Positions 1 through 64,000 of a DNA stretch of 64,000 nucleotides are shown here, one piece after another. The notes under the pieces were generated by a model. It saw nothing but the letters and a program-made list of their open reading frames with translations. It was not told the origin of the DNA and did not search any database. The DNA lies in IMG/VR virus record IMGVR_UViG_3300045988_181536, positions 32,001 to 96,000 of that record; one strand, written 5' to 3'. Position numbers and translations under genes: made by a program. The DNA is from a virus. Every line of letters starts with the position of its first letter. Position 1 is the first letter of the stretch.

Positions 1-1128
1 ACAATACGTATCTTTAAAGACGGTTCGATTGTGTTATATGATGCTTATGGCAGCGCAGTACACATGACTGCAGGCCATGTTAATATTAGCGCTGCACGTT
101 CAATTAATTTAACTGCTGCGGAAAATGTCAATATAACTGCCGGACGTGATGTTATTGTAAATGCCGGAAATAATATTGAATTGTCCGCTATGTTTAAGGG
201 TATTTTATTAAAGGCGAGAACTTGGCTTGAAATGTTATGTTCAAAAGGGGCGGTAGTTATCGAATCCGCCATGACCAAAGACCAAGAGCAGCAAGCGCAA
301 GATAGCGATGACGAAGAATATTTAAAGAGATTAAAAAATGCTAACGGTAATGGGATTATTTTGACAACATCACATGGCGGAAGTAGTAAAAAAGATGGTG
401 CTGGTATTAGTTTAAGGACTAATGGTACGTTATTTGAAGATGCATATTATTATGCTAATAGGTGTAAGTATGTTTTATTTGATTTGATGGCAGGCATAGG
501 ACAGTTTGTTATAGGTAATGCTTTAAGTGTAATAAATAGCACATTAAAGTTAAATGCGTTTAAAACTATGGCTAATGTATTTTATGCTAAGTCTATTTAT
601 ACACAACAACGTAAACCTGCAATTGTAATGGGTTCTGAACAAGAAACGCTGGTTAATTACGATCAAAACGATGCCAATTATCCAAGCGGCACGGGGTTTG
701 AAACCACAGGGGAGTCAGATACTGCAGATATAAACCAAATGAAAGAATACGTGTATTTCAATCCAACAAACGGTTGGTTTAGCACTTATAACGCTCAGTT
801 TGAGTACAGAGACACAATGTATTATAATACCCAAATTGATGATAAAAATGATAAGTTATTTGAGCCTTTGACCTATCAAAAAATTAATAATGACAGTTCA
901 AAAAATTATCAATCTTTCGATATGTCAGATCTTACTGATGATATTTCTGTTGCGACACGCAAGACCCCGTATCCTGGAAAGAATGTCAATGTAAATACTT
1001 ATTCCCCAAGCAATACAGATTTAAATAAACCTTGCGCAAATAAAGGAGAATCTCTATTGACAAATAACAATGAAATTGAGAAAACAAGCTATTCTTTAAA
1101 ACAATATAACCCTGAAAATTTTTTATAA
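1..1128 (+). CDS. hypothetical virion protein, 5' partial (reading frame open from window start)
   Basis: Frame is open from nt 1. Low-complexity Asn/Thr/Gly-rich beta-rich repeats (VNISAARSINLTAAENVNITAGRDVIVNAGNNIEL) typical of fibre or spike proteins. Sits in the structural block. Confidence 0.45.
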   Translation, partial: TIRIFKDGSIVLYDAYGSAVHMTAGHVNISAARSINLTAAENVNITAGRDVIVNAGNNIELSAMFKGILLKARTWLEMLCSKGAVVIESAMTKDQEQQAQDSDDEEYLKRLKNANGNGIILTTSHGGSSKKDGAGISLRTNGTLFEDAYYYANRCKYVLFDLMAGIGQFVIGNALSVINSTLKLNAFKTMANVFYAKSIYTQQRKPAIVMGSEQETLVNYDQNDANYPSGTGFETTGESDTADINQMKEYVYFNPTNGWFSTYNAQFEYRDTMYYNTQIDDKNDKLFEPLTYQKINNDSSKNYQSFDMSDLTDDISVATRKTPYPGKNVNVNTYSPSNTDLNKPCANKGESLLTNNNEIEKTSYSLKQYNPENFL

Positions 1129-1130
1129 AA

Positions 1131-1922
1131 ATGGAAAACAATAACGAAACAAATAAGACGGAAACTCCAACAATAACTGATGAGGATGTTATAAATTATA
1201 TCACTCAGCAAAAAGAAGCTTCTAACGAGAAATATAAAGTTACTGAAATTGATGAAAATACAAAGAGTATTCAGTTGGATAAAGAAGTTGCGAAAGACTT
1301 TATTGATACTGTAAAGTTTAATAAAGGTGATATAGCCGCAATCTTAAAAGATGAACAAGACGCGGAATCTCAGACTATTAACAGAGTGAAAGTTGAGCAG
1401 GATGCTGCATTTAATTTTAGTGCTTTGTATTCTGAAAAACTTAAGAAGCAATTAGATAAGGTTACTATAACTGATGCGGAAAAAGATAAGTATATAGCTT
1501 ACATTTTAAGTGAACAACCTATCTTTTTAGACGTAACTTATGCCAAGCTTAAAAATATTTCTTTTACATTTAGGTCGAAGTTTGTTTATGAGCAAGAATA
1601 TATCGCTAAATTTATAAAAGAAACGCTTTTATCAGAAAAAGGCAAATCTATGACTCCTGATGAGATGTGCATTTTTATTTTTAAAACTAATGTAGCAATA
1701 ATTTTACAGCAGGTAAATAATGTTGATTTTTTTAAGAAAAAACTTCCCATAAATTTAACAGATATAATATCTTATGGAGAATTTATTGATATAATTTCTG
1801 CCAGAATTGATCAATTAAGTAGGTTAGGTCAACAATTTTGGTCATTAATAGTAAATGCCGCTTGTGTTTTTGAGAAAAAGGAACAACTTCTAGCGGAATT
1901 TTTTGTTAATGAGGATTTTTAA
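1131..1922 (+). CDS. hypothetical protein
   Basis: 263-aa ORF tightly packed after the preceding gene. Followed by a hairpin plus T-run terminator. Confidence 0.5.
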   Translation: MENNNETNKTETPTITDEDVINYITQQKEASNEKYKVTEIDENTKSIQLDKEVAKDFIDTVKFNKGDIAAILKDEQDAESQTINRVKVEQDAAFNFSALYSEKLKKQLDKVTITDAEKDKYIAYILSEQPIFLDVTYAKLKNISFTFRSKFVYEQEYIAKFIKETLLSEKGKSMTPDEMCIFIFKTNVAIILQQVNNVDFFKKKLPINLTDIISYGEFIDIISARIDQLSRLGQQFWSLIVNAACVFEKKEQLLAEFFVNEDF

Positions 1923-1924
1923 AA

Positions 1925-1972
1925 ACCCCTAAATATCGAATTTGGCTTACGCTTTATTTAGGGGGTTATTTT
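1925..1972 (+). terminator. rho-independent terminator-like hairpin
   Basis: cccctaaat...atttaggggg inverted repeat followed by ttatttt. Confidence 0.45.
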
Positions 1973-2062
1973 AAACCGGAGACAATTTGTAGGCATTCAA
2001 ACGTCAGAGATGCAATAATTTTTAAAGCGCTTACAAGGCAATTTAACACTCAGTCTACTCAA

Positions 2063-2329
2063 GTGGGTATTGATATTGATGTACACCACTTGGTTAATAG
2101 TACAGGAGAGTTGCAAGCGAAGCAGAATTTGCTTAATATTAATAAAAAACTTGATACATTATTTAATTTGAAAACACATAATACTGAAGCATTAAAACAA
2201 AATAAGCGTATAGATGCAGTGGCTAAACGTTTAGGATTGACGGGCATTGCAGAAATCGATGAAATGCTTAAACTATACGATGCTTTAGATAAAGCAGGCC
2301 TTGTAAAAATGAGAAAACCAACAGATTAA
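2063..2329 (+). CDS. hypothetical small protein
   Basis: 88-aa ORF. Stop abuts the start of the next gene. Confidence 0.4.
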   Translation: MGIDIDVHHLVNSTGELQAKQNLLNINKKLDTLFNLKTHNTEALKQNKRIDAVAKRLGLTGIAEIDEMLKLYDALDKAGLVKMRKPTD

Positions 2330-2330
2330 A

Positions 2331-4298
2331 ATGCCTACCTCTTCTTCAGATAATTCTAGCACATCTGCTACATCGGCTTTGGAAAGCTTTGATTTTGATG
2401 GGTTAGTGCGTAATATATTTGGTCTTGTTTCCAACTATTTTAGCGATCCCTCTATTACCACGGGCATTAGTCAAGTAGCTTCCGATGCCATACGTAATGC
2501 GATTAATGGTGCAGTTTCCGACAATTCATCAAGAGGTATGCCTGGGATGTTGGGAAGAATATCAGGGTTATCAAATTCACCAACGTTATCTTCAATTGGC
2601 AATTTAATGTCTATGAATCCGTTTCTTGCAAGATTAACTGGATCTTCAGATGTACGTATTGCACAGGAAGTAGCGGGGGCAATAGGCAGGCGTAATTTCG
2701 GGATGCTTAACTCTCCCATGAGGGAAGTAAATGCCTTAATAGCCGGTGCTAATATACAGGACTTTTGGCAAGGATTTGCAGATAGCAATTCTCCTTTTAA
2801 AAAAGGTATGAATCAATCACATGCGTTTTTGGCGGCCAATTGGCTAAACCAATCCGGCGCCATTGGACAAGCGCAAATTACGGATGCTAAAGGCATGGGC
2901 GGCGAGTCGGAAAAGCTTATGTCGTCTGCCATGGAAATGTTGTCCATAGGAAAAAATATTTTAGGCATGGGAGACGATGTTTATGCTATTTTAAATCAAG
3001 TGTCAGTATTAGGTGGTGGTAAAGGAAAACAATTTGAAGAGGCTGCATCTCGTTTTAAAGATTATATTTCTCAATTAGTTGCAGAAGGATTAGACATGGC
3101 TGAAATTCAATCAGCTATAACTCATGCTAATGGTCAAATCCAAACAATGATGGCTGCAGGTTATGATGCAACAACAGCTGCCGCATATGCACGTCAATCT
3201 ACAGCAGCTGCTTTCTCTGTGGCTAAAGAAATGCAAGGAAAGGGCAAAGAATATAATGCTGGGGCTGAAGCAAATAAAACCAATGCACAAATGGCCGCAG
3301 TAGACGCTCAGTCCGAAGGTATTTCGTTAAATGCTCAAGCTGTGACTTTAAATATGATGAAGTCAAGGGGCTTGATAACTGAAGAGCAATCACAGCGTTT
3401 GAGCGAGCTAATGGCAAGCGGAAACCTTACAGATGATAATTTAAAATCAATTTTAGGTGCCAATTACGCCAAATTTAATCAATTTTATCAAGGTGTTGTT
3501 AAGCACGGTTCACAAGATCCTGCAAAGTTGGCAAGTATGGCGGATAAAGGCTTTTTTGGGGCCGCTGCAAGAGAAGCTAAAGGGGCTATGGTACTATCCC
3601 AAATGGATGAATCTGTGCGTTATTTTGCAGGAGACTTTGGGGAGAAAAATAGACAAGAGATATTGGATGCTTATGAAAGAATTAAATCAGGCAATTATAG
3701 TGAAGCAGACTTAGATTTAATGGAAGCGTCTATGCCTGGAGTTGGCAATAACATTGCAGCATGGGCGCGTCTTAGAACTCAGCAGAAACAAGGGCGTGAA
3801 CGTACGGAAGCTTTAATGAATGCAGTTGGGGCTAAAAAGATTTCTAAAATTGATATTTTATCTTCGGATGATTTTAAAAAGATGCAAGATGCCGTAAAAA
3901 AGCTTAACGGTGGTGAAGGTCAAATTATGACCATGGAGAATTATGATGAAGCTTTGGCAAATACCGGCATGACGCAAGAAAAATTGGATAAGTTATTTGA
4001 ATCAAAAGCTTTAAAAGATAAAGACTATGTAAAGATTACAGGCGAAGATAACAAAGACTATTATATGGATAGGTATGGCAATGCTTGGTCTGTAGATGAA
4101 GAAACAAAAAAGAAATTAGATGAAGAAAAGAATAAGAAAGAGGAAAACCCCATAGTTGCAGTTTTGCAAGAAATAGTGAATCTTATGAAGACTATTTATG
4201 ACGAATTTAAAGGACCAGACTCTCAGCAATCGGAAAATAATTTAGAAGCTAGAAAGAAAGAAGAAGCTGCAGGTAAAAAACCACCTGAACAAAATTAA
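2331..4298 (+). CDS. Ala/Gln/Gly-rich virion protein, possibly tape-measure-like or an internal virion protein
   Basis: 655 aa, low complexity with coiled-coil-like stretches (AAGYDATTAAAYARQSTAAAF..., long Q/A/K segments) and an acidic/basic Lys-Glu tail. Composition resembles tape-measure proteins. No catalytic motif recognised. Confidence 0.3.
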   Translation: MPTSSSDNSSTSATSALESFDFDGLVRNIFGLVSNYFSDPSITTGISQVASDAIRNAINGAVSDNSSRGMPGMLGRISGLSNSPTLSSIGNLMSMNPFLARLTGSSDVRIAQEVAGAIGRRNFGMLNSPMREVNALIAGANIQDFWQGFADSNSPFKKGMNQSHAFLAANWLNQSGAIGQAQITDAKGMGGESEKLMSSAMEMLSIGKNILGMGDDVYAILNQVSVLGGGKGKQFEEAASRFKDYISQLVAEGLDMAEIQSAITHANGQIQTMMAAGYDATTAAAYARQSTAAAFSVAKEMQGKGKEYNAGAEANKTNAQMAAVDAQSEGISLNAQAVTLNMMKSRGLITEEQSQRLSELMASGNLTDDNLKSILGANYAKFNQFYQGVVKHGSQDPAKLASMADKGFFGAAAREAKGAMVLSQMDESVRYFAGDFGEKNRQEILDAYERIKSGNYSEADLDLMEASMPGVGNNIAAWARLRTQQKQGRERTEALMNAVGAKKISKIDILSSDDFKKMQDAVKKLNGGEGQIMTMENYDEALANTGMTQEKLDKLFESKALKDKDYVKITGEDNKDYYMDRYGNAWSVDEETKKKLDEEKNKKEENPIVAVLQEIVNLMKTIYDEFKGPDSQQSENNLEARKKEEAAGKKPPEQN

Positions 4299-4306
4299 GT
4301 ATACTT

Positions 4307-4747
4307 ATGGCAACGAGTTTTTTTGGCACTAAAGGATGCTACTATTTAATATATAAAGCTGGAGGAAGCCCCTATTATCAGCTTAATCCTTCTATTTCAG
4401 GGCGAGGATTTTTTATTACCAGAGCTACAACAAACGGCTCTGATAATATTGCATTAAATTTATGTTTTAATGATATTCGCGTGGCATCTGCTACAGGTAA
4501 ATCATTTGGAAGAACTATAGTAGAGGGGATAGCTTTGTTGGGGCCTGTGACTTCACCCGCTTCTTCTGAATCTAGGATTCAAAATTATTATAACACAAAT
4601 CGATTTTCTCAAAGTGGTAAACCGATAACGTTATCGACTATAGGAGGCGGAACACATAAATTTTTATTGCAGAATTATGCTATTCAAGGTGTAGACGATA
4701 AATTTAATATTTTAAGTTTTAGCTTAGATGGTATTAGCCTGGATTAG
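4307..4747 (+). CDS. hypothetical structural protein
   Basis: 146-aa ORF in the structural operon. Confidence 0.4.
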   Translation: MATSFFGTKGCYYLIYKAGGSPYYQLNPSISGRGFFITRATTNGSDNIALNLCFNDIRVASATGKSFGRTIVEGIALLGPVTSPASSESRIQNYYNTNRFSQSGKPITLSTIGGGTHKFLLQNYAIQGVDDKFNILSFSLDGISLD

Positions 4748-4752
4748 TTATT

Positions 4753-5196
4753 ATGATTAACGTATTTTTTCACAATATTTCTACAAATGAATTTATGGAT
4801 GATGGAGTTGTTTTAAATAACTCCAAATTGCCTGCAGAAGGTACTGATCTAAGGATTATTTTTGATGGATTGGATTTAAATAATGATTTTTATAATCGGT
4901 TATACATTGCATACATAAATGCATTTCCTTGGATAGAAGAAAAATTGGATCCCTTAAATTGGCAAAATAAAACTTATATTCCATCTTTATTGTCCTTTCC
5001 TTCAAACGGCACTATTAATAATAGCTATAAAACACCCAAACAGATTTTGGATAGTTTAAATTCTAAATCTTTGCATAAGGTTTTATCTGATGTAGGTTAT
5101 TATTCCGATTATATTGCAGCTGATACTTATGAAGAAAAATTATGCTGGCTGCTTTTATCGGTTGCGATGCAAACTAAATTTTATACATCTGATTAG
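4753..5196 (+). CDS. hypothetical structural protein
   Basis: 147-aa ORF, tight spacing. Confidence 0.4.
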   Translation: MINVFFHNISTNEFMDDGVVLNNSKLPAEGTDLRIIFDGLDLNNDFYNRLYIAYINAFPWIEEKLDPLNWQNKTYIPSLLSFPSNGTINNSYKTPKQILDSLNSKSLHKVLSDVGYYSDYIAADTYEEKLCWLLLSVAMQTKFYTSD

Positions 5197-5198
5197 TT

Positions 5199-6647
5199 AT
5201 GGCAGACATTCTTCGTAAGCCTACTGTTACCGTAAATGGATATAAATGCGTATCCGCTCAGGTATCTTGTATGTTAAATCGCCCTATTATAGTAAATGCT
5301 ACAGTATGCTCAGGCGACACAGATGGTGGTATTCTTACTACAGATGACATAATGAATTTAGCCAAAGAGATGCAGGCTAAAATCTTTGAAGATCCATCTG
5401 AAGGAGATTTGCAACTAAGTATGTCTGATGGCGAAAGCGGTACTTTAAATTATAACAGGTTAATTATTACGTCTTGTGATGTTGTGGCGGCGACCTCTGG
5501 TGGTTTAATGGCAACTATTACAGCTACAAGTCCAGATATTTTGGCAGATTTGGTAGATCCTTCTGTTTATATGAAGTATGTGGATACAGCGAATGTTATG
5601 TTTAAAACTGCTAGCGATTATAAAGGCTCAAAAGCCCAAGATCATTTTTGGGTATATCAGTTGCAAGATAAAGGCGGAAATAATTTGTCTGTTGCCAATA
5701 AATTATTAAAACTTTTAGAAAACGCCAAAGATAAATATAGATTTAGGGAAGATGGACTGACTGAGGGAACGAAAGCTGCAGTTAATTCACAAAAGGCTAT
5801 TAACAATTCCTTTTTTAAATACGTTCGGCAATTTTTACGGGAAAGCGACGACACCACTCGTGTATTAAACGGTAAGGCAGAAATTAACGACACGGTTAAT
5901 CGGGCAATTTATAATACATTGGCGCATAACATGTTTGAAATTGGGGGTGGTGTATTCTCCAAACTATTAAATTATATTACTTCAGAATTTTTACTTTGGT
6001 ATATTCCCAACCATAAAACTGGAGAAATAGGAATTTTAAAAAATTGGGATTATGAAGGTAACGACATGCAAACCATTTCGGTTCCAATTTCCACCGCAAA
6101 ATTAGCCATAGGACGAGCTTTAGGCAATGATTTGCCTCCAACTTTAGTTGTTGCAGAATCTCCATTGGTATTTACACAACATGAAATTGCGGAAAACTAT
6201 TCCGCATGGATTTCAGGTAGTTATCCGGAAAAAGCGGAAACTAAACTAGGTAAAGTATATAATATTCAAGCGCCACGTTGGTTTTCGGTTGGCCAAGATG
6301 TAAGTCCGAATAAACCTGCAAATAAATTAAATGTCGGAAGAAATCCCAGTCAAACAATTGAAACGGCGGATAAGGCACAAAAACAAATAAGTAAAAATGC
6401 TAAATCAAGCAATCAAGCTTTAACTTATTTAGCCAAACAATCATTTTTTAAATATAAATTTGGTACTTCTGTTGCCGGTATAACTTGCCCATTTCAATCA
6501 AATATTGACGCAAATATCGGCGATTTTGTTCAGGTTAATGCTGAAGGTGGGGGTAAAATCTTACAAGGCATTTTGTCTACTGTAACCCATAACCTTTCTA
6601 CAGGATCTCTTAGCACAGAGTTAGGTTTTACTCGCGTAGAGATTTAG
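5199..6647 (+). CDS. hypothetical virion protein
   Basis: 482-aa ORF with a 2-nt gap from the previous gene. Confidence 0.45.
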   Translation: MADILRKPTVTVNGYKCVSAQVSCMLNRPIIVNATVCSGDTDGGILTTDDIMNLAKEMQAKIFEDPSEGDLQLSMSDGESGTLNYNRLIITSCDVVAATSGGLMATITATSPDILADLVDPSVYMKYVDTANVMFKTASDYKGSKAQDHFWVYQLQDKGGNNLSVANKLLKLLENAKDKYRFREDGLTEGTKAAVNSQKAINNSFFKYVRQFLRESDDTTRVLNGKAEINDTVNRAIYNTLAHNMFEIGGGVFSKLLNYITSEFLLWYIPNHKTGEIGILKNWDYEGNDMQTISVPISTAKLAIGRALGNDLPPTLVVAESPLVFTQHEIAENYSAWISGSYPEKAETKLGKVYNIQAPRWFSVGQDVSPNKPANKLNVGRNPSQTIETADKAQKQISKNAKSSNQALTYLAKQSFFKYKFGTSVAGITCPFQSNIDANIGDFVQVNAEGGGKILQGILSTVTHNLSTGSLSTELGFTRVEI

Positions 6648-6703
6648 TATTGACATTATCTGTAGGCTGGGTTTGGCTGAATGCTGTTTAATCATTAAAG
6701 TAA

Positions 6704-9112
6704 ATGGCAAGAAGTTTTAACGTAAATCCAGACGGCAATTTAAATAATTCGGATTTAAATTTAAAATCCGAAAATAATAAGCTATTAAAAGGTTTAACGC
6801 CTTTAGCCGGAAGAACGGAAGCGTTAGAAGCTTGCGAAGCGGAAACGCCTACTCCTGCTACATGCATTTATCCAAGGTCTAAAGTTAAAAAAATTATCGA
6901 GGATTTCCGTAAATTACACAAAAACAATTTGTGTAATCCGACCCCGTATGATCCGTGCATATTAGATGATACAGGTCTTGTTGTGCCTGATGCTACGCCT
7001 GAAATAAATATTATCAAAGACGAGATTTATCCGGCTCAAAATTATGAAGTAAGATTAAATTGCGCAGATGTTTATGAGGAATACAGCAACTTATCTGAAA
7101 ATAACGCATACTATACCTTCATAAATAATCCTGATGCGGAAGTTGTTATACCTGAGGGCACATATATACGTACTCTTAGAAATGCTACTGAAGCTCAAAA
7201 AAAGCAGGTTAGACTTGAATTAACTAATTTAGCCAAGACGCAAGCGATATCGCAATTAACCTGTGGTCTATCTAATAAGGAATATACATTAAAGTGTCCC
7301 ACGGAACAACAAGCAGATGGCACAGAAACAGACGTAACGGCGCTAATTGTCAATACAAGAGCTTCCACCGTCATTCAGGATGATATTGTTGTTGATTTTA
7401 ATACTGAAGATGTTGGGGTAAATGCTACAGACGGAAGTATTGTTTTAGTCTCAAATAATTTTGCAAATTATGATACATCATTAAGATCCCAATTATTCTC
7501 CAGGGCGATAAGCGGCCTTTCATGCACTTACGGTAACGAACAGTATACCGTGGTATGCGGAGAAATGCCTGCAAATGTAAACGTGGATAATTTGGTGCAA
7601 AATGTCGATGACGAAATGCAGACCGTGGAGATTGGCAGTTTTATAAAAAATCTTTCCGCGTTTTATAGCCAATTTTATGTTTCTGATACTCGCGCTTGGG
7701 ATTTAGACAATTACGGTAGCACAGATAGTATTAATGAAAAATTAAAAGAATTGGTTGCTGAATTAATTGAGGAGGTTAATTCTCAAGCAGTTGCCATATT
7801 AACAAGTTCTTCCACATGTAATTATGGAAATATAGGGTTAGATATCACATGCCCTACAGGATATAATGCAATGGTAGCTGATGATATTAATTCTACCATT
7901 GATGAAAATATATTTGTTGTATCCGAACCTACCTCGGATATGAATTTAACATCGACAGTCGGTTCCGGTTCACATGCTTATAACTTAAACTTTGATTTAA
8001 CCGATAGCAATGCAACTTTAATTTATAATTCGATTTCCGGACAGGTTGAAAATAGAAAAGATTCTTATACATCCTATAACTGCGGTATTTATAACAACAC
8101 GGTAACGGTTTATTGCGATCGCGCTACAGCAGAAGCTGCTTCGGATAATGCAGGGGATGCAATTATATTTCGCACCACAGATGCAGTTACGGATGAGACG
8201 ACATTTTTTAGGTTTTATATAACAAATCATGCTAATAGTTTATTAGTTGCAAAGGCCGTAAATACAAATGTGCCTACGAAAGATTTAAAATTAGCAATGA
8301 GTGTATCAGATTATTTATCTGATACGGGCCTTACAAATCGGCAAACATACTATCCCGATGGCATTTATCTATGGGAGCATGACTATCCAAGCGATCAAAA
8401 AGTTGGGAATGATCCCACAGTCACAGTTAATAATGATCCATGGCAATGCTATCCTATGGGAGTGGCAAATTATCCCACAGGAGGTACGGGTACAAATGCT
8501 TATGCCTTGTCCGCATGTTCCCATAATGCCGATAGTCCAATATCGTCCAAATATACATTTACTACGACAACCGAAGGCAATTGTGAAATTAATTCCCTTG
8601 TATCCGAAGGCTATCCGTTTACAAACGTGACGGATCCTGAAGCATTGTATCAGCCAATTGAGATAAGACTCGCAGACGAAGGTATGGGAATAACATCTTT
8701 TTCCATTCTTGCTAAATCGTTTATCGAATTATATCAAAACAATGTGGATGACGGCACGCCTTATTCACCGCAAGAACTTCAAGCTATGGTAAATGAACGC
8801 GCGGTAGAACAGGCACGTTCAGGTGTTAGTTGTTTATATGGCAATATATTAATTCATGAGGAAGATTGTTCAATTAAGATAGGATCCTGCACGCCGTTTG
8901 AGAATAATATCCCACCGCCTCAAATTCCGGCAAATACTTATTTTGCAGATACACCTACAAATGCGGATAGACAAGCTGTGACCGCTCATAACGCTATGGC
9001 GTTTTGCTTATGTGCAGACTGGATAGGCGGGGGAGGTTCGTCGCTTTCAATTAATTTAGATGGTTCGTGTAGTGATAATTGCACGGAACAATATTGTGTA
9101 TTTTCTGTATAA
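6704..9112 (+). CDS. Cys-rich large virion protein
   Basis: 802 aa. Many spaced Cys (TCGLSNKEYTLKCP, SCTYGNEQYTVVCGE, CNYGNIGLDITCP) suggest repeated disulfide or metal-bound modules. Function unknown. Confidence 0.45.
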   Translation: MARSFNVNPDGNLNNSDLNLKSENNKLLKGLTPLAGRTEALEACEAETPTPATCIYPRSKVKKIIEDFRKLHKNNLCNPTPYDPCILDDTGLVVPDATPEINIIKDEIYPAQNYEVRLNCADVYEEYSNLSENNAYYTFINNPDAEVVIPEGTYIRTLRNATEAQKKQVRLELTNLAKTQAISQLTCGLSNKEYTLKCPTEQQADGTETDVTALIVNTRASTVIQDDIVVDFNTEDVGVNATDGSIVLVSNNFANYDTSLRSQLFSRAISGLSCTYGNEQYTVVCGEMPANVNVDNLVQNVDDEMQTVEIGSFIKNLSAFYSQFYVSDTRAWDLDNYGSTDSINEKLKELVAELIEEVNSQAVAILTSSSTCNYGNIGLDITCPTGYNAMVADDINSTIDENIFVVSEPTSDMNLTSTVGSGSHAYNLNFDLTDSNATLIYNSISGQVENRKDSYTSYNCGIYNNTVTVYCDRATAEAASDNAGDAIIFRTTDAVTDETTFFRFYITNHANSLLVAKAVNTNVPTKDLKLAMSVSDYLSDTGLTNRQTYYPDGIYLWEHDYPSDQKVGNDPTVTVNNDPWQCYPMGVANYPTGGTGTNAYALSACSHNADSPISSKYTFTTTTEGNCEINSLVSEGYPFTNVTDPEALYQPIEIRLADEGMGITSFSILAKSFIELYQNNVDDGTPYSPQELQAMVNERAVEQARSGVSCLYGNILIHEEDCSIKIGSCTPFENNIPPPQIPANTYFADTPTNADRQAVTAHNAMAFCLCADWIGGGGSSLSINLDGSCSDNCTEQYCVFSV

Positions 9113-9118
9113 TAAATT

Positions 9119-12064
9119 ATGGCTTGCCTTACTTGGTCAGAATATTGCAACAAATTTGCGGATTCGGGAATTTTTGATCCGGAAAATTATGCGCCGGCAA
9201 GTAGTGGTGAACCCTCGAATGTGTATTTAAAAGACTCTCCTGCATATCTTGGATATAAAAATGAGTTAGCTCCTATTCAATTAGATCAAAATGATGTGAT
9301 ATACATGGCACGGGATATTGTTAGCGGAGATTTTTTTCTTGGCTTGCCGGATGATTTAATTAACGGAAATAAAGGAGGAAATTACGCTCAATATTTAGAA
9401 AATATGTTAAGGCTGTGCAAGCCTATAACAATAACTTCTGATGTATCCGGTTGCAAATGTTTCACCATGACAGCTGTGCCTGCGCCATCAATAACTCCAA
9501 TAACTTTTACGGATTATTTTTATACAAAAGAACAAGTGTTTAGCAATATACCTAATATCGGCATATTATTATATTATAACGGCAGAGAATATGATACCTA
9601 TGTAGATATATTGGCTAAGTCTCCAACCGGAGACGACTACACATGGCATGATCGCATAACTATGGTTTCACAAAGCGATTTGTCTAATATTCCAAATAAT
9701 TATTATGACATTTTGCCTAATTATTGGCTTAGGATGTTTTCATTTGATTCGGAAATTGATAGGCTTATACCTGAAGATAACACACGAAGATTAAATAGCA
9801 ATATAGTACGAGCACCTATAAATGCCAATATGGTAAAAGCTCGCATGATGGGAGACGGTTTAAACTTCAATTTACAATTTGAAACAACTGGAATAAATGC
9901 GCAATATGGCGCAGCATCTCCCATGATGAATGCGGCTTTGGCCAATTTCTCTGAATCCTTTGATGCAGGGCAACAAAGAATGGCAGCGGCATTTAAGAAT
10001 TTAGAGTCGGTAACAAACAATTTTAAATCTGCACAAGGAGATCCTTGTTCAAATGATTTATTTATGGTTGCAAGACACGTTGAACCAGATGAGGATCAGG
10101 CTGTTAGATTTATCTGCGGAGTTTCTGCATTCCGGGGGCCGTTAACTATTTCCTTTGGTCCGTCACGTGCAGATTTAACTATGGTCAAGAACACCTTTGA
10201 CTGGATATATAGCACATTAAAAGCTGATTGTAATGGATCAAGTGATTTAAATATTTTAACTTTAACGGATCCCACCGATATGTGTTACTTTTATCAAGAC
10301 AGTGATACAGTACCATGTTGTCAGGAAGTCGATATGTATATGTCTCCTTCAGGAAGCACCACAGGCTGGAATGATAGTGAACTTTGGTCTGCATACAGCA
10401 AGTTTGATATTGAAGGATGGACGCCTCCTGCCGATTGGGATTATGATGGTTTAGTAGTATTTCGAAAGTCTTATGTGCATCGAGTTTTAAGTTCAGATAT
10501 ACTACTCCGTAGATTAGTTGTCAGTGACAATTTATTTTCTGCAATTGAGGAATGTTTTCAAAATTTAGTTAATGATTATTGCGAAGGAGAAAAACCTTCT
10601 CCTGGAGGGGGAGGGGAAGAAGAGCAATGTCCTACAAGAGATTATTCTTATGTTTGGTCAGGATGTAATGTAAATATTAATGATCCAATAACATTTGTAA
10701 ATTCAGAATATGGTGCTCTGGCGAAGATACCCGCTGCAGCGCAAGCTTTAATTAATTGTCAAAGTTTACCGGAATCTGTAAGCACCTGTAGTGGATTATC
10801 GGAAATAGAAGAATATCAAGGTTTAATTATTGCTCGTGATTTAACCTCATACAATATTGAAGCAACTTGCAATTGTCCTGAAGGACAATCTTGTGATTGC
10901 GGCATGCAGGGATCAGCTTATACTTTGGATGAATGTTGTTATGAGGGTGGTGTAACGGGTGGGCAGACTTGGGATCCAGATACAGGTACCTGTGTGTCTG
11001 GGGGAGGAGTTCCATGGAATGAGTATACTCCTTGCGACGTTATGCAATACTCGCAATCTCCATACTGCCAAATAAATGTTACAACAGAACATATTTATGA
11101 TGTAGTTAAACAATTTTATCAAGAAAATTATCCGCCTCATCCAAGTAAATGTCTTTATTCCACTATTGCTTCAGGAGGATCATTTGGAGCAAGTTATGAA
11201 ATACCATTTTTAAATTATAGATGGGATGAGGAGTTAAATAATTATTTATACTCAACAAGTTCTACGGATTACGGTGATATAGAATTTGATCCAAATAAAG
11301 ATCCGACCCAAAATCCCAACGATGATGGATCTGGAAATGGTGGTGAATCTCATCCTCAAAAAGGCGGTGGTGGCGGAGGATCTGGTGGATCGGATTATCC
11401 ACGAACACCAGGAGTATATCATCGATCAGCCTTGATGGGAACATCCTACGAGCAAGAACCCCCTGGTCCAGATGGTACTCCTGGCAGATTGATTAAAGTT
11501 ACTAAGCAAGTAGGTTGGAAATCTTGGAATAAATGCGCACAACTTGGTTGGGCACGATGGTCATTTGGGAGTAATATTACAAATCCCCCAGAGATGAGCG
11601 TGGCATATTGCGACCACATAAATGGGCAAGATTCTTATCAACCTGGTCGTGATTACGCATGGGATCCAGGCTTAAGTTTTAGAAGTAAACCTATTTTATG
11701 TTGTTTACCTCCAGGGGGTTCAGCAGTTTGTGGCCCTGGAGAAACTTATCAATTACACTTAACCCAAGATCCAAATAATCCTTACAACGAAGTTGATACA
11801 AGCACTTGGCAATTGTCGGGTTCTTTTCAACTTTCATCTGATTTAACTTATGCCTACATTCATGGCAGTGCTGTTTTGGGCATACCTTCTCTCCATGGTA
11901 CGGTTACTTATCAAGACACATCGGGCGGGTATTTTATGGCACCGGATGGTAGCGGTATGGTTTCTGTAGACGTAAGGGATTGTCAAAATGGAACATGTGG
12001 CTCGGTATCTTGTGTAATTAATGTTCAGCCAAGTTATAATCTACGAAATGTGTATCCTACTTAA
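9119..12064 (+). CDS. Cys/Gly-rich large virion protein
   Basis: 981 aa. Contains a poly-Gly linker (KGGGGGGSGGSDYPRTPG), a collagen-like PPGPDGTPG stretch and Cys clusters (CNCPEGQSCDCGMQG). Confidence 0.45.
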   Translation: MACLTWSEYCNKFADSGIFDPENYAPASSGEPSNVYLKDSPAYLGYKNELAPIQLDQNDVIYMARDIVSGDFFLGLPDDLINGNKGGNYAQYLENMLRLCKPITITSDVSGCKCFTMTAVPAPSITPITFTDYFYTKEQVFSNIPNIGILLYYNGREYDTYVDILAKSPTGDDYTWHDRITMVSQSDLSNIPNNYYDILPNYWLRMFSFDSEIDRLIPEDNTRRLNSNIVRAPINANMVKARMMGDGLNFNLQFETTGINAQYGAASPMMNAALANFSESFDAGQQRMAAAFKNLESVTNNFKSAQGDPCSNDLFMVARHVEPDEDQAVRFICGVSAFRGPLTISFGPSRADLTMVKNTFDWIYSTLKADCNGSSDLNILTLTDPTDMCYFYQDSDTVPCCQEVDMYMSPSGSTTGWNDSELWSAYSKFDIEGWTPPADWDYDGLVVFRKSYVHRVLSSDILLRRLVVSDNLFSAIEECFQNLVNDYCEGEKPSPGGGGEEEQCPTRDYSYVWSGCNVNINDPITFVNSEYGALAKIPAAAQALINCQSLPESVSTCSGLSEIEEYQGLIIARDLTSYNIEATCNCPEGQSCDCGMQGSAYTLDECCYEGGVTGGQTWDPDTGTCVSGGGVPWNEYTPCDVMQYSQSPYCQINVTTEHIYDVVKQFYQENYPPHPSKCLYSTIASGGSFGASYEIPFLNYRWDEELNNYLYSTSSTDYGDIEFDPNKDPTQNPNDDGSGNGGESHPQKGGGGGGSGGSDYPRTPGVYHRSALMGTSYEQEPPGPDGTPGRLIKVTKQVGWKSWNKCAQLGWARWSFGSNITNPPEMSVAYCDHINGQDSYQPGRDYAWDPGLSFRSKPILCCLPPGGSAVCGPGETYQLHLTQDPNNPYNEVDTSTWQLSGSFQLSSDLTYAYIHGSAVLGIPSLHGTVTYQDTSGGYFMAPDGSGMVSVDVRDCQNGTCGSVSCVINVQPSYNLRNVYPT

Positions 12065-12078
12065 CTATTTAGATAGAT

Positions 12079-12882
12079 ATGAATAATGCGACAACATTTT
12101 TAGAGACTCATTCACCGTTAAATTTTTTAGCGTATACTAAACCTATTGGAATTGAGGATAGCGTGTTTTACTTAAACCCTCAATTATCTTTTTATGATGC
12201 AAGTTTGATTTTAAGTAATTTAGTATTTCGTGATCCTAATTTTTTAAAATTAGAAGAGATAATAGAAAGAATTTTACCTGATATAAAAATTAAGTCTTTA
12301 GTATTTAATTTTCAAAAAGATAAAACAAACGAACTTTCTTATTTATTCTTTTTAAATCATATATTTTTTGGAGATAATTTAGGCTTTCCGTTATGTCCTC
12401 AACCTGTTGTACAACAGATTCAATCAGTTTATGAATCTTTAATTGATTCTTTAAAAATAGCTACGGTAACCAAGCGCATGTGTTTGTTGTCTTTGAATTT
12501 TAACTTAGGTAAAAAAGATCAAATCTTAGATTATTATTATACTCAAGCTAAAGATATTTGCAAAAGTTATTGGAGTTTAAATGAGGAGAAAACAATTGAA
12601 TCTATTTCATTAGAGCAATTAGCTAAACATTATGTTGCTATTTTAGCTGATAAGATATTTTATAACCCAATATATCGAAATATTTTATCCGGCATAGCAA
12701 TAGTAAATGGAGAAGCAGCAGAGGTATCTCAGACTTTTCAATATCCAGCCTTAATGACGTTATTTAATTGGATGTCTAAATTATCTCGCAGAGGTATGCA
12801 AAAATTATTGCAAGACATGGACAATAAATATCATTTAGAAGTAAAGGATGAAAATGCAGATAAAATTATATTTAAACAATAA
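12079..12882 (+). CDS. hypothetical protein
   Basis: 267-aa ORF. Confidence 0.4.
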   Translation: MNNATTFLETHSPLNFLAYTKPIGIEDSVFYLNPQLSFYDASLILSNLVFRDPNFLKLEEIIERILPDIKIKSLVFNFQKDKTNELSYLFFLNHIFFGDNLGFPLCPQPVVQQIQSVYESLIDSLKIATVTKRMCLLSLNFNLGKKDQILDYYYTQAKDICKSYWSLNEEKTIESISLEQLAKHYVAILADKIFYNPIYRNILSGIAIVNGEAAEVSQTFQYPALMTLFNWMSKLSRRGMQKLLQDMDNKYHLEVKDENADKIIFKQ

Positions 12883-13519
12883 AGAAATTTCTGATAATTT
12901 AGTTGTAACATTCTTCGATGTTAAGTCAGATACTTTAAAAATTAATTTAAAAAAGGAAATTTCCAGTTTATTAGAAAATAAAACAGAAAGTTTGTTTAAA
13001 TTTATAACACCTGAGCAAGTTGAGTTTTCTAAAGTTTGGAATTTGGATATTCGTAAGTTTTTACCGATATCTTTAGCGGAAAGCTTAGAAAAAGTTTTAA
13101 ATGTCATTATTAATAACGATGAAAGTTCAATAGATAAATCTTTAGAAACTTTACTAACACAATTTAAAAAATTTATTTCCGCAGAAGATATATTGCGCCT
13201 TAAATCCATTTTTGTTAATAAACCTGAATTGTTAAAGACAGAATTAAGACAAAAGTTTTTAAGAAATTTAGTAGATAATGATTTGCGTTTAAAAAATTAT
13301 ATTTCTGCATTGTTGACAGATTTTTTAAATTTTAGATCAATTAAAACTGCAGAAGATTTGGTAAGACTCCATTCAAAGCCTATCAAAGATCTTGCTATAT
13401 TAATGTTGGAAGAGAAAGACGAAATGAAAAATCGCAAAGGATGTACAAGTTGCATGCTTAATACGATTACGAAAAAATATATGACGCTTTTAATTGAACT
13501 AAAAACCTACGCAAATTAA
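12848..13519 (+). CDS. hypothetical Lys-rich protein
   Basis: 223-aa ORF. Overlaps the previous gene end, so the start is uncertain. Confidence 0.35.
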   Translation: MKMQIKLYLNNKEISDNLVVTFFDVKSDTLKINLKKEISSLLENKTESLFKFITPEQVEFSKVWNLDIRKFLPISLAESLEKVLNVIINNDESSIDKSLETLLTQFKKFISAEDILRLKSIFVNKPELLKTELRQKFLRNLVDNDLRLKNYISALLTDFLNFRSIKTAEDLVRLHSKPIKDLAILMLEEKDEMKNRKGCTSCMLNTITKKYMTLLIELKTYAN

Positions 13520-13533
13520 GAAAGGAAAATATA

Positions 13534-13995
13534 ATGGAATTATTTGTTTTATTTATTTTAACATGGTTAATTGCCACATCATTACTTTTTACTTGGTTTA
13601 AAAGCAGTATGCCTTCGTTGGTTTTTGCTTTTTTAAAAAAATTGGGATGGAAAAGAAAAGATCCAAATTTCTGGAAAACACCCTCAGATGAATACATGTC
13701 CCCAAACAGTGAAGCAAGATCTCCACTTACATGGTCTCGCATGGACTGGGAAGGTTCAGATAAAGGCTACGAAGGATGGGCACAGACACGTTTAGGAAAT
13801 TTTTTTGGGGAACTATTAACATGTAGATATTGTTTATGTTATCATGTAGTTTTTTGGACTAATCTTTTGGTATTTATTTTTACTGGAATGATAATAACAT
13901 CTTGGAATTGGATGCTGATATTTATTTTTGCGCAACCCATCCTAGTTCATGTAATATTTAATATAGTGGAGTTTTTGGAGGGTAAACATGACTAA
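13534..13995 (+). CDS. small membrane protein
   Basis: Preceded by gaaaggaaaatataATG. Two strongly hydrophobic predicted TM segments (LFVLFILTWLIATSLLF; LVFIFTGMIITSWNWMLIFIFA). Confidence 0.45.
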   Translation: MELFVLFILTWLIATSLLFTWFKSSMPSLVFAFLKKLGWKRKDPNFWKTPSDEYMSPNSEARSPLTWSRMDWEGSDKGYEGWAQTRLGNFFGELLTCRYCLCYHVVFWTNLLVFIFTGMIITSWNWMLIFIFAQPILVHVIFNIVEFLEGKHD

Positions 13996-14764
13996 AAGTT
14001 TGGAATTATGTGTACAATTATTGTCTACAAAAGAGCAAATACCTTTTAAAGCTGTATTTGCTAACAATAAAATTATTATTCTCGTAGATGACACGGCTTT
14101 AAATATAGCTAAAGTTGCTGAAGTCGAAATGCCCAAAGGTACACAGATGCCTTCTGTTGTTTTGCCGGATGTAAAAAATAACATGGACACATCTGATGCA
14201 GTTGCCAGTACATATTCGGTTATAGCAGAGTTTCCTCCAATGCTTATAGCTCATTTGGATAAAACAATATTTAGTCTTCTATCTGATGCAGAAACTTTAT
14301 CCTGGGAACAACTAAGTGCAAAATATCCTAAACCTATTGCGGATATATTAAGCAAACGTTCGGAAAAATTACAAAAAGCCATTGAGCAATGGAAACAACA
14401 ACATCCAAATCAAAATGAATGTCCTTCTTGTATCTCAGGATCAATTAATAGGCGTTTGATTCTACAACTGTTGCCTTTTTATTACAAAAACGACTTTACG
14501 ATTATAATAGAACTAATTGATATTTTACTTAACTATGTAAATAAAGGCATAACCAAAAAAGATGTATATCAAAGCATAAAATTATCTGTAAAACATTCTT
14601 CGGATATTGCTATAAATATATTAGATAATTATCTAACAGAAATAAACAATCTAAAGTCCGGATGTACTTCTTGCGCTAAAAATGCTGTAAAGCGAAAATA
14701 TAATAATATTATTGTTGCGCAATTAAAAGAAATTTTAAAAAATCCTTCTTATGTCGAAACTTAG
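13988..14764 (+). CDS. hypothetical protein
   Basis: 258-aa ORF, 8-nt overlap with the previous gene. Confidence 0.4.
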   Translation: MTKSLELCVQLLSTKEQIPFKAVFANNKIIILVDDTALNIAKVAEVEMPKGTQMPSVVLPDVKNNMDTSDAVASTYSVIAEFPPMLIAHLDKTIFSLLSDAETLSWEQLSAKYPKPIADILSKRSEKLQKAIEQWKQQHPNQNECPSCISGSINRRLILQLLPFYYKNDFTIIIELIDILLNYVNKGITKKDVYQSIKLSVKHSSDIAINILDNYLTEINNLKSGCTSCAKNAVKRKYNNIIVAQLKEILKNPSYVET

Positions 14765-14987
14765 TCAAAAATATCAACCTAAATTTGCGTTTGATGCATC
14801 TAAAGGCGCCTTTGTGCCAACAGAAGTTAAAGCTGCAATATCTACTATTGCCGAACATTCTTTATTTGCAAAACCTAAAACATTAATGGATAAGCCTAAA
14901 ACTGCGGCTGCATTTAAATCAAAATGGGCAAAATCTACAAAACATAGCACTTGGGGAGGAAGCAGCCGCAGATGTTGTGGCAAATAG
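14751..14987 (+). CDS. small basic protein
   Basis: 78 aa, Lys/Ala-rich with a C-terminal CC motif. Confidence 0.3.
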   Translation: MSKLSQKYQPKFAFDASKGAFVPTEVKAAISTIAEHSLFAKPKTLMDKPKTAAAFKSKWAKSTKHSTWGGSSRRCCGK

Positions 14988-15045
14988 TTCTTTAAAAGGC
15001 TTGCTTTTTGCTTAAATTTTTGCTTGGGTTTTAGTTAAAAGTTCA

Positions 15046-15987
15046 ATGCCTAAAGACACTTCATATTTTGAAACAGCAGGAACCCGTCCGGTATGGGATC
15101 CTGATTTTTCGTCTTCGGAAACAGCCAGATACAATGATTATGATCAAGACAATGTAAAGGTTATTAACGAAGATCTAAATGACGATATGGAACTTTTATC
15201 CGAGATGGATAAAAATCCGGATTCGTTCATAAACGATAATCAAAAATTAACGTATGAAGAGGCTTATAGGAACTATCGTCAAAATCCAAATGTATCTAAT
15301 TTAAATAAAGTTATACATAGTTTGGGAGATACGATAAATTATTCTTTGGCTTCAAACAACGCCAGCGGGGATCCTTTGTTGGAGGCTAAGGCTAAACTAA
15401 TTACTGCAAAAGCAGTTAAGGAATTTGACCCTGGGTATAAAGTCAGTTTGCCCACCTATGTCTCTTCACAACTTCGCAAGATGACCCGCCTTGCCAGAGA
15501 TTTAAGAAATCCAATTAAGATTCCGGAAAGATATATCTATGAATCGCAAAATCTGCAACAAGCGGAAAAGGACTTTATTGAAGAGCATGGAAGAGAACCG
15601 GATTTAACGGAACTTTCTGATGAGACCGGAATGTCTATTAAAAAAATTTTAGATATTCGCAAGAAATCTTTAAAACAAGTAAGTGAGCAGCAGGGTTTTA
15701 CCAATGTTAATAATGAGGATGACTCAGCGTCATCCATTGACGAAACAGCTGTTGCAGGACCGGATTTCTTGGAAGAGGCGCAAACTTACGTATATTATGG
15801 ATTGGATCATCGCCAAAAAAAGGTTTTTGAACACTTAACGGGTTTTGGCGGTGCAAAGGTTTTATCTCCTGCACAAATTTCCCAGAAATATAAGGTATCA
15901 TTGCCTACGATATCCCGCATGGCAAAAAGATTTGCAAAAGAAATAAGTGAAAACTACGACGCATTAGAAAGTGTATACGCCTCATGA
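15046..15987 (+). CDS. phage-encoded RNA polymerase sigma factor (sigma-70 family)
   Basis: Region 2-like KAVKEFDPGYKVSLPTYVSSQLRKMTRLARDLRNPIKIPE parallels FDxxYxVxFSTYA...IR...VKVS of SigF/SigG-type sigmas. Region 3-like EHGREPDLTELSDETGMS. C-terminal HTH LSPAQISQKYKVSLPTISRMAKRFAKEI resembles region 4. Confidence 0.75.
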   Translation: MPKDTSYFETAGTRPVWDPDFSSSETARYNDYDQDNVKVINEDLNDDMELLSEMDKNPDSFINDNQKLTYEEAYRNYRQNPNVSNLNKVIHSLGDTINYSLASNNASGDPLLEAKAKLITAKAVKEFDPGYKVSLPTYVSSQLRKMTRLARDLRNPIKIPERYIYESQNLQQAEKDFIEEHGREPDLTELSDETGMSIKKILDIRKKSLKQVSEQQGFTNVNNEDDSASSIDETAVAGPDFLEEAQTYVYYGLDHRQKKVFEHLTGFGGAKVLSPAQISQKYKVSLPTISRMAKRFAKEISENYDALESVYAS

Positions 15988-16310
15988 AAATAGACGATTT
16001 TGCAAAAGCAACAATTGAAAACGTTTTAGATTTTATACAGGGAAAACCTTATAAATCTTTAAGCGAAATTGTTTCCGGAGATAATGACATTACATCTGCA
16101 GTAATGTTATTGCGAGCGGAGGCTGAAGGACTGGAAACATCTAAAGATCCTATTGAATATCAATTTGCTTTTGCATTAAAGCGAGATACCGTAAGCAGAT
16201 ATGCTTCTCGCAAACTTTTGTATAAAGCCGGATTGGACAAGAAGTTATATAATGCCAATTTAATGCAGGCTACATCGTTAATCAATAAAAAAATGAATGG
16301 AACTAATTAA
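15984..16310 (+). CDS. hypothetical protein
   Basis: 108 aa. Overlaps the stop of the sigma gene (ATGA). Confidence 0.4.
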   Translation: MKIDDFAKATIENVLDFIQGKPYKSLSEIVSGDNDITSAVMLLRAEAEGLETSKDPIEYQFAFALKRDTVSRYASRKLLYKAGLDKKLYNANLMQATSLINKKMNGTN

Positions 16311-16315
16311 TAATA

Positions 16316-16879
16316 ATGAGTGCTATACAACAATTTAAATATCTTTGCGATGTTCCAAACCCTGCAGAATCAAGCTCCCCTGTATTTAATGGGGGAGTTA
16401 AATTAAATTTTGCCAGTGCGGTTAAGCCTAATATAACCGAAGATATCACTTTTGATTTTGATAATTTGGTTTATGGTAAAGACGCTACCATCCAAGATGC
16501 GATGGTTAATATAGGAACACGGCAAGGGAGCAATCCGTTGAACGAAGATGAAGGTACAACCTTGCAAGAAGATACTTTGAATTATGCGTTAGTTAGCTCA
16601 AATTATTTAACGCATACTTGCAATTTTGCAGGATCGGATACGAAGTTTTTTGAAAATCAATCCATAGGTTCCCTGAATAATATATTAGCCGATTACTTTA
16701 ATTCCCAACAAACAACAGTGCAATCTACGGTTGAAGCAAATACGACTTATGTAAATTCTATCACGGACTTAGTAGTAACACCGTATAAATTTACCTATGA
16801 TAAAGCTATATTAACGTTGCAGTTTACGTTTGACGACCAAACCATAATCGGTGAAATTGAATTAAACGCAGAATTTTAA
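16316..16879 (+). CDS. hypothetical structural protein
   Basis: 187-aa ORF. Confidence 0.4.
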   Translation: MSAIQQFKYLCDVPNPAESSSPVFNGGVKLNFASAVKPNITEDITFDFDNLVYGKDATIQDAMVNIGTRQGSNPLNEDEGTTLQEDTLNYALVSSNYLTHTCNFAGSDTKFFENQSIGSLNNILADYFNSQQTTVQSTVEANTTYVNSITDLVVTPYKFTYDKAILTLQFTFDDQTIIGEIELNAEF

Positions 16880-16882
16880 AAA

Positions 16883-18859
16883 ATGAATTTAACAGATTAC
16901 ATATCTTCCAATACCCCAGTAGATGCTACTAAACTTCGTGAATGCGAAGATAGAATGCGTATCTTGTTAATACGCGAATTTCCGGATACCGGATTTTCGC
17001 CAAACTCCGTAGTGGGGAAATTTTTAATTGAGCGCTTTGGCAAAATTGTAGCGCAAATTGAAACGGCCTTGGAATGTGTATTGTCGGATATGGATTTATT
17101 AAATGTTATCAATGGATCTGTATGTGACTGTGATTTTGTTACGGAATTTTTACGAGGTTTGGGTGTTGACAGTTTGGTTAACGCCAACACCACCGGCACC
17201 GCACGACTATCTTTTATAAACAATGGTCCTGAGAATACCGGCACAAATCCTTATGTTATGGATAAGGGTGAGTTGCTGCAATTTAATGATAATTATATCT
17301 TTAATTATGTAACTCCTAAAAATGCCAGTATTAAAATTTATCCTTATGGTTATACCGGAGCAGTTGATACCGACAGCAATTATTTCTTTTTATCGGTATC
17401 AAATGTAGCAAACGTAGGAGAATCGGATAACAATTTTCAACCGAATTTATACTTTGTAGACATTCCGATTGTCGGTCCATCAAATGCGGAAGTTAATGCA
17501 GGTGATGAAGCGGGGATTAATGAACATTTATCTTTCTTTGATGAAGTTGAATCGGTTGTTGCTGCATATGATATTGCGCCTTATGAATCTCCTACGAATC
17601 TTGCCGAGTTAATAGCTATATTTCAAAAAATTCAACCTTCGGCTAATTTTGCTACGCGCAATAATGTAGTGTCTTTTGTTGAGCAAAAATATCCAGGAAT
17701 TGCAGGAGTGTCTCCTACAAAAGTAGGGGATATCGAAATGGTTCGTACGGATAATAATCCGTTTTATGCATATTCCCCCGCTATTGACATTTGGGTTAAG
17801 GGAGATACTACGCTTCCAACTTGCTCGGAATATTTTAAATGCTACGTGTCAACGGATGAAAACGGCGTTAATACTTTTTACGGCACAACGAAACCTAGCG
17901 ATTTAAATCCCGCAGGGGATGCCAGCAACTTGCCCACAACAGCGCAAAAAACATTTATAAGATTAAATCACTATCCCATTGCTAGCGTTAATTTAAATAT
18001 TGCGGGCGAAGATGACGATGCGTTTTCAACTTCTACGACCATTGATACTTCCACGCTAAGCGTCAAGTTAAATCAGTGTACCGCACGTAAAAGTTATACA
18101 ACCTATCCTGCTACGGTTGAATGGGTTGTTGGAAGTGGTACTACTGACAGAGAAACAGTGCATGACTATGTACCGTATCAATTTTATAATTTTTCGGATA
18201 AATATTTTACCATGGCATTTAATTTTGCAGGGTGGAAAACAGGCACTTCAGGTGTTCAAACCTATTTTAATTTTCCTGCATCATTTATAAATGCAGATTT
18301 AAGCGATTATATAACAACTGAAACCGATCCTGAAACATCCACATCTAATAGCTATATTTGGATGCGCTACGACTATCAGTATGATCCGGTAATGGAATCA
18401 TTGGATTCTTTTGTCAAAAGCCCTGCTTGCGATCCTGCAATTTCAACTGAAGTTAAGGCTTGTTACTATTATTATATTACGGATTTTACGGTCAATTACT
18501 CTAAAGAAACAAATAAATTCTTTGATAGGCAAGCAGCTATTGAACGTATTTATGACTTAATGAATAGCTTAATATATCCATTAAGTTATTCAGATGCATA
18601 TATTTCTGACATAATGGTGTCTATGGGAGCATCAGGAGTGCAAAGCATAACGCCCACTGCAACACTCATGTTGGGATGCAGTAAGGATTATTTTGATTCT
18701 TCGGGGAATAAAATTGACGGAGATACAACCACTCAAGCTGTGACAACCTTTGATCCTGCAAATATAGATTTTCGTTTAAAACTTTATGGAGCAGGGCCCA
18801 GAACAATTTCAATGATTCTGCCAAGAGAGAATATTAACCTTGTTGAAAAACTTGTTTAA
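16883..18859 (+). CDS. large virion protein (capsid or portal class not assignable)
   Basis: 658-aa ORF in the late operon. Confidence 0.45.
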   Translation: MNLTDYISSNTPVDATKLRECEDRMRILLIREFPDTGFSPNSVVGKFLIERFGKIVAQIETALECVLSDMDLLNVINGSVCDCDFVTEFLRGLGVDSLVNANTTGTARLSFINNGPENTGTNPYVMDKGELLQFNDNYIFNYVTPKNASIKIYPYGYTGAVDTDSNYFFLSVSNVANVGESDNNFQPNLYFVDIPIVGPSNAEVNAGDEAGINEHLSFFDEVESVVAAYDIAPYESPTNLAELIAIFQKIQPSANFATRNNVVSFVEQKYPGIAGVSPTKVGDIEMVRTDNNPFYAYSPAIDIWVKGDTTLPTCSEYFKCYVSTDENGVNTFYGTTKPSDLNPAGDASNLPTTAQKTFIRLNHYPIASVNLNIAGEDDDAFSTSTTIDTSTLSVKLNQCTARKSYTTYPATVEWVVGSGTTDRETVHDYVPYQFYNFSDKYFTMAFNFAGWKTGTSGVQTYFNFPASFINADLSDYITTETDPETSTSNSYIWMRYDYQYDPVMESLDSFVKSPACDPAISTEVKACYYYYITDFTVNYSKETNKFFDRQAAIERIYDLMNSLIYPLSYSDAYISDIMVSMGASGVQSITPTATLMLGCSKDYFDSSGNKIDGDTTTQAVTTFDPANIDFRLKLYGAGPRTISMILPRENINLVEKLV

Positions 18860-20685
18860 TGGACGGAGACAATACAACACAAGCATACTTTGCAAGAAAT
18901 TCCGCAGTTAATACTGATATAAACTTTGCGGAATGCGGTAGTTTTTGGCATCAGCTGTTAAAAGGCAAAACAAGGCAAGCGGCCAAAACAATGTCGAAAA
19001 TGCCTATGTTGTCATCCGCATTTACAGATGTAAACAACAGTTGGGCTAATATTTATAATGATGATAAAAATTTATATCTGACGAATAGGGAATATTTCTT
19101 TAAGTTGTCAGATGTAAAATTTTTAATCTGTGACAATGCTGACTCGGTTGATTTAAATACTGCTTTAAATGCAGAAACTTCTAAAGTATATAACTTTAAT
19201 GTAGATTCATTAACTCTTTATTTAAGCGAATCTACGCAATTTTCTGATAATCAATCTATTGTATTATTAATTCCTTTTGATTCCAGCGACGATGAGTCCG
19301 AATTAAAAGATTTGGAATTATTCAGCATTCAATCCTGGGATCAGACTGAAAATACAAGCAATACAACGTTTCTAAATGTTTTTTATGCTGGAGTGCATTT
19401 TCGCCAATCTGAAAAATATGTCGGATTTTTATTGCCATTATCTGCGGGTTTAACGCTATCGGACTTTACCGACACCTCTAAAACTAAATCTGAAAGAGCA
19501 AATCTGCTTTGGGATTTCTTTTTAACGCATTTTAAATATGACGGGATTAATGGCAGTTTTATTTATAATGCTAAAGTTAGAGGGCAAAACAAATATCGCA
19601 AATCTATTTATAATGCGATAATTGGTTTAAGCAATATACCTATAGGCATTGAAGCTCTGCAGGCTAGCAATTATGTAAAAGGTTCCGACCAAAGCGTAGT
19701 AAACTTTGGAAAAACATTAAATGCCATGTTTGGAGGAACTGCGGTAGATTTTCAATGCGACTTAACTGCAGAAAATATTGCAAATGCTTATTATTTAGGG
19801 AATGGATTTTATGCTTATAAGCTTGTTAACAAAGTAGTGGGTGTGCCACCCTTTGCCGCAGAAGATTTGGTGATGCGCACATCTCAAAATCCTAATTCTT
19901 TAAACACTGTTTATTTTAAAATTTCCGTAAATGAAGATGCGCAAAATCCGCAAATTGAGTTTTTACAAGCTGAAGTTTTAAAGCGTACGCAACAATATAC
20001 GATAATTACAAAAGGCAAAACCAATATTTCACAAGATACTACCTTATATCCTGGAGATTATCTTGTTAATCCTATTAATGTATACTACAATAACGGTAAA
20101 GATTATTGGTGGGATCCTTCGCGTACAAATAATACTCCGGGAGCTTGTTGGACAACGGAAAACATTGAAGGAAATCCTTACTCAATAGGATTGCCTTTTG
20201 ATACACTTAGTTCTTCTTGGAAAATATTATGGGATAGAAATCGATATACTATTGATTACAAGGCTACGGGTTATGTAACTTATAATGATAGGAAAATATT
20301 AACCGATACACTAGAAAATTATAATTACTTTTATATAGACGGCGCATCTACATTTAATTCCAGCAGGTTTATAACATATGCTTTAGCCTTACGCTACGGA
20401 GTTAACTGGAAAGATGGAAAATTGAAGTATCTATTAAATGACTATACTTCGACGACTCAACTTGATTGGTTTTTTAAATATATTATTTCTAATGCGGTAA
20501 TTATAGAAATAAATATTGAGGTTTTAAAATCATTATATGATAATATATCTAAAATTTTAAATGCCATTCAACAAGCTGGAGTTTCATTATGCCCTATTGG
20601 TATGATTCCGATATTTAAAATAAATAAAGGAAATAAAGGAAATTATCAATGGGTTGATCCCAGATGGTATACACCTGATAGCTAA
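18859..20685 (+). CDS. large virion protein
   Basis: 608-aa ORF. ATGG overlap with the previous gene. Confidence 0.45.
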   Translation: MDGDNTTQAYFARNSAVNTDINFAECGSFWHQLLKGKTRQAAKTMSKMPMLSSAFTDVNNSWANIYNDDKNLYLTNREYFFKLSDVKFLICDNADSVDLNTALNAETSKVYNFNVDSLTLYLSESTQFSDNQSIVLLIPFDSSDDESELKDLELFSIQSWDQTENTSNTTFLNVFYAGVHFRQSEKYVGFLLPLSAGLTLSDFTDTSKTKSERANLLWDFFLTHFKYDGINGSFIYNAKVRGQNKYRKSIYNAIIGLSNIPIGIEALQASNYVKGSDQSVVNFGKTLNAMFGGTAVDFQCDLTAENIANAYYLGNGFYAYKLVNKVVGVPPFAAEDLVMRTSQNPNSLNTVYFKISVNEDAQNPQIEFLQAEVLKRTQQYTIITKGKTNISQDTTLYPGDYLVNPINVYYNNGKDYWWDPSRTNNTPGACWTTENIEGNPYSIGLPFDTLSSSWKILWDRNRYTIDYKATGYVTYNDRKILTDTLENYNYFYIDGASTFNSSRFITYALALRYGVNWKDGKLKYLLNDYTSTTQLDWFFKYIISNAVIIEINIEVLKSLYDNISKILNAIQQAGVSLCPIGMIPIFKINKGNKGNYQWVDPRWYTPDS

Positions 20686-20688
20686 AAA

Positions 20689-21135
20689 ATGAGCGCCCCA
20701 TCAAATAATACCAGTGTTACGTTAACCAAGTCTGATACGACCAAGACCGACTTGTCTTGGATTGCCAATATAAGCGGTTTTCCTGTAAAAGTAACTGCTA
20801 CTGGAACAGGAATGCTTGAAGGAGGTTATGTATTTGTCAAACAATTGACGGGAACAGGTTTAGATCCTAACCAAGGCGATATGTTTAATAGAATTGCATC
20901 CGTGCCTGATATAACGGATTTGCCTACTATTGAAACTATAGAAAGTATGAATGAATCCGATATTCAAGGATTAATTACGCCGTTTTATAGGGATAACACA
21001 ATAGAACTATTTTTTGAAACTCCGGAACTTGCAGAAAGAGGTTGGCAAATAATTAAATCCGATACACAATTATTGGTAGATAATTTAAAATTAATAGATG
21101 TTATTCAACCCTCTGAAACTATAACCATTTCTTGA
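20689..21135 (+). CDS. hypothetical structural protein
   Basis: 148-aa ORF. Confidence 0.4.
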   Translation: MSAPSNNTSVTLTKSDTTKTDLSWIANISGFPVKVTATGTGMLEGGYVFVKQLTGTGLDPNQGDMFNRIASVPDITDLPTIETIESMNESDIQGLITPFYRDNTIELFFETPELAERGWQIIKSDTQLLVDNLKLIDVIQPSETITIS

Positions 21136-21138
21136 CGT

Positions 21139-21858
21139 ATGAGTAGCGGCAGTGACGAAATTTGTTATGTAACAGCATTACCTGGCATTATGGATCCTTC
21201 TACATCCGAGGTTGGATCATCGTCTAAAAATTCTGCCAATAAGGAGTACACAGATCCTAACGGGGATTTAAATATTTTCATAGACGGTCCTTATAATGCA
21301 GCTGAAACGGATTTTGACAGTTTGCGATTTAAGGTTTTTATATCCAAAGAAGATGCCAGAAACAAATGTGTTGTTTTAGATAAAACTTCAGCGGCGGCAT
21401 CGAGTGACGACGAGTCAATTGATCCTACGGAAGTAATTATTTATTACGAAACGGATGACAGTAATGCTGATTACGAAAATTTATATTTAAGAATCAAACA
21501 TCAACAATTAATGTTGGCACGCGGCACATATGTAGTTCGTGTATTTAAAAAAGTTCTGGAAGATGCTAATGAGGAAGATGATACCACGGATGGTTATGAA
21601 CAAATCCGTGTGTTTACCTTAACTGTAAGGTCAAATCCCATTCAAGGAAACTGTGTTAACAACAAATATTTATCTACTGCGTTTCAAGGAGGCAATTTAA
21701 TCAATCGGGGCGACGGGTGGAATGACTATAATAAATCTTGCGGTTGCGGCAGCATTTCTGTTGCAAAACAATTAATGGCTTTAGGTTATTGTAAAATAAG
21801 CCAAGAATTGGATGAAATAAATGGCGAGCAACCTAACGATCAGGAGACCAATCCTTAA
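21139..21858 (+). CDS. hypothetical protein
   Basis: 239-aa ORF. Confidence 0.4.
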   Translation: MSSGSDEICYVTALPGIMDPSTSEVGSSSKNSANKEYTDPNGDLNIFIDGPYNAAETDFDSLRFKVFISKEDARNKCVVLDKTSAAASSDDESIDPTEVIIYYETDDSNADYENLYLRIKHQQLMLARGTYVVRVFKKVLEDANEEDDTTDGYEQIRVFTLTVRSNPIQGNCVNNKYLSTAFQGGNLINRGDGWNDYNKSCGCGSISVAKQLMALGYCKISQELDEINGEQPNDQETNP

Positions 21859-23498
21859 TGTCCGAATGTTTAACTCCAACAAATTGTAAAGCAAAGTCTT
21901 TAGTAACAAAATGCGGTAGCGTATCTGAAAAGTTTGCATATCTGATGCAGACTAAAGATTTAATGCGTAAAATGTTAATTTCCAAAGGTCAAGATGTGCC
22001 TAAGGACTTGCCTTTTCGCGATTATATAGAAAAGATTGCTGCTTTAGTTCCTACCACGGATGTCGTTACTTCTATAATTGATTATAAAGGCGACACCCAT
22101 AAAGGCGATGTAACTGTAGATAAAAACTTTATTAATTTATCTAATGTAGACAATACTGCCGATATTGATAAACCGATTTCGACGGCAACGCAGGAAGCTT
22201 TAGATTTAAAGCAAAATATTACTGACGATAGTCTGGAGACTGAGGCTAAAACAATTGTCGGCGCTATTAACGAATTAGACGGTGAAGTTGCAACTAACAC
22301 TGCAAACATAGGAACACTGCAAACCACTGTCGGTAATGCAGAATCCGGTCTCGTAAAAGACGTTGCTGATAACACTAAGGCAATTGGAACCTTACAAACC
22401 TCACTTGCAGGCAAGCAAGATGCCATGATATCGGTTAACATTCAAGGCGAAGCTAAAACGACAATCCCTGATGCTTTAACTTCCTTAGATACAGCTCTTA
22501 CCGCAGTTAAAACAACTGCTGATGGCGCCGCTAAGGTTGATGCGTCCAATATCGTACCGGCTACGTGGAAAGGCGTTTTAGGTTATCAGTCAGCCAGTGA
22601 TGTAAGCGCAGCTGTCATTGCGGGTGTTACAACCAATACCTATGATGACAATCTGGATACCACGGCCAAGACAATTGTCGGTGCCATTAATGAAATCAAT
22701 ACCAGTAATTCTGGAAAACAAGACAGCAGCATTTCTATAGAGGGTATAACTGCTGACACTGTTGAAGGTGCTTTGACTGAACTTGATACGGATATATCTG
22801 CGTTGCAAAATAAGACGCAGAATATAAGTCAAGCTTCATCCGGATCTACTCAGTTTACTGGAACAGTCCAAGCTGATACGTTTTCGGGCACCACGATTAG
22901 TGGACAAACGATCACAGCAGGTACCCAGTTAACTGTTAATGGCTCAGTAACGGGTTCTGCCATTCAGACCACACTAAGCGCTTCTTCGACGGATCAACAG
23001 CTGCCTTCTGCGAAAGCTGTATACGACGGCTTGGCTGCAAAGCAAGATGCACTGACATACTATGAAGAAAGTACAGCTAGCGGTGGTTCCGTAACCGTAG
23101 GCGCTACCACACAAGCTGAAACTCCTCCGAGTGCTGTAACAGTAGCTAATGCTAATATAAGCGTACAGCTAACCACCTCAACGTTAGATACAATTAACAC
23201 AAATGGTGGCATAGTAAATCGTGAAACTGCTTTTAAATCGACGAGTCAAACAGGGTCGATTACCATACCATCAAATGTTAGTAGCTTGGCCGGATACAAA
23301 GTCGTATTTGACACCATAGCGTCAGAGGGTGGCGCCAAGTCCCGTACGGTCTTTGAATATGATGCAACTAATAACGTTTGGTATCGTGAAGTAATATTTG
23401 GAACAGGCACTTCAATTACTTCGATGAGTGGTGGCACTGTAAACTATGATTTAGGTGTTGCTGTTAGCAGCGCTAATATTGTGGTTTCCATGCTTTAA
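21858..23498 (+). CDS. tail fibre protein
   Basis: Ala/Thr/Gly-rich beta-rich fibre composition. Two internal copies of the module (E/D)T(E/T)AKTIVGAINE(L/I), a module also present three times in the next gene. Hairpin terminator downstream. Confidence 0.55.
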   Translation: MSECLTPTNCKAKSLVTKCGSVSEKFAYLMQTKDLMRKMLISKGQDVPKDLPFRDYIEKIAALVPTTDVVTSIIDYKGDTHKGDVTVDKNFINLSNVDNTADIDKPISTATQEALDLKQNITDDSLETEAKTIVGAINELDGEVATNTANIGTLQTTVGNAESGLVKDVADNTKAIGTLQTSLAGKQDAMISVNIQGEAKTTIPDALTSLDTALTAVKTTADGAAKVDASNIVPATWKGVLGYQSASDVSAAVIAGVTTNTYDDNLDTTAKTIVGAINEINTSNSGKQDSSISIEGITADTVEGALTELDTDISALQNKTQNISQASSGSTQFTGTVQADTFSGTTISGQTITAGTQLTVNGSVTGSAIQTTLSASSTDQQLPSAKAVYDGLAAKQDALTYYEESTASGGSVTVGATTQAETPPSAVTVANANISVQLTTSTLDTINTNGGIVNRETAFKSTSQTGSITIPSNVSSLAGYKVVFDTIASEGGAKSRTVFEYDATNNVWYREVIFGTGTSITSMSGGTVNYDLGVAVSSANIVVSML

Positions 23499-23520
23499 AC
23501 GTAAATCATATTATTTCTTA

Positions 23521-23553
23521 CAACTCCGAGAGGTTTCTCTCGGAGTTTTTTGT
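23521..23553 (+). terminator. rho-independent terminator
   Basis: aactccgagaggtttctctcggagtt followed by ttttttg. Confidence 0.6.
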
Positions 23554-23605
23554 TGCATTCTGATTACGCCTATGGCAAGCTAAACATAAATTCCATTAAA
23601 ACTAA

Positions 23606-26600
23606 ATGAGTACTCCTGTTACCACTTACGATAAACGACCTGTAATTGTTTCTCCCACTGCTCCAACATCTTTGGAACAATTAAGATATTTATGGTTAGA
23701 TATTTCTGAAACGACTCCTGTATTAAGATACTATAATAGTACCGGAATATGGGAAGCTATAAATGGTATCGATACCAGTAGTTTCTTAACAACCAATGGC
23801 GTTCAAACAATTACCGGAGCTAAGACCTTTAATACAGGAACCATTACAGTAGCGGATATTACTGTAAACGATGTTACTATAGAAGGTATCGATACCATTA
23901 AACTTACAGATGACGATACACATGTTCCGACATCTAAATTAGTAGAAGATACCTTGGTTAGTGCTATTTCCGGTTTAGAAACTTCTATTGATGGAAAATT
24001 AGCAACAAAAGCAAATACTGCTGACGTAGTATTAAAGACTGATATATCCACATCTATCCCAAGCGCAGGTGCAGTTGACACTAAGGTTGCTTCAGAAAAA
24101 GCTGTTGCAGATAGCTTAACAGCAAAGCAGAATACTCTTAAGTATTATTCTGAAGGAACTAATACTGTAACAATTGAGACACCAATTTACCCAAATACTA
24201 ATGTGTCCATCAAAGCCGGTGCTACTGGTTTAGAAATGGGGCATGGTTCCTCGGGTACCTCAACAACAGTGAAGCTTGGTGTTTTCAGCGCGGACACAGT
24301 ATCCCAGGGACTCACTGTCGCAGGGGGAGACGTAGATATTGTAGGTGACTTCCATATAAATGGATCTAGCCCCGACGTTACTACAATTGTTGATAGCATA
24401 AACATGGAAGGTGGTGGGGAAAATGCATTACCTACTGCAAACGCCGTGCGTGTTGCTGTTAACCAAATAAAGACCGACTTAGGATCAGCATTAACCTATA
24501 AGGGCAGTGTTGATACCTATGATCAACTCCCAGAAGAAGCTGCAGTAGGTGACACATGGAATGTTGCACAAGCATATCAAACATACCCCGCAGGTACAAA
24601 CTATGCGTGGACTGGCACCGCTTGGGACGCACTTGGTGGCTCGGTAGACCTCAGTGGATATCAAACAAAGTCAGATGATACACTTGCCACTTCTGCTAAA
24701 ACTGTGGTGGGTGCTATCAATGAAGTTAATACTACATTATCAAACAAACAAAATAAATTACTTTATTATTCTGAAACACCAGGAGATGCTCCTTCTGCTA
24801 CTATTTCTGTAACGAATATTAATCTTAGAGGTAGTGTTGCTGAAGGTTATAGTACAACCGCTTCAGGTCTATATTCTCATGCTGAAGGAAGTGGGACTGA
24901 AGCATCTGGAAATTATTCGCACTCTGAAGGATATAATACAAAAGCGAGTGCTAATTTTCAACATGTTTTAGGATTTTATAATATTGAAGATACTAATATT
25001 ACGCCATATATACCTGAAACAGCAAATCCTGTAGATACTAAAGGAATATATGCAACTATCATAGGTAATGGTCATTCAATTGATGAAAGAAGTAATGCTC
25101 AAACTGTATCTTGGACAGGTATTACTTGGTCTCAAACAGACGTAAGAGCTGGGGGAACCGATCAGGATTCAGCTACACATTCTTTAGCAGCTAAACAAAA
25201 TGCTACAGATAATTCACTTGAAACTACAGACAAAACTATTGTAGGAGCTATCAATGAATTAAAAACAGACAAACAGAACACATTAAAATATTATAGTGAG
25301 TCAGACTCTTCCACAGATCCATCCAGTAATAATGCGCAGGTTTCCATATCGGTAGGTTCTGATTATGAAGGAACTTTGAACTTAGGATCAGACTCTAGTA
25401 ATGGGATTCAAACTATTAATATTGGAGGTAGCGCAAACACTCGAAATATAAATATCGGTACAAAAGTTTGTGGAGAGAATAATACCGTTACAATTGGAAA
25501 TACCTCGGATGGTGTGTCCCTTACTATTAATGCACAGAGATCTCTTACATTAAATACTTCAGAAAACAGTGACCTACAGGGAACTGGAATTGCTAGAGAA
25601 GTAGCAGAAGCACCTACTAACAGAAAGCTTACCACAGAAAAAGCGGTTGCCTATAACACAAGCTTTAAAAAGGAAATAAATAAAATATATTTTAATAGTG
25701 GTAAGATTAATAATGACGTATTTCAACTTCCAAAGTTTCCTTTTACTATATGTGTAACGTGCAAGGTAGATAGTTGGTATTTTGATGTGTCAGAGAATGG
25801 ACAGCCTCTATTTCAGTTTGGAAATGGTTATAGAGTGACTACTTCCCCATGGGGGGGATTATATTTCCGTGATAATACTGATAGCCCTAAGGTTGCACTT
25901 GCTATCAGTGGAAGTACCACGGGAAACGAAACATACTTGTCAGAATATTTTGCGAGTTTAGGTAATATCGACGATTTTCTTGGAAAAAAACATACTATAG
26001 TTGCCATTGCAAGAGATCCAGGTGATAATCCCACGCGTCCGAATTGGAATATCTATTTAGACGGAGTAGAGGTTACAACTATCGCAGGTGCATCCAATAA
26101 GTTTAACGAAAACGCCACACCTCTTAATGTTCCTACACATTTTGTGGTAAATACAAGCAATCTAAACTTCTGGAATCAGCCAGCTTCAGACAATCCCCTT
26201 GAAATTTATGATATTAGTCTTTTTGATTTTGATTTGTCTGAAGAAGGAAGTGCATATAGTGTTTTAGATTACGCAAATGGCAAACTTATACCGCCAGAGT
26301 TATATGTAGAAGACATAACGTCTACATCTAATAAGCTTTGGTTTAAAGTTGATCCACAAATTTATGAATTTGGTGGAAAAAGAATATTAAAAGATCTTTC
26401 ACTGCATGGATTCGACTGCTATGTGTCCACAGCAGATAACACTGTGGCTACAGATGCAGATGCATCATATGACACTTTAATGAGTAAGGTGGATGACCAT
26501 CTTCTACCAAGCTGGATAGATAAAAAGGCTTCGCCTCAGCTTTATCTAGAACGCGGGGTTCTAAGTGTGCCAGAACTTGCCAATTATCCATTTAAATGGC

Positions 26601-28372
26601 CATTAACCTTAGCAATAGAATATGAGTTAGAATCTCTCACCGTAGGAAATGCTACAAATCAAAATTGTGTTTTCTTTAACTACTGGGATATTGAATGGAG
26701 TGACCCTGCACAACTCAAAGGATTTCGTTTAGAACTGATAGATAATGGAAGGCTATATTTATATTTAGGACATCCAAATGAGATAATATCTACAGAGCAA
26801 TTTGTAGCGTATACAACCAACGGAGGTAAAGGCATACCTACTGGAAAGCATACGATTGTGGTATGCATAGGTGGAGAAGTTGTAAATGGAGGCCCAGAGT
26901 ATCTTAAGATGTATCTAGATGGAAATGAACTAGATACTACTGTGGTAACGAAAACATTAAGTGGAAATAATCTTGCAGGAACAAGACCCCTGAGCATATG
27001 CAGTACTTGGAACTACTCTAATCCATCAACAACAGGAGGCGTATTAGTACCAATTAACATAGCAAGACCTTATATTTTTAACTTTAGAATAGATGACAAC
27101 TATACTCCATACACTCTTGAGGATTATGTTAAAGGTGTATGCTTGCCCGCAGAGATAACTCTCGGAAATCCAAATTTTACGTTTGGATCTATTTATGGTA
27201 ATGGTTGGTCAACAACAGACAACGGAACAAAAATAACTGTAACAAGTGCAAATACAACTTGGCCTGCTTTGTTTGCTAATGTGATTCCAAGGGGTTACTG
27301 CTGGAAATCCATATTAGACGTGAATCTAACATTTTCTGGAAACGCGGTGTTTGAAATATACACCCAATGCAAAAAAACTTACATTGAAGTTTATAATTAT
27401 TCCACCGGGGTAACAACCTTGTTTAGCTCCACAGGAAGAGAAGGAGGATGGGGCGGAGGAAATCCCTTTGGATTAAGCAGCTCTGGTCATTATAAAATAA
27501 CAATTTATGGTCACTATTCTACTGGTAAAAATACTGCAAATTTTGCAATAGGTCCTTTATCAAGTGGCACAATAACACGCACTGAAGTTAATCTGCAGTA
27601 CACAATTTTAGCCCCAGAGTCTTATACCATAACGGAGTATGACCAAGTAGATATAGCTTCACCATCTACATATAGTAATATGCAGATACGCTCAGTTGCA
27701 AGCAAGGTTTCAACTTCGATAAGCGGCGATGAAATAAAAATTACTGTAAATGAAGATTTGTCAGGTAATGCTTTGGCAATTTACTTCCCTGGATATGCGG
27801 AAATCGGAACCGAAAGATCATTATCCAGTGTCATAACCAGTCTAAGTGATTCTATTAAATCTATATATATTAGAGCTGCTCAAAATCAAAACTCAGATTT
27901 TGGTAGCCCATCTATGGTATTAACCTCTGACGTTCCGCAAAGAAGTATGACATTTTCTGAAGCAACTTCCATTAGCGGTATAGGGGTTACAATTTTATAT
28001 AACGGGTCAAATATATCTTCTGGTACTGTATTTACAATTAAAGGGCTACAAGTATCTGCAGACACACGTAAGATTATACCGGATTCTTCTGGAAATAATT
28101 ATACGGTGCTTGCTGTTGAATCTGGAAATATTAGTGGCACCAATGAGTATTGGACTGGTATAGTACGGGGTACTTCTGACAATGCACTATCTGTAACTGA
28201 GACTGCATTAAAAAAGAAACCACTAACATCTTTACAATTTAATGTGTATGGTACGGACAAAAAAATAATACCAGGAAAATATATGCGCTTAATATTTTCA
28301 CAAGATAGCAATGGCAATGTAACTCCAACATATATTTCTGAAGAAGAATGGAATGACGTTTATGACGTATAG
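23606..28372 (+). CDS. large tail fibre / receptor-binding protein with lectin-like C-terminal domains
   Basis: 1588 aa. N-terminal fibre region carries TSAKTVVGAINEV and TTDKTIVGAINEL modules. Tail-fibre repeats SHAEGSGTEASGNYSHSEGYNTKAS. Two C-terminal LamG/pentraxin-like jelly-roll segments (KHTIVAIARDPGDNPTRPNWNIYLDGVEV; KHTIVVCIGGEVVNGGPEYLKMYLDGNEL). Confidence 0.6.
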   Translation: MSTPVTTYDKRPVIVSPTAPTSLEQLRYLWLDISETTPVLRYYNSTGIWEAINGIDTSSFLTTNGVQTITGAKTFNTGTITVADITVNDVTIEGIDTIKLTDDDTHVPTSKLVEDTLVSAISGLETSIDGKLATKANTADVVLKTDISTSIPSAGAVDTKVASEKAVADSLTAKQNTLKYYSEGTNTVTIETPIYPNTNVSIKAGATGLEMGHGSSGTSTTVKLGVFSADTVSQGLTVAGGDVDIVGDFHINGSSPDVTTIVDSINMEGGGENALPTANAVRVAVNQIKTDLGSALTYKGSVDTYDQLPEEAAVGDTWNVAQAYQTYPAGTNYAWTGTAWDALGGSVDLSGYQTKSDDTLATSAKTVVGAINEVNTTLSNKQNKLLYYSETPGDAPSATISVTNINLRGSVAEGYSTTASGLYSHAEGSGTEASGNYSHSEGYNTKASANFQHVLGFYNIEDTNITPYIPETANPVDTKGIYATIIGNGHSIDERSNAQTVSWTGITWSQTDVRAGGTDQDSATHSLAAKQNATDNSLETTDKTIVGAINELKTDKQNTLKYYSESDSSTDPSSNNAQVSISVGSDYEGTLNLGSDSSNGIQTINIGGSANTRNINIGTKVCGENNTVTIGNTSDGVSLTINAQRSLTLNTSENSDLQGTGIAREVAEAPTNRKLTTEKAVAYNTSFKKEINKIYFNSGKINNDVFQLPKFPFTICVTCKVDSWYFDVSENGQPLFQFGNGYRVTTSPWGGLYFRDNTDSPKVALAISGSTTGNETYLSEYFASLGNIDDFLGKKHTIVAIARDPGDNPTRPNWNIYLDGVEVTTIAGASNKFNENATPLNVPTHFVVNTSNLNFWNQPASDNPLEIYDISLFDFDLSEEGSAYSVLDYANGKLIPPELYVEDITSTSNKLWFKVDPQIYEFGGKRILKDLSLHGFDCYVSTADNTVATDADASYDTLMSKVDDHLLPSWIDKKASPQLYLERGVLSVPELANYPFKWPLTLAIEYELESLTVGNATNQNCVFFNYWDIEWSDPAQLKGFRLELIDNGRLYLYLGHPNEIISTEQFVAYTTNGGKGIPTGKHTIVVCIGGEVVNGGPEYLKMYLDGNELDTTVVTKTLSGNNLAGTRPLSICSTWNYSNPSTTGGVLVPINIARPYIFNFRIDDNYTPYTLEDYVKGVCLPAEITLGNPNFTFGSIYGNGWSTTDNGTKITVTSANTTWPALFANVIPRGYCWKSILDVNLTFSGNAVFEIYTQCKKTYIEVYNYSTGVTTLFSSTGREGGWGGGNPFGLSSSGHYKITIYGHYSTGKNTANFAIGPLSSGTITRTEVNLQYTILAPESYTITEYDQVDIASPSTYSNMQIRSVASKVSTSISGDEIKITVNEDLSGNALAIYFPGYAEIGTERSLSSVITSLSDSIKSIYIRAAQNQNSDFGSPSMVLTSDVPQRSMTFSEATSISGIGVTILYNGSNISSGTVFTIKGLQVSADTRKIIPDSSGNNYTVLAVESGNISGTNEYWTGIVRGTSDNALSVTETALKKKPLTSLQFNVYGTDKKIIPGKYMRLIFSQDSNGNVTPTYISEEEWNDVYDV

Positions 28373-28379
28373 ATAAAAC

Positions 28380-28402
28380 AAGCCCACGCTTTAAAGCGTG
28401 GG
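28380..28402 (+). terminator. hairpin terminator
   Basis: gcccacgctttaaagcgtgggc, perfect 9-bp stem. Weak T tract. Confidence 0.4.
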
Positions 28403-28426
28403 CAAATTTGAAATAAATAAAAAGAA

Positions 28427-31400
28427 ATGAGAATAAAAACTATTGAGAATATAATTGATAGCGTTGATCCTTATTTTATCTTAAAGGATCTGGGATTTTC
28501 CATTGGTCAGAAGCCCGCAAAACAAATTATTGATTATACACTGCGTAATTGCTCGGCTAATAATTATGGCGATACCGGAGCTGAAGAAGCGGATTTAATT
28601 TTAAAAGAATCTACATTAGAAGATTTGCCGGTTGATTCAGCTGATGCTATGGAGGCATATTACGCAAAGATCAACGGCAATTTATTACGCGTGTTGCCAT
28701 TTGGGTATTTGAATATAGACACATTATTTCAATTATCTAATACGCAAGAATTTTTGCCATTGGAAAAACTGGAAGATAAGATGTTTGTCGCAGGCACTTC
28801 CATAGACATGCTGGCGTATTATATGCGGGGGGACTATACAAAAGCCTTTAAAATCTTTTTTAAATATTATGGCGTGCAACTTAAAAGCAAACTTTTGCAT
28901 GAGCCAGCATACGTAGAAAAAGCATTAAAGCATATCCTTATTAAACGCAGAAACGTTTTAAATATAATTGTAGCATCTTTATTCGCCCAACCATCCGAAT
29001 TGTCTCATCAATTTGTTGAAACAAAAAAATGGATGCATCGCGGCAATATCCGAAGCATCAAAGGCATAGGTTTTCCGATAGATTCAGTGCATTTGTTTTA
29101 TATGCTGAAATTTATTGCCGACAATAACGTGCTGTCTTATGCGCCGGAAATTATTTCTTTGGATCAGCAAGATTTAAAAGTTAAAGAAGACAATAGCAGT
29201 TTTGCGTCTTTTATAAATGGCAAGCTGTTTAAAGAAAGCAACGAATGGATCGTTGTGCCTTATTTTGCGGACTATCACATCATTAATAGTTTAAAATTTA
29301 TTAATCCCAGAAATAACAGCTGTTATCAGGTTTATTTAAACAACTATAAAAATTCTTTTGCAGGCATTTATGCTTTAGATCCGCATATTGATTTTAACAA
29401 TACCAAAGTACGCGTATTAGAAAATGTATATGAAGCTATCGTGTTGCATAATTATGCCAAGGAATGCTTGGAATTAGAAGCAAACAACCAGTGTTATATC
29501 GCTGTAGATTTAAATACAAATGAACCGAATAATCTTCGTTCAAATCTAAGCGCATTTAGAAAACTGATATTTTTAAATGATTATAACAGCAGTTTGCAAA
29601 CAATCAAATCTTTGCATGACTCTTTATTGTTAAAAGACAGCACTGATGCAGATTTGTATATCTGCGATTATCACGGGTATAAAGAAGACAATTATTTATA
29701 TACCTATAACGCTTTTGTTGAAAACAAATATAAAACCTTAATTATTAATGCAGCAAGAACCACGGCTACGGGTGTTTCGTCGGAACTGCAATATTTGATG
29801 AATATTTTTGACGTTAATCAGCTGCCATTTAAACGCCGACTATTTGAATGGATAAAAGAAAATAATTATACAACTGTGTTGCAAAAACTTAACGCCATGT
29901 CCAGGGAGATGGTAGAGTTTAACAATTTTGTTATTTGGGAAACATCGGACGGATATATTGTCGAACCTAAAGACGACCCTTCCAATACCCAAATTCTTTC
30001 TAACTTTATTATAAAAGTTGATCAAAATATTATCTTTAAGGATTCAGAGGAGATAATACATAAAGGTCGTTTAATTATGGGCGGCGATCAAGAATACGCT
30101 ATTGCCTTTAGCAAAAAAGATTTATTAAAAAAATCAGCCATCGAAGATCTGGCTTTAAAGGCTTATACAAGATTTACCGTAACAAACTTAATTGAAGACG
30201 ATGAAAATATTAAGTTAAATTTGCCAACTTTATTTGAAGGAAGCGACAGTCCTTTTTATAAAAATTTAATCAGCGTTATCAGGCATAATATCAATAAAGC
30301 GCCCTGTAAATATGGAACGCTTTCTCTTGGATGGGATCGAGCAAATGGCGTGTATACTGCATTAGCATGGCAGGCGACTGCATTAAAGTTTAACTTAAAA
30401 AGCCAAAATGTGTTTTCGTTTTTATCCAGCCAAAGTAATGACACTGTAGAATGCATGAGCAAGGATTTAAAACTATGTTTTTCGTCCGACGTGCCCGTGC
30501 GCATGAGCTATAAAAAATACGCAAAGTTCTTAAATTCGGGGGTTAGGGATATCATAAGTTATATCATATCCGTATTTTATAGGCAATTTTTAGGATATAA
30601 TACAAAACCTTTATACGTTTATGACTCTGTAAACGCACGCAATTTAATTAAGTTTATATTTTTAGCATTAGGCCAGATTGCGCCATTTAATGTGCCGACA
30701 AACGACAGATTTATTAAATCTAAAAAATTGTTTAATGGATTAAACGAATATCCCGTTTATTTGCGTTGTAAAAATATGGCGCTTTTATCTGAAACATATC
30801 CCGAGTATCCTTATGTAATATTTGTTACACAAGATAATGTAACTGAGGATAATGAAAAGGAAATTTATAACGTTAATTACGGCTTAACCGCGCAAGCGTA
30901 TAAACAAGTAACTAAATTTGCATTGGATTCGTTAAGCAGATTTTTTAAATGGATGTTTAGCGTTAATGTTGAAGAATTTGCTTTAGATGATCAGATTGCC
31001 AGCAATGGATTACAGCTGATTGAAGAGGGCAATTTAATTTTTAATTATCTGTGGTGGGATAACGTTTTGGTTGCTTGTCAGTCGGAGATTAATCCTACGG
31101 CGGCATTAAGGGATTTATTAATGTCCATGACGCTTAGGCAGGTAATGGGACATTTATCTTATTATCCAAAAGGCGCCAATGGCAATGGGCAATATGTATT
31201 TAGAAAGGCTATGTTGCCGGAGGGATTAACAGCGAAAGCCCATACCCTTGTATATAATTGTCGTAAACATAAACTGGGGGCATATATTAAGCAACAAAGT
31301 AATGAATCATGGTGTAGCGTTTATTACGCTATGAATAAAGAATTTGTCGAAGATGTTCTGCAAGATGTAATGACCAAAGACGGTTATCCTATCAGACCCG

Positions 31401-31513
31401 AAGAATTAAAAATATTTGTGGAATCGGGAGTGGTATTGCAACTTACCGAATGGAAAAAGCCCGCACGTGTTGTTGATCGTGAAGTATTTGAGTCTGCGCA
31501 ACGAACAAGTTGA
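28427..31513 (+). CDS. large hypothetical protein
   Basis: 1028-aa ORF with a strong SD-like sequence upstream. No recognisable motif. Confidence 0.45.
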   Translation: MRIKTIENIIDSVDPYFILKDLGFSIGQKPAKQIIDYTLRNCSANNYGDTGAEEADLILKESTLEDLPVDSADAMEAYYAKINGNLLRVLPFGYLNIDTLFQLSNTQEFLPLEKLEDKMFVAGTSIDMLAYYMRGDYTKAFKIFFKYYGVQLKSKLLHEPAYVEKALKHILIKRRNVLNIIVASLFAQPSELSHQFVETKKWMHRGNIRSIKGIGFPIDSVHLFYMLKFIADNNVLSYAPEIISLDQQDLKVKEDNSSFASFINGKLFKESNEWIVVPYFADYHIINSLKFINPRNNSCYQVYLNNYKNSFAGIYALDPHIDFNNTKVRVLENVYEAIVLHNYAKECLELEANNQCYIAVDLNTNEPNNLRSNLSAFRKLIFLNDYNSSLQTIKSLHDSLLLKDSTDADLYICDYHGYKEDNYLYTYNAFVENKYKTLIINAARTTATGVSSELQYLMNIFDVNQLPFKRRLFEWIKENNYTTVLQKLNAMSREMVEFNNFVIWETSDGYIVEPKDDPSNTQILSNFIIKVDQNIIFKDSEEIIHKGRLIMGGDQEYAIAFSKKDLLKKSAIEDLALKAYTRFTVTNLIEDDENIKLNLPTLFEGSDSPFYKNLISVIRHNINKAPCKYGTLSLGWDRANGVYTALAWQATALKFNLKSQNVFSFLSSQSNDTVECMSKDLKLCFSSDVPVRMSYKKYAKFLNSGVRDIISYIISVFYRQFLGYNTKPLYVYDSVNARNLIKFIFLALGQIAPFNVPTNDRFIKSKKLFNGLNEYPVYLRCKNMALLSETYPEYPYVIFVTQDNVTEDNEKEIYNVNYGLTAQAYKQVTKFALDSLSRFFKWMFSVNVEEFALDDQIASNGLQLIEEGNLIFNYLWWDNVLVACQSEINPTAALRDLLMSMTLRQVMGHLSYYPKGANGNGQYVFRKAMLPEGLTAKAHTLVYNCRKHKLGAYIKQQSNESWCSVYYAMNKEFVEDVLQDVMTKDGYPIRPEELKIFVESGVVLQLTEWKKPARVVDREVFESAQRTS

Positions 31514-31541
31514 AAAACTTTAAATAATTATGGTATATATA
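31510..31541 (+). promoter_or_regulatory. promoter TTGAAA-N-GGTATATATA
   Basis: -35-like ttgaaa and ggtatatata about 85 nt upstream of the 31625 ATG. The same architecture recurs at 32424 and 32784. Confidence 0.45.
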
Positions 31542-31624
31542 CCTAGAAAGGACATGTTAACTTTGACATACACTTTAAATAAACTGTTTAAAGTGGGAAA
31601 TACGTAAAGTTAGCATAAAAAATT

Positions 31625-32353
31625 ATGAACAATTGGAAAAAATATATTATAGAGTTTATTGCAGTAGTTATGGTTATTATAACTACTGGTTTTATCTCCT
31701 TGCATGTTAGAGAGTGGATAGCAAAATCTAAAACAAATACATCTCGGCTATTCAATTCTAAAAAATTCCTTGAGGAGCTGCCTCTTCATTATGACAATAA
31801 GCTACCCGCTGAGACAATTATATGCGACGATGAAATCTCGTTAACTCGCAGGGACAAACGAGCTATTTTGTTTGATGCTTTGTCGGATTATGTTGCAGCC
31901 AAAACATCTTATATGTTGTCCAACTGGCACAGCGATAATAAGACCATTGTCGTTAACTCTAGCCTTAAAGAAATTGCTGTGGAGCTGATGCGCAAAGATG
32001 TCATCGGCGATATGCCTAGCGTTTCTAAAGCGTTGGAGGATTCCGGCAATATGGCTTCTAAATTAATTGAAGAACAGAAGCAACTGCAACTGCAGAACAA
32101 AAACTATGTTACCGCAGAGGATATAATTATGTATTCGGAGTATTACAAAGAGCTATCTGAAAAATGTAAGTTGTTTGAAAATGCCGGATATAAGAAAGCC
32201 TTTTTAGCGGACGCTATAGGATATGGAATGCTAAAAGGTATAAGAACTGTAGCTGATAACATTGTTTGTTCAGAGGGATCAAAAATTGCCGTTAGAGTTT
32301 ATGACGCTACTGCATATTTAAATGAACAAATGCTAAAGTACTTGAATTTCTAA
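31625..32353 (+). CDS. membrane-anchored protein (N-terminal TM)
   Basis: N-terminal hydrophobic helix YIIEFIAVVMVIITTGFISL. Confidence 0.4.
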   Translation: MNNWKKYIIEFIAVVMVIITTGFISLHVREWIAKSKTNTSRLFNSKKFLEELPLHYDNKLPAETIICDDEISLTRRDKRAILFDALSDYVAAKTSYMLSNWHSDNKTIVVNSSLKEIAVELMRKDVIGDMPSVSKALEDSGNMASKLIEEQKQLQLQNKNYVTAEDIIMYSEYYKELSEKCKLFENAGYKKAFLADAIGYGMLKGIRTVADNIVCSEGSKIAVRVYDATAYLNEQMLKYLNF

Positions 32354-32375
32354 TATTTTAGTAGTTGTTTAATAA

Positions 32376-32409
32376 CTGCGACTTCCTTATATGAAGTCGC
32401 AGTTATTTT
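32376..32409 (+). terminator. rho-independent terminator
   Basis: aactgcgacttccttatatgaagtcgcagtt followed by attttttt. Confidence 0.65.
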
Positions 32410-32423
32410 TTTAATTATTACTA

Positions 32424-32455
32424 TTGAAAAAATTTAAATTTTTGCGGTATATATA
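32424..32455 (+). promoter_or_regulatory. promoter TTGAAA-N18-TATATATA
   Basis: ttgaaa at 32424-32429, 18-nt spacer, then ggtatatataat containing an overlapping TATAAT. Confidence 0.5.
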
Positions 32456-32540
32456 ATTGTGTAAGCTTTGAAGATAAATTCAGAGGATCGCGCGATGCTC
32501 TTTTTTTTTAATTTTTAATTTAACCATAGCTAAAAAAAAA

Positions 32541-32780
32541 ATGAAATATTTTAAATACTTGTTTTTATTAATATGTCCACTATTCCTTAGTAATGCCAAT
32601 GCGCAAGAATCTGTAATTATTAACGGACATACGCATATTGCCGTAACAGTCTTTGTCAACGGACAACCTAAAAAGATTTGGACGCATGATCCAAATGCTT
32701 GCGCAAAATGCACGCTGGATAAATTAAAAGAAACGAATCGGCAAATATTAAATCACTGGTATGGCGCTAAAAAGCCTTAG
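32541..32780 (+). CDS. small secreted protein (signal peptide)
   Basis: N-terminus MKYFKYLFLLICPLFLSNANAQE is a typical Sec signal. 79 aa. Confidence 0.4.
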   Translation: MKYFKYLFLLICPLFLSNANAQESVIINGHTHIAVTVFVNGQPKKIWTHDPNACAKCTLDKLKETNRQILNHWYGAKKP

Positions 32781-32783
32781 CAT

Positions 32784-32815
32784 GTGAAAAAATACCTTTA
32801 TTTGAGGTATATATA
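32784..32815 (+). promoter_or_regulatory. promoter GTGAAA-N17-GGTATATATA
   Basis: Third copy of the ggtatatata motif, upstream of the 32909 ATG. Confidence 0.4.
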
Positions 32816-32908
32816 TTTAGAAAAGTATTATTAACTTTAAGATGTGAAATATTATTCGATATTTCGCATTTTTTTTACTAATAACAAAAAAAAAAGAAAA
32901 GACCAAAA

Positions 32909-33427
32909 ATGGAAATAACTATAAATATCAATGGTAATTCTGAATATGAACTTTATAACGAGTTCATGGATAAATTACTTAAACTTCGCAAAAGTAATAA
33001 GACTGCAAAGACAACTGAGAAAAGATTTTTTTCTAAGCGCAGTCTTAGGGAACAATTTAAAACTATTCCGCCCTTCTGCATTAAAACTGCGGAATCGGTA
33101 TTTCCTGCAGAATATAAAGATATAGCAAAAGATTCCAAAAAACTTTGGCCTTTTGTTAACAATCTCAGAACTGCAAGATTTATCAAAACCTGTGGTTATA
33201 CAAAACCGAAAGGTTCAACGAGACTTTATGTCTCTTATTGCGGAGTGGACTATGATCCCGATAAAGCGTTTACAGTGGAAGCAGACGGCACAGTGTCTGT
33301 TGATCCACAGTTGCTTAATTGGAATCCATTCTCGCTTGGCGGAGATCTCGGTACGATAAAACCGGGGCACAATCTTATTATAGCAACCTCGGGTGTAATT
33401 GTTTCAAAGGAATTTGCCAATGAATAA
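32909..33427 (+). CDS. hypothetical protein
   Basis: 172-aa ORF. Confidence 0.4.
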   Translation: MEITININGNSEYELYNEFMDKLLKLRKSNKTAKTTEKRFFSKRSLREQFKTIPPFCIKTAESVFPAEYKDIAKDSKKLWPFVNNLRTARFIKTCGYTKPKGSTRLYVSYCGVDYDPDKAFTVEADGTVSVDPQLLNWNPFSLGGDLGTIKPGHNLIIATSGVIVSKEFANE

Positions 33428-33716
33428 CCGCAATACTTGGACTACGGCCAAGTTTCAAAAACGCTTAAAAGAATTTATGCGGGATAATCCGGATTTAACC
33501 GAATCTGAGGCCTGCAGTATTCTTGGAAAGCGTGGCGCTGAAAACCGTAAAAAATCACAACTATCACGTTGTGAAAAACAAAAGTCAGCGTCAGTGAATA
33601 TCCAAAATTTTACTGTAAATTTCTACTTGACGGAAGGTGATGGATATCACATAAAGGGAAAAATTAAAAACAAAAAATCCACTGGCAATAATGCGCAGCT
33701 GGAATTTGATTTCTAA
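33420..33716 (+). CDS. hypothetical basic protein
   Basis: Start moved to the ATGA overlap with the upstream stop (MNNRNTW...). Lys/Arg-rich. Confidence 0.35.
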   Translation: MNNRNTWTTAKFQKRLKEFMRDNPDLTESEACSILGKRGAENRKKSQLSRCEKQKSASVNIQNFTVNFYLTEGDGYHIKGKIKNKKSTGNNAQLEFDF

Positions 33717-33732
33717 TTTTTCCTTGCAATAT

Positions 33733-33803
33733 AGTCGCATGGTGTAATGGTAGCACAGATGATTTTGGTTCATTTAGTCTAGGTTCAAACCCTAGTGCGA
33801 CTA
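33733..33803 (+). tRNA. tRNA-Gln (anticodon TTG)
   Basis: Acceptor AGTCGCA/TGCGACT (7 bp). D-arm GTGT-AATGGTA-GCAC. Anticodon stem GATGA/TCATT with loop TTTTGGT. T-arm CTAGG-TTCAAAC-CCTAG. 71 nt, no encoded CCA. Confidence 0.8.
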
Positions 33804-33819
33804 TTGTTCTTTTTCAAAC

Positions 33820-34184
33820 GTCCTGGTGGCGAAACAGGTATACGCAGCAGACTTGACAATAATACAAAGGGTCGCCTACGAGAAATCGCTAGGTAAGCAT
33901 TCCGCGAATTGCTGGAACAGCCTTAGAGTCTCACAAACTACAACGTGGTTGGAAACGACGAGCGTGAAGGTTATAAAATTGTGGGAATTGGCCAATCAGC
34001 AGCCAAGGTCCGTTTAGGACAAGGTTCAGAGACTATGTACGGAACATCTAAACGATTTTATAAATCGCATGATGAAGATATAGTCCAATCAGAACATATT
34101 ATTATGGTTTGAGAAATCAAACAATCTGATGTAAAATCTGCTATCCGAAGGGATATGAGGGTTCGAGTCCCTCCCAGGACACCA
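33820..34184 (+). tRNA. tRNA-Leu (anticodon TAA) interrupted by a group I intron (exons 33820-33853 and 34132-34184, CCA encoded)
   Basis: Acceptor GTCCTGG/CCAGGAC. Discriminator A73 is the Leu identity element. D-arm GCG-AAACAGGTATA-CGC. Anticodon stem GCAGA/TCTGC split by the intron. Long variable arm ATCCGAAGGGAT. T-arm GAGGG-TTCGAGT-CCCTC. Spliced loop CTTAAAA gives anticodon UAA. Confidence 0.75.
33854..34131 (+). ncRNA. group I self-splicing intron in the tRNA-Leu(UAA) anticodon loop
   Basis: Core elements P AATTGCTGGAA (33907-33917), Q AATCAGCAGCC (33995-34005), R GTTCAGAGACTA (34024-34035), S AAGATATAGTCC (34075-34086). IGS GGGTC (33869-33873) can pair with exon GACU to give the U.G pair at the 5' splice site. 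Intron ends in G (omega-G, 34131). 278 nt, no ORF of consequence. Confidence 0.75.
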
Positions 34185-34214
34185 ATTTTAACTTAAAACA
34201 AAAGGAGTATAATT

Positions 34215-34277
34215 ATGGACTTCTCAACCGCTGCGTTGTTAATATTGTTCTTAGCTACATATAATATGATAGGCTAA
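34215..34277 (+). CDS. possible hydrophobic micropeptide (20 aa)
   Basis: aaaggagtataattATG, then MDFSTAALLILFLATYNMIG, followed by a strong hairpin terminator. Confidence 0.2.
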   Translation: MDFSTAALLILFLATYNMIG

Positions 34278-34300
34278 CGGCAAGATTAAATATCTTCATT

Positions 34301-34335
34301 TACAGTCTTCCTGCAGTAAGCACAGGAAGACTGTA
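34301..34335 (+). terminator. rho-independent terminator
   Basis: acagtcttcctgcagtaagcacaggaagactgt then aaatttt. 12-bp perfect stem. Confidence 0.55.
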
Positions 34336-34390
34336 AATTTTAATAATTAAAAAAAAGGAAATTTTTATTTCCTGATAGGAAGTTGCTAAT

Positions 34391-34726
34391 ATGAATGGAT
34401 TAAGCATAATATTGTTAGTACTTGTAATCGCCGGTATATGCACTTGGGGTATGGCCGGCATTTTTATTGTCCTAGGTTTGGCATGGTTAATTGCCTTTAC
34501 CATGGACAATATAAACAACCGCGTTGATGCAACAGCAAAAGCGCGTGAAGAAGAAGCCAGGCTGAAAGCTGAGGCTGAATATACTGTGAAAAAAGCATTT
34601 TATGATATGCGTGTTTCACAGTATAAAAAAGAGACTGCGAAACTGTTAAAAGAACAGATCGCAAAGGAGATTGCCAAGGAAGCCGACATAAATATGCCGG
34701 AGTTCTCGGAAGACTTTCCTCGTTAA
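34391..34726 (+). CDS. membrane protein with Lys/Glu-rich cytoplasmic tail
   Basis: Two N-terminal TM helices, then a charged coiled tail (KAREEEARLKAEAEYTVKK). Holin-like topology is possible but unproven. Confidence 0.4.
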   Translation: MNGLSIILLVLVIAGICTWGMAGIFIVLGLAWLIAFTMDNINNRVDATAKAREEEARLKAEAEYTVKKAFYDMRVSQYKKETAKLLKEQIAKEIAKEADINMPEFSEDFPR

Positions 34727-34869
34727 TTTATTAACTCAATTTCTTTGGAAGGGATGGGTTAATAAAGAGTGGTTTTGGTCCCTTTCTTCCACTCACCATC
34801 CCTTCCTTCCCTTTTGGCTAAACTGGCCAAATACAACAAACAATAACAATAAAACCTAGGTAAAATCAT

Positions 34870-35394
34870 ATGGCTAAAGTATCACGTACTAAAAACTTCA
34901 TCAACTTCGTCACGGTCGCTATACGCGATCAGATGGGAAACCTCTGGATTGTCGGAAGCAACCTTCCGGATAACCATGTTCTTCAAGTAAACGAAAAACA
35001 GACCACCTCAATCCGCAAGCTGTTTATGCAGGCGGAATTAATACAATCGAGAATGCCTAAAACGGCAAACTCGGGTCTTTTCGTATTCTGCCATCACGCC
35101 TCTACAAAGGCGCCGGAGTTCTCGAAGACACTCGTCTTCCAGAAATCCAAATTGGTAGAACTTTGGCAGGGAGGTTTCCCGCAGGCTAAATCGCTTCGCA
35201 TGGCTAACAAAGTCATCGAACAATTTAAACTGCAAGGCATAACGAAGTGGCACACGTCAGACGCTATACAGTGTTTCGACGATCAAAAAGTCTTCCAGGA
35301 ATTGGGATTTAGCTCCCTGGAAGATGACGAAGAAAAAGAAGCTAAAGCCGAGTCAAATCCCGAACCCAACGACCCCGCTGAAGCTACTGCATAA
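34870..35394 (+). CDS. hypothetical protein with acidic C-terminus
   Basis: 174 aa, ends DDEEKEAKAESNPEPNDPAEATA. Bidirectional terminator downstream. Confidence 0.45.
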   Translation: MAKVSRTKNFINFVTVAIRDQMGNLWIVGSNLPDNHVLQVNEKQTTSIRKLFMQAELIQSRMPKTANSGLFVFCHHASTKAPEFSKTLVFQKSKLVELWQGGFPQAKSLRMANKVIEQFKLQGITKWHTSDAIQCFDDQKVFQELGFSSLEDDEEKEAKAESNPEPNDPAEATA

Positions 35395-35430
35395 TTGATC
35401 TTCGGATCCTATAACTAACAAGGATCGGGT

Positions 35431-35456
35431 GTGTTATGCACCCGATCCTTATTATT
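35431..35456. terminator. bidirectional terminator between convergent genes
   Basis: ggatcgggtgtgttatgcacccgatcc flanked by T/A runs on both sides. Confidence 0.6.
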
Positions 35457-35479
35457 TTTTTAGCTATGGGTATATAGCA

Positions 35480-35731
35480 TTATTTTCCAAATAGTTGGAT
35501 ACACTCCCTCCATACTGCGGCAACCTTGCGGCTATATTCGCGTTTTTCGGTTTCACGTACTTTCTCCGGCAAATCCGAAGTCTTGGTTTTGGCAAAATCT
35601 TTAGTTTGCTTTTTTGTTAATTTATCCGCAACTTCTTTAGCTTTGCCGCTTAATTCATCTTCTTTATGTTGCTTTTTGGCACCATAAATCATTCCAAAAA
35701 ATCTTTGTTGTGCTTTTGATTTTGCAGGCAT
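35480..35731 (-). CDS. small basic conserved phage/bacterial protein (KAQQRFFGM-type)
   Basis: 83 aa, MPAKSKAQQRFFGMIYGAKK... followed by Lys-rich segments. Resembles a widespread small uncharacterised family. Assignment from memory only. Confidence 0.4.
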   Translation of the reverse strand: MPAKSKAQQRFFGMIYGAKKQHKEDELSGKAKEVADKLTKKQTKDFAKTKTSDLPEKVRETEKREYSRKVAAVWRECIQLFGK

Positions 35732-35875
35732 AACTTCTTAAAAAAATCAGATTTTATTGTCGCGTCATTTTTAAAAATCGTCAACGGAAAAATTAGCTTA
35801 AAAAAAATAGTTGCCAAATTTCAATCATCTACAATACATTATCTCACACTAACCTAAAACTAAAAAAAACAAACT

Positions 35876-36451
35876 ATGATAAATACTGACAGTATCACAT
35901 GGTACGTGGGCTGCGTGCTTGCTGGCGTTATGGCCGCGCTTGTAGGCTGCTCACTTATAAAAGACGGTGAAACCGTAAACTGGGACAAGGTTGATACAAT
36001 CTCGTCTCTTGTACAAACAACCGCGCAGGTTTCTACCTACGCCGTATGCGTTAAAAATCCGGATCTCTCTCCCGTGTTTAAGGCGATCGGCGAAGGGCTG
36101 GTGCTAATATCAGCATCCCCCGATTCCGAGCAAATGAAACCGGAACAGATTCAGGATTATATCAAAGACCTGCTGTCTGAAAAAGAATGGGGCAGCCTTG
36201 CCGGTCAGGTAAACGGTGTTATGGATACGCTTCTGGGTATCTATGGCAATTTCATAGAAGCTAACCAGGATAAGTTTACCGACGAAGCAAAAGTTTTTGC
36301 CCGTGTGCTAAACTCGATGGGCAAGGGTCTAATATCAGGCAGTGTAGTAGACGTGGCAAGCAGCGCCAAAGCTACAGCGGATCTGGAAAAACAGAAGTCT
36401 GAGCTGATAAATAAGCTAAAGGATATGGATCTCTCCGTATCCGAGGACTAA
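35876..36451 (+). CDS. membrane-anchored hypothetical protein
   Basis: N-terminal TM (WYVGCVLAGVMAALVGCSLI). Terminator follows. Confidence 0.45.
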   Translation: MINTDSITWYVGCVLAGVMAALVGCSLIKDGETVNWDKVDTISSLVQTTAQVSTYAVCVKNPDLSPVFKAIGEGLVLISASPDSEQMKPEQIQDYIKDLLSEKEWGSLAGQVNGVMDTLLGIYGNFIEANQDKFTDEAKVFARVLNSMGKGLISGSVVDVASSAKATADLEKQKSELINKLKDMDLSVSED

Positions 36452-36460
36452 TCTATAGTT

Positions 36461-36488
36461 AACTTGACAAGACGGCGTTGCAAAATAC
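36461..36488 (+). terminator. rho-independent terminator
   Basis: aagacggcgttgcaaaatacgccgtctt followed by tttt. Confidence 0.6.
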
Positions 36489-36524
36489 GCCGTCTTTTTT
36501 AAACTTTAAAAAGAAAGACGAAGC

Positions 36525-36746
36525 ATGAAAAAACAAATCAACACAAAAGGTAAACGATTAAAGAAACGTGTAGTCAAAAAATTAACTGTAGATTTTTCCA
36601 ATAGGTATAATAATATTATGGATGTGGATTTTTTAATTTGCGCAAGCGCCAAATTGCCACAGGATATTTTAGAATCTAAACTCGATGGCACTATTAGTCC
36701 GATAGGCTTTGGGTGTTATAGAAAACAAAGAATTGATTATTATTAA
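36525..36746 (+). CDS. small basic protein
   Basis: 73 aa, Lys/Arg-rich N-terminus. Weak call. Confidence 0.25.
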   Translation: MKKQINTKGKRLKKRVVKKLTVDFSNRYNNIMDVDFLICASAKLPQDILESKLDGTISPIGFGCYRKQRIDYY

Positions 36747-36770
36747 TTTAAACTAAAAACAAGGAACTAT

Positions 36771-37271
36771 ATGATCGCTGCATCTTACTTCTCTGATACA
36801 ACTTTTGCCGTTATTTTTATCACAGGCGTTATACTGCTAGTATCTTATTGTGCTGTTAAATATGCCGGATTTAATACTGCAACTCAAGGTGATGAGTTGA
36901 TTGAAGACCGTAACCATACACATCCAACTGCCGAGAAACATCCGGTAATTATTGTAAAAAGAATAACTTATACAAAATTTGTCGATCGAAAGTTTAAATT
37001 GGCTTTGTCTACAAAGCATTATAAAAAATTTGCGCAATTTAAACATAAATTAGTTTTGCATATACCCACGGACACAATGGCTGACGCAGAAAAGGAAGTT
37101 GAAATGTTTGACCATTTTCTAAAAACTTTTCCGCATGATAAAAAACGGCTATTTGGTGCGAGATTTAGTGCTGGAAACGGCGATGTAATTGTGGCGGTTG
37201 GCATGGCATCATTAAAAGATAAACAGGAATTTTTAGCAGCCTTAAGAGAACAAAACGTAATCATTCTTTAA
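36771..37271 (+). CDS. membrane-anchored hypothetical protein
   Basis: N-terminal TM FAVIFITGVILLVSYCAV. 166 aa. Confidence 0.4.
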   Translation: MIAASYFSDTTFAVIFITGVILLVSYCAVKYAGFNTATQGDELIEDRNHTHPTAEKHPVIIVKRITYTKFVDRKFKLALSTKHYKKFAQFKHKLVLHIPTDTMADAEKEVEMFDHFLKTFPHDKKRLFGARFSAGNGDVIVAVGMASLKDKQEFLAALREQNVIIL

Positions 37272-37272
37272 C

Positions 37273-37962
37273 ATGCAGACTAAAAAACTTATTGTTGTTG
37301 AAGCTTGCGACGGGTGTGGAAAAACCACACTCGTTAATAATTTATGCAAACTGTTTGAAAAACGAGACGGCTTTAAACCCGTTTGTGTAAAAGAGCCTTG
37401 GGAAGGTTCGGAAATAGGCACGTTTATTCGTTCTTGGATTAAGCATGTAGATTTTTCAACCAGTGAACTAAAAAAGGAACAAGCATTATTGCTGTTCTCT
37501 GCAGCCCGACTGGAAATGTTGGAGCAATTTTTATTAAAAGAATTAGTTCGTAAAGACGATAACGATTCGCCAATCATCCTTTGCGACAGATTTGTTTTGT
37601 CTACTTGCGTTTATCAAAATCTTAAGTCAGAAGCTCCTTTGTGCTTGCCAAGGTTAACGCAAGCGATTTTAAGCACGATAGCAGATTTGCTTAAAGTTGA
37701 TTGTACGTTGTATTTGGATTTAGACGCCGAAGTCATTGTTGACAGGCTAAATAAACGCAAAGAAAAGTCCGATGTAATGGATCAAAAGGACGTAACATGG
37801 TTTAATCAATTAAGCGGAACTTACAGTCATCAAATACAAATACTTCAGCATGATTATCCCACGCTGCTTGGCATGCTGCATTATCTTGATGCAAGCAAAT
37901 ATGCCGAAGTTGTTGCGGAGGATGCTTATGCATTTTTGAAAAGACATATCCTTAAAAACTAA
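37273..37962 (+). CDS. tmk: thymidylate (dTMP) kinase
   Basis: P-loop VVEACDGCGKTT matches the TMK ExxDGxGKTT signature. LCDRFVLSTCVYQ matches the TMK DRY/xSxxAYQ motif. Start overlaps the upstream stop. Confidence 0.7.
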   Translation: MQTKKLIVVEACDGCGKTTLVNNLCKLFEKRDGFKPVCVKEPWEGSEIGTFIRSWIKHVDFSTSELKKEQALLLFSAARLEMLEQFLLKELVRKDDNDSPIILCDRFVLSTCVYQNLKSEAPLCLPRLTQAILSTIADLLKVDCTLYLDLDAEVIVDRLNKRKEKSDVMDQKDVTWFNQLSGTYSHQIQILQHDYPTLLGMLHYLDASKYAEVVAEDAYAFLKRHILKN

Positions 37963-37963
37963 T

Positions 37964-38659
37964 ATGCAATTTTCGCCTAAATTTTACACGAACATATTTC
38001 AACATACAATTACCATTCCAATTCCTCCGGTGCATAACAGCACGGAGAAATTTTTTATCGATTTAACTTTTACCGAATGGCAGCTTAGCGAATGGTTTAA
38101 AAATAGCTGGCATGCGACTTGGGAAAACTTAAAATCAATGTTTATTCCCGGATATAAGTTTTGCATGAATTATATCGGTATTAAGTTTACCGTTTATGAA
38201 GAAGTCTTAGACGAGCATGGGTTTCGGCAAAACAAGTTAAAATTTGAAACCAATAAAGTATTTGAAAAAGATAACCCCGAAGCGGTGTTAAACGCCATGA
38301 CAACCCTATTCGGGCCCTTGTTTTATTGCGTAAATGCTGCATCTGACCAGTGTCAAACAATATCAAAATGGGGCATATCCTTTGCAAATCAGAAAACCGA
38401 TCAACAAAATTCGGAAGAACACGTAGCTAAAAAGTCTGATTTTAGTTATGTTATGGCAATCTATACGGATCCTGAGCATCATGAAATCAGTTGGGTAATC
38501 AGCCGCACGCATAAAAATATTTATTTTGCGTTTAGATTTAGTTCAGTAGCAGATTTAAAGTCTGTTTGCAGGGAAATCGAAAACGCTTTTGCGGATTTTT
38601 TCAACAATTATTATCCGAGTTTGCGTGTGTATAAGCCGATAATTGCGCCAATTGCATGA
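37964..38659 (+). CDS. hypothetical protein
   Basis: 231-aa ORF. Confidence 0.4.
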   Translation: MQFSPKFYTNIFQHTITIPIPPVHNSTEKFFIDLTFTEWQLSEWFKNSWHATWENLKSMFIPGYKFCMNYIGIKFTVYEEVLDEHGFRQNKLKFETNKVFEKDNPEAVLNAMTTLFGPLFYCVNAASDQCQTISKWGISFANQKTDQQNSEEHVAKKSDFSYVMAIYTDPEHHEISWVISRTHKNIYFAFRFSSVADLKSVCREIENAFADFFNNYYPSLRVYKPIIAPIA

Positions 38660-38796
38660 AACCGATATTAAGATCGCTGATTAACCAAGCCATCCGTGCA
38701 AAATCTATTTTACAGACGGGTCGAGCATTTCATGCCACCATCGCTTTAAAAGGAAGCAAAGTAATAGCTATCGGATGTCAACTACTCACCAGATGA
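38656..38796 (+). pseudogene. N-terminal fragment of a CDA-fold (dCMP/TadA-like) deaminase truncated by IS insertion
   Basis: MKPILRSLINQAIRAKSILQTGRAFHATIALKGSKVIAIGC resembles the deaminase N-terminal strand/helix. Reading frame runs into the IS end at about 38776 and terminates. Confidence 0.35.
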
Positions 38797-40136
38797 ACTA
38801 GTGAGCTTGATTTATATGTTTAAATCAATTTTAGACACTTCATTGCTTATGCTTGTTAAATCCTTAGTAGGCTTATCAAGTCTTATTTCAGCTCCATGTC
38901 TGTAATCATCCGTTGCAGATGATAGGATTGTTAATCCTCTTGTTAAAATATTTTTAGCAGCATTAACATCTCTGTCTAAAACTGTTCCGCATTGGGGACA
39001 TACCCAAAATCTATCTTTTAAAGTTAGGCTTTGATTAATATATCCGCAATTATGACAAGTTTTTGACGAAGGGTAAAAATGGTCTATTTTAATTATCTTC
39101 TTACCTTTCCATGCTGCTTTATATTCTAATTTTTGTATCATGCTATTCCAAGAGACATCTGCAATAGCATAAGCCAATTTATGATTTTGCATCATATTTT
39201 TAACAGCTAATGTCTCTAAACAAATTACATCATATTTGTTTAACAACAAGGTACTTAGTTTATGTTGCATATCTTCACGAGAATTGGTTATCTTTTCATG
39301 AAGTTTTGCTATTTTAATTCTAAGTTTTTCTTTTCTATTAGAACCTTTTTGTTTTTTGGAAAAGTGTTTTTGAAGCTTGGATAGTTTTGATTGATATTTC
39401 TTTTGAAATTTTAAGTTGGGATATCGTTTACCATCAGATGTTATAGCAAAATCTTTAATTCCCAAATCTATGCCCACTGCTTTTGTTAAATCTGCAGCAT
39501 CAGGAATACATACGTTTTGTTCTGTTAAAATAGAAACATAATATTTGCCTGACGGTTTTTTAGAAATTGTCGCACTACAAATTTTACCTTTTAAAGGTCT
39601 ATGATTAACAAACTTTATACCGTTCTTAAATTTGGGAATATATATTTTATCATTTTTAATAGCTACATTCTGTGGAACATTAAAAGAATTGTTTCCGTCT
39701 TTACGTTTAAACTTGGGAAATTTAGACTTTTTACTAAAGAATTTTCCAAAAGCCGTTTCTAAATTTTTTAATGATTGTTGAAGGCTTTGGGAATTAACAT
39801 CTTTTAACCACACATATTCCTTTTGCTTTTTAAGTGTAGTTAGAGCTTGTGAGCAATTATTGTAATTTAAAGTCTTTTTATTTTTAAGGTAAAATTCCTG
39901 TTTCTCTTTAAGAAAGTAATTATATACAAATCGGCAATGCCCAAAATGCAATGATAATAGTTCTTTGTCTTCAGGTGAGGGGTAAAGCCTATATTTATAG
40001 GATTTGTATATTGTTTTATTCATTATTTAAGTTAAACTAAAAACTACTTAGAATCAAATAGCAACAAAAAAAAATAAGAATCTATAATAACTTAAACAAA
40101 ACCCCACCATTCATCTTACCAGACAAGCTGGTAAGT
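38776..40136 (-). mobile_element. IS200/IS605-family insertion element carrying tnpB only (IS1341-like)
   Basis: TnpB ORF flanked by subterminal hairpins: ctcaccagatgaactagtgag (38783-38803) at the 3' end and cttaccagacaagctggtaag (40115-40135) at the 5' end. No tnpA. Flanking sequence on both sides encodes pieces of one deaminase-like gene. Confidence 0.6.
38812..40023 (-). CDS. tnpB: TnpB (OrfB) RNA-guided endonuclease / IS605-family transposase accessory protein
   Basis: N-terminal OrfB_IS605 HTH (YKYRLYPSPEDKELLSLHFGHCRFVYNY), RuvC-like core, C-terminal zinc ribbon CHNCGYINQSLTLKDRFWVCPQCGTVLDRDVNAAKNI. Confidence 0.8.
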   Translation of the reverse strand: MNKTIYKSYKYRLYPSPEDKELLSLHFGHCRFVYNYFLKEKQEFYLKNKKTLNYNNCSQALTTLKKQKEYVWLKDVNSQSLQQSLKNLETAFGKFFSKKSKFPKFKRKDGNNSFNVPQNVAIKNDKIYIPKFKNGIKFVNHRPLKGKICSATISKKPSGKYYVSILTEQNVCIPDAADLTKAVGIDLGIKDFAITSDGKRYPNLKFQKKYQSKLSKLQKHFSKKQKGSNRKEKLRIKIAKLHEKITNSREDMQHKLSTLLLNKYDVICLETLAVKNMMQNHKLAYAIADVSWNSMIQKLEYKAAWKGKKIIKIDHFYPSSKTCHNCGYINQSLTLKDRFWVCPQCGTVLDRDVNAAKNILTRGLTILSSATDDYRHGAEIRLDKPTKDLTSISNEVSKIDLNI

Positions 40137-40139
40137 TTT

Positions 40140-40319
40140 CTGGTGGAAATTAATAAAATTACGATTGTTAACCTAAGAATTGATAACAATAACCAAGTAG
40201 CAAACGCAAAACCTTGTGTAAACTGTCAACGAGTTTTAAAACAATTTAATTTTAAACATATTTTTTATACCAATGAGCAAGGGCAATTTGAAGAGTTTAA
40301 GATTGCGGTCGAAGATTAA
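40140..40319 (+). pseudogene. C-terminal fragment of the CDA-fold deaminase
   Basis: ...ANAKPCVNCQRVLKQFNFKHIFYTNEQG... contains the PCxxC zinc-binding motif of cytidine/dCMP/tRNA-adenosine deaminases. In frame from the IS boundary to a stop at 40319. Confidence 0.4.
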
Positions 40320-40411
40320 AGCGCCGCCGACTAAAGTACACAAAGACAAAAAGAAAGTGCAGCAATTAAGTCGCAAGAATTGGAAAAATATAATTTCAAA
40401 CGGATAATGAT

Positions 40412-40714
40412 ATGATTCAAGAAATTAAACAATTTTTCTCTACCAGAAAATTAAAGAAAGAAGCCAAGGATATTGGCATGTCTTTATCGTTTAAGCCAAG
40501 CGAATGCGGATATTATACGAATAAAGTGAGAAATCACTATTCCAACACGGGCAATGTTAATGATCCAAAAGTTACCATGCTCAGGGAAAAGCTTAGAACC
40601 GTAGTGAAAAAACAATTTGATCCTGATATGCAAGGAGATTGGGATGTTTTGGTATACCCAAAATTTAGTTTAGATAAGAAATATATAGGCTTTGAAATTC
40701 GACTAAAATTTTAA
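40412..40714 (+). CDS. hypothetical protein
   Basis: 100-aa ORF. Confidence 0.4.
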   Translation: MIQEIKQFFSTRKLKKEAKDIGMSLSFKPSECGYYTNKVRNHYSNTGNVNDPKVTMLREKLRTVVKKQFDPDMQGDWDVLVYPKFSLDKKYIGFEIRLKF

Positions 40715-40718
40715 ATTT

Positions 40719-41015
40719 ATGCTGCTAAAACTCAGGTCTAAAAACAGGAAATCACGTATAGTTTCTAAGCAAAAGCAAAAAGCAGCCAATATTAGAGAAG
40801 ATTGGCTTTGTGGATTGGAACCTCTGGAAGTTGGAAAAATCAGCAACCATAAGCTGATAACGTTAGAATTTATGGCCCGAAAAGTGTCAGGTATAGGAAA
40901 CAACAGTAAATATTGGCGCCTTTATTCAGAAGGTGATTATGAAGCAGAAATTAGAGTAGCTGCATATTTTGCAGCAATGGAAAAATCTATTCTTAAACAA
41001 TTAAACCTAATTTAA
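40719..41015 (+). CDS. hypothetical basic protein
   Basis: 98 aa with a Lys/Arg-rich N-terminus. Confidence 0.4.
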   Translation: MLLKLRSKNRKSRIVSKQKQKAANIREDWLCGLEPLEVGKISNHKLITLEFMARKVSGIGNNSKYWRLYSEGDYEAEIRVAAYFAAMEKSILKQLNLI

Positions 41016-41018
41016 AAC

Positions 41019-41267
41019 ATGGAAACCAACAAAAAACTATTTGAAAATATAAAATATGCCGCGCAGCTTTTGGCATTTTGCTGCGTGTTGTTACTGTTGC
41101 TGTTAGTTATGACGCCTTTAATAGGTCTGATAGGCGTTATGATTCTGGCATATGCGGTTTATCAGCGGGGTGTAAAGCAAACTGTTAAAGACTTAAAGAA
41201 AGGTTTTTCGCGGACCTTTAACCGCGATGAATCTGAAAAAGCAAACTCTGACACTATAGACGTTTGA
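41019..41267 (+). CDS. small membrane protein
   Basis: Two TM helices (LAFCCVLLLLLLVMTPLIGLIGVMILAYAV). Confidence 0.4.
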   Translation: METNKKLFENIKYAAQLLAFCCVLLLLLLVMTPLIGLIGVMILAYAVYQRGVKQTVKDLKKGFSRTFNRDESEKANSDTIDV

Positions 41268-41513
41268 CCTTCGTTGCTATATTGTTGATATGTTTTATAC
41301 TCTTTGCTGCCATATACTTCTATAAGATGCACACTATAAATATTAACGCGCATAATTTTCTGCAGCAAAAAAGAAATTATTTCTTTTATAGGTATATTAC
41401 ATCCGGCAATAAAAACGAAAAGCAAAATACTGATTTTTAAGGAAACAATTAACAAGGAAGCTCCGCAATTCCTCCGGATAAATAAACTATCCGGTATCTT
41501 TGCGGAAATATTT

Positions 41514-42449
41514 ATGGATTTTGAATATTTTAAAGAATCGAAAAACGGCGTTACTGTTACGGTCACCGATGATCCGTGCCCAGTGGATCCCCGTGAGGTA
41601 TGGGCATACGATTTTTATGCCGATTTAGTAGACGCGAAGACTCAGTTTCCCGTGTTTTTTATAGCGGCATGGCACCGTAGGTATGAGCTTAGTTATCGCT
41701 TACCATTTCAATTGAAAAACATGGATGATTTCAATGAGTTCATGCATACCGAGTTGAATAATCCAAAAAGTCATTGGAAATTTTTACCTCTGTATATGTA
41801 TGAACATGGAGGCATTGCTCTTTCATTAAATTCTTTTAATGACACTTTCGATAGTGGTCAGCTTGGTTTTATTGTTTATAATGATGATCCTGACAATTAT
41901 GAAAAAGGCGGGCCTATTTTAAATGAAAATGAGGTAAAAATAATTGTAGATGAATGGTTTAAGTATGAACAAAACGGTGCGTATTGGTATACTATTACAG
42001 ACGATGTAGACGGTGAAATACTTAGTCAAAATGCAGGTTATTATGATTTGAAGCAATGTAAAGAGGACGCTATTGAGGATTGGAATAATGTCGTAGATTC
42101 AATGCCCTCCGTGGCGGATCGAATCCCATATACATTTATTACGCAATTTGTTGATATTACGGACCCATGTACCACTATTTTAGGTAAAATGCGACGTGTT
42201 ACATCGACAATACCGGAATTTGCACAAGTTATTTATAAGGAATTAATAAGTGATGCTCATTTTGCAGCTGCGCATCATATAAAGCCGGAAGAATATCCTC
42301 AGGCTCGCATAACCGAAGCTCTGCGCAAGCTGATACAGGAGAAAAGTGAAAGCGGGTCGATAAAGATCACGGATATGCACTCGGATAATGTGAGTATTGT
42401 CCTAAATCTGTTTATTGTAGGAGAATCCGTAGCTAAAAAAATAGATTGA
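41514..42449 (+). CDS. hypothetical protein
   Basis: 311-aa ORF. Confidence 0.45.
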   Translation: MDFEYFKESKNGVTVTVTDDPCPVDPREVWAYDFYADLVDAKTQFPVFFIAAWHRRYELSYRLPFQLKNMDDFNEFMHTELNNPKSHWKFLPLYMYEHGGIALSLNSFNDTFDSGQLGFIVYNDDPDNYEKGGPILNENEVKIIVDEWFKYEQNGAYWYTITDDVDGEILSQNAGYYDLKQCKEDAIEDWNNVVDSMPSVADRIPYTFITQFVDITDPCTTILGKMRRVTSTIPEFAQVIYKELISDAHFAAAHHIKPEEYPQARITEALRKLIQEKSESGSIKITDMHSDNVSIVLNLFIVGESVAKKID

Positions 42450-42504
42450 CGCGGACAATACAAAATGGTCTGATATTTAGTAGATAATTTAACATTACGC
42501 ACTT

Positions 42505-43608
42505 ATGGATCAAAATTCAGATAGTAACTTTGCCGCTTTAGAAGTTTTAAAGAAATCTAATGCTTTGCCCGAATATTTAAAGGAATATGCTCCTGAACAA
42601 GAAGCATTTACCAAAATGGCTTCGACCTTATATGCAGACAGAGAGTTTAGAGAATATCCGATTGATAATAAAGAAAATACTTTTTTATCGTCTTTACACT
42701 TCTTTACTAAAGGCGATCGTCAAAATAAAGCGCTCGAATCTACACTTAAACAAGCCTCTGAGTTTCATGGGATTGCGGACGATGTAAAACAAGCGTTAAA
42801 AGTTTTGATCAATTATACTGAAGGAGGCGTTCGTAAGTATGCAAGCGAATCCTTGGAAGAACCGGCTACGGCATTTGCGTATATGACCAAATGCGCCGGA
42901 TTCTTTCCAATAGACACACCCGCAAACATAGAAAGTTCCAGTAACGCATTGGCTGAAGCAAAATGGAAACTGCCTGCGAATATCTATGTACATGCAGCAC
43001 GAAATATCGTTTCAGCGTATGACAAGTTAAACGTCGAAGAAAAGAAATATGCGCATGTAAATGACACAGTAGCTAAAGACGGCAAGCTTTGGGTCATTGA
43101 TGGAGAAAAAATGGTTGAGCTACTGTCTAATAGGCTTGAAAAAACAGCTAATCAAAAATATCAACTTATTAAAGATTATATTCAGGCGGATGCTTTAAAT
43201 GAGCAAGATTGCTTAATGGAATGTCAGGATTTAATTTATAATGTTGATAGAGAAACAGACAGATTAGATAAACAGTATTATAAGGAAGCGGCATTAAAAT
43301 CCATTGGAGAAGAATGGGTTGCCAATCCATATACAGATGTAAATTCGGAATTAAGTATGGATGAAGCCGTAGATTTTTGTAAGCATAATGTAAAGATTGC
43401 GCATGCTTTTGTTCCTGTAGATGAAGTTAAAAGGCTAAAGGAGCGCATTATAGCTTATACGAACAATAAAACCGCTTCGCAGAATTTCTTTGACATTATA
43501 GAATCGGATGAAAAAGATGCTATCAAACTTTCGGAACAAATTGCCAATAATGAGAGTATCACTGAAGATTACCTAAATAATGTCTTACATGTGATTTCTA
43601 AATCTTAA
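42505..43608 (+). CDS. hypothetical protein
   Basis: 367-aa ORF. Confidence 0.45.
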   Translation: MDQNSDSNFAALEVLKKSNALPEYLKEYAPEQEAFTKMASTLYADREFREYPIDNKENTFLSSLHFFTKGDRQNKALESTLKQASEFHGIADDVKQALKVLINYTEGGVRKYASESLEEPATAFAYMTKCAGFFPIDTPANIESSSNALAEAKWKLPANIYVHAARNIVSAYDKLNVEEKKYAHVNDTVAKDGKLWVIDGEKMVELLSNRLEKTANQKYQLIKDYIQADALNEQDCLMECQDLIYNVDRETDRLDKQYYKEAALKSIGEEWVANPYTDVNSELSMDEAVDFCKHNVKIAHAFVPVDEVKRLKERIIAYTNNKTASQNFFDIIESDEKDAIKLSEQIANNESITEDYLNNVLHVISKS

Positions 43609-43610
43609 AC

Positions 43611-44228
43611 ATGTCCAATTCCAACGAAACAAACAACAAAAAACCAAAGCTTCAATTAGAAGCGGTATATAAAGCGTTAGAGGATCCTAATACTTTTGCT
43701 ACGGTATTATTGACCATATGTCTAATTCAATACGGCGAAGAAACATTTAAGGTGGATCCTTTAGTATTATTTGCATGGTTGGAGGAAGATTTTGGCCTGG
43801 AATTAAATGAAGATAACCAAAATAAGTTAAATGCCATAATAACAGCATTAACTACGGATTATTTTTATAATGATTTGCAGACTTTTAAAGCCATCTGTAA
43901 AACGCTTACAAGTGGAGATCCTGGAATTGTAGAAACTGATTTGGATGCTGATGAAGTAACGGTGCCGGAAATTCTTTGGGGTATTTATGAAGTAAGTTTG
44001 TGTAATGACGACGAAGTAGTAAATACGTATAAATTTAATAGCGTAATTAAAAGTTTTATTAACGTCGTTTTAAAAAATGAACCCATGGATCAAACTTTAG
44101 AGTTGAATCCTGAAGAATTAAATATCATAAAACATAATTGTAACGAAATAAAACTGCAATTAATGAATTTGGGAATTAAAAATCTTCCTAAATTTCCAGA
44201 AATTGAAGTTAACACCGATAACGAGTAG
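43611..44228 (+). CDS. acidic hypothetical protein
   Basis: 205 aa, Asp/Glu-rich. Confidence 0.4.
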   Translation: MSNSNETNNKKPKLQLEAVYKALEDPNTFATVLLTICLIQYGEETFKVDPLVLFAWLEEDFGLELNEDNQNKLNAIITALTTDYFYNDLQTFKAICKTLTSGDPGIVETDLDADEVTVPEILWGIYEVSLCNDDEVVNTYKFNSVIKSFINVVLKNEPMDQTLELNPEELNIIKHNCNEIKLQLMNLGIKNLPKFPEIEVNTDNE

Positions 44229-44296
44229 TAGCGCAATCTGGTTAGTGCACCTGCTTTGGGAGCAGGGGGTTGGGGGTTCAAATCCCTCCTACTCGA
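44222..44296 (+). tRNA. tRNA-Pro (anticodon TGG)
   Basis: Acceptor CGAGTAG/CTACTCG. D-arm GCGC-AATCTGGTTA-GTGC. Anticodon stem CCTGC/GCAGG with loop TTTGGGA. T-arm GGGGG-TTCAAAT-CCCTC. Discriminator A. 75 nt. Confidence 0.75.
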
Positions 44297-44397
44297 TTAT
44301 TTTAAACCAGCTATTTTGAATTTTTCATGACTGCGGCAGCCAGTCCCTTAAGCTGCTCCCGCAGTTTTCGGTTTTCTCTGCGGGTTAACCCTTTAAC

Positions 44398-44470
44398 GCC
44401 AGCTTAGCTCAATTGGTAGAGCAATGGCTCCATAAACCATAGGTTGTCGGTTCAAGTCCGGCAGCTGGCA
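44398..44470 (+). tRNA. tRNA-Met or tRNA-Ile2 (anticodon CAT), elongator type
   Basis: Acceptor GCCAGCT/AGCTGGC (G1:C72). D-arm GCTC-AATTGGTA-GAGC. Anticodon stem ATGGC/ACCAT with a 31:39 C-A mismatch, loop TCCATAA. Position 33 is C rather than U, which is unusual. T-arm GTCGG-TTCAAGT-CCGGC. Confidence 0.6.
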
Positions 44471-44506
44471 CCGTTTTCTGTATTATAAACTAGCAAATAT
44501 CTATCT

Positions 44507-44722
44507 ATGAAAAAGGAAGACAAAGAAACAACATTTGTTGTAAGATTCTCACTCGAGCAATCAATTATACAATATGGTCAAATAGAGATTCAAGCTTCCA
44601 CAGCTCAGGAGGCTATTGATAAGGTTAATAAAATGGAAGAAGATGGAGAGTTGGATGACTTTTATGGCAGTCCTGATTACCTCACGGGAGATTTTTCTAT
44701 AGACAACGTAGAAAAACTTTAA
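44507..44722 (+). CDS. small acidic protein
   Basis: 71 aa. Confidence 0.35.
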   Translation: MKKEDKETTFVVRFSLEQSIIQYGQIEIQASTAQEAIDKVNKMEEDGELDDFYGSPDYLTGDFSIDNVEKL

Positions 44723-44731
44723 GCGATAAAA

Positions 44732-45043
44732 ATGAATAAACTACCAGCAGAAGACATAACCTATTTGGCGTGCATCTGGGAAAAACTACACGCCGACAGG
44801 GATATAGTCTTATCTCAAAGATACGTGGAAATAACGGTATTGCGAGTATTTAAAGCAAGCAACGGGCAGTGCTATTACAAAATCGAAATTAGGAATCCCA
44901 AAGGTTTCACGGAACATTGGGTGCCTGAAGAAATTTTTTCTAAATACACGCTGACCAATGAAAACCAATTTAAGAAAATTGAAATCATTGATGAGCTGCC
45001 CTCGCCTAAACCGAAGCAACGGTTGTATTTCGATTCCGAATAA
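44732..45043 (+). CDS. hypothetical protein
   Basis: 103 aa. Converges on the terminase gene. Confidence 0.4.
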   Translation: MNKLPAEDITYLACIWEKLHADRDIVLSQRYVEITVLRVFKASNGQCYYKIEIRNPKGFTEHWVPEEIFSKYTLTNENQFKKIEIIDELPSPKPKQRLYFDSE

Positions 45044-46931
45044 TATTTCGCATATCCCTGCCGTATTTGAAATAGTTTCGGAAAAGCTCCATGCCTACTT
45101 CGTCTTCAAATAAAGACTCACCTAATATAAGCTTTGCCAGTATAGTGGCATAGTTTACCGCATGTAACATGTCATCTGTTTTGGTTCCTGGTTTTGTATA
45201 TAAAAATCCCGTTACACCTTGCTGAGTTTCCCAGGGTACACGAGTTAAAACCAAGAAATCTTTTAAATATTCCATCGAATGTTCCCACCTAGGTGCACGT
45301 ATACGGCTGTTTTTTATGTCCATAAATAAGGTCGTAATGCTGTCAGTGCGGTGCAAGGAATACAAATTAAACATTTCGGACTTTTTCGGTATGGAGAGAA
45401 ATGTGCCTGTAGGTTTATATTTGAACATTATAACCTTTAAAGGATCCATAAGTTTTTTAATTTCATTTGCGTATACAGCGCCTCCACCATAGTCATTTGC
45501 TAAAGCATAACCTCCGAATTTATGATGATCATTAGCAATGCAATGGGTTATGTCATCATAATCCATGCCTGCATATTTCTTCATGTGAATAATATCAAAT
45601 TTTTTATCCGGAGTAACACCAATAATACAGTGTGCAGTATATGAAGCTTTGGAGCGTGATGCAGGATTATAATCAGATCCACCCCAGTCACAGCCGGAAA
45701 CTTTAAAAATATATTTAGGAGGTACGGCAGAAATTGCTTGTTTTTGCACGTCGTGTATGTCGCCTAAAATGCATATATTCTGCAAATCTCTGGTTGTTAA
45801 TTCTTTGGTTCCGGATTCCGTGGCTTCGCCCAGATACTCTTCCAAGAAAGATTTTTTATCTGAAGATTGGGAAGCTTTATAGATATCCAAATATATGGAT
45901 TGTTTTTCAGTATTTGCAGGAACGATAATCTGCGGAATATGGAATCCCCATAGTCCATACTTTAACATTTCCGGCGCTTCGAAATCCCAACAACCATCAC
46001 GGACATTTAAGACACGTCCGCATTTTAAACAACATAATCCCTTGGGTTGAATCATATCTAAAACATTATGATTTAAGTCGGGATAATTGTCAAAGTGGCA
46101 AGCAGGACATGTCATGCGCCAAAGCCCCCTCGAAGATTCTAACCAACGTTGTTCTAAGGGAGTATCAACTGATTTAGATGTGCCGCCATATACTACTGAT
46201 CTAAATTCGGAACGAGACTGGGTGGACTTAATAACACGCTCTAATGTATCATCAAAATCTTGATATTCGTCAAAATTTATCCAATCGAAAGTAGGTGAAC
46301 GCATTTTCGACGCATCGGAAAGAACATAATACATTCTATGCAAAGACATACGCGCTTTGCCGTGATCGTATTCTTTATAATAAAGATTTGTTTTAAACTT
46401 TGGATTGCGTTTATTGGGTTGAAATCTATAAGCCTGCTCAATTTCTTTGGATTTATATCCCAATGTTCTTAACTGATCCATTCGGGGCACAATCGTCGCA
46501 ATTCTTAAACCGGGAATAATACGACAATATAAATCGGCAGCCAACAGCATATTAGTGGTATTATGGCTTAAAATACCATTAGTAAAATAAGTATGAGAAG
46601 TGTCATTTTTTAATGTCACGTCATACATGGGAACTGCAGGACTATTTTGTTTATCTACAGAGATGATCTTGGAAATACCCTCTTTCGTTATCACCGATTC
46701 ATCCAGAGAATCCTTAGCATGAATCATTTGTCCATCCTTGGAAATAATCCCGTGTGTATCTGCGCAATTTAATGTCTTGTTGTTGGCCGTCTTAATTTGC
46801 CAGACATCAAAAGGTATCGTTTTATGAATAATATCAATATCTTCCCAGCCGTTCGACGTTTCTATCTGCCAATCTTCAATGGCATAACTTTCGGTAAATT
46901 TGGGATTTAAGGATTCAACTTTCTTGGACAT
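45006..46931 (-). CDS. terL: terminase large subunit, C-terminal portion (post-P-loop ATPase plus nuclease) preceded by an intein C-terminal (Hint) fragment
   Basis: ATG at 46931; the track start at 47045 is TTG followed by hydrophobic junk. Intein block B NCADTHGIISKDGQMIHAKDSL, block F/G MYDVTLKNDTSHTYFTNGILSHN|T. The extein starts exactly where T4 gp17 resumes after GK of SRQLGKTT (TNMLLAADLYCRII ~ TVVAIFLAHFVCF). Walker B WINFDEYQDF. Motif III YGGTSKS. Nuclease motifs VSGCDWGGSDY...HCIIGV and TKTDDMLHAVNYA. Confidence 0.7.
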   Translation of the reverse strand: MSKKVESLNPKFTESYAIEDWQIETSNGWEDIDIIHKTIPFDVWQIKTANNKTLNCADTHGIISKDGQMIHAKDSLDESVITKEGISKIISVDKQNSPAVPMYDVTLKNDTSHTYFTNGILSHNTTNMLLAADLYCRIIPGLRIATIVPRMDQLRTLGYKSKEIEQAYRFQPNKRNPKFKTNLYYKEYDHGKARMSLHRMYYVLSDASKMRSPTFDWINFDEYQDFDDTLERVIKSTQSRSEFRSVVYGGTSKSVDTPLEQRWLESSRGLWRMTCPACHFDNYPDLNHNVLDMIQPKGLCCLKCGRVLNVRDGCWDFEAPEMLKYGLWGFHIPQIIVPANTEKQSIYLDIYKASQSSDKKSFLEEYLGEATESGTKELTTRDLQNICILGDIHDVQKQAISAVPPKYIFKVSGCDWGGSDYNPASRSKASYTAHCIIGVTPDKKFDIIHMKKYAGMDYDDITHCIANDHHKFGGYALANDYGGGAVYANEIKKLMDPLKVIMFKYKPTGTFLSIPKKSEMFNLYSLHRTDSITTLFMDIKNSRIRAPRWEHSMEYLKDFLVLTRVPWETQQGVTGFLYTKPGTKTDDMLHAVNYATILAKLILGESLFEDEVGMELFRNYFKYGRDMRNIIRNRNTTVASV

Positions 46932-47004
46932 TTGTGAGTAATACAATATTAAGACTATATTATACGCAAGAAAAATTTCAAACTTAAAAATAGAAAGGAA
47001 AATT

Positions 47005-47787
47005 ATGCCAAATTGGGCGAATACAAATATAATCTTTTTCAGCAACGATGAAAAACAATTACAAGAATTATATAGCGTGATTTTTTATCGTGCGCCTAAT
47101 GCTTATGTGGAGGATATAAAACCGCTTTTAAATTCTAATTCTATAGGGAGCGGGTGGCTTGGTGCAATTCTTTACGAGTTAAAAGAAATTACTTTAGAAC
47201 AAATCGATAAGGACAATATTCCCGCAGATTTGCATTGCAGGGGTTGGGTGGAATTTGGTATTGACAGTGAACTTGTTCCAGAAAGAATCCCTAATCCTTA
47301 TTTGCAAAAGGATAAGCCAAGTTGGAGATTTGAAATTTTTACATATGATGCTTGGGAACCCAACATGAAAATGTGGGATTATATTATCAAAAAGCATTTT
47401 CCTGATGTGAAATTTGTTTATCGTAGCGAAGAAGGCGGTAATGGATTTTATGTAAATTCTGACTACCTACGTTTCTATTTTGACGAAGAATATATAGTTG
47501 ATTTAACCATCGATTTCGATAATTGTTCAGAATCAATCAAGAATATTTTTAAACCCGATGGTTCAACAGGAACCTGTGATTATTGTGAATATTTTGAATA
47601 TTATAATTTTCACGATTTTTGCAATTTCTTGAAGAGAAATTTTCGAGATGTTGGAGAAATCACAACCAAAGAAGATGCAGAGAAAGAAATCAAAAGAATA
47701 ACTGATGCTTTTGCAGCAGAGGATAATTCTGATTCTTGGTGCTACATTAACACATTTGACACTCCTGAAATTAGGTATGGACTCTGA
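47005..47787 (+). CDS. MPNW-start hypothetical protein (paralog 1)
   Basis: 260 aa. Preceded by the 34-bp leader ttaaaaatagaaaggaaaattatgccaaattggg, identical to the one at 48265. Confidence 0.45.
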   Translation: MPNWANTNIIFFSNDEKQLQELYSVIFYRAPNAYVEDIKPLLNSNSIGSGWLGAILYELKEITLEQIDKDNIPADLHCRGWVEFGIDSELVPERIPNPYLQKDKPSWRFEIFTYDAWEPNMKMWDYIIKKHFPDVKFVYRSEEGGNGFYVNSDYLRFYFDEEYIVDLTIDFDNCSESIKNIFKPDGSTGTCDYCEYFEYYNFHDFCNFLKRNFRDVGEITTKEDAEKEIKRITDAFAAEDNSDSWCYINTFDTPEIRYGL

Positions 47788-48268
47788 AAAAATAAACAAC
47801 GAAGAAATTATTAGTAAAGAACAATGGTTTGGTACTACCATAGATCCGAACCAAATAAATGATTATGCAATTTTTTATAAAGGCAAGTGGATATCTCTGG
47901 AAAACAAAGAACACTCAGAGAGATTCGAAGCTTTACGTGAAACTGCAGTTTATTATCCGGATATTTACAAATATAAATACAGAGGAGATTTAAAGTTTTT
48001 ATTTACGACTTACACATACCCCGACTTGGATAAGGATACTTTAGTATCCGAACAATGTCTAAGGCGAGGTGTTGCAGGGTATTATGAAGCAAAGGAACAA
48101 ACAATTTATTTTGTTCCTGGATATAGAACGTATGAAGAACAAGATCTGCATACGTATGTTCCGGGACCTAAAATACTTACCTTCAAATGCGATAGAATTA
48201 TAGATGGCTATTTAGCTGTAAAAATGATTAATGAAGATTGGGTAGAAAATTCGCAAGACGTTTTTTAA
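47777..48268 (+). CDS. hypothetical protein
   Basis: Start moved to the ATGGACTCTGA overlap with the upstream stop (MDSEKINNEEI...). Confidence 0.4.
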   Translation: MDSEKINNEEIISKEQWFGTTIDPNQINDYAIFYKGKWISLENKEHSERFEALRETAVYYPDIYKYKYRGDLKFLFTTYTYPDLDKDTLVSEQCLRRGVAGYYEAKEQTIYFVPGYRTYEEQDLHTYVPGPKILTFKCDRIIDGYLAVKMINEDWVENSQDVF

Positions 48269-48285
48269 AAATAGAAAGGAAAATT

Positions 48286-49074
48286 ATGCCAAATTGGGTA
48301 CGTAATCAAATTATTTTTAAAACTAAAGAAGATTTAAATAAAGCGCTTGAACTTTGTGGAATTGACACAAATCTGCAGAAAAAGGAGCATAAAATGGATT
48401 TTGGAGTGTTGGTTCCCATGCCAAAAATACTCGATCATCAATCCATTTATTACAACTCGACGCTCTATCCTCCGTTGCTTATAAATCCCGACTGGAATAG
48501 TGCCGTTGAAAAGTTTTGCGAAAGTGGATCTATCAATAAAGATTCAGACGAAGTAATCCCTGCGTTTATAGAATATTTAAAGAAGAGTGACAGCCCGTGT
48601 AAGGCAGAATCATTTACGGATTCACAACAGCAAGAAATTATTGAAGCTGTTTGCAAAAAGTTATGTGATGGATATAAAGATTGGTACGATTGGTCTATTG
48701 CCAAATGGGGATGCAAGTGGAATGCCAATTTGGTTGCAGTAACCGATTATTCAATAGTCTTCGACACTCCTTGGAGTTGCCCCGAACCTTGGATACGCGC
48801 GTTTGCAAGCGCTGATCCAAACTTAGACTTTTACGTCGCATGGGCGGATGAAGATATTTTTGGAGGTTTTTCGGGAATATTACAACGCCTGGAAGTAAAT
48901 GAACTTCCGGAAGATGCATCTGTAAACATTGATTTTGATAGCGACCTTATGGGGTCAATGTTTAGCGACGCCTTGTGGGATGGCTGGAACCAAATGTCTC
49001 CCAGCTTTGAAGGATGGTGGACAGGAGCTTTTCCGGAGGATTCAGACTTTTCTTGGCAAAAATGGGAATACTAA
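48286..49074 (+). CDS. MPNW-start hypothetical protein (paralog 2)
   Basis: Start placed at the second Met (MPNWVRNQIIF) behind the repeated agaaaggaaaatt leader. Confidence 0.45.
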   Translation: MPNWVRNQIIFKTKEDLNKALELCGIDTNLQKKEHKMDFGVLVPMPKILDHQSIYYNSTLYPPLLINPDWNSAVEKFCESGSINKDSDEVIPAFIEYLKKSDSPCKAESFTDSQQQEIIEAVCKKLCDGYKDWYDWSIAKWGCKWNANLVAVTDYSIVFDTPWSCPEPWIRAFASADPNLDFYVAWADEDIFGGFSGILQRLEVNELPEDASVNIDFDSDLMGSMFSDALWDGWNQMSPSFEGWWTGAFPEDSDFSWQKWEY

Positions 49075-49131
49075 ATTTAACTGTATTAGACAATATAAAA
49101 AATTATAAACAATAATAGAAAGGACCCTTAT

Positions 49132-50007
49132 ATGAAAAACAATAAAAACTATATAGTTCTTAGAGTAGAAGACAATCGCGTAATTAATTACGGGTTTGAC
49201 TACACGGATTATTTGCCACAGGGTAACAAGCCTGGAAAGTGGACTCCCAAGATTCCGGCTGCAAAAATCGAAGACTCACACTATAAAGTTTCTACCAACT
49301 GGATTTTTGCCTTATACGGTGAAATAATCGAGGAAGCGAGAATATTCGAAGTAGAAGTTAAGGGTAAAACTCGCATTGAACATGTTGCTGGAACCTCGCC
49401 TGAAATATTGTGTCAAACGATAAGGCTGGTCAAAGAAATTACTAAAACCTGTAAACGCAGGATAAAGTATTATGAAGACCGTGCTTTAGATAACCTACCC
49501 CCGCGTCCCAATTACAATATTGGATACCAAAATAGTCAGGGACCAAATGTGGGAAATCTTAACACCGGAACACGCAATAAAGGAGATTGCAATACCGGTC
49601 ACGGTAATATCGGAAATTATAATACCGGGGGTGCTAACGTGGGGCACGGAAACAGTGGATCATATAACATCGGCATCGAAAATACGGGAGACGGGAACAG
49701 AGGTAACTACAACACTGGTTTCTTTAATATAGGGGACCGTAACTGTGGTTGCTTCAATACCATATCTCCTAAATGTTATTTCTTTAATAAAGAAACAGAC
49801 GTAGATCCTCGTCGTATTCCTTGGCCTCTTTGGATTCTGAGGGTAAAATATCCTGAAAAGGAGATGTTTAAACTCGCATTCGATAGGGCTACAGTTAACG
49901 ACGTGCGTCTAACACTTGAGTTGCCAAACTTTGACTATCAAATCTTTGAGGAGATAACCGGCATATCCAAGGCAGATTTCAACAGAAAGCTGCGGAACAA
50001 CAAATAG
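49132..50007 (+). CDS. protein with tandem NTG-x2-N-x-G-x2 decapeptide repeats
   Basis: Central region NTGTRNKGDC NTGHGNIGNY NTGGANVGHG NSGSYNIGIE NTGDGNRGNY NTGFFNIGDR NCGCFNT, seven 10-residue repeats. SD agaaaggacccttatATG. Confidence 0.5.
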   Translation: MKNNKNYIVLRVEDNRVINYGFDYTDYLPQGNKPGKWTPKIPAAKIEDSHYKVSTNWIFALYGEIIEEARIFEVEVKGKTRIEHVAGTSPEILCQTIRLVKEITKTCKRRIKYYEDRALDNLPPRPNYNIGYQNSQGPNVGNLNTGTRNKGDCNTGHGNIGNYNTGGANVGHGNSGSYNIGIENTGDGNRGNYNTGFFNIGDRNCGCFNTISPKCYFFNKETDVDPRRIPWPLWILRVKYPEKEMFKLAFDRATVNDVRLTLELPNFDYQIFEEITGISKADFNRKLRNNK

Positions 50008-50027
50008 TATAAAAGAAAGGACAATGT

Positions 50028-50459
50028 ATGTCACAATGGACACATGTAGCTGGAGTAATTAGGATCGACGCCCTAAGGGACGGCGACGAAAGAGATATAC
50101 AGCAAGAGGAAGCTTTAAAGGGATTATTTCGTACTTGGTCTTATGGAGATCGTAATTCTAAAAGATCCAAGTGCAATGTTCCCTCTGGATCCGAGGGTTC
50201 TCTTCATGTAAAGATTGTCCCTGGGGAGGAACATTCCTTAGCTGCATATGCTGTATTGCTATGGGGAGACTTGCGAGATTTTGGGGACGCTGAAGATATT
50301 AAAAATCTGAAAAAGTGGTGGAAAAATTTAATCGACAAATTTGAACGCCCTGATCTTGCACCTCCTGAAATTAAAAATTGTTACCTCATGGGAATTAGGC
50401 AAGCTTGCCTAAAAATCGAAGTAGAGGGTACAGCTAAACCTATTATTTTAGGTAAATAA
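50028..50459 (+). CDS. hypothetical protein
   Basis: 143 aa. SD aaagaaaggacaatgtATG. Confidence 0.45.
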   Translation: MSQWTHVAGVIRIDALRDGDERDIQQEEALKGLFRTWSYGDRNSKRSKCNVPSGSEGSLHVKIVPGEEHSLAAYAVLLWGDLRDFGDAEDIKNLKKWWKNLIDKFERPDLAPPEIKNCYLMGIRQACLKIEVEGTAKPIILGK

Positions 50460-50491
50460 TGCTGGAACCCTTGTGTGTCTAATAACACTTA

Positions 50492-50612
50492 CATACCCAG
50501 TTGTTAAGTATATCTTAAGAACTGGGTGTAAAATAATGATATATAGCAACATAGAAAGTTCTGACCTATGAAGTTGATATGTCAACTACGCACCAAATGA
50601 ACTGGTGAGTTT
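50492..50612. mobile_element. IS605-family-like solo end / miniature palindromic element
   Basis: tgtcaactacgcaccaaatgaactggtgagttttctg closely matches the tnpB-element end tgtcaactactcaccagatgaactagtgag. The gttttctg tail matches ggtaagttttctgg at the other IS end. An additional hairpin catacccagtt...aactgggtgta lies just upstream. Confidence 0.4.
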
Positions 50613-50644
50613 TCTGAATTAAACAATATAAAAAGTTTGAACCT

Positions 50645-51004
50645 ATGGAGAAAGATAAAAACTACAGGCATAAGGATGTTACACCTTCCCAAAAGCAATA
50701 CATACGAGTTGGAGAGCTTCCTCCAGATGGAAAATCAAAAATTCGTTGTCGTGCCGATAATAGTATAATCGGAGAAGAGGAAGGGGTATCGGTCTTTGAA
50801 TATATCGAAGGACGAGGAATAGTAGTTCCTAATAATCAACAAGCACGCGATGATTTTTTAATACTTATGAACAGTATTGATAAACCTCAATATATCGTAA
50901 TAGGCGAGGAGATTGGGGTAGGAAGTGATGGGGAACCACTTTTAAGAGATGTCAAAATTATAAAAGTATTAAAAGAAGCAAACCAAAATTATCAAAATAG
51001 CTAA
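50645..51004 (+). CDS. hypothetical protein
   Basis: 119 aa. Confidence 0.4.
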   Translation: MEKDKNYRHKDVTPSQKQYIRVGELPPDGKSKIRCRADNSIIGEEEGVSVFEYIEGRGIVVPNNQQARDDFLILMNSIDKPQYIVIGEEIGVGSDGEPLLRDVKIIKVLKEANQNYQNS

Positions 51005-51083
51005 GTTTCTTTCATTTGAAAATGCAACCTAAGTTAAATTATTAACAAACAATAACTTCTTACTTTATTAGAAAAATGCACAC

Positions 51084-51572
51084 ATGAAAGACAGACCAAT
51101 ATTATTTTCATCCCCTATGGTAAGGGCGATTTTAGATGGCAAGAAAACGATGACGAGACGTATCTACAAGACGTGCTTTGATTCTTGGCAAGTCGGAGAC
51201 AGACTATGGGTTAAGGAGACATATCTCATTGCCCAAGATGATTCCATCAATACAAAAATTATATATGCAGCCACAGACCCTAACCTAATGGGGATAGGAT
51301 TTAATTATTCTGTGAAATGCTCAAGCAAGACACAGCTTCCAATATGGAAGCCATCAATCTTTATGCCTCGCAAGTATTCTCGTATTATGCTTGAAATTAC
51401 GGATATTAAACGCGAGCTGTTGCGAGATATATCGGAAGATGATGCCAAGCGGGAAGGCTTTGAAAATAGGCAGGAATTTATAGATTACTTTGAAGAAATT
51501 AACCCTGTGCTAAAGGAGCAAAATCCCGAGGTAGTAGCAATTGGATTTAAAGTTTTGGAGGTGAAGAGATGA
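51084..51572 (+). CDS. ASCH-domain protein (PUA-like fold)
   Basis: PMVRAILDGKKTMTRR near the N-terminus matches the ASCH signature (xMVxAILxGxKTxTRR). Confidence 0.5.
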   Translation: MKDRPILFSSPMVRAILDGKKTMTRRIYKTCFDSWQVGDRLWVKETYLIAQDDSINTKIIYAATDPNLMGIGFNYSVKCSSKTQLPIWKPSIFMPRKYSRIMLEITDIKRELLRDISEDDAKREGFENRQEFIDYFEEINPVLKEQNPEVVAIGFKVLEVKR

Positions 51573-51769
51573 GTTATAAAGATAAAACCTTCTGCCCAAA
51601 GGCAGACAAAAACAATTCTAAATGTATTCAATGTGATCGATTTTTCGATGAGAATGAATACAATAAATTCTGCATAAAGGCGGGATTTGAAATACCAGTT
51701 GCTTGGTTTTTGGAACCGCCTTGTGAAAAAGAAAATAAAAAAAGGAAAAAGGATAAAGATGAAAGATAA
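51569..51769 (+). CDS. small Cys-rich protein
   Basis: 66 aa with CPKAD...CIQCD...C...C. Possible zinc ribbon. Confidence 0.3.
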   Translation: MSYKDKTFCPKADKNNSKCIQCDRFFDENEYNKFCIKAGFEIPVAWFLEPPCEKENKKRKKDKDER

Positions 51770-52106
51770 AAACGGTATCGAAATTAAGTGTAAGAACTGT
51801 GCGAACTATGGAACGTATCTCTTCATGCCTTGCTTGCTTTGTTTACGAAAAAATGCAGGATTTAAGCCGACAGTAGAATCTTACGAAGCCCACATTGCGG
51901 AGTTGCAAAAGGAGCTGAATATCGTCCAAGAGTCCGAACACGCGGAAGCGCAAGAGGCGGATAGGCTTCGCGGGGAAGTCAAAGAGCTGAAGGCACACAA
52001 TGAGGTGCTTCAAAAGAGAGTGCAGGAGTTTTCAATGGAGCTTCTCGAATATAATATGAAGGAGAACAGGGACGTTTTGGAACGCCTTAAAGAGTGGAAA
52101 GAATGA
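51759..52106 (+). CDS. Cys-cluster plus coiled-coil protein
   Basis: Start moved to aaaggataaagATG (MKDKNGIEIKCKNCANYG...). C-terminal heptad coiled coil ending MELLEYNMKENRDVLERLKEWKE, a module repeated at 54622. Confidence 0.4.
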   Translation: MKDKNGIEIKCKNCANYGTYLFMPCLLCLRKNAGFKPTVESYEAHIAELQKELNIVQESEHAEAQEADRLRGEVKELKAHNEVLQKRVQEFSMELLEYNMKENRDVLERLKEWKE

Positions 52107-52163
52107 ATTATTAAGTAATACTTAACAGCTGAAGTAAGTTAATAAAAATAATATATTTAAAAA

Positions 52164-52394
52164 TTGAAATCAGTGAAACTAAGTCAACAGAAACTACTCC
52201 ATTATATGCAGGAAAAGCCTAAGAGGGACTTTTTTACTGACAAAATTATTGAAATTGTAGAGCCAAAAAATGCAGAAGATTTCATTATAGTAGGACAACT
52301 TCTGAAGTGTATTAAAACAACTCGTTATAGCGTTGGTTCCGGAAAGATTGAGGCAATCACAAACGACAAAATCAAAAGAAAGGATAAACAATGA
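52164..52394 (+). CDS. hypothetical small protein
   Basis: 76 aa. Confidence 0.3.
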   Translation: MKSVKLSQQKLLHYMQEKPKRDFFTDKIIEIVEPKNAEDFIIVGQLLKCIKTTRYSVGSGKIEAITNDKIKRKDKQ

Positions 52395-53080
52395 AAGAAA
52401 AAAGAATAGATTCCCACAAGCTAGACAAAATTTTACATCAGCATAGCCTTTGGTTGTCAGAGAAAGGCCGAAGAGGTAAACGTGCTTATTTGGCTCATTC
52501 AGATCTTAGTGGGTTGGATTTAAGCGGTGCTAATTTACAATACGCACATTTATACGGTGCAAATCTAAATGATACAAATCTTAGTAAAGCATTTCTTGAT
52601 AAAGCGGATCTAACTTTTGCAAACTTAAAGAAGGCCTTTCTTTATCATACTAATTTATCATGGTCCAATCTCCAAGGTGCAAACCTTGAAGATGCGACAT
52701 TAAGTGACGCAATTCTTTATGCTGCAAATTTGTGTGACGCGAAACTTCAGTGCGCAGACTTAAGAGACGCAGATCTTCGTTTTGCAAATTTAAACCACGC
52801 GAACCTATATCATGCACAGCTGGAAGATGCTCTTCTTAAAGGTGCAGACCTGAGTGAGGCTAAGACTGATGATAGAATACTTTGTCTTGATCGAATTGGT
52901 TCCTCCAAGCGGCGAACAACTTACAACATCACAAAAGATATTGTATGGTGTGGTTGCTTTACGGGAACCTTTAAAGAATGGATATCACGAATCCGTGAAA
53001 CTTATCCTGATAAGAATAGTATTTGTAGAAAGGAATACGAAGCAGCGATAGCTTATTTTAGAGCTATCGCGAAAGACTAA
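52391..53080 (+). CDS. pentapeptide-repeat protein (Qnr/MfpA-like fold)
   Basis: About 25 consecutive A(D/N)LxX pentapeptides (DLSGLDLSGANLQYAHLYGANLNDTNLSKAFLDKADLTFANLKKAFLYHTNLSWSNLQGANLEDATLSDAILYAANL...). C-terminal ~70-aa non-repeat domain. Confidence 0.8.
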   Translation: MKEKRIDSHKLDKILHQHSLWLSEKGRRGKRAYLAHSDLSGLDLSGANLQYAHLYGANLNDTNLSKAFLDKADLTFANLKKAFLYHTNLSWSNLQGANLEDATLSDAILYAANLCDAKLQCADLRDADLRFANLNHANLYHAQLEDALLKGADLSEAKTDDRILCLDRIGSSKRRTTYNITKDIVWCGCFTGTFKEWISRIRETYPDKNSICRKEYEAAIAYFRAIAKD

Positions 53081-53107
53081 CCAGCCAACTTCCAACTTTG
53101 TATAATT

Positions 53108-53656
53108 ATGAAAATACAAATTCGACAAAATATTTTTGAGACTAACAGTTCATCTTCCCATTCTATCACAATAACTGAAAAGAATGGGGAATTTTCTGAA
53201 CAATTTAAATCACGGTTTTTGTATGAATGGAATCCCGGTGTTATTCCCCACAGAACAGATTATTGTAAAGGTGCGGATAGGTTAGATTATTTTAAATACA
53301 AACCGAAAAGTTATTATTGCGAATCCAATGAAACGTATCACTTATATGGTGGTCAATTTGGCTTGGATTGGTTTTGTTGCGACACGTTTGACGCAAAAGT
53401 TGAATACCTATACACTTGGATGCATTCGGTATCTACAACATTCTATAAAGATAACCTATTTGACTGTATAGCAAAACATTATAACATTTCTGTGGAAAAT
53501 ATTGAAGAGGAAACAATCGATCCCAATTCAATATGGGTAGATCATGCTAGTGCTACCTGGGATTTACTGAAGGGCTACTACAGTGGGGATGATCGTATTT
53601 CTTATATTCTTGAAAATCCAAATGTGTTAATATTAGGAGGCAACGATGATGGGTAA
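53108..53656 (+). CDS. hypothetical protein
   Basis: 182 aa. Confidence 0.4.
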   Translation: MKIQIRQNIFETNSSSSHSITITEKNGEFSEQFKSRFLYEWNPGVIPHRTDYCKGADRLDYFKYKPKSYYCESNETYHLYGGQFGLDWFCCDTFDAKVEYLYTWMHSVSTTFYKDNLFDCIAKHYNISVENIEEETIDPNSIWVDHASATWDLLKGYYSGDDRISYILENPNVLILGGNDDG

Positions 53657-53709
53657 AAAGCTTAAACAAATAATCAAGAACACTTTAACAATATTCTTAA
53701 AACCGCCTT

Positions 53710-54156
53710 GTGAAGAAGAAAGGACTAACAATGAGAAATAGCATAGATGTTTCGCAATTAGAACATCTTCGAGACGGAATATATCGCGCATTTGAAGGAG
53801 AGATATACGGCTATCCCGTTTGCATTATCACCACAAAAAGTCTACCTGAATTTGATATGGGAGACTACTATTGTGGCTATGTAGGAGTCCCGCCTTCTCA
53901 TCCACTGTATCAAATAGGCTATATGGATAATATTATGGCGCAAGTAGATAACGATGCTGAAGTTAATGGCGGGCTTACATATAGCAGAATGGCAGACAGT
54001 TGGAGGACTACGAAAGACGAGTTTAAAGACTATTGGTTCTTCGGCTTCGATTGTGCACATTATTGGAACGAGGAGCATCCCTGCTCTTTTGAAGATGTTA
54101 AAGCCGATTGCGAAGGTTTGGCTTTGGCTTTAAAGAATTATAGAAAAGACCAATAA
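53710..54156 (+). CDS. hypothetical protein
   Basis: 148 aa. Confidence 0.4.
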   Translation: MKKKGLTMRNSIDVSQLEHLRDGIYRAFEGEIYGYPVCIITTKSLPEFDMGDYYCGYVGVPPSHPLYQIGYMDNIMAQVDNDAEVNGGLTYSRMADSWRTTKDEFKDYWFFGFDCAHYWNEEHPCSFEDVKADCEGLALALKNYRKDQ

Positions 54157-54209
54157 AGTTGCACTTTTTAGTTAAAAATTATAATAAAAAATTATAAAAA
54201 GGAATAACA

Positions 54210-54677
54210 ATGGAAGAAATCGGAGAAAATAAAATTAGGGTAACGGTGGATGTAGACGTTGATAAAATACGTTCCGATTTGATAAGAAATCTATCTGAAC
54301 AGTGGAATGAGGAAACACCAGAGTCAGAAGAAGAGATATATAATCGTGCAATAAAAAGTGCTAAATACTTCATCGATACAGAAGTCAAGAAAGCCATAGT
54401 TGAGGAGGCGAAGAAACAATTTTTTGAGAATCCAGAACTAAAAGAGTATCTTGCTACTTCCATAAAAAACAGGATAAAAGAAACCTTCTTTACGGAGTTT
54501 CTTACAGGATTGATGCCCTATCAACTGGAGAAGATGATAGAAAAGGGGTATCATAATCGCATTGGTGAGATATCACCAATAAATATTGTTTTTAGCGAAG
54601 AGGAGAGTGGAGGAGTTTTCAATGGAGCTTCTCGACCGCACGATGAAAGAGAACAAGGACGTTTTGGAACGGCTTAA
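54210..54677 (+). CDS. acidic coiled-coil protein
   Basis: 155 aa. The 3' end overlaps a shifted-frame copy of the MELL...VLERLK module. Confidence 0.4.
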   Translation: MEEIGENKIRVTVDVDVDKIRSDLIRNLSEQWNEETPESEEEIYNRAIKSAKYFIDTEVKKAIVEEAKKQFFENPELKEYLATSIKNRIKETFFTEFLTGLMPYQLEKMIEKGYHNRIGEISPINIVFSEEESGGVFNGASRPHDEREQGRFGTA

Positions 54678-54705
54678 ACAGGCAGAAAGCGAGAAAGAAT
54701 AGCCA

Positions 54706-55017
54706 ATGAAAACAAAACGCTGCCCATTCTGTGGAAGTAATGGTATATATACCAAACATTTGCCTATTGGTCTATATTGCGTAGCTTGTACAAAATGCGG
54801 AGCATCTTCAGGACCATTCCTTAACGAGGATGACGCAGAAGAAGCTTGGAACAAAAGGCAAGAGCAATTTAGTCTTAGCGATATGGAACTCCTAAGAGAT
54901 ATCGTTGAAGCTGAGTTAAAATCTGTTAAACGAGACAGTGAATATAGATGTTCATTACTAAGATTGTCTATTAAATGCATGGATGTTTTAAACGATTTAA
55001 ATGAAGGAGAATACTAA
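54706..55017 (+). CDS. Lar-family restriction alleviation protein
   Basis: KRCPFCGSNGIYTKHLPIGLYCVACTKCGASSGPF...DAEEAWNKRQE matches the Lar family pattern CPFCG...Y...C..CGA...EA..RWNKR (cf. E. coli Rac Lar KPCPFCG...YRAKCNGCESRTGYGGSEKEALERWNKR). Confidence 0.7.
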   Translation: MKTKRCPFCGSNGIYTKHLPIGLYCVACTKCGASSGPFLNEDDAEEAWNKRQEQFSLSDMELLRDIVEAELKSVKRDSEYRCSLLRLSIKCMDVLNDLNEGEY

Positions 55018-55408
55018 AATGAGCGTATACATATATAAAACCCAAAATAATCAAAAAGATGAGATAGTCCTCGAAGAACATGAAGAAATTATTGACTTCA
55101 TAGATTCGTGGTTTAGAAACCAAGTGTGCGCGGTAAGTGACCGTGACGCAGAACAAGTAAAAAACCATTTATTCTCTTCGAAGCTTTTGGACAAGCTAGA
55201 AAACGATTGCTGGGATGCTATGGGACAAAAGGAGTACGCAATAGTCATCTGGAATACACCTGCTTGGTTTATCCAAAATGAAGAGGATCTCTGCGGTTAC
55301 TATAACACTATGCTAAGAATAATCTTTGCTATAAAAAAATTGAGAAAAGCATATGGGAGTGACTGGGAGCACGCAAAGTTTATATTCGAAAGCGACGTTA
55401 CGAAATGA
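55001..55408 (+). CDS. hypothetical protein
   Basis: 135 aa. Confidence 0.4.
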   Translation: MKENTKMSVYIYKTQNNQKDEIVLEEHEEIIDFIDSWFRNQVCAVSDRDAEQVKNHLFSSKLLDKLENDCWDAMGQKEYAIVIWNTPAWFIQNEEDLCGYYNTMLRIIFAIKKLRKAYGSDWEHAKFIFESDVTK

Positions 55409-55953
55409 AACCCATACTAGATGTCTGTTGTGGCGGACGCATGTGGTGGTTTGATAAAAACGATGAACGTGCGGTGTTTATGGATAAGCGCACCTACGAG
55501 GGAACGTTATGTGATGGCAGACACTTTGAGGTAAAGCCAGATATCTTGGGAGATTTTACAAATATTCCATTTCCAGATGAAAGTTTTCACCTTGTAGTAT
55601 TTGACCCGCCACACTTGGAAAAGCTTGGAGAAACATCCTGGCTTTGTATTAAATATGGTAAGCTTCCAAGCGATTGGAAGGACAAACTAACAAAGGCATT
55701 TGAGGAATGCTTTCGGGTGCTAAAGCCTTTTGGAACATTAGTGTTTAAGTGGAACGAAGAGCAAATAAAGCTCAGTGAAATCTTAAAGCTTACTACAGCA
55801 AAACCTGTAGTTTTGCCTAAAAGATTTGAAAACCGTTATATCGTGGAAATCGATGGGGGCAATGGTTGGGCGTGTTTTATGTGTGCCCGTCCGATTGGGC
55901 GTCGGATAGAACCGCAAATCGACGGAGATATATATACTTGGGAGGAGAAATAA
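55405..55953 (+). CDS. small amino-methyltransferase (DPPH motif) fused to the paralog-family C-terminal module
   Basis: Motif I-like LDVCCGGRMWWF. Motif IV FHLVVFDPPHL, the (D/N)PP(Y/F/H) signature of N6-adenine / N4-cytosine / m2G methyltransferases. The last ~50 aa (GNGWACFMCARPIGRRIEPQIDGDIYTWEEK) are homologous to the C-termini of genes 55956, 61891, 62463 and 63117. Confidence 0.55.
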   Translation: MKPILDVCCGGRMWWFDKNDERAVFMDKRTYEGTLCDGRHFEVKPDILGDFTNIPFPDESFHLVVFDPPHLEKLGETSWLCIKYGKLPSDWKDKLTKAFEECFRVLKPFGTLVFKWNEEQIKLSEILKLTTAKPVVLPKRFENRYIVEIDGGNGWACFMCARPIGRRIEPQIDGDIYTWEEK

Positions 55954-55955
55954 AT

Positions 55956-56453
55956 ATGAATAAAAAACTAAAAATCCAATTCTGGAAAGCCGAGAAAGCT
56001 TTAGCAATGCAAATACTGGAACAGGAGGGTTTGCCGAAACGTAAAAACGAGGGAAACGTCCGCGTTTGGGACTACATTGCGCTCTTCAAAGAAGCTATAG
56101 TTTTAGGCGGAATAAATGAGTTCGATTTACATATTCCACACATTATATTCGACACCAACGCCGAGCGCGATGCCTATTTGGATAAAGTCATCAACGCAAT
56201 CACCGAGGAACTTTTCTCGGGCGAAGGCGAACTTAAAGTCGGGGAGATGTGCGAGGTTAGTGATGATGGTGTATCTTGGCACAAATATAGACTCTTAGCT
56301 ATATTGCCCGACCGTTATGAAATGAGATTCATTATAGAGAATGGAACACTGAGTTGGTGCACTTGCACATACGCTCGCCCTATTGTCAAGCGCATTGAGC
56401 CTACGCTCGATAAGCGTGGGAATGTCTTCACTTATACCTGGGAGGAAAAATAA
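55956..56453 (+). CDS. MQILEQEG/YTWEEK paralog family member 1
   Basis: Start at the GGAGGAGaaataaatATG site. KALAMQILEQEG...LLAILPDRYEMRF...CTYARPIVKRIEPTLDKRGNVFTYTWEEK. Confidence 0.5.
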   Translation: MNKKLKIQFWKAEKALAMQILEQEGLPKRKNEGNVRVWDYIALFKEAIVLGGINEFDLHIPHIIFDTNAERDAYLDKVINAITEELFSGEGELKVGEMCEVSDDGVSWHKYRLLAILPDRYEMRFIIENGTLSWCTCTYARPIVKRIEPTLDKRGNVFTYTWEEK

Positions 56454-56551
56454 GAAACTCCATAGCGGGTGTCGTAAGGTTACGGATAATCCTAATAATC
56501 AACAAAACAAAAATGCTTGAACTTTAAATTAAGATTTGCTGGCATTGAAAT

Positions 56552-57043
56552 ATGTCAACAAATCTTATGCCTAAAACAACTACTTTGCCTGCCGCGACTT
56601 CTGATTCAAACGGGGGATTTTTTGATATTGAAAAGTTGATTCGTACTGACGCTTTTTTCTTTGATAAGGTGGAAAAAGCCGTAAAGCATTTGATGAAAAT
56701 GCACGAGCAGCTAAAAGCTAACTATAGCGACCAAAATTTAAAATTATATAGGGAAGCTTTCTTTGACTATTTAAAGTTAACTCATTTTAGCATATCACCG
56801 CTATTGGGATATTATTATCCTAAGTATCCTTTAGGAACACCCCTGTCTTTAAAAGACTTTCCGTTTGCACATATATTTTATAATTTAAATATAGGTCCAT
56901 CATGTTCTACAGTATTTAGAGGAAGCCGACAGATTTCCAAATGCTGCACAGGGGATACCATATGCAGATTTAAAAATAAAAAAACAGGACAAGTAGTTAC
57001 TATGTCGCTGGAAGATTTCTTTAAAGAACAAAAAACAATTTAA
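56552..57043 (+). CDS. hypothetical protein
   Basis: 163 aa. Confidence 0.4.
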   Translation: MSTNLMPKTTTLPAATSDSNGGFFDIEKLIRTDAFFFDKVEKAVKHLMKMHEQLKANYSDQNLKLYREAFFDYLKLTHFSISPLLGYYYPKYPLGTPLSLKDFPFAHIFYNLNIGPSCSTVFRGSRQISKCCTGDTICRFKNKKTGQVVTMSLEDFFKEQKTI

Positions 57044-57053
57044 AAATTTCACA

Positions 57054-59246
57054 ATGCGAACTTTATTTCTTTTGAGAGGAGCCCCAGGAAGCGGCAAATC
57101 CACTTGGGTGAACCGCAATAACTTGGAACCTTATACTTTATGCGCTGATCAAATTCGCACGCTTATTCAATGTCCCGTGCTAAATCTCAACGGAACATTT
57201 TCCATATCGCAGAAAAATGACAAAGAAGTGTGGGAGTATTTGTTTCATTTATTGGAAACTCGAATGGCTCGTGGCGAAATGTTAATAATTGACGCCACGC
57301 ATTATAAGAAAGAATTGCTTAATAAGTATAAAAAACTTGTTAAAAATTATCGTTATAGAGTTTACGTGGTTGATTTTGTTTCAGGCATATCCATGGAAGA
57401 ATGCATGCGTAGAAATCAAAATCGCACGGGTTACAAGATTGTGCCTGACCATGTAATCCAAAAAATGTATTCGGTGTTTAATTCCGAATCTAAGCAAATT
57501 AGAAATGCTTTTACGACTATTTCTCCGGAAGATGCTGTTAAGCTTATCCAAAATACAAATGACCAAGTAAAAGATTTTAATTCTTGGGAAAAAATTTATA
57601 TTTTTGGGGACATCCATGGCTGTTTTGAACCAATAAAAAGTTTTTTTGAAAAATATCCTTATGATGAAAAAGCCTTTTATATCTTTTTAGGCGACTACTT
57701 AGATAGGGGTTTGCAAAATAAGGAAGTATTGGAATGGGCTATAGAATTTGCCGAACATCCAAATTGTTTATTTTTGGAAGGAAACCATGAGAGATGGTTA
57801 AAGCTTTACGCCTCTAAAGATTCCGAGGATCAAAACTTAATAGCTTCTCGTGTGTTCTTAAAAAATACCATACCTCAAATTAAGGATATTGATCCCGTTA
57901 AAATTCGATCTTTTTGCTACAAACTTGCGCAAATGGCACTATTTTCTTATGGTAAACATACGACATGGTTTTGTTGTCATGGAGGGATGCCTGTATTGCC
58001 AAGTCTGCCAATTGCGGCCATAGAAATGATTCATGGTACGGGCAAATATGAAGACATAGATGAAGTGCATAAAGAATTTGAGCGTAGATACGGCAACTTA
58101 AATATCTATCAAGTTCATGGGCATAGAAATGTATACAAAGATGTCTTTAACGCTGACAAAAGTGTTTTTAATTTAAATTCTGCAGTCGAATACGGAGAAG
58201 ATTTGCGTATTTTAAAACTTGCGTTGCAAGAGGACGGATCGGTTACCAAAGAGCTTATAGAAGAACCAAATCCAGTGCATCTCACAGAATCAAACAAGGT
58301 GCGCAGGTTGTATGATAATGAAATAAACAACGACATTATTAAACAACTCTGTGATAATCCGAGTATTATTAAAATTCAATTGGATGACGGAATTATATCT
58401 TATAAATATGATTCAAAATTGTTTTTCTCAAAACAATGGACAGATCTAAATGTTATCGCCAGGGGATTTTTCTGTCGTAAAGATAAAATCATTTGTCGCA
58501 GTTATAATAAATTCTTTAATTATCAGGAACGGATAGAAACATCCCCAAAAGAACTTTGCAAAACATTGCAATTTCCTGTGAGCAAATTTCAGAAAGAAAA
58601 CGGATTCTTGGGATTGGTAAGTTGGGATGCCGAAATGGATAAGGCGTTTATTGCATCTAAATCAACCAATCAAGGCGAATACGCTCAAATGGTTCGTGAT
58701 CGATTTTATGCTTATGACTCATGGAATGAAATGTTAAATTACGCCAAAGAACATAACGTTACATTAATTTTTGAAGTCATAGAGCCGGAAAAAGATCCGC
58801 ATATTATCGAGTATGCACAACCGCATTTAGTGCTGCTGGATATTGTCGAAAACACAATGGAAGGAAAATTGCTTGAATATGATAAACTTAAAGAACTTGC
58901 CAATTCTTGGAACATCCCTTGTAAAATCTTGGAGCATGTTTACAATAACTGGGAAGAGCTTTGGGAAGATCTAAAGCAATTAGAGCATGAAAAAGATTTA
59001 AAGATCGAAGGCTTTGTTTTTCGAGACATCAATAATTATCAGTTTAAGTTTAAAACAAACTATTATAAACGTTGGAAATCGTTTCGCAGCTTAAAAGACA
59101 AATATGCGCGTTCAAAAGATCAAATGAGACAAGTATTTGTTGATAAAGAAGAAACGGATTTTTTCCTTTGGTTGAATACCCAACCTAAAGAATATGTCAG
59201 CAAAACTGATATTATTACTTTGAGACAAAAATTCTTATCTAATTAG
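57054..59246 (+). CDS. Pnkp-like trifunctional polynucleotide kinase / 2',3'-phosphatase (metallophosphoesterase) / RNA ligase-like adenylyltransferase
   Basis: N-terminal P-loop LLRGAPGSGKST. Central calcineurin-like motifs IYIFGDIHGC, FLGDYLDRG, LEGNHE, CHGGMP, VHGHRN. C-terminal nucleotidyltransferase motif I KENGFLG (KxNG) with downstream EGFVFRD and KFKTNYYKRWK motifs. Hairpin terminator after the stop. Confidence 0.7.
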   Translation: MRTLFLLRGAPGSGKSTWVNRNNLEPYTLCADQIRTLIQCPVLNLNGTFSISQKNDKEVWEYLFHLLETRMARGEMLIIDATHYKKELLNKYKKLVKNYRYRVYVVDFVSGISMEECMRRNQNRTGYKIVPDHVIQKMYSVFNSESKQIRNAFTTISPEDAVKLIQNTNDQVKDFNSWEKIYIFGDIHGCFEPIKSFFEKYPYDEKAFYIFLGDYLDRGLQNKEVLEWAIEFAEHPNCLFLEGNHERWLKLYASKDSEDQNLIASRVFLKNTIPQIKDIDPVKIRSFCYKLAQMALFSYGKHTTWFCCHGGMPVLPSLPIAAIEMIHGTGKYEDIDEVHKEFERRYGNLNIYQVHGHRNVYKDVFNADKSVFNLNSAVEYGEDLRILKLALQEDGSVTKELIEEPNPVHLTESNKVRRLYDNEINNDIIKQLCDNPSIIKIQLDDGIISYKYDSKLFFSKQWTDLNVIARGFFCRKDKIICRSYNKFFNYQERIETSPKELCKTLQFPVSKFQKENGFLGLVSWDAEMDKAFIASKSTNQGEYAQMVRDRFYAYDSWNEMLNYAKEHNVTLIFEVIEPEKDPHIIEYAQPHLVLLDIVENTMEGKLLEYDKLKELANSWNIPCKILEHVYNNWEELWEDLKQLEHEKDLKIEGFVFRDINNYQFKFKTNYYKRWKSFRSLKDKYARSKDQMRQVFVDKEETDFFLWLNTQPKEYVSKTDIITLRQKFLSN

Positions 59247-59256
59247 AAAACTTTAA

Positions 59257-59293
59257 CTATGCTCGCTTTTACATTTAAAGCGAGCATAGTTTT
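59257..59293 (+). terminator. rho-independent terminator
   Basis: aactatgctcgctttacatttaaagcgagcatagtt followed by tttc. 15-bp stem. Confidence 0.6.
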
Positions 59294-59322
59294 TCAATCC
59301 CCTATTATCAAAGGCATAAATA

Positions 59323-59640
59323 ATGTATACAATTCCAACACTGATAATTCTTAGCATAATTTATTTTGTTTATATTCACAAACAAAAATCCAAAGGTGTA
59401 ATTTCATACTACGAAGCTGACCACAAAGAGATAACTTGTGTACTCGTTTGCACGATGATTTTCTTCATAATGGTGATAGGAAGATTAGCGTACATTAGAT
59501 TTCATAGTGTTTATCACCCATGTGAGGGATGCAGATTTCAATCATTTGTCAACATTTATTATAATGCAGACGGTAAACGTATAGAAGAAAAAGACATTGT
59601 ATTTAAAAAATGCGTAAATTTGCCATTTTATAAATTTTAA
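59323..59640 (+). CDS. small membrane protein
   Basis: Two hydrophobic helices (IPTLIILSIIYFVYI; VLVCTMIFFIMVIGRLAYI). Confidence 0.4.
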   Translation: MYTIPTLIILSIIYFVYIHKQKSKGVISYYEADHKEITCVLVCTMIFFIMVIGRLAYIRFHSVYHPCEGCRFQSFVNIYYNADGKRIEEKDIVFKKCVNLPFYKF

Positions 59641-59652
59641 AAAATTTTATCC

Positions 59653-60024
59653 ATGACACGAACATCAAAATTAGCGGAAACAAAACAAAAACTTAAAGAA
59701 GCATTAGAAGGCTATATCAAAGCTAAAGAGCAAGTTGCTAAAGCTTCACAATTTAATTTTTCCCAAGAAGAACGATTTGAACAGATCCGAAACTTTAAAT
59801 CAAAATTTCGATGTCAATCCACATTTAAGTCAAACAGCCAAGAATTGGAAGATTATAGAGACGAATTTTCCAGCCTATCTGCATTATTTGCTGTGAGATT
59901 TGTTCGAGAGAAATCCTCGGAAGATGTGCAAGTTGAATTATATATGGAAGATGACGGACTTTACTCAAAAATTGCAGATTTTAATGTATGTTGGCTCCCA
60001 GATTTAATTAAATGCCTAAGCTAA
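59653..60024 (+). CDS. hypothetical protein
   Basis: 123 aa. Confidence 0.4.
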   Translation: MTRTSKLAETKQKLKEALEGYIKAKEQVAKASQFNFSQEERFEQIRNFKSKFRCQSTFKSNSQELEDYRDEFSSLSALFAVRFVREKSSEDVQVELYMEDDGLYSKIADFNVCWLPDLIKCLS

Positions 60025-60055
60025 GCGAAAAAATTTTTAAAGGAGAGATACAAAA

Positions 60056-60415
60056 ATGCCATTCTATGTTTTTCTAAATGATGCACTTACATTAATTTTA
60101 GTGCCTTATATTAAGGCATTACTTGGGATAAATTCTGAAGATGACCTCAACATAGAAATCGATACGGAACCTACACATCCTTATTACAGTGTTATAACGG
60201 TTAAAACATCAATTATGCCTGAAAATATACAAGAAATAAGATATATAGGTCGGATAACAGGAGCGATTGTAGAAAAAGAAACTAATAATGTTTTCGTATA
60301 TACTGGTTTTGATTTAAAGAAAGATGTTTCAGAAATAAACTATTGTTTCAAATTAAACAATATGCCAAATATTCGCGGTAATCCATTAACCATAAAATTT
60401 TTAAAAGATGAATAA
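60056..60415 (+). CDS. hypothetical protein
   Basis: 119 aa. SD aaaggagagatacaaaaATG. Confidence 0.4.
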   Translation: MPFYVFLNDALTLILVPYIKALLGINSEDDLNIEIDTEPTHPYYSVITVKTSIMPENIQEIRYIGRITGAIVEKETNNVFVYTGFDLKKDVSEINYCFKLNNMPNIRGNPLTIKFLKDE

Positions 60416-60644
60416 TAAAATAGATTGGAGATATATTAGAACACAACTCGCCAATAGCCTTAGTAACGAAAAAATTTGGAGCTTGGCGTGCGCAATTTCT
60501 TCCGAACCGAATGTACACGCAGAAAATTGCCAAAAATTAGAGCAAGCAATTGCCGACATAGATAGTGGTAGTTACGAGGATTTTGTACAAAAATTTCCGG
60601 AATATTTAGGGCTTGACCCTGCGACTGTGGTGAGTCATAGTTAA
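60408..60644 (+). CDS. hypothetical small protein
   Basis: 78 aa. Confidence 0.35.
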   Translation: MNNKIDWRYIRTQLANSLSNEKIWSLACAISSEPNVHAENCQKLEQAIADIDSGSYEDFVQKFPEYLGLDPATVVSHS

Positions 60645-60821
60645 ATTTCAAAATGGCTACCAGAAAACAAAACATGTCCAGCACGTATTTTTTGGAAAAC
60701 GCAAAAGTTATTTCCAAGGAAACTAATCCAAATATCTACTCCCGTGCCAGGCTAAGAGATATCTATCGCAAATACGATACTGCTAAATATCGTAGAGGTA
60801 GCCCTACAATTAAAGCAAAAG

Positions 60822-61433
60822 ATGCCTGAAGAACAGAAAGTTACTGTTAAATCCAAAGATTTAATTTTGGATATCCATTTGAATTTAAAAACTGCCAATA
60901 ATAAAAAGGTAGTTGCTGTGGAGCATAATATTCCGCTTACGGCAATATTAGAACCTATGTTTATAAAAGACGGCGCCAAAAAGATTGAGCAAATAGTAAA
61001 TATGCTAGGCGTTGAAGTTTTTAATACTATGGTTCGGGATTTCTTCCTTAATAAAGTTGAAGACATGCATAAAACGCAAAACTTTATTGAGCATAAGACA
61101 TTGATTGATACTATTCAAGATAACCAGTCTATAATTGAAATCAACAATGCTGATGGTTCTAAGGAACAAAAAGTTCTTGTAAAACCCGTGATTAGCGAAG
61201 AAACCAATCTTATTGTCGAGTTGGAAGAAACTGCAAATGAAGTACCTGATGAGTATCAATTAAATGACGGAGAAGAAAATTTGATTCCGGACATTGAAAT
61301 GACGGAACAACAGTTAACAGAAGTAAAACCGCCGGAATCAAAACCAAAACCGCCTAACGTTGTAACTAATGCGGCGTTAGGCGGAATAGTTGACAATAGT
61401 AGTAGACCATTGCCAAAAGTTCGACTTTCTTAA
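60822..61433 (+). CDS. hypothetical acidic protein
   Basis: 203 aa. Confidence 0.4.
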   Translation: MPEEQKVTVKSKDLILDIHLNLKTANNKKVVAVEHNIPLTAILEPMFIKDGAKKIEQIVNMLGVEVFNTMVRDFFLNKVEDMHKTQNFIEHKTLIDTIQDNQSIIEINNADGSKEQKVLVKPVISEETNLIVELEETANEVPDEYQLNDGEENLIPDIEMTEQQLTEVKPPESKPKPPNVVTNAALGGIVDNSSRPLPKVRLS

Positions 61434-61492
61434 ACATTAAAACAATTTAACCCAAACTCCGACAAACCGTCGGAGTTTAATTTTTTACCAAC

Positions 61493-61789
61493 ATGCCTAT
61501 ACTAACCAGCCAATTGCCAACTTTGTATAAAAACGACTATTGCGTATTAAAGGGACAATTTTTTCGTCCAAATGAAGCGTTTCCTTCTAATACCATGCAA
61601 ACGGCTTTAATTGTAAAAATTATAGATCCATCCAATATAAAAATGTTTGAAGGCAGAAAATACGTGAAATGTGCACCTTTGGAAACATCAAACGGTTTTT
61701 ACTATGCTTCAGTCAAAGACTTAACCAGGATATCTAAAAGACAACAAAATTGTCTTGATGAATATTTTTATAATATAGGGGACGATTAA
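61493..61789 (+). CDS. hypothetical protein
   Basis: 98 aa. Confidence 0.4.
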   Translation: MPILTSQLPTLYKNDYCVLKGQFFRPNEAFPSNTMQTALIVKIIDPSNIKMFEGRKYVKCAPLETSNGFYYASVKDLTRISKRQQNCLDEYFYNIGDD

Positions 61790-61890
61790 AATAAATTCAA
61801 ATGTTCCGTATGCCGTTTTTGCTTCAAAAGACAAAGCCGATTTAGTTATTAAATTGTTAAATTATTAAACACAAAGAAACCCTGACAACT

Positions 61891-62454
61891 ATGCTCTCTA
61901 AACCCCAAAAACGATTAGAACTTAAGATTGCATGTTTTAAGGATACTGTGCTTGCAATGCAAATTCTTAGGCACGCAAACATACGTGAAAGTTCTAAACA
62001 TCTAAAAGTTACCAAAATTCCAGGACTTGCAACACCTGATGTACAGCTTGTCCATAACATAAATGAATTAGAAATCGACGAAAACGATTATAGTTATAAT
62101 CCCGTTTTTAATCTACATTTAATAAAGTTTACTAGCACTTTACACCGTAGAAACTACATAGATAATTTTATCTTTTGGTTAAGCAAAGAACAATTCAGTT
62201 TGAATGAACCTGGGAAATTAGAAGTCGGCAAACCTTGCTTGGTTCGGTATGAAGGTAAGCCTTACTGGGTAAAGGAGATTCTTCTTGCTATGCTGCCTGA
62301 AAGTAAATGTGACCGTTTTATTACGTGTGATCGTTTGGATTCATGGCGTTGGGAATCCTGGAGTGAGGACCACATTATGCCAATAAATTGCATTGATCCA
62401 AAAATATATCCGGGTAATAGATACGTTTGGGAGATGGACTTAAAAACTGAATAA
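61891..62454 (+). CDS. MQILEQEG/YTWEEK paralog family member 2 (divergent)
   Basis: VLAMQILRHAN...KEILLAMLPESKCDRF... Confidence 0.45.
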   Translation: MLSKPQKRLELKIACFKDTVLAMQILRHANIRESSKHLKVTKIPGLATPDVQLVHNINELEIDENDYSYNPVFNLHLIKFTSTLHRRNYIDNFIFWLSKEQFSLNEPGKLEVGKPCLVRYEGKPYWVKEILLAMLPESKCDRFITCDRLDSWRWESWSEDHIMPINCIDPKIYPGNRYVWEMDLKTE

Positions 62455-62462
62455 TATCAACT

Positions 62463-62957
62463 ATGCAGAAGAAATTACATTTGAAACTGATAAAACTTAA
62501 ACGGGCCCTTGTAATGCAGGTATTAGAGCAAGAGGGAGAGTTTGAACCCTCGGAGCATGTTGACACAGTTCTAACCCCCGGATTAAGTTGTGATAGGATT
62601 TATCTTAGAGGAAGTCGTCAAGATCGTGATTTGGAACCAAATATAATGACTTTTGATACTGATGTTCAACGTGATGTATACCTAGACAAAGTTATCAATT
62701 GGATCACTAATGAACAGTTTAAACTGGAATCAAAAGAGCTCCAAGTAGGTGAAATATGCGAAACCAAATATTCCTTTTCAGACGTATGGGAACAACACAG
62801 ATTGTTAGCCATACTACCTAAGAAATGTTTTAATAGGTACATAACGACCTATAATAATTCTCAAGGTTGGTTAGCTTGGGAGCAAGCAAGACCTTTGGTC
62901 AGATACATTAAACCAAAAATTAGTAATAATATATACAAGTGGGAGATGTCTTTTTAA
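62463..62957 (+). CDS. MQILEQEG/YTWEEK paralog family member 3
   Basis: RALVMQVLEQEGEFEPSEH...HRLLAILPKKCFNRY...ARPLVRYIKPKISNNIYKWEMSF. Confidence 0.5.
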   Translation: MQKKLHLKLIKLKRALVMQVLEQEGEFEPSEHVDTVLTPGLSCDRIYLRGSRQDRDLEPNIMTFDTDVQRDVYLDKVINWITNEQFKLESKELQVGEICETKYSFSDVWEQHRLLAILPKKCFNRYITTYNNSQGWLAWEQARPLVRYIKPKISNNIYKWEMSF

Positions 62958-63142
62958 TGGAAGCTTGGGAAATCGTAAGAGATTTAATGTCGCTAAACGA
63001 TAAGCACTTAGACTCAACTATTGAGACATACGAGTCGCTAAGAGAAAATAATCCTAGGTGCGATGCTATTTATCGCGCGGCTTTAAAAATAAAAGAACAA
63101 AGAGAAGAAGATAAATATGAGCAAAAAACTACTAAAAATTAG
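62939..63142 (+). CDS. hypothetical small protein
   Basis: 67 aa. Overlaps both neighbours. Confidence 0.25.
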   Translation: MGDVFLMEAWEIVRDLMSLNDKHLDSTIETYESLRENNPRCDAIYRAALKIKEQREEDKYEQKTTKN

Positions 63143-63635
63143 ATTTGTCCTTTTTGATTGCGCGCTTGCGATGCAAATTTTAGAGCAAGAAGGAGATTTT
63201 GAAGACTCCGAACACATTAAAATATCCGATAGACCTTGGTTATATAATAATGAGATTCATCTAAGAGGGGATGACTCTGACGGAAATAAAAGAGTTGTAA
63301 TACAAGAATTTGATAACAATCAAGATCGAAACAAACATCTTGCACAAATTTTAGTATGGATACGTAATGAACAATTTGCCAATAGATTTATTAAAAATCT
63401 TGCAATCGGAAAATGTTGCGAAGTACGCAACAAAGATTCCGATAAATGGGAAGTTGGAGAATTATTGGCAATTTTGCCTGAAAATTATAAGAAACGTTAT
63501 GTTGTATCAGATCCTAAGCCCGTATTGAGTGACGATGAACCTACATGGCAAGTTTGGGAGGAAGCTCGTCCTATAGAACGCGGCTTTACATTTACACAAG
63601 AAACCGAAGACACCTATGTTTGGGAACTTTCTTAA
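63117..63635 (+). CDS. MQILEQEG/YTWEEK paralog family member 4
   Basis: CALAMQILEQEGDFEDSEH...GELLAILPENYKKRY...ARPIERGFTFTQETEDTYVWELS. Confidence 0.5.
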   Translation: MSKKLLKIRFVLFDCALAMQILEQEGDFEDSEHIKISDRPWLYNNEIHLRGDDSDGNKRVVIQEFDNNQDRNKHLAQILVWIRNEQFANRFIKNLAIGKCCEVRNKDSDKWEVGELLAILPENYKKRYVVSDPKPVLSDDEPTWQVWEEARPIERGFTFTQETEDTYVWELS

Positions 63636-63649
63636 AAAGCTGACAAATT

Positions 63650-64000
63650 TATGAACCTAATTTTAACTTCCGATTGGCATCTTGGATTACAACAATATGG
63701 AGATCCAAGACGTGAAAACGACGTTTATAATGCGGCAAAATTTATTATCGATTTTGCTATAAATTCCAAATATCCAATTTTATTGGCAGGGGATATTTTA
63801 GATAGTTGTAATCCCGTTGAAAAGGCTGTAAGCGAACTGAAGGATTTGCATTTAAAGTTAGTTGAAGCTAATATACCTGCATTTTATATAAATGGGAATC
63901 ACGATAATACTTCTGAACATTGGCTTAATGTGGTTAGCAGACCATCCGATAAGGGAGGGTTTATAGAGCTAAAACCAAATCAATCTGTTACAATTAATAA
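63650..64000 (+). CDS. SbcD/Mre11-like DNA repair nuclease (calcineurin-like phosphoesterase), 3' partial
   Basis: MNLILTSDWHLGLQQYGDPRR...ILLAGDILDS...YINGNHDN matches SbcD motifs I-III (DxH, GDxxD, GNH(D/E)). Runs off the window end. Confidence 0.65.

Follow-up and report, generated by a model that had tools for sequence, protein, structure and literature searches.

A group I intron without an ORF in the anticodon loop of a phage tRNA-Leu(UAA) gene and its endonuclease-bearing relatives

The window analysed here, a 64,000-nt stretch of the IMG/VR virus record IMGVR_UViG_3300045988_181536 (positions 32,001 to 96,000), contains a 365-nt interval with tRNA-like ends, raising the question of whether it encodes a tmRNA with an internal coding segment or a tRNA gene split by an intron, and, in the latter case, where the intron came from and whether it would still splice. 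We are quite confident that the interval, 33820-34184, is a phage tRNA-Leu(UAA) gene split between U33 and U34 by an ORF-less 278-nt group I ribozyme, which would be a deletion derivative of an HNH-bearing mobile family. The parts of the locus are given below; L096 and L100 are related contigs in which the gene is uninterrupted.

33732..33804, plus strand: intron-less tRNA-Gln(UUG), ending 15 nt upstream of tRNA-Leu (ARAGORN and Rfam)
33820..33853, plus strand: 5' exon of tRNA-Leu(UAA), 34 nt, with the acceptor 5' strand, D arm, anticodon stem 5' strand, C32 and U33 (ARAGORN intron mode; comparison with the uninterrupted L096/L100 alleles)
33854..34131, plus strand: group I intron, 278 nt, without ORF (Rfam Intron_gpI; precise absence in L096/L100)
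34132..34184, plus strand: 3' exon of tRNA-Leu(UAA), 53 nt, with U34 A35 A36, the anticodon stem 3' strand, long variable arm, T arm, acceptor 3' strand, A73 and encoded CCA (ARAGORN intron mode; L096/L100 alleles)

ARAGORN in its default mode did not call the tRNA-Leu gene at 33820-34184; run in intron mode, it returned tRNA-Leu(taa) at these positions with an intron of 278 nt. Joining 33820-33853 to 34132-34184 produced an 87-nt class II cloverleaf with a 7-bp acceptor stem, a long variable arm, A73 and CCA; the preliminary description had likewise drawn a cloverleaf with a long variable arm and A73. That description, made from the letters alone, had interpreted the interval as a phage tRNA-Leu(UAA) whose anticodon loop holds a group I intron of 278 nt, and had proposed a covariance-model search as a check. 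Rfam RF00028 (Intron_gpI) matched 33851-34105 on the plus strand over model positions 1-253 of 253, with a significant score of 68.7 bits against a gathering cutoff of 50 (E 2.4e-15), and the intron is upheld by this match, by ARAGORN intron mode and by the intron-less alleles. The intron-less tRNA-Gln described as its neighbour was also found, and the same tRNA-Gln/tRNA-Leu pairing was present in L002, L096 and L100. Judging from spacing, tRNA-Gln(UUG) and the split tRNA-Leu are probably co-transcribed.

The 5' exon end can pair with the beginning of the intron to form P1, and the intron ends in a guanosine:

33850..33854, plus strand: P1 5' strand, G30 A31 C32 U33 plus intron nucleotide +1, pairing with 33869-33873
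33855..33868, plus strand: L1 loop GACAATAATACAAA, 14 nt, at the position of the HNH ORF in the relative L261
33869..33873, plus strand: internal guide sequence (IGS) GGGUC, the P1 3' strand, pairing with exon GACU 33850-33853
34131..34131, plus strand: omega-G, the last intron nucleotide (ARAGORN intron mode; intron-less alleles; relatives)

Group I chemistry needs a U at position -1 and a G at the intron 3' end, which places the intron between U33 and U34, with the 5' splice site after U33 (33853) and the 3' splice site between G34131 and U34 (34132). At the first intron position, the window has T and the intron-bearing relatives L002, L226, L232, L252 and L257 have C, so this base is intronic and the insertion site is 33/34. 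The pairing of the IGS with the 5' exon end and the terminal omega-G, both predicted earlier, were present, the 3' boundary being fixed by the intron-less alleles and the C at +1 in L002. U33 pairs with G33870, and all of the 33/34 introns examined had this U33.G wobble; the +1 base covaries with its P1 partner (U.G, C-G, A-U). The 33/34 members of the family carry the IGS NGGUC, and most of the 34/35 members checked carry GAGUC, with U33-A and a U34.G wobble. The wobble thus follows the splice site in both classes of relatives checked, and what sets the classes apart is a single IGS base (A to G, shifting the wobble) and one extra U after omega-G. A supposed match of the insertion position to that of the cyanobacterial/plastid tRNA-Leu(UAA) intron did not hold, as the site here is 33/34 and the canonical one is 34/35 (PMC13011429).

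All four conserved core elements that had been named were located. The P element (AATTGCTGGAA) aligns with the P4 5' strand of the Rfam consensus, Q (AATCAGCAGCC) with the P4 3' strand, R (GTTCAGAGACTA) with J6/7-P7 and S (AAGATATAGTCC) with J8/7-P7'. Around them, the following fold was assigned:

33875..33893, plus strand: P2 hairpin with GAAA tetraloop and a bulged C at 33889 (RNAfold -7.5 kcal/mol; compensatory changes in 6/7 pairs)
33900..33904, plus strand: P3 5' strand UUCCG, partner 34040-34044 (100% of alignment cells paired; 4/5 pairs compensatory)
33910..33915, plus strand: P4 5' strand UGCUGG (P element), partner 33996-34001 (Rfam alignment; invariant in family)
33920..33992, plus strand: P5 with an extra P5a/P5b domain, comprising P5 33920-22/33990-92, P5a 33930-36/33979-85 and P5b 33944-51/33956-64 with a GAAA loop on P5b (RNAfold -19.8 kcal/mol; covariation in P5 and P5b)
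33996..34001, plus strand: P4 3' strand UCAGCA, inside the Q element (Rfam and family alignments)
34003..34024, plus strand: P6/P6a hairpin (100% paired; 3/4 inner pairs compensatory)
34029..34035, plus strand: P7 5' strand G-A-GACUA, inside the R element, the predicted guanosine-binding helix (invariant)
34040..34044, plus strand: P3 3' strand CGGAA (fold and family alignment)
34045..34074, plus strand: P8 hairpin, outer 34045-48/34071-74 and inner 34053-58/34062-67 (RNAfold; outer helix 100% paired in family, 2/4 pairs compensatory)
34081..34086, plus strand: P7 3' strand UAGUCC, inside the S element (Rfam and family alignment)
34088..34130, plus strand: P9 34088-93/34125-30 enclosing P9a 34107-12/34117-22 with a GAAA loop (RNAfold -11.6 kcal/mol; 5/5 P9a pairs compensatory in family)

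The P7 strands 34029-34035 and 34081-34086 pair as a pseudoknot, presumably comparable to P7 of Tetrahymena, and the P3/P7 pseudoknot and all P3-P9 core helices were located in the window, P4 and P7 being invariant in the family. With a spacing of only 4 nt (34036-34039) from P7 to P3', there is no P7.1/P7.2. The window P9 abuts omega-G in a register unlike that of most relatives, and no P10 pairing was evident in the window. Covariation was assessed on an alignment of ten relatives for 59 pairs in P2-P9; P1 was tabulated separately, the exon register not being the same in the two site classes. Across P2-P9, 91.9% of cells were paired, compared with 25-43% when partners were slid, 32 pairs showed compensatory changes, and 0/500 shuffles matched the observed pairing and compensation. 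P5a was only 57% paired on the MAFFT alignment, probably reflecting a problem of alignment register. The P2-P9 fold is conserved and is backed by covariation in these ten relatives.

Close relatives of the phage differ in whether they carry the intron. In L096 and L100, which are 94-97% identical to the window and syntenic with it, tRNA-Leu is uninterrupted: aligned to the window, they break off at 33854 and pick up again at 34132, and their tRNA is the same as the in-silico spliced product except for one D-loop base. Intron-bearing strain-level relatives of the window are L002, L226, L232, L252 and L257. The intron is therefore polymorphic for presence and absence at a precise site among near-identical phages. 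Among six genomes whose flanks differ by 3-10%, 0/122 P3-P9 helix positions varied; over the intron as a whole, 10/136 unpaired and 2/142 paired positions varied (Fisher p = 0.018), L1 being the most variable part within the lineage. The sole P1 change in the lineage, U.G to C-G, gives better pairing.

The source is a large, uncultured gut-type phage; its assignment to a phage is based on the terminase match, the IMG/VR classification and the gene organisation. The terminase large subunit matches phrog_675 (1.3e-30) with about 25% identity at best to any isolate, and contigs of about 167-174 kb that are 94-97% identical recur in IMG/VR and metagenomes, among them near-identical IMG/VR viral contigs of about 173 kb. 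The window holds four tRNA genes, dense near-unidirectional ORFs and a Pnkp/RNA-ligase fusion, which is typical of phages. A TnpB insertion element is also present. PHROG and Pfam yielded essentially nothing for the ten largest window ORFs, and the large structural ORFs had no match in either; searches of GenBank phages with the locus (megablast) and with a 655-aa ORF (tblastn) returned no match, and no bacterial housekeeping gene was found among about 30 ORFs scanned. The phage uses UUA for 49.7% and UUG for 17.8% of its Leu codons. A role of the intron in evading anticodon nucleases, considered in view of the Pnkp/RNA-ligase gene, found no support.

The 278-nt intron contains no homing-endonuclease ORF, the frame through its core stopping within P6, and no endonuclease gene was found adjoining the window tRNA. 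The full-length relative closest to it, L261, shares its exon context and has an intron of 752 nt (Rfam 78.2 bits) whose core is 82% identical to that of the window. Where the window keeps its 14-nt L1 loop, L261 has a 203-aa ORF whose 3' end continues into the shared ...AATACAAAGGGTCGCCTACGAGAAATCG. From its HH.D.NP.NN...H.KLH motif and its similarity to Pfam-scanned ORFs, this ORF appears to be of HNH type. HNH-type ORFs of 198-236 aa occur in L261, L030, L012 and L060; among the ORFs of related introns scanned with Pfam HNH_3, those of L012 and L060 scored above the cutoff and those of L030 and L041 below it. The window P4-P6 frame, translated by hand, reads NCWNSLRVSQTTTWLETTSVKVIKLWELANQQPRSV*, like the C-termini of the relatives' HNH ORFs. 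The window L1 loop is thus probably the scar of a deleted HNH homing-endonuclease ORF, and the intron has the look of a remnant, now ORF-less, of a mobile family that bears HNH endonucleases and targets tRNA-Leu(UAA) genes in unrelated large phages. Within IMG sample 3300045988, we found empty sites (L096, L100), ORF-less introns (L002, L085) and endonuclease-bearing introns (L030, L041, L060, L069), and a degenerate 480-nt form was found in L071 and L258 from other samples; by analogy with T-even and SPO1/SP82 phages, these would be the successive stages of a cycle in which an intron invades, its ORF decays and the intron is lost. An earlier suggestion of intron mobility gains support from these endonuclease-bearing relatives and from the presence/absence polymorphism.

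Intron-split tRNAs were found in about 30 contigs from IMG/VR and 23 from metagenomes, as well as in two phages, the cultured jumbo phage Atu_ph07 and LR756511, which is uncultured. Rfam missed the Atu_ph07 intron, and in GenBank a 'hypothetical protein' is annotated over part of this cultured jumbo phage's intron-split tRNA-Leu. At the gathering threshold, Rfam gave no Intron_gpI match for L085, L030 and L071, whose family membership is suggested by alignment and motifs. ARAGORN intron boundaries were unreliable for several relatives and were re-set by the U(-1)/omega-G rule; mis-splitting of Leu(UAA) most likely accounts for the calls 'Phe(gaa)' in L041/L064/L069 and 'Glu(ttc)' in L022/L077, and the L010, L063 and L081 calls were left out because they violated the rule. 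A pattern of anticodon stem plus gap had a sole match among viral contigs, L001, which was a chance match in coding sequence with no Rfam match. In tblastn, window proteins showed no relationship to the other intron-bearing loci in the regions compared, suggesting that the intron family is common to unrelated phages, at least over those regions. Group I introns in the anticodon loops of bacterial and plastid tRNAs, and in phage protein genes, are textbook knowledge. Group I introns in phage tRNA genes had not been observed according to a 2014 review (PMC3984707), and we found neither a published description nor a report later than that review in the searchable literature; the combination of a group I intron with a phage tRNA gene had gone unrecorded. 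Its presence in a phage tRNA had been called unusual, which is true of the published record and fails in sequence data, where such introns recur in viral contigs.

How the intron arose bears on whether it belongs with the ancient cyanobacterial/plastid-type tRNA-Leu(UAA) intron (IC3), acquired with a host tRNA gene, an origin that we regard as very unlikely. The tRNA species and the anticodon loop are identical, the intron is compact with GAAA tetraloops in L2 and L9a, a combination that we take to resemble Azoarcus/Anabaena-type introns, and other viral contigs do contain tRNA introns of a short, Azoarcus-like type. However, those short-type viral introns match 18-49 of the 120 bacterial tRNA-intron loci listed, whereas the window intron had no BLAST match among the same 120. 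It matched 287 GenBank phage records instead; the five closest loci that were inspected are situated either inside protein genes or in the space separating protein-coding genes. Its P4-P6 is 79.6-83.6% identical to Twort nrdE over about 100-120 nt, a partial homology confined to P4-P7, and it has the extra P5a/P5b domain of Twort nrdE-type phage introns. The structure fits neither classical IA, lacking P7.1/P7.2, nor plain IC3, having P5a/P5b, and the ribozyme appears not to be close in sequence to the sampled bacterial tRNA introns, its P4-P6 resembling phage protein-gene introns. The insertion site is also displaced from the canonical 34/35 (PMC13011429), and the existence of near-identical phages without the intron points to recent gain or loss and not to ancient inheritance.

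It is improbable, too, that the element is a decayed, non-splicing intron in a tRNA-Leu pseudogene, with the phage using host tRNA-Leu. Loss of the homing-endonuclease ORF, the lack of an evident P10, the atypical P9 register and the functioning of related phages with an uninterrupted gene would suit such decay; against it, all core helices are intact and invariant across six genomes in which the loops vary, the only P1 change strengthens pairing, the Rfam score is well over threshold, the exons equal the intron-less alleles but for the one D-loop base, and six assemblies, independent of one another, contained the intron-bearing form. There is only a very slim chance that the locus is a bacterial chromosome with an ordinary bacterial tRNA intron: the terminase large subunit, the Pnkp/RNA-ligase fusion, the four tRNA genes amid dense near-unidirectional ORFs, the recurrent contigs of about 167-174 kb and the lack of housekeeping genes among the ORFs scanned outweigh the TnpB element and the many large ORFs without PHROG or Pfam match. 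Finally, tRNA-like ends about 365 nt apart would fit a tmRNA, or a different structured RNA of tRNA-like form that encloses a coding segment, and phage-encoded tmRNAs exist, one adjoining the intron-split tRNA of L030. The probability of this is close to nil, and the tmRNA reading is refuted here, as it had been dismissed before: the ARAGORN tmRNA search and Rfam RF00023 were both empty at 33820-34184, the ends form a complete tRNA with an anticodon arm and UAA anticodon, the interior is a full-length group I match, and intron-less alleles exist.

For a tRNA-Leu(UAA) gene split by an ORF-less group I intron, splicing can be outlined as follows. In the tRNA-Gln/tRNA-Leu precursor, the IGS GGGUC would pair with G30-A31-C32-U33 to form P1, with U33.G at the splice site. 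A free guanosine bound in P7 would attack after U33; omega-G (34131) would then take the same site, and the 3'-OH of U33 would attack after it, yielding the 87-nt tRNA, with a predicted ligated exon junction reading GCAGACUUAAAAUCUGC, and freeing the intron. The exons of the Anabaena pre-tRNA intron are reportedly held together by the anticodon stem, and the same stem would presumably hold the exons here, P10 not being evident. Full-length members of the mobile family have their HNH ORF in the P1 loop, from which it reads on into the ribozyme core; the family would have colonised tRNA-Leu(UAA) of unrelated large phages at two adjacent sites, the window form arising by deletion. Catalytic activity, in vivo splicing and endonuclease specificity of the window-type intron are what we infer from sequence. 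If they hold, the phage would depend on splicing for a tRNA expected to decode UUA and UUG, which together make up about 67% of its Leu codons. The intron probably also makes the tRNA-Leu gene immune to cleavage by endonuclease-bearing relatives because it disrupts the endonuclease target, an analogy that we assume from T-even and SPO1-type phages.

On a broader and more tentative reading, which we would put at somewhat below even, one HNH-driven family, characterised by a P4-P6 domain of phage type, has spread in tRNA-Leu(UAA) of unrelated large phages at two adjacent sites, phage tRNAs form a substantial, undescribed intron niche, and the introns may serve as weapons or shields; the two site classes would then represent natural splice-site sliding. 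Since default tRNA finders miss split genes, phage tRNA inventories would, if this is true, be systematically incomplete, and suppressor tRNAs that seem to be 'missing' from recoded phages could be among the overlooked genes. The absence of phage tRNA introns from the record is a matter of annotation and not of biology, and tRNA and suppressor-tRNA counts of large and recoded phages call for an intron-aware recount. In mixed infections, endonuclease-bearing introns could act as weapons and ORF-less ones, such as that of the window, as shields, in a contest over the tRNA reading two-thirds of phage Leu codons. Empty, endonuclease-bearing, degenerate and ORF-less forms at two adjacent sites constitute a natural comparison set, which opens the questions of what a homing endonuclease recognises in a tRNA gene, by what means one IGS base change relocates a splice site, and whether tRNA introns mediate phage-phage competition.

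Among known systems, the homing-endonuclease life cycle and marker exclusion of T-even and SPO1/SP82 phages offer a parallel by analogy. Like the cyanobacterial/plastid tRNA-Leu(UAA) intron (IC3), the window intron occupies the anticodon loop of this tRNA species as a compact, ORF-less group I ribozyme, with P1 made from anticodon stem-loop nucleotides, GAAA tetraloops on P2 and P9, and exon alignment presumably through the tRNA's own anticodon stem. Unlike that intron, it has an extra P5a/P5b domain of about 70 nt, is phage-borne and polymorphic among near-identical genomes, and would derive from an HNH-bearing mobile form; its insertion also lies one nucleotide upstream, at 33/34 compared with 34/35 (PMC13011429). 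The same source describes for complete bacterial genomes that nearly every anticodon-loop position is used by tRNA introns and that standard annotation tools miss them, with IA-type introns at 35/36 in Patescibacteria and an HNH-bearing intron in tRNA-Leu(UAA) of Bacteroidota (PMC13011429). Anticodon loops of bacterial tRNAs can accommodate non-IC ribozymes and HNH endonucleases, too; the window intron comes from a phage, and the survey covered complete bacterial genomes only (PMC13011429). The phage protein-gene introns (Twort nrdE-I2, Staphylococcus phage DW2, T5-like helicase, jumbo-phage RNA polymerase beta) are likewise phage-borne, and the window intron is 72-84% identical to them in nucleotides across P4-P5ext-P6-P7. 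Such introns of Twort type are usually labelled IA2, and P7.1/P7.2 are the IA hallmark; unlike them, the window intron has a tRNA and not an ORF as its host gene, and has no P7.1/P7.2. Its full-length relatives carry the endonuclease ORF in the P1 loop, reading through the ribozyme core, and in Twort nrdE-I2 the ORF is located in P6 (PMC4853749). As in phage protein-gene introns, HNH endonucleases occur in its relatives, and the intron shows the presence/absence polymorphism typical of homing introns.

A covariance-model search of the window against Rfam returned a single group I intron, a full-length model match at 33851-34105 (+) scoring 68.7 bits (E 2.4e-15; gathering threshold 50). In default mode, ARAGORN called only tRNA-Gln(UUG), tRNA-Pro and tRNA-Met in the window, and no tmRNA; with intron search, its tRNA-Leu(taa) call spans exactly 33820-34184 and includes a 278-nt intron, making four tRNA genes.

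Features of the window
33732-33804, tRNA-Gln(UUG), ARAGORN default mode
33820-34184, + strand, tRNA-Leu(UAA) with 278-nt intron, ARAGORN intron search
44222-44296, tRNA-Pro, ARAGORN default mode
44398-44472, tRNA-Met, ARAGORN default mode
45006-47045, - strand, terminase large subunit (phrog_675, 1.3e-30)
57054-59246, + strand, polynucleotide kinase-phosphatase/RNA ligase fusion, 730 aa (phrog_8238, 1.8e-185)

Joining 33820-33853 and 34132-34184 in silico yields an 87-nt class II tRNA with a 7-bp acceptor stem (GTCCTGG/CCAGGAC), anticodon stem GCAGA/TCTGC, loop CUUAAAA, long variable arm, T arm, A73 and an encoded CCA. The preliminary description had proposed a tRNA-Leu(UAA) cloverleaf with a long variable arm, split by a group I intron with recognizable P, Q, R and S core elements; both programs bear this out, and the four strings fall on the Rfam consensus at P4 5', P4 3', J6/7-P7 and J8/7-P7'. 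The DNA sequence by itself leaves the splice junction uncertain by a single T (…GACT|T…GATG|T…). Since a group I intron must follow a U (exon position -1) and end in G, only 33854-34131, between U33 and U34, is permitted. In the IMG/VR contig L002 (172,784 bp), which is 96-97% identical to window 31481-37453, the first intron base is C where the window has T, and …GATG|TAAAATC is retained; that base is therefore intronic, and the anticodon U34 comes from the 3' exon.

A search with the spliced-junction sequence matched five viral contigs, including L096 and L100, which are syntenic with the window at 94-97% identity and carry the same upstream tRNA-Gln and an uninterrupted tRNA-Leu(UAA) (57.2 bits as a tRNA in Rfam). 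Their alignments to the window stop at 33854 and restart at 34132, and their tRNA-Leu equals the in-silico spliced product except for one extra D-loop G. This demonstrates a precise presence/absence polymorphism of the intron among close relatives, and at the sequence level these alleles stand in for a "cDNA" across the exon junction.

ORFs are densely packed in the window, nearly all on one strand, and the G+C content is about 36%. Most large ORFs lack a PHROGs or Pfam match, and the terminase is at best ~25% identical to that of any GenBank phage. IMG/VR and metagenomes repeatedly yield near-identical contigs of 167-174 kb, one of which (L257, OYZN01000009) carries the label human gut. We accept the window as phage, from a lineage without a cultured relative. 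Among the leucine codons of twelve large ORFs, UUA accounts for 49.7% and UUG for 17.8%, so that tRNA-Leu(UAA) would serve two-thirds of the leucine codons of the phage. The kinase-phosphatase/ligase fusion is of the tRNA-repair type used by phages against host anticodon nucleases; no link between it and the intron was found. The window also contains a TnpB/IS605-OrfB gene at 38812-40023 (-) (Pfam Cas12f1-like_TNB, OrfB_IS605 and HTH_OrfB_IS605), within a segment of ~1.4 kb (about 38777-40152) missing from L096, L100 and L232, contigs 93-96% identical whose alignments skip from window 38776 to 40153, which points to a recent IS insertion with presence/absence polymorphism. The tRNA-Met(CAT) aligns at ~90% with L100 1207-1279, a tRNA-Thr(TGT) according to ARAGORN and a tRNA according to Rfam, which may reflect an anticodon switch between strains.

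All helices from P1 through P9, on which the intron proposal had depended, were located. Ten family members were aligned with MAFFT after removal of the P1-loop insert, independently of any structure, and were then scored against one drawn by hand, with the P3/P7 pseudoknot included. Standard pairs occupied 91.9% of 590 cells (59 pairs in ten members), against 25-43% when the 3' partners were slid by 1-3 columns, a control that somewhat favours the structure, as the window and one relative had served to draw it. Changes on both sides were seen in 32 pairs, the covariation score was 0.474 (slid versions, 0.04-0.15), and none of 500 shuffles attained any observed measure. Covariation fell in P2, P3, P5, P5b, P6, P8, P9 and P9a; P4 and P7 were invariant, which is the expectation for the catalytic centre. 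P5a was poorly supported (57% paired), probably through a problem of alignment register. The window intron carries an additional P5a/P5b domain (33930-33985) that includes a GAAA loop, and L2 and L9a are also GAAA tetraloops; P7.1/P7.2, an IA hallmark, is missing, because only 4 nt separate P7 from P3'.

Six genomes of the window lineage, with flanks 90-97% identical, differ at 12 intron positions. Nine lie in L1, L6 and the P9 loop, and the others are a bulged C in P2, one P2 pair and the +1 base (U.G to C-G); none of the 122 P3-P9 helix positions varies. Unpaired positions vary more often than paired ones (10/136 versus 2/142; Fisher p = 0.018). Such constraint on the helices argues against a dead intron, though it does not prove activity.

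The predicted pairing of the internal guide sequence (IGS) GGGTC with exon GACU holds in P1. Among the 33/34 introns compared (window, L002, L030, L071 and the short-type L018), the IGS is NGGUC and pairs as C-G30, U-A31, G-C32 and G.U33, so that the wobble falls at the splice site. The adjoining P1 pair changes in step with intron base +1, being U.G in the window, C-G in L002 and A-U in L030 and L071. Four of six long-type 34/35 introns (L012, L022, L038 and L064) have GAGUC, in which A pairs with U33 and U34 makes the wobble, and the other two (L060 and L085) have GAGCC, giving an A.C mismatch. The two site classes thus differ by one IGS base and one extra U after the omega-G. The preliminary description had equated the insertion position with that of the cyanobacterial intron; it is one nucleotide off, at 33/34, the published canonical sites being 34/35 in tRNA-Leu and 33/34 in tRNA-fMet (PMC13011429).

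IMG/VR was scanned for the P7-3' consensus followed 60-90 nt downstream by a T-loop motif, yielding 90 loci, about 30 of which contain tRNAs with introns >100 nt (ARAGORN); about 27 of these obey the U(-1)/omega-G rule, directly or after re-setting. Many of the introns are short (~200 nt) and Azoarcus-like, in Leu(UAA), Arg(UCU) or Ile(UAU), and Rfam recognised four of this type (58-69 bits). Eleven of ~200-240 nt (L013, L015, L017, L021, L025, L029, L031, L045, L082, L090 and L092) split these tRNAs on putative viral contigs of 5-467 kb. Thirteen scan loci belong to the long-P5 type of the window. Three are ORF-less (L002, L085 and a truncated L008, assigned by BLAST similarity only). The other ten have introns of 480-817 nt, nine with a 162-236-aa ORF bearing an HH.D.NP.NN…H.KLH motif (Pfam HNH_3 above cutoff in L012 and L060, below it in L030 and L041). 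This ORF sits in the P1 loop and stays in frame through the IGS, P2, P3, P4, P5 and P6 (seen in L012, L022, L030, L038, L060, L064, L261 and others), so that the protein C-termini share NCWNSL…TTTWLET…VKVIK…, the translated ribozyme; the window core in this frame reads NCWNSLRVSQTTTWLETTSVKVIKLWELANQQPRSV* (hand translation). The conserved peptides NCWNSL, TTTWLET, VKVIK, EGSETMH and EDIVQTTT correspond to translated P4, P5a/b, P6, P7 and P9 RNA, and this tail is either a functional part of the protein or mere read-through to the first stop. L030 (IMG/VR 3300045988_150962) also has a tmRNA at 5623-5972 (-) (Rfam 84.5 bits), ~770 nt downstream of its intron-split tRNA-Leu in a large tRNA cluster.

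A single scan of metagenomes added 23 intron-split tRNAs, mostly Leu(UAA) at 33/34, including the closest full-length relative of the window intron, L261. Its exon context is identical to that of the window (ACGCAGCAGACT|…G|TAAAATCTGCTATCC), and its 752-nt intron (Rfam 78.2 bits), 82% identical from L1 to P7', contains a 203-aa ORF in which the HNH-type motif recurs. The 3' end of this ORF overlaps …GAATACAAAGGGTCGCCTACGAGAAATCGTTAGG…, and the window has …AATACAAAGGGTCGCCTACGAGAAATCGCTAGG… immediately after a 14-nt loop. By this alignment, L1 of the window is probably the scar of a roughly 475-nt deletion, and the intron the ORF-less remnant of an HNH-bearing mobile intron; L071 and L258, with 480-nt introns lacking an ORF, look like intermediates. 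By tblastn over the regions compared, the window shows no protein-level kinship with the remaining intron-bearing loci; the family therefore moves between unrelated phages. Mobility into viral tRNA genes, as proposed earlier, is supported by empty-site relatives and HNH-bearing relatives. Several intron states occur in one metagenome.

Intron states in IMG sample 3300045988
Empty sites: L096, L100
ORF-less introns: L002 (33/34), L085 (34/35)
Endonuclease-bearing introns: L030, L041, L060, L069

The window holds an endonuclease-less intron, fixed in part of a phage population, that disrupts the presumed HNH target. With these coexisting states and the disrupted target, the intron may plausibly confer immunity in intron-endonuclease warfare among co-infecting phages, or be a relic of such warfare. 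Structure and boundaries are shown by the data, and the splicing mechanism is inferred from the group I class. The precursor probably includes the tRNA-Gln, 15 nt upstream of the tRNA-Leu. On ribozyme folding, P1 would form at the cost of the lower anticodon stem; exogenous G would attack after U33; the omega-G would then take its place in P7, and the U33 3'-OH would attack after G34131, the anticodon stem re-forming in the ligated tRNA. We found no convincing P10 in the window intron; presumably the anticodon stem aligns the exons, as is reportedly the case for the Anabaena intron.

According to a 2014 review, every phage group I intron then known lay in a protein-coding gene, although phage tRNA genes are numerous (PMC3984707), and a 2026 survey of tRNA group I introns covered bacteria only (PMC13011429). 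We found no report of one in a phage tRNA gene in the full-text literature, a search with most subscription journals outside its coverage. The earlier judgement that the case is unusual therefore stands against the literature but not against sequence data, which show intron-split phage tRNAs to be common but unannotated. In the cultured jumbo phage Atu_ph07 of Agrobacterium (MF403008.1), a 278-nt intron splits a tRNA-Leu(UAA) at 34/35 (L223 951-1312, about 112,890-113,251 of the record); the gene is unannotated and partly covered by the "hypothetical protein" AUZ94936. Rfam Intron_gpI does not detect this Azoarcus-like intron, although its whole length aligns with Rfam-positive short-type introns. 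LR756511.1, a 595-kb uncultured phage without annotation, has a tRNA-Leu(UAA) (L221 568-1354) whose 700-nt intron at 34/35 contains an HNH-motif ORF (…HHIDGDRKNNELDNLKLLCPNCH…). ARAGORN also called tRNAs with anticodon UCA and a 192-nt intron in L048 and L067 (IMG/VR 3300021426_000172 and 3300001486_000079). These may be mis-split, as their boundaries break the U(-1) rule; if real, they would be virus-encoded opal-suppressor tRNAs containing an intron, and would bear on the "missing suppressor" problem described for recoded phages (PMC7886860).

Among 50,697 GenBank phage records, 287 matched the locus by blastn, always over window ~33906-34036 (P4-P5ext-P6-P7) at 72-84% identity. The match loci inspected formed two groups, in named genes or in intergenic gaps.

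Related phage loci
Twort nrdE, gene interrupted (hit table)
T5-like DNA helicase, gene interrupted (locus inspection)
Jumbo-phage RNA polymerase beta subunit, gene interrupted (locus inspection)
Escherichia phage nepoznato, gap between hypothetical protein genes
Bacillus phage BpSp, gap between hypothetical protein genes

A pattern scan of bacterial genomes gave at least 120 loci for comparison; among those listed, 80 were identified as tRNAs with an intron, chiefly Arg(UCU), Ser and Asn. The window intron matched none of the 120 listed, and short Azoarcus-like viral tRNA introns matched 18-49 of them. The window ribozyme is thus nearer to introns of phage protein genes than to the sampled bacterial tRNA introns. 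The preliminary description was right in its core identification and wrong in its evolutionary gloss of an ancient cyanobacterial/plastid intron, the site being off by one and the core phage-like. For specialists, the single case is mildly surprising, and the apparently wide, overlooked spread of the class is of more interest. The ribozyme class and the tRNA-anticodon-loop niche were already known; what is new is that the host is a phage, that the P4-P6 domain is of phage type, that the intron occupies 33/34 in tRNA-Leu, and that it is linked to HNH homing. The window ribozyme differs from both classical IA2 and plain IC3 introns, and phage introns fit the old subgroup scheme poorly (PMC11878797).

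Follow-up and report, generated by a model that had tools for sequence, protein, structure and literature searches.

An IS1341-like tnpB-only element and a deletion in a deaminase-fold gene of a human-gut phage

In the genome of a phage of ~170 kb from the human gut, a transposon-type nuclease gene is flanked on both sides by coding sequence that resembles pieces of a deaminase. Such an arrangement raises the question of whether a mobile element has split a single gene, and if so, how part of that gene came to be lost and what the element might be doing there. We addressed this in a window of 64,000 nucleotides, by which we mean the whole stretch of DNA analysed, and in related metagenomic phage contigs. 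Our reading, to which we give a probability of roughly 0.85, is that positions 38777..40152 are a non-autonomous, tnpB-only, IS1341-like insertion sequence of the IS200/IS605 family that lies antisense within a dispensable phage deaminase-fold gene and is accompanied by a deletion.

A tnpB-only element and its predicted RNA

A preliminary description, made from the letters of the window, had proposed a tnpB-only IS605-family element, and this is borne out by the TnpB domains, the hairpins at the ends, the lack of tnpA and a TTTAT motif; the three open reading frames it relied on (38656..38796(+), 38812..40023(-) and 40143..40319(+)) were likewise recovered. The element, here called IS-1, is present in one full copy in the window, occupies 38777..40152 on the minus strand (1,376 bp), and has ends fixed by comparison with empty sites and with clean insertions of IS-1 or a sister element (L075, L007). 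Its non-coding left end (LE; 40024..40152, minus strand), which is the same in L007, L012, L013 and L015, contains a nested hairpin that was found by repeat search, CCACCA..CTTACCAG-CTTGT-CTGGTAAG..TGGTGG (40104..40146, minus strand). The non-coding tail of the right end (RE; 38777..38811, minus strand), delimited by alignment of junctions, carries the hairpin CTCACTAG-TTCAT-CTGGTGAG close to the element's end (38785..38805, minus strand), followed by the terminal TAGTTGAC (38777..38784, minus strand). One pair of the RE hairpin reads C-G in IS-1, U.G in the window copy and U-A in the sister element IS-1b. The two hairpins are alike (CTTACCAG in LE versus CTCACCAG in RE), and the element has these hairpins near both ends without terminal inverted repeats. 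Immediately 5' of LE lies the target or transposon-adjacent motif TTTAT (40153..40157, minus strand), which precedes LE at five independent full-length junctions (the window, L007, L012/13, L015 and L027) and at the clean insertion in L075. Target-site duplication is absent: removing the element from L007 or L075 gives back contiguous wild-type sequence.

The single gene of IS-1, tnpB (38812..40023, minus strand), encodes an RNA-guided RuvC nuclease of 403 aa. The protein matches HTH_OrfB_IS605, OrfB_IS605 and Cas12f1-like_TNB (PF12323, PF01385, PF07282) above threshold at E-values from 2e-15 to 2e-25, PHROG 506 at E=1e-132, and the ISDra2 TnpB structures 8h1j/8exa at an E-value of about 1e-82 over aligned residues 7-381. 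Alignment to 9yyg places the RuvC contexts GIDLGIKDF, ICLETL and LDRDVNAAKNI and a CxxC..CxxC zinc finger. The split-RuvC D-E-D residues, which we take to be equivalent to D191/E278/D361 of ISDra2, are retained along with the zinc finger, and the nuclease is intact. TnpB elements are common in phages, and our TnpB search matched 433 phage records; the nearest relatives are on other viral contigs (59-70% identity), while the closest TnpB in a search of bacterial genomes for close relatives is only 48% identical.

The tnpB-only subgroup is defined by the absence of tnpA in cis. By tblastn, no Y1_Tnp (HUH TnpA) was found in the element or anywhere in the window, and neither the window nor related loci nor bacterial genomes yielded a cognate Y1 transposase for the IS-1 ends. 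The sole TnpA nearby in relatives belongs to IS-2, a different element with different hairpins. Mini-elements of 45-46 nt and a MITE of roughly 190 nt have the same ends as IS-1 (RE hairpin and tail). Since it is tnpB-only and coexists with such derivatives, IS-1 likely depends on a transposase acting in trans. Elsewhere in the window there is also a group I intron.

TnpB proteins work with an omega-RNA, and a scaffold of about 170 nt is predicted at 38777..38946 (possibly to 38981) on the minus strand, overlapping the last codons of tnpB (~360 through the stop). The RNAalifold consensus comprises 71 pairs, in which 97.7% of cells are paired, and compensatory changes fall in 11 pairs, compared with 0-3 when the partners are slid, in a comparison of two lineages only (IS-1 and its sister element, 70-75% identical). 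The predicted structured RNA ends exactly at RE and is conserved between these two lineages. It is considerably longer than the 38776-38811 scaffold of the preliminary description, which must be revised: the comparative structure continues into the 3'-terminal part of tnpB as far as ~38946, and of the predicted scaffold the 36-nt non-coding piece makes up no more than the final hairpin and tail. Rfam returned nothing credible for this RNA at the gathering threshold or at E-values up to 10, and a promoter and terminator scan gave no more hits than shuffled expectation. From the established TnpB/omega-RNA architecture, the guide segment is predicted to be the flank immediately 3' of RE, ATCCGATAGCTATTAC(TTTG) (38757..38776, minus strand), a sequence found once in the window.

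The interrupted gene

On the plus strand, the left flank of the element (38656..38776) is the N-terminal remnant of a deaminase gene, codons 1-40 plus 1 nt, and is 99.5% identical to L009 6600-6813; its open reading frame runs past the junction into the element as ...GCQLLTR* and ends at 38796. The right flank (40153..40319, plus strand) is the C-terminal remnant, from the second base of codon 87 to the stop (codon 141), 93.4% identical to L009 6952-7300, and lies within a called frame of 40143..40319(+). By BLAST, the window flanks map at these identities to positions 1-214 and 353-701 of the L009 reference. An uninterrupted 141-aa gene occupies the same position in four related metagenomic phage contigs, L009 (6693-7118) and L001-L003, where the 231-aa gene upstream is identical to the window's. 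These contigs supply the empty site that the preliminary description had suggested looking for, and they uphold its view that the element interrupts one deaminase-fold gene, because the intact orthologue joins both fragments collinearly. Relative to L009, the window has lost 138 bp (L009 6814..6951, codons 41-87, including H71-S72-E73), in agreement with the earlier remark that an HAE-type segment was missing and part of the gene might be deleted. In the window the gene is dead, being split and having its catalytic HSE segment deleted. The proposal that a transposon inactivated it was correct as to inactivation, but this is not a simple insertion, as the 138-bp deletion lies on the guide (RE) side.

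What the intact gene encodes is less sharply defined. HSE (H71-S72-E73) and PCxNC (P107-C108-x-x-C111) are invariant in an alignment of 10 family members, and PCVNC is the only zinc-ligand or catalytic motif that survives in the window copy. When the fragments are searched alone against Pfam they barely register (no match for the N-fragment; PF00383 at E=0.077 over profile positions 70-100 for the C-fragment), whereas the intact L009 protein matches PF00383 at E=1e-4, with 22.6 bits that fall below the gathering threshold of 25. Four homologues at 44-69% identity have a precomputed PF00383 match, and a family profile matches the dCMP deaminase 2hvv at E=2e-4. An AF2 model of the intact protein has a pLDDT of 77.3 and a pTM of 0.73; among the best 50 Foldseek matches listed against the PDB, all are CDA, blasticidin-S deaminase or dCMP deaminase, and the top 42 have a probability of >=0.99 with TM about 0.5. 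The NCBI name is deoxycytidylate deaminase. We describe the product as a zinc-dependent protein of 141 aa, predicted to adopt a cytidine-deaminase fold. The earlier label 'dCMP/TadA-like' holds only in part: cytidine, blasticidin-S and dCMP deaminases give the best matches in sequence and fold, with a Pfam score that stays below threshold. The H-x-E and PCxxC motifs and the predicted CDA fold are shared with phage and bacterial dCMP/cytidine deaminases (cyanophage S-TIM5 4p9c, S. mutans 2hvv, B. subtilis CDA 1jtk), from which the family differs in having HSE rather than HAE/CAE and an insert of about 25 aa (residues 46-68) that is poorly modelled. A thymidylate-kinase gene adjoins the deaminase gene in a nucleotide-metabolism cluster. 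As the deaminase gene is broken in many genomes, it appears to be dispensable.

Two other accounts of the locus can be weighed against this evidence. The flanking frames could be two unrelated small genes, as the poor Pfam matches of the fragments on their own might suggest, or the element could be an IStron whose group I intron restores the deaminase, for which the intron elsewhere in the window offers a precedent. The collinear 141-aa orthologue contradicts the former, and that orthologue is unlikely to be a fusion artefact because it occurs on >50 contigs. The latter is countered by a tnpB that is antisense to the deaminase gene, by the physical loss of the HSE segment, and by the failure of the intron model (Intron_gpI) to match within 38600-40300 even at E-values up to 10; we consider both ideas to have a negligible chance of being right. 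It is also conceivable, if improbable, that tnpB is a domesticated, immobile phage gene kept for another function, such as regulation or anti-competitor defence. The element and window lack tnpA, the TnpB frame is unbroken in all copies seen (403, 401 or 399 aa), and the exact protein is on 22 contigs, which would fit this idea. However, the canonical ends, target motif and clean insertions are those of a mobile element, its presence varies among near-identical genomes, IS-1 with the same ends occurs at other sites and in the opposite orientation (L012/13, L018, L075), and it destroys a gene rather than holding a fixed intergenic position.

An allelic series and the origin of the deletion

The 5-kb region 37000-42000 has no megablast match among INPHARED phages, so relatives were found through their proteins. 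These related phages hold at least seven versions of the deaminase gene, which is an insertion hotspot. In L075, IS-1 is inserted cleanly within the same gene at another TTTAT (TTTAT|ACACGC). The sister element IS-1b is cleanly inserted in L007, in the 100-aa gene next door, at TTTAT|TCGTATAAT. L010 carries the second element, IS-2, with its TnpA, and has a replaced guide-side flank that starts after TTGC. A new guide-side flank is seen as well in L008 and L013, with endpoints right after ATTAC and ATTAT, and in L022, where the new flank follows CTTAT only if the last base of RE is T, and otherwise CTTA. The left junction is constant in all four of these replacements (L008, L013, L022 and L010), but the motifs at unambiguous junctions are no more than near-cognate. 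TTA[TC] sites number only 7 in the 352-nt stretch concerned. L005 and L006 keep the whole 138 bp, but have a 16-nt patch, GTCAACTACTTACCAG, in place of wild-type ATAACAATTATACCAG exactly at the position of the window's RE junction. This patch is the reverse complement of an RE tail, a footprint which indicates that an element of this family once sat independently at this second site.

The most likely origin of the 138-bp deletion, at somewhat below even odds, is recombination between two elements. Two same-orientation members of the IS-1 family at TTAT-type sites 138 bp apart would have recombined, site 1 (TTTAT, L009 6952-56) supplying the left junction and site 2 (GTTAT, L009 6814-18) the guide-side one. 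The two-element parents are hypothetical, since neither a clean site-1 allele nor a full site-2 allele was found: a metagenome scan with the exact RE-end pattern returned only 6 stretches, among which the site-1 joint, which would read GTGAGTAGTTGAC+GATAATCATC, does not occur, and no full element at site 2 was found. The main alternative, which we regard as possible and less probable, is an adjacent deletion catalysed by a transposase. A Y1 TnpA supplied in trans would cut RE and a downstream TTAY on the same single strand, and the RE 3'-OH would be joined behind that motif, leaving the left junction untouched; this would cover the other guide-side replacements as well. Each of the five flank rearrangements affects the RE side and leaves the LE junction as it was, a bias that simple two-copy recombination alone does not predict. 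In L008, L013 and the window, as in L010 for IS-2, RE is kept to the last base and the new flank follows directly on TTAT, TTAC or TTGC of the intact sequence, and the mini-elements and MITE show past activity of a cognate transposase. A further 146-bp deletion next to RE is all that separates L022 from the window, the two having 0 mismatches over >3 kb; this suggests that it arose recently in one step and fits an adjacent deletion. Yet the junction in L022 is not exactly at the RE end (it is one base off, or reflects a C-to-T change), the cognate TnpA was not found, and the term 'adjacent deletion' went unmentioned in a text search of IS605 papers. Independent occupation of site 2, to which the L005/L006 footprint points, is needed by recombination and not by adjacent deletion. 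Two further candidates for the window deletion were rejected: microhomology slippage would give a product without the terminal GAC of RE, and self-cleavage by TnpB of its own flank would cut 15-21 nt into the flank, while the deletions start exactly at the RE end.

Homing, guide switching and comparison with known systems

If TnpB and its omega-RNA take the 16-20 nt beyond RE (ATCCGATAGCTATTAC...) as guide, they would cut DNA that has this sequence directly behind the motif; intact alleles of related phages have it behind GTTAT. Where two phages infect together, a cut intact allele might then be repaired from the element-bearing genome, copying both element and deletion. Such a homing role between co-infecting phages is plausible, though we put it just short of an even chance; for the window allele, the guide site in intact alleles follows GTTAT, not TTTAT, and a comparison of flank haplotypes for co-conversion tracts gave a mosaic without clear signal. 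A more speculative reading, which we think doubtful, is that replacement of the RE flank is a recurrent re-programming of the TnpB guide, so that RNA-guided gene drives of co-infecting phages would compete at this locus. Because new flanks start right after TTAT/TTAC, every derivative would still have a target beside such a motif in competitors that lack the element. One TTTAT site, that of the L075 element, is lost through the window deletion, and were guide switching true, deletions would also strip the target sites of rival alleles.

By itself, a TnpB element that inactivates a non-essential nucleotide-metabolism gene is an ordinary event of little importance. What gives this locus value is a natural allelic series within a single gene of 426 bp in a widespread phage of the human gut: the empty site, one clean insertion, a TnpA-carrying second element, four different guide-side flanks behind one left junction, and footprints. 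The series offers substrates for questions of TnpB homing, tolerance of the adjacent motif and natural guide change.

Among known systems, ISDra2 of Deinococcus radiodurans resembles IS-1 in its end hairpins, in inserting 3' of a pentanucleotide with no duplication of the target, and in a structured RNA (predicted in IS-1) that overlaps the 3' end of tnpB and stops at RE. The target motif of ISDra2 is TTGAT. IS-1 differs in its TTTAT target, its lack of tnpA and its residence in a phage genome, and here the omega-RNA and cleavage are predicted from sequence. IS-1 is likewise similar to IS1341-type tnpB-only elements with their PATE/MITE-like miniature derivatives, a likeness drawn from gene content and ends: it has tnpB alone between IS200/IS605-type ends and coexists with its own short derivatives. 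The homing endonuclease genes of T-even phages, and 'transposon non-restorative homing', provide a further comparison (review PMC13565253). As in those systems, a phage-borne nuclease gene varies in presence and absence among close relatives and is predicted to target the allele that lacks the element in co-infecting relatives. Unlike T-even homing genes, IS-1 would recognize its target through an RNA guide, and its homing is a prediction.

A tnpB-only element in a split deaminase-fold gene

The 403-aa ORF at 38812..40023 (minus strand) encodes a TnpB, as the preliminary description had proposed: the Pfam domains HTH_OrfB_IS605, OrfB_IS605 and Cas12f1-like_TNB are matched well above threshold, PHROG 506 is matched at E=1e-132, and the solved ISDra2 TnpB structures 8h1j and 8exa are matched at E about 1e-82, the printed alignment retaining the RuvC contexts GIDLGIKDF, ICLETL and LDRDVNAAKNI and a CxxC..CxxC zinc finger. 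The nearest viral relatives are 59-70% identical and the nearest bacterial TnpB 48% identical, and TnpB genes are present in 433 deposited phage records. No Y1 transposase is encoded by the element or anywhere in the 64-kb window.

Empty sites and other copies place this element, IS-1, at 38777..40152 (1,376 bp). In tnpB sense orientation (minus strand), the left flank ends in ...CGTAATTTTAT and the left end (LE) starts with TAATTTCCACCAG and holds a nested hairpin (40104..40146), with tnpB coming next; the right end (RE) reads ...GCTCACTAG-TTCAT-CTGGTGAG-TAGTTGAC, has its terminus at 38777, and gives way to the right flank, ATCCGATAGCTATTAC... Among related metagenomic phage contigs, L007 carries a sister element, IS-1b (7108-8440, TnpB 75% identical), cleanly inserted between TTTAT and TCGTATAAT in the 100-aa gene downstream of the deaminase gene, and L075 carries IS-1 behind another TTTAT of the deaminase gene itself, after codon 76, with no loss of sequence. 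These clean insertions validate the element ends, and target duplication is absent at both. In each of the six full-length junctions seen, LE follows directly on TTTAT, and because this is the IS200/IS605 pattern, TTTAT is predicted to be both the target and the transposon-adjacent motif. The element shows the defining features of tnpB-only IS200/IS605 elements that we tested, its omega-RNA as a prediction, except an identifiable transposase source. It is not an IStron, since an Rfam search of 38600-40300 up to E=10 gave no group I intron.

The flanking ORFs on the plus strand, an N-fragment of 46 aa (38656..38796) and a C-fragment of 58 aa (40143..40319), had been taken for pieces of one deaminase. 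Each alone is barely deaminase-like (no Pfam match for the N-fragment, E=0.077 against PF00383 for the C-fragment), but the two are joined in an intact 141-aa orthologue. This gene occupies the interval between the 231-aa and 100-aa genes in L009, our uninterrupted reference, and in L001-L003, and the window flanks align to the empty-site reference over positions 1-214 (99.5%) and 353-701 (93.4%); the fragments are therefore its codons 1-40 and 87-141, and the proposal of a single gene split by the element, with an empty site in relatives, holds.

The intact protein contains ...GLHSEIACIKQ...AKPCVNCQRVL..., and H71-S72-E73 and P107-C108-x-x-C111 are invariant in an alignment of ten family members, down to 36% identity. 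It matches PF00383 at E=1e-4 (22.6 bits, under the 25-bit cut-off) and the PHROG 'dCMP deaminase' at E=3e-4, and the family profile picks out the dCMP deaminase of S. mutans (2hvv, E=2e-4). Its AlphaFold model (pLDDT 77, pTM 0.73) finds only cytidine, blasticidin-S and dCMP deaminases in the PDB, the top 42 with probability of at least 0.99 and TM about 0.5. The same protein is annotated as deoxycytidylate deaminase at NCBI (DAF78938.1), and a thymidylate kinase gene lies two genes upstream. A cytidine-deaminase fold is thus a well-supported prediction, one that extends to the fold and stops short of the substrate. The gene seems dispensable; damaged alleles without a transposon also exist. 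A frameshift in P0016 yields a 170-aa form that is fused with an out-of-frame ORF downstream, and P0005, from a lineage 69% identical, has lost about 19 residues in frame ahead of PCxxC.

We found no close relative of the window among deposited phages. Many metagenomic contigs, about 170 kb long and mostly of human-gut origin, encode an identical copy of the 231-aa protein upstream of the deaminase gene, and three IMG/VR viral contigs have related sequences. Of nine large ORFs tested (2331..31513 and 57054..59246), eight lack a PHROG match at E<=1e-5, so the phage lineage is poorly characterised. The ORF at 57054..59246 (730 aa) encodes a fusion of polynucleotide kinase/phosphatase and RNA ligase (PHROG 8238, E=2e-185). 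Elsewhere in the window, 16 nt past tRNA-Gln, a tRNA-Leu(UAA) gene (33820..34184, plus strand) has its anticodon loop split by a group I intron (Rfam, 33851-34105, 68.7 bits). When 33820..33853/4 and 34132/3..34184 are spliced together in silico, ARAGORN calls an 87-nt tRNA-Leu(taa), and it makes no call on the unspliced form.

Alleles of the locus and proposed origin of the deletion

Had the element gone in cleanly at the window's LE junction, RE would be followed by GATAATCATC..., whereas the actual neighbour is ATCCGATAGC, 138 bp further along. The absent DNA (L009 6814..6951) is codons 41-87, HSE included, confirming the earlier suspicion that part of the gene was also deleted. The window allele recurs in L004, L011, L023 and L024. 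L008 has the same LE junction, and its RE flank begins 14-16 bp further, behind wild-type ATTAC; L022, otherwise identical to the window across more than 3 kb, is missing an additional 146 bp, into the 231-aa gene, with the junction GTTGA(T)ACACACGC behind wild-type CTTAT. The 352-nt wild-type stretch has only seven TTA[TC] sites and each of the three locus endpoints follows one, for which chance would be about (7/348)^3, a post-hoc figure that includes L022 with its one-base ambiguity at the junction. At another place in the genome, L012 and L013 have an LE junction in common, and L013 is without about 135 bp beside RE, its endpoint behind ATTAT.

An unrelated IS200/IS605 element, IS-2, whose TnpB has 340 aa and whose divergent Y1 TnpA has 148 aa, lies in the same gene, its insertion point about 65 bp downstream of that in the window. 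It is cleanly inserted at a canonical TTAC in L005 (7038-8590) and L006, and L010 has the same LE junction with 283 bp missing on the RE side. In L018 (416-434) the 98-aa gene downstream of the deaminase carries a reversed IS-1 at its 3' end, and L019 holds a third TnpB type with the RE hairpin and tail in common. Both genes downstream of the deaminase are thus also targeted, and the 1.5-kb stretch is an insertion hotspot. Related short copies were observed as well: a degenerate 46-nt mini-element (50581..50626, minus strand) with an LE start, one hairpin and an RE tail lies in intergenic DNA as ATTGTTTAATTCAGAAAACTCACCAGTTCATTTGGTGCGTAGTTGAC between TTTTTAT and ATATC, intact ones of 45-46 nt follow TTTAT in L014/L017 and L008, L016 has a shorter related copy, and L002 has a MITE of about 190 nt behind ATTAT.

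As an explanation of the deletion we tentatively favour recombination between two elements in the same orientation, one at the TTTAT site and one at the GTTAT site, with one partner supplying the retained LE junction and the other the RE junction. In L005 and L006 none of the 138 bp is missing, and exactly at the window's RE junction GTCAACTACTTACCAG replaces wild-type ATAACAATTATACCAG; this patch is the footprint left at that GTTAT site by an earlier IS-1-family element. At the same junction L007 (6814-6850) has a 37-nt perfect palindrome, GTCAACTACTCACCAG-TTCAT-CTGGTGAGTAGTTGAC, two inverted RE tails around one hairpin, which takes the place of the remaining deaminase gene. In the main rival account, a transposase would link RE to the DNA that follows a target-like motif downstream. 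This account fits better with the restriction of all five rearrangements to the RE side and with L022, which has the look of one recent step. A text search of IS605 papers returned no mention of 'adjacent deletion'.

Predicted omega-RNA and guide, and possible homing

The preliminary description had confined the omega-RNA scaffold to 36 non-coding bases (38776-38811), which is probably too short. An alignment of the final 250 nt of IS-1 (window, L025, L018) and IS-1b (L027, L007) gives a consensus structure of 71 pairs, with 97.7% of cells paired; 11 pairs conserve pairing through two-sided changes, where slid partners give 0-3. One stem in the coding region is kept by synonymous changes (ATCATC..GATGAT to ATCGTC..GACGAT), the terminal hairpin passes from C-G through U.G to U-A across copies, and pairing of about 38942-38946 with the RE tail closes the structure. 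A putative scaffold of about 170 nt (38777..38946) is therefore suggested by comparison of two lineages, with the structure derived from those same sequences, which is suggestive and short of proof. Rfam returned zero family matches for it.

By analogy with what is established for ISDra2 TnpB and with a model of homing (PMC10055086; review PMC13565253), this TnpB and its predicted omega-RNA would take as guide the right flank, ATCCGATAGCTATTAC..., a sequence that in intact alleles sits behind GTTAT, one base away from the canonical TTTAT, and that has no other credible match within the window. In a mixed infection, a GTTAT-flanked intact allele could then be cut, and the element-bearing genome could serve as the template for its repair. 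What is observed is an intact nuclease gene, the element ends, a target motif and a conserved, predicted RNA structure that stops at RE, and presence or absence of the element differs among near-identical genomes. The element itself belongs to an already known type, the tnpB-only IS200/IS605 elements, and the part worth following is the multi-allelic hotspot with its motif-linked replacement of the guide flank.

Follow-up and report, generated by a model that had tools for sequence, protein, structure and literature searches.

A large terminase probably encoded by two genes

The large terminase (TerL) of this phage is very probably encoded by two genes, whose protein products are joined by trans-splicing through a split intein. 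Both genes lie in the window, the whole stretch of 64,000 nucleotides that was analysed. The anatomy of the two genes, their homology, the predicted fold, the colinear product, the conserved arrangement and purifying selection were shown directly; we infer that both genes are expressed, that the fragments associate and that the splicing chemistry takes place. Since terL is broken into two genes with intein halves, the enzyme would have to be joined post-translationally.

The C-terminal half of TerL is encoded on the minus strand by an ORF of 641 aa (45006-46931; 73.6 kDa) with the N-terminus MSKKVESLNPKF. Its first 124 residues form the C-terminal intein fragment, IntC (46560..46931, minus strand), which consists of a linker and the intein blocks B (NCADTH), F (MYDV...SHTYF) and G (GILSHN). 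In the translation, IntC ends in ...YFTNGILSHN and is followed by TTNMLL of the C-extein. Scanned in six frames, the window gave a HINT match for IntC alone (E=1e-45 against the family profile). The C-extein of 517 aa plus stop codon (45006..46559, minus strand) starts with Thr+1, the Walker-A threonine, and includes Walker B, the coupling motif and the RNase-H-like nuclease. It matches PHROG 675 (E=1e-30) and is 77% identical to residues 121-630 of the intein-less homologue P0005. Thr+1 is found exactly where intein-less homologues resume past the Walker-A lysine (GSRQIAK/STNMLL in P0005, where the slash marks the site).

The initial annotation had described this ORF as a TerL that lacks the Walker-A part and starts with an IntC of about 124 aa, with Thr+1 at the point of TerL resumption and terminase sequence downstream. 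This description holds: the family profile matches inteins in the PDB, and the best PDB match of the modelled terminase is T4 gp17. The approximately 14 N-terminal residues that had been set apart as non-intein fall on the intein linker when aligned with contiguous homologues and are therefore part of IntC, which aligns with the inteins of these homologues from directly beyond the first helix to the end. As had been noted, block A, Cys1 and Walker A are absent from the ORF, and none of them lies upstream of it. An in-frame extension to a TTG at 47045 is low-complexity and missing from homologues.

A tblastn search with the N-termini of full-length homologues matched a single place in the window (E=1.5e-44 with P0006; E=4e-44 with P0005). 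Here, a plus-strand ORF of 163 aa (56552-57043; 18.8 kDa) with its own start and stop codons ends in ...FRGSRQISK/CCTGDTICRFKNKKTGQVVTMSLEDFFKEQKTI. It lies 9.6 kb from the C-half, on the opposite strand. The first 130 aa are the N-extein (56552..56941, plus strand), with the Walker-A motif GSRQISK at its C-terminus. The last 33 aa, with the stop codon at 57041-57043, are the N-terminal intein fragment, IntN (56942..57043, plus strand), which includes block A with Cys1, beta1-beta2 and helix alpha-1. In an alignment, IntN matches the initial ~35 aa of the inteins in P0006, P0021 and P0027. These are contiguous alleles with this intein at an identical site. Six clusters of N-fragments share the end of the IntN ORF.

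The search for a partner of about 150-200 aa that the initial annotation had proposed thus led to an ORF of the predicted shape: 163 aa, an RQISK end and a Cys-initiated IntN of 33 aa. The annotation was correct that the N-extein and IntN are encoded by a separate ORF and wrong in placing this ORF outside the window. A regex scan of the window for G[KR] with a Cys or Ser after it, close to where an ORF stops, had missed the partner because the Walker-A motif ends in SK here, not GK. A 403-aa ORF (38812-40023, minus strand) was tried as an N-half candidate and rejected, as it encodes TnpB.

A predicted HINT domain with an atypical split site

We examined the intein halves for the residues of splicing chemistry. 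Cys131 of the N-fragment directly follows GSRQISK and is the nucleophile at intein position 1, where relatives have Cys or Ser. The motif of blocks F and G, MYDV...SHTYFTNGILSHN/T, contains the penultimate His and terminal Asn, with Thr at +1. The block-B His, the block-F Asp and the terminal His-Asn are invariant in 12 family members, and an HN/S or HN/T junction is present in 33 of 33 C-fragment clusters. An invariant Ala takes the place of the usual block-B Thr in this family.

The family intein profile matched solved inteins in the PDB, namely VidaL (E=5e-18), gp41-1 (E=1e-10) and CatC (E=4e-9). Pfam returned no Hint or intein match on the C-fragment alone, and PF14890 matched the fused intein with E=0.061 (13.6 bits; cut-off 35.8). 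The intein-profile search suggested by the initial annotation was thus positive with the family profile and negative with Pfam. A phmmer search of the PDB with the fused intein as a single sequence also returned no match. Recognition of the intein therefore rests on the family profile and the predicted structure. An AF2 model predicted a HINT horseshoe fold (mean pLDDT 95.9, pTM 0.88); it was built for an artificial IntN+IntC fusion and thus describes the joined pieces, not their association as separate fragments. The top 50 Foldseek matches of this model in the PDB were inteins or BIL domains, led by VidaL, gp41-1 and the Cat-TerL consensus, with VidaL as the best match (E=2.3e-8, TM 0.78/0.84). 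By its nucleophile, blocks B, F and G, and fold, the intein would be a class 1 HINT splicing domain, with predicted splicing activity.

In the fused model, helix alpha-1 (residues 23-33) stops at the break between IntN and IntC. A break just beyond this helix defines the S2 split site, which has been reported for AceL-TerL and GOS-TerL (PMC13014065). With its short IntN (33 aa, against 15-37 aa as the range for such inteins) and long IntC (124 aa), the intein is naturally split at an atypical S2 site. All sequence-level tests that we ran agree with an atypical split intein of this form, as the initial annotation had proposed.

The joined product resembles large terminases

Walker A is complete only once both ORFs are joined. 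The in-silico spliced product of 647 aa (74.6 kDa) is colinear with the intein-less P0005 (75% identity over 630 aa), with one gap that is far from the junction, and matches PHROG 675 (E=3e-31). A phmmer search with the spliced TerL as a single sequence found no terminase in the PDB, so that structure prediction and Foldseek were needed. The AF2 model of the spliced product (pLDDT 85.6) best matched T4 gp17 (3cpe, E=1.4e-13), with further matches to the HK97, Sf6 and D6E terminases. In this model, strand 119-124, the P-loop and helix 130-144 cross the splice junction. The product would thus be a large terminase, with a P-loop ATPase (Walker A and B) and a C-terminal RNase-H-like nuclease.

The two halves might also bind via their intein pieces without splicing, so that TerL would be a two-chain enzyme held together by a non-covalent dimerisation module. 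The halves of split inteins bind each other strongly before any chemistry occurs, and the predicted HINT fold bears on complementation alone. Mere binding, however, would not need the residues of the splicing chemistry, and Cys/Ser1, the block-B His, the block-F Asp, the terminal His-Asn and Ser/Thr+1 are conserved across the 33 C-fragment clusters and the N-fragments. The complex would also retain a 157-aa domain in the Walker-A loop, between Lys and Thr. For TerL P-loop inteins, it is considered that neither the active site nor the pentamer can form from unspliced precursors (PMC5050341). An enzyme that works without splicing therefore seems very unlikely.

The split is conserved among relatives

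Relatives of this TerL family include the empty site (P0005), a contiguous mini-intein, a HEN-containing intein and split forms. The split forms are of two kinds, one with an adjacent Vsr-like nuclease gene and one that is split and scattered. In the relatives L012 and L013, a free-standing gene for a Vsr/DUF559-like nuclease of ~370 aa directly follows the N-half. In L013, the N-half and this nuclease gene are on the same strand as the C-half, and five other genes intervene. The N- and C-halves are found in at least four arrangements among the relatives. Some relatives, among them those from L012 and L013, have Ser1/Ser+1 instead of Cys1/Thr+1.

A contiguous, intein-containing terL could in principle look split if the assembly contained a chimeric join or falsely inverted a piece, or if a sequencing error caused a frameshift, and short exact repeats are present in the region of the break. 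However, two independent assemblies from other samples repeat the two halves. L014 includes the C-half together with the genes upstream of it, at 94% nucleotide identity over 4.2 kb, and L015 contains the N-half with its stop codon and the downstream gene (94.7%). In L001-L003, L006, L012 and L013, too, the N- and C-parts are separate ORFs, each with a correct start or stop codon at the break. Moreover, a frameshift could not shift the N-part by 9.6 kb onto the opposite strand. The chance that the split is an artefact is minimal.

Both ORFs are intact and are conserved, from 98% to about 35% identity, across many independent assemblies. Compared with L001 and L006, dS was saturated in most segments (dN 0.24-0.56), so we repeated the dN/dS analysis with a 94%-identical relative. 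Here, dN/dS ranged from 0.03 to 0.23 across all four segments, that is, both exteins and both intein pieces. The value was 0.11 for IntC and 0.23 for IntN, the latter based on only three non-synonymous and three synonymous differences. Both intein pieces are under purifying selection.

The fragments could alternatively be decaying remnants of a rearranged terL, with an intact terminase encoded outside the window. Only 64 kb are visible here, whereas the contigs of relatives reach about 150-180 kb, and the region is prone to rearrangement: it has TnpB elements and duplicated 5' regions, and its gene order varies. Against this stand the intact, widely conserved ORFs and the low dN/dS in all four segments. 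There was also no second TerL-like sequence in the 64-kb window, and no other terL was seen in gene lists and searches of the relatives' loci, which were up to 22 kb long. Decay is thus highly improbable. Judging from sequences and models, we regard the split terminase as real and trans-splicing as the most likely way in which its halves are joined.

The locus and its surroundings

The halves are separated by a spacer of 9.6 kb (46932..56551) with ~17 ORFs on the plus strand. These include two DUF1281-like paralogues, pentapeptide-repeat proteins, an ASCH protein and a methyltransferase-like protein. No homing-endonuclease gene was found in the window, either between the halves or next to them, nor was there any homologue of the Vsr-like nuclease seen alongside the N-half in L012 and L013.

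A sigma-70-like consensus match on the minus strand (TTGAAA-16-TATAGT, 46954..46981), 23 nt upstream of the start codon of the C-half, is a possible promoter of its own for the antiparallel C-half; the region contains 22 such matches, where 12 are expected by chance. No convincing promoter candidate was seen for the N-half.

Few similarities to known phages were detected. None of 50,697 phage records matched when 20 kb of the window were searched by megablast, and tblastn against the phage records returned TerLs at about 24% identity and nothing else. Eight large ORFs of the window had no PHROG match.

Comparison with known inteins

TerL inteins with such an uneven split have been known since 2009-2014 (PMC2677866; PMC11766414). 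AceL-TerL, GOS-TerL and the engineered consensus Cat-TerL likewise derive from TerL of uncultured phages (PMC2677866, PMC11766414, PMC13014065). Their IntN of 25-37 aa and IntC of 104-122 aa, which lacks block A/N1 only, are similar to the 33 and 124 aa found here, and AceL-TerL and GOS-TerL share the S2 break beyond alpha-1 (PMC13014065). Cat-TerL is homologous to the intein described here: besides the profile match to CatC, block G (YYTNGI(V/L)SHN) is common to both. Nevertheless, CatC and our IntC are only 24% identical.

In the comparison of insertion sites, AceL-TerL and GOS-TerL were represented by the CatC chain, taken from the PDB alignment, and by the natural relatives of CatC. These relatives read ...SHN/CEFLGS..., about 50 aa before the nuclease-like motif ITVDVARG. 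The position of the CEFLGS junction relative to this motif places them at the ATPase-nuclease linker, with Cys+1. The site here is the Walker-A K/T with Thr+1 and, as far as these sequences tell, the intein is not allelic with AceL-TerL and GOS-TerL. GOS-TerL has Ser1/Cys+1, whereas this intein has Cys1/Thr+1. AceL-TerL and GOS-TerL also reside in a different TerL family, the one here being divergent, and differ from the present case in that the halves are here on opposite strands, 9.6 kb apart.

The closest solved intein in both structure and sequence is VidaL (PDB 6vgv), with 27% identity. VidaL is a fast splicer (PMC13014065). As in the intein described here, its split is natural and atypical and leaves a short IntN, and its block B has Ala in place of the usual Thr (C-A-x-x-H; CAFNH). 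It is split earlier, however, at the S1 site after beta2 with an IntN of 16 aa (PMC13014065), in contrast to S2 and 33 aa here. The atypically split inteins named in PMC13014065 and PMC11766414 are AceL-TerL, GOS-TerL, VidaL and PolB16 only.

By insertion point, the intein resembles the TerL1-a inteins of mycobacteriophages, which are likewise inserted after the invariant Lys of Walker A and before the nucleophilic Thr (PMC5050341). Those inteins are contiguous and cis-splicing and occur in another TerL family, terminase_1 (PMC5050341), while the one here is split. Some TerL inteins, namely TerL1-b and -c, were found to contain HEN domains (Kelley et al. 2016, PMC5050341).

Like the 'fractured genes' of Dassa et al. 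2009 (PMC2677866), the terL described here is a conserved phage enzyme gene that is broken within an intein. That study already noted one terminase with an unusual break point and an IntC of 122 aa. [quoted passage not shown] In the window, by contrast, each strand carries one half, 9.6 kb and about 17 genes lie between them, and an endonuclease gene is absent. This arrangement corresponds to the later 'uncoupled' stage of the model in PMC2677866. The layout is similar to that of cyanobacterial DnaE (Ssp/Npu), an essential enzyme whose halves are encoded at separate loci and trans-spliced (PMC2677866). The DnaE intein differs in its canonical split site (IntN of about 100-120 aa, IntC of about 35 aa), cellular host and extein.

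Proposed mechanism and origin

In the proposed mechanism, the short IntN would dock into the incomplete IntC and complete the class 1 HINT fold. Cys1 would form a thioester that is attacked by Thr+1, the terminal Asn of IntC would cyclise, and the exteins would be linked by a peptide bond. The resulting GSRQISK-TTN would restore an intact P-loop and the 647-aa TerL, whereas in the unspliced state the P-loop would be interrupted by the 157-aa domain. Relatives with Ser1/Ser+1 would be natural atypically split inteins without cysteine at both catalytic positions. They are not 'cysteine-less' in the sense of the literature, since Cys is present elsewhere (e.g., Cys8).

We suggest that the intein originated as a contiguous mini-intein at the classic P-loop K/T site that was broken after alpha1. 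The break was probably due to a free-standing Vsr-like endonuclease gene, which still adjoins the N-half in two distant relatives. In this lineage, the nuclease would have been lost and the halves would have moved apart and become inverted relative to each other.

The opposite strands and separate transcription units of the halves may be a neutral relic. A further idea, which we consider rather unlikely, is that they gate the enzyme post-translationally. Expression of the N-half would go along with that of the plus-strand block, beside RNA-repair and other non-structural genes, and the C-half would come from its own antiparallel promoter. If so, active packaging ATPase would be formed only while both expression programmes overlap, and selection on timing would explain why the N-half has repeatedly moved and been inverted in close relatives.

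Unevenly split TerL inteins are already known from other phage terminases, and the locus represents a further, non-allelic family. This family adds the classic Walker-A K/T site, Cys1/Thr+1, 33 C-fragment clusters and some relatives with Ser1/Ser+1. Within one TerL family, it offers an unusually complete natural series, from the empty site through the contiguous mini-intein and HEN-containing intein to split forms with a Vsr-like nuclease gene and, finally, scattered halves. The series documents later steps of the 'fractured gene' model, namely the rise of split inteins and their uncoupling. For genome annotation, it is a warning that a TerL without Walker A may be neither a pseudogene nor a misassembly.

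A split terminase gene in the window

The window is AT-rich and phage-like (GC about 36%), with almost all genes on the + strand. Among its ORFs of at least 100 aa, just two convincing genes lie on the minus strand: a TnpB gene (38812-40023) and ORF 45006-46931, the C-half of the large terminase subunit (TerL) gene. A megablast search with 20 kb of the window against 50,697 phage records gave zero matches, eight large ORFs (482-1028 aa; window 2331-31513) had no PHROG match at E<=1e-5, and the window's TerL shares only about 24% identity with known TerLs. The source phage appears to belong to a very divergent, uncultured lineage, in which related contigs measure 125-183 kb.

The C-half (45006-46931, -) encodes 641 aa with the N-terminal sequence MSKKVESLNPKF. 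A longer TTG start, back to 47045, was rejected: it gains only a low-complexity stretch, overlaps the start of the + strand neighbour and is missing from all homologues. PHROG 675 (terminase large subunit) covers residues 204-604 (E=1e-30) without the first ~140 profile positions. Residues 1-124 finish ...SHTYFTNGILSHN and are followed by TTNMLL. The initial annotation, made from sequence alone, had described this ORF correctly: an intein region of about 124 aa, Thr+1 after it, and a TerL without its Walker-A N-terminal half. It had also predicted the shape of a partner, namely a Walker-A end, then a short Cys-initiated N-terminal intein piece (IntN). ORF 56552-57043 (+) matches this shape exactly, and the accompanying claim that the 64-kb window holds no partner was wrong. 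A tblastn search with the N-termini of full-length TerLs produced one strong window match, at 56618-57022 (+) (E=1.5e-44). This 163-aa N-half comprises a 130-aa TerL N-extein whose last residue is the Walker-A lysine, a 33-aa Cys-initiated peptide and a stop, its C-terminal end being ...STVFRGSRQISK/CCTGDTICRFKNKKTGQVVTMSLEDFFKEQKTI; the Walker-A end reads SK, not GK. No further TerL-like or HINT-like sequence was found in the window besides both halves.

Joined in silico, the N- and C-exteins yield a 647-aa protein that is 75% identical to the intein-less homologue P0005 over 630 residues; the alignment has one gap, well away from the junction, and pairs GSRQISK-TTNMLLAADLYCR of the window with GSRQIAK-STNMLLSSDLYCR of P0005 at the junction itself. 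The AlphaFold2 model of this product (pLDDT 85.6) places the junction in the P-loop strand-loop-helix, and is closest, among PDB structures, to T4 gp17 (E=1.4e-13) and the HK97, Sf6 and D6E large terminases. Since Walker A and Walker B are on separate genes, neither fragment alone can be an ATPase.

Evidence for an intein under selection

Pfam alone does not identify the window's sequence as an intein: the C-fragment had no match, and the fused IntN and IntC (the C-terminal piece) reached PF14890 at E=0.061. A single-sequence phmmer search of the PDB with the fused intein was also empty. We therefore rely on a family alignment of 12 members (the window's fused pair, four contiguous homologues and seven IntC regions), in which the block-B His, the block-F Asp and the terminal His-Asn are invariant at the expected catalytic positions. 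Its profile matches the solved inteins VidaL (6vgv; E=5e-18), gp41-1 (1e-10) and CatC, the Cat-TerL consensus (6dsl_B; 4e-9). The fused 157-aa intein is modelled by AlphaFold2 with a mean pLDDT of 95.9 and a pTM of 0.88. All 50 matches listed by Foldseek against the PDB are inteins or BIL domains, the top one among them being VidaL (E=2.3e-8, TM 0.78/0.84). The ORF break falls directly after the first alpha-helix (helix 23-33 of the model), which is the S2 atypical split site, as in AceL-TerL and GOS-TerL (PMC13014065). An invariant Ala occupies the block-B Thr position in the window's intein family, and the same C-A-x-x-H motif is found in VidaL, a fast-splicing intein (PMC13014065).

Compared with a relative 94% identical in nucleotides, recovered from independent assemblies L014 and L015, dN/dS was 0.11 for IntC, 0.12 for the N-extein and 0.03 for the C-extein; the IntN value of 0.23 rests on 3 non-synonymous and 3 synonymous differences only. 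For more distant relatives dS is saturated, and dN of the intein parts is 0.24-0.56. The two assemblies also reproduce the flanking genes of the window's halves. Together, the substitution pattern and these flanks argue against a pseudogene or artefact.

Forms of terL among relatives

A protein search recovered 276 relatives, and forms were counted in the best 120 clusters. In 68 of the 120, TerL is uninterrupted, measures about 615 aa and has GSRQIxK[ST] as its Walker A. Six contain a mini-intein that belongs to the window's intein family and is contiguous; it follows immediately on the Walker-A Lys, as in homologue P0006 (RGSRQIGK/CVIGDT...GILSHN/TTN). Seven others have larger inserts in that region, of which several match the LAGLIDADG/Hom_end endonuclease families PF14528 and PF05204 and one matches PF14890 (Intein_splicing). 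A further 33 begin with IntC and lack an N-extein, like the window's C-half, and six are truncated. N-fragments form six clusters (149-179 aa), all ending 33-46 aa past the Walker-A Lys.

Two variants were seen among these relatives. The IntC-initiated homologues P0092 and P0096-P0098 (844 aa) are about 200 aa longer and have a second intein-like insert after the Walker-B region (...DESVHPNT...FANGIAIHN/C), which would mean a split and a contiguous intein in one gene. In loci L012 and L013 and proteins P0125 and P0126, intein position 1 is Ser, not Cys (GSRQI[GS]K/S...), and the partner C-halves of L012 and L013 have Ser at +1 (HN/STN). These two pairs would thus represent natural inteins with an atypical split and Ser1/Ser+1 as nucleophiles; other cysteines, such as Cys8, remain in the Ser1 relatives. 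The Ser1/Ser+1 class is described as very rare, and PolB16 is said to be the sole natural cysteine-less atypically split intein (PMC13014065).

Gene order and rearrangement

Uninterrupted terL runs antiparallel to all its neighbours in L010 (no intein) and L004 (contiguous intein). The window's C-half retains this orientation and shares its downstream neighbours (genes of 205 aa and 367 aa) with those loci. Where the N-half lies varies: L006 has it on the strand of the C-half and 6.2 kb upstream, and in L001 and the window it is on the opposite strand. In L001 a distance of 950 bp, holding one DUF1281-like gene, separates it from the C-half start; in the window the distance is 9.6 kb, with about 17 ORFs. 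In L012 and L013, two more distant split relatives, the next gene after the N-half encodes ~370 aa and shows zinc-finger/ROS_MUCR and Vsr/DUF559/MTES_1575 nuclease matches. This two-gene cassette is inverted relative to the C-half in L012 (2922-4525, -) and collinear with it, 5.3 kb upstream, in L013 (4225-5843, +), and so has opposite orientations in the two. The nuclease assignment is tentative because all matches are below Pfam's curated thresholds. The gene is likely a free-standing homing endonuclease, resembling the "Vsr-like" enzymes that Dassa et al. (PMC2677866) described for fractured genes. Since the window has no homologue of this nuclease, it appears to represent a late step in their model, in which the endonuclease has gone and the two halves have become uncoupled (PMC2677866). 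TnpB genes lie near the TerL halves in L001, L006 and L013, while the window's lies elsewhere; TnpB as the driver of the rearrangements is speculation.

Repeats mark the region between the halves. An exact 34-nt direct repeat (46984-47017 and 48265-48298) spans the 5' UTR and first codons (MPNW) of two DUF1281_C-like paralogues, 47005-47787 and 48286-49074. Just one such gene lies between the halves in L001, so the window's 1.28-kb segment looks like a duplication or insertion through recombination at the repeat. A second direct repeat of 79 nt (86% identity; 52016-52094 and 54603-54681) overlaps the 3' ends of ORFs 51687-52106 and 54210-54677, which suggests paralogous gene ends within the spacer. 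At the consensus level only, a sigma-70-like promoter match precedes the C-half start codon by 23 nt; the N-half lacks a comparable upstream match and probably shares its transcript with the + strand genes.

Other features were noted nearby. Directly downstream of the N-half, 57054-59246 (+) encodes a 730-aa polynucleotide kinase, metallophosphatase and T4-type RNA ligase fusion (phrog_8238, E=2e-185; Pfam families taken from the L008 homologue), predicted to repair RNA in the manner of enzymes that heal cleaved tRNAs. The stretch from the conserved 205-aa gene to the 3' end of the C-half contains the tRNA genes Pro-TGG (44222-44296) and Met-CAT (44398-44472), and a third, Gln-TTG, is at 33732-33804. 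The window's TnpB ORF (HTH_OrfB_IS605, OrfB_IS605, Cas12f1-like_TNB) interrupts a dCMP-deaminase-like gene at 38656-40319. Residues 1-40 of a relative's 145-aa homologue match 38656-38775 (70% identity) and residues 78-136 match 40125-40301 (58%); between them, about 37 aa with the H[AS]E zinc motif are missing from the window's gene.

Comparison with known TerL inteins

Unevenly split TerL inteins as such are already known. In 2009, Dassa et al. described a terminase from GOS with a 122-aa IntC in which motif N1 alone was missing (PMC2677866). AceL-TerL (IntN 25 aa), GOS-TerL (IntN 37 aa, Ser1/Cys+1) and the consensus Cat-TerL have been characterised (PMC11766414, PMC13014065). We rejected the window's intein as an allele of these three: its IntC is only 24% identical to CatC, and the insertion site differs. 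Natural CatC relatives read ...SHN/CEFLGS...ITVDVARG after the intein, which puts their inteins in the ATPase-nuclease linker with Cys+1; the window's intein lies between the Walker-A Lys and Thr. TerL1-a inteins of mycobacteriophages share this "classic" P-loop site but are contiguous (PMC5050341). What is new is the combination of an S2-type natural split, the P-loop K/T site, Cys1/Thr+1, a divergent TerL family and halves on opposite strands.

The split gene is a real feature, and the trans-splicing first proposed for it is the best-supported mechanism and very probable; we infer splicing from anatomy, conservation and predicted structure. A split TerL intein of this kind will not surprise specialists, but those who develop intein tools can use it, and the evolutionary series is of value too.
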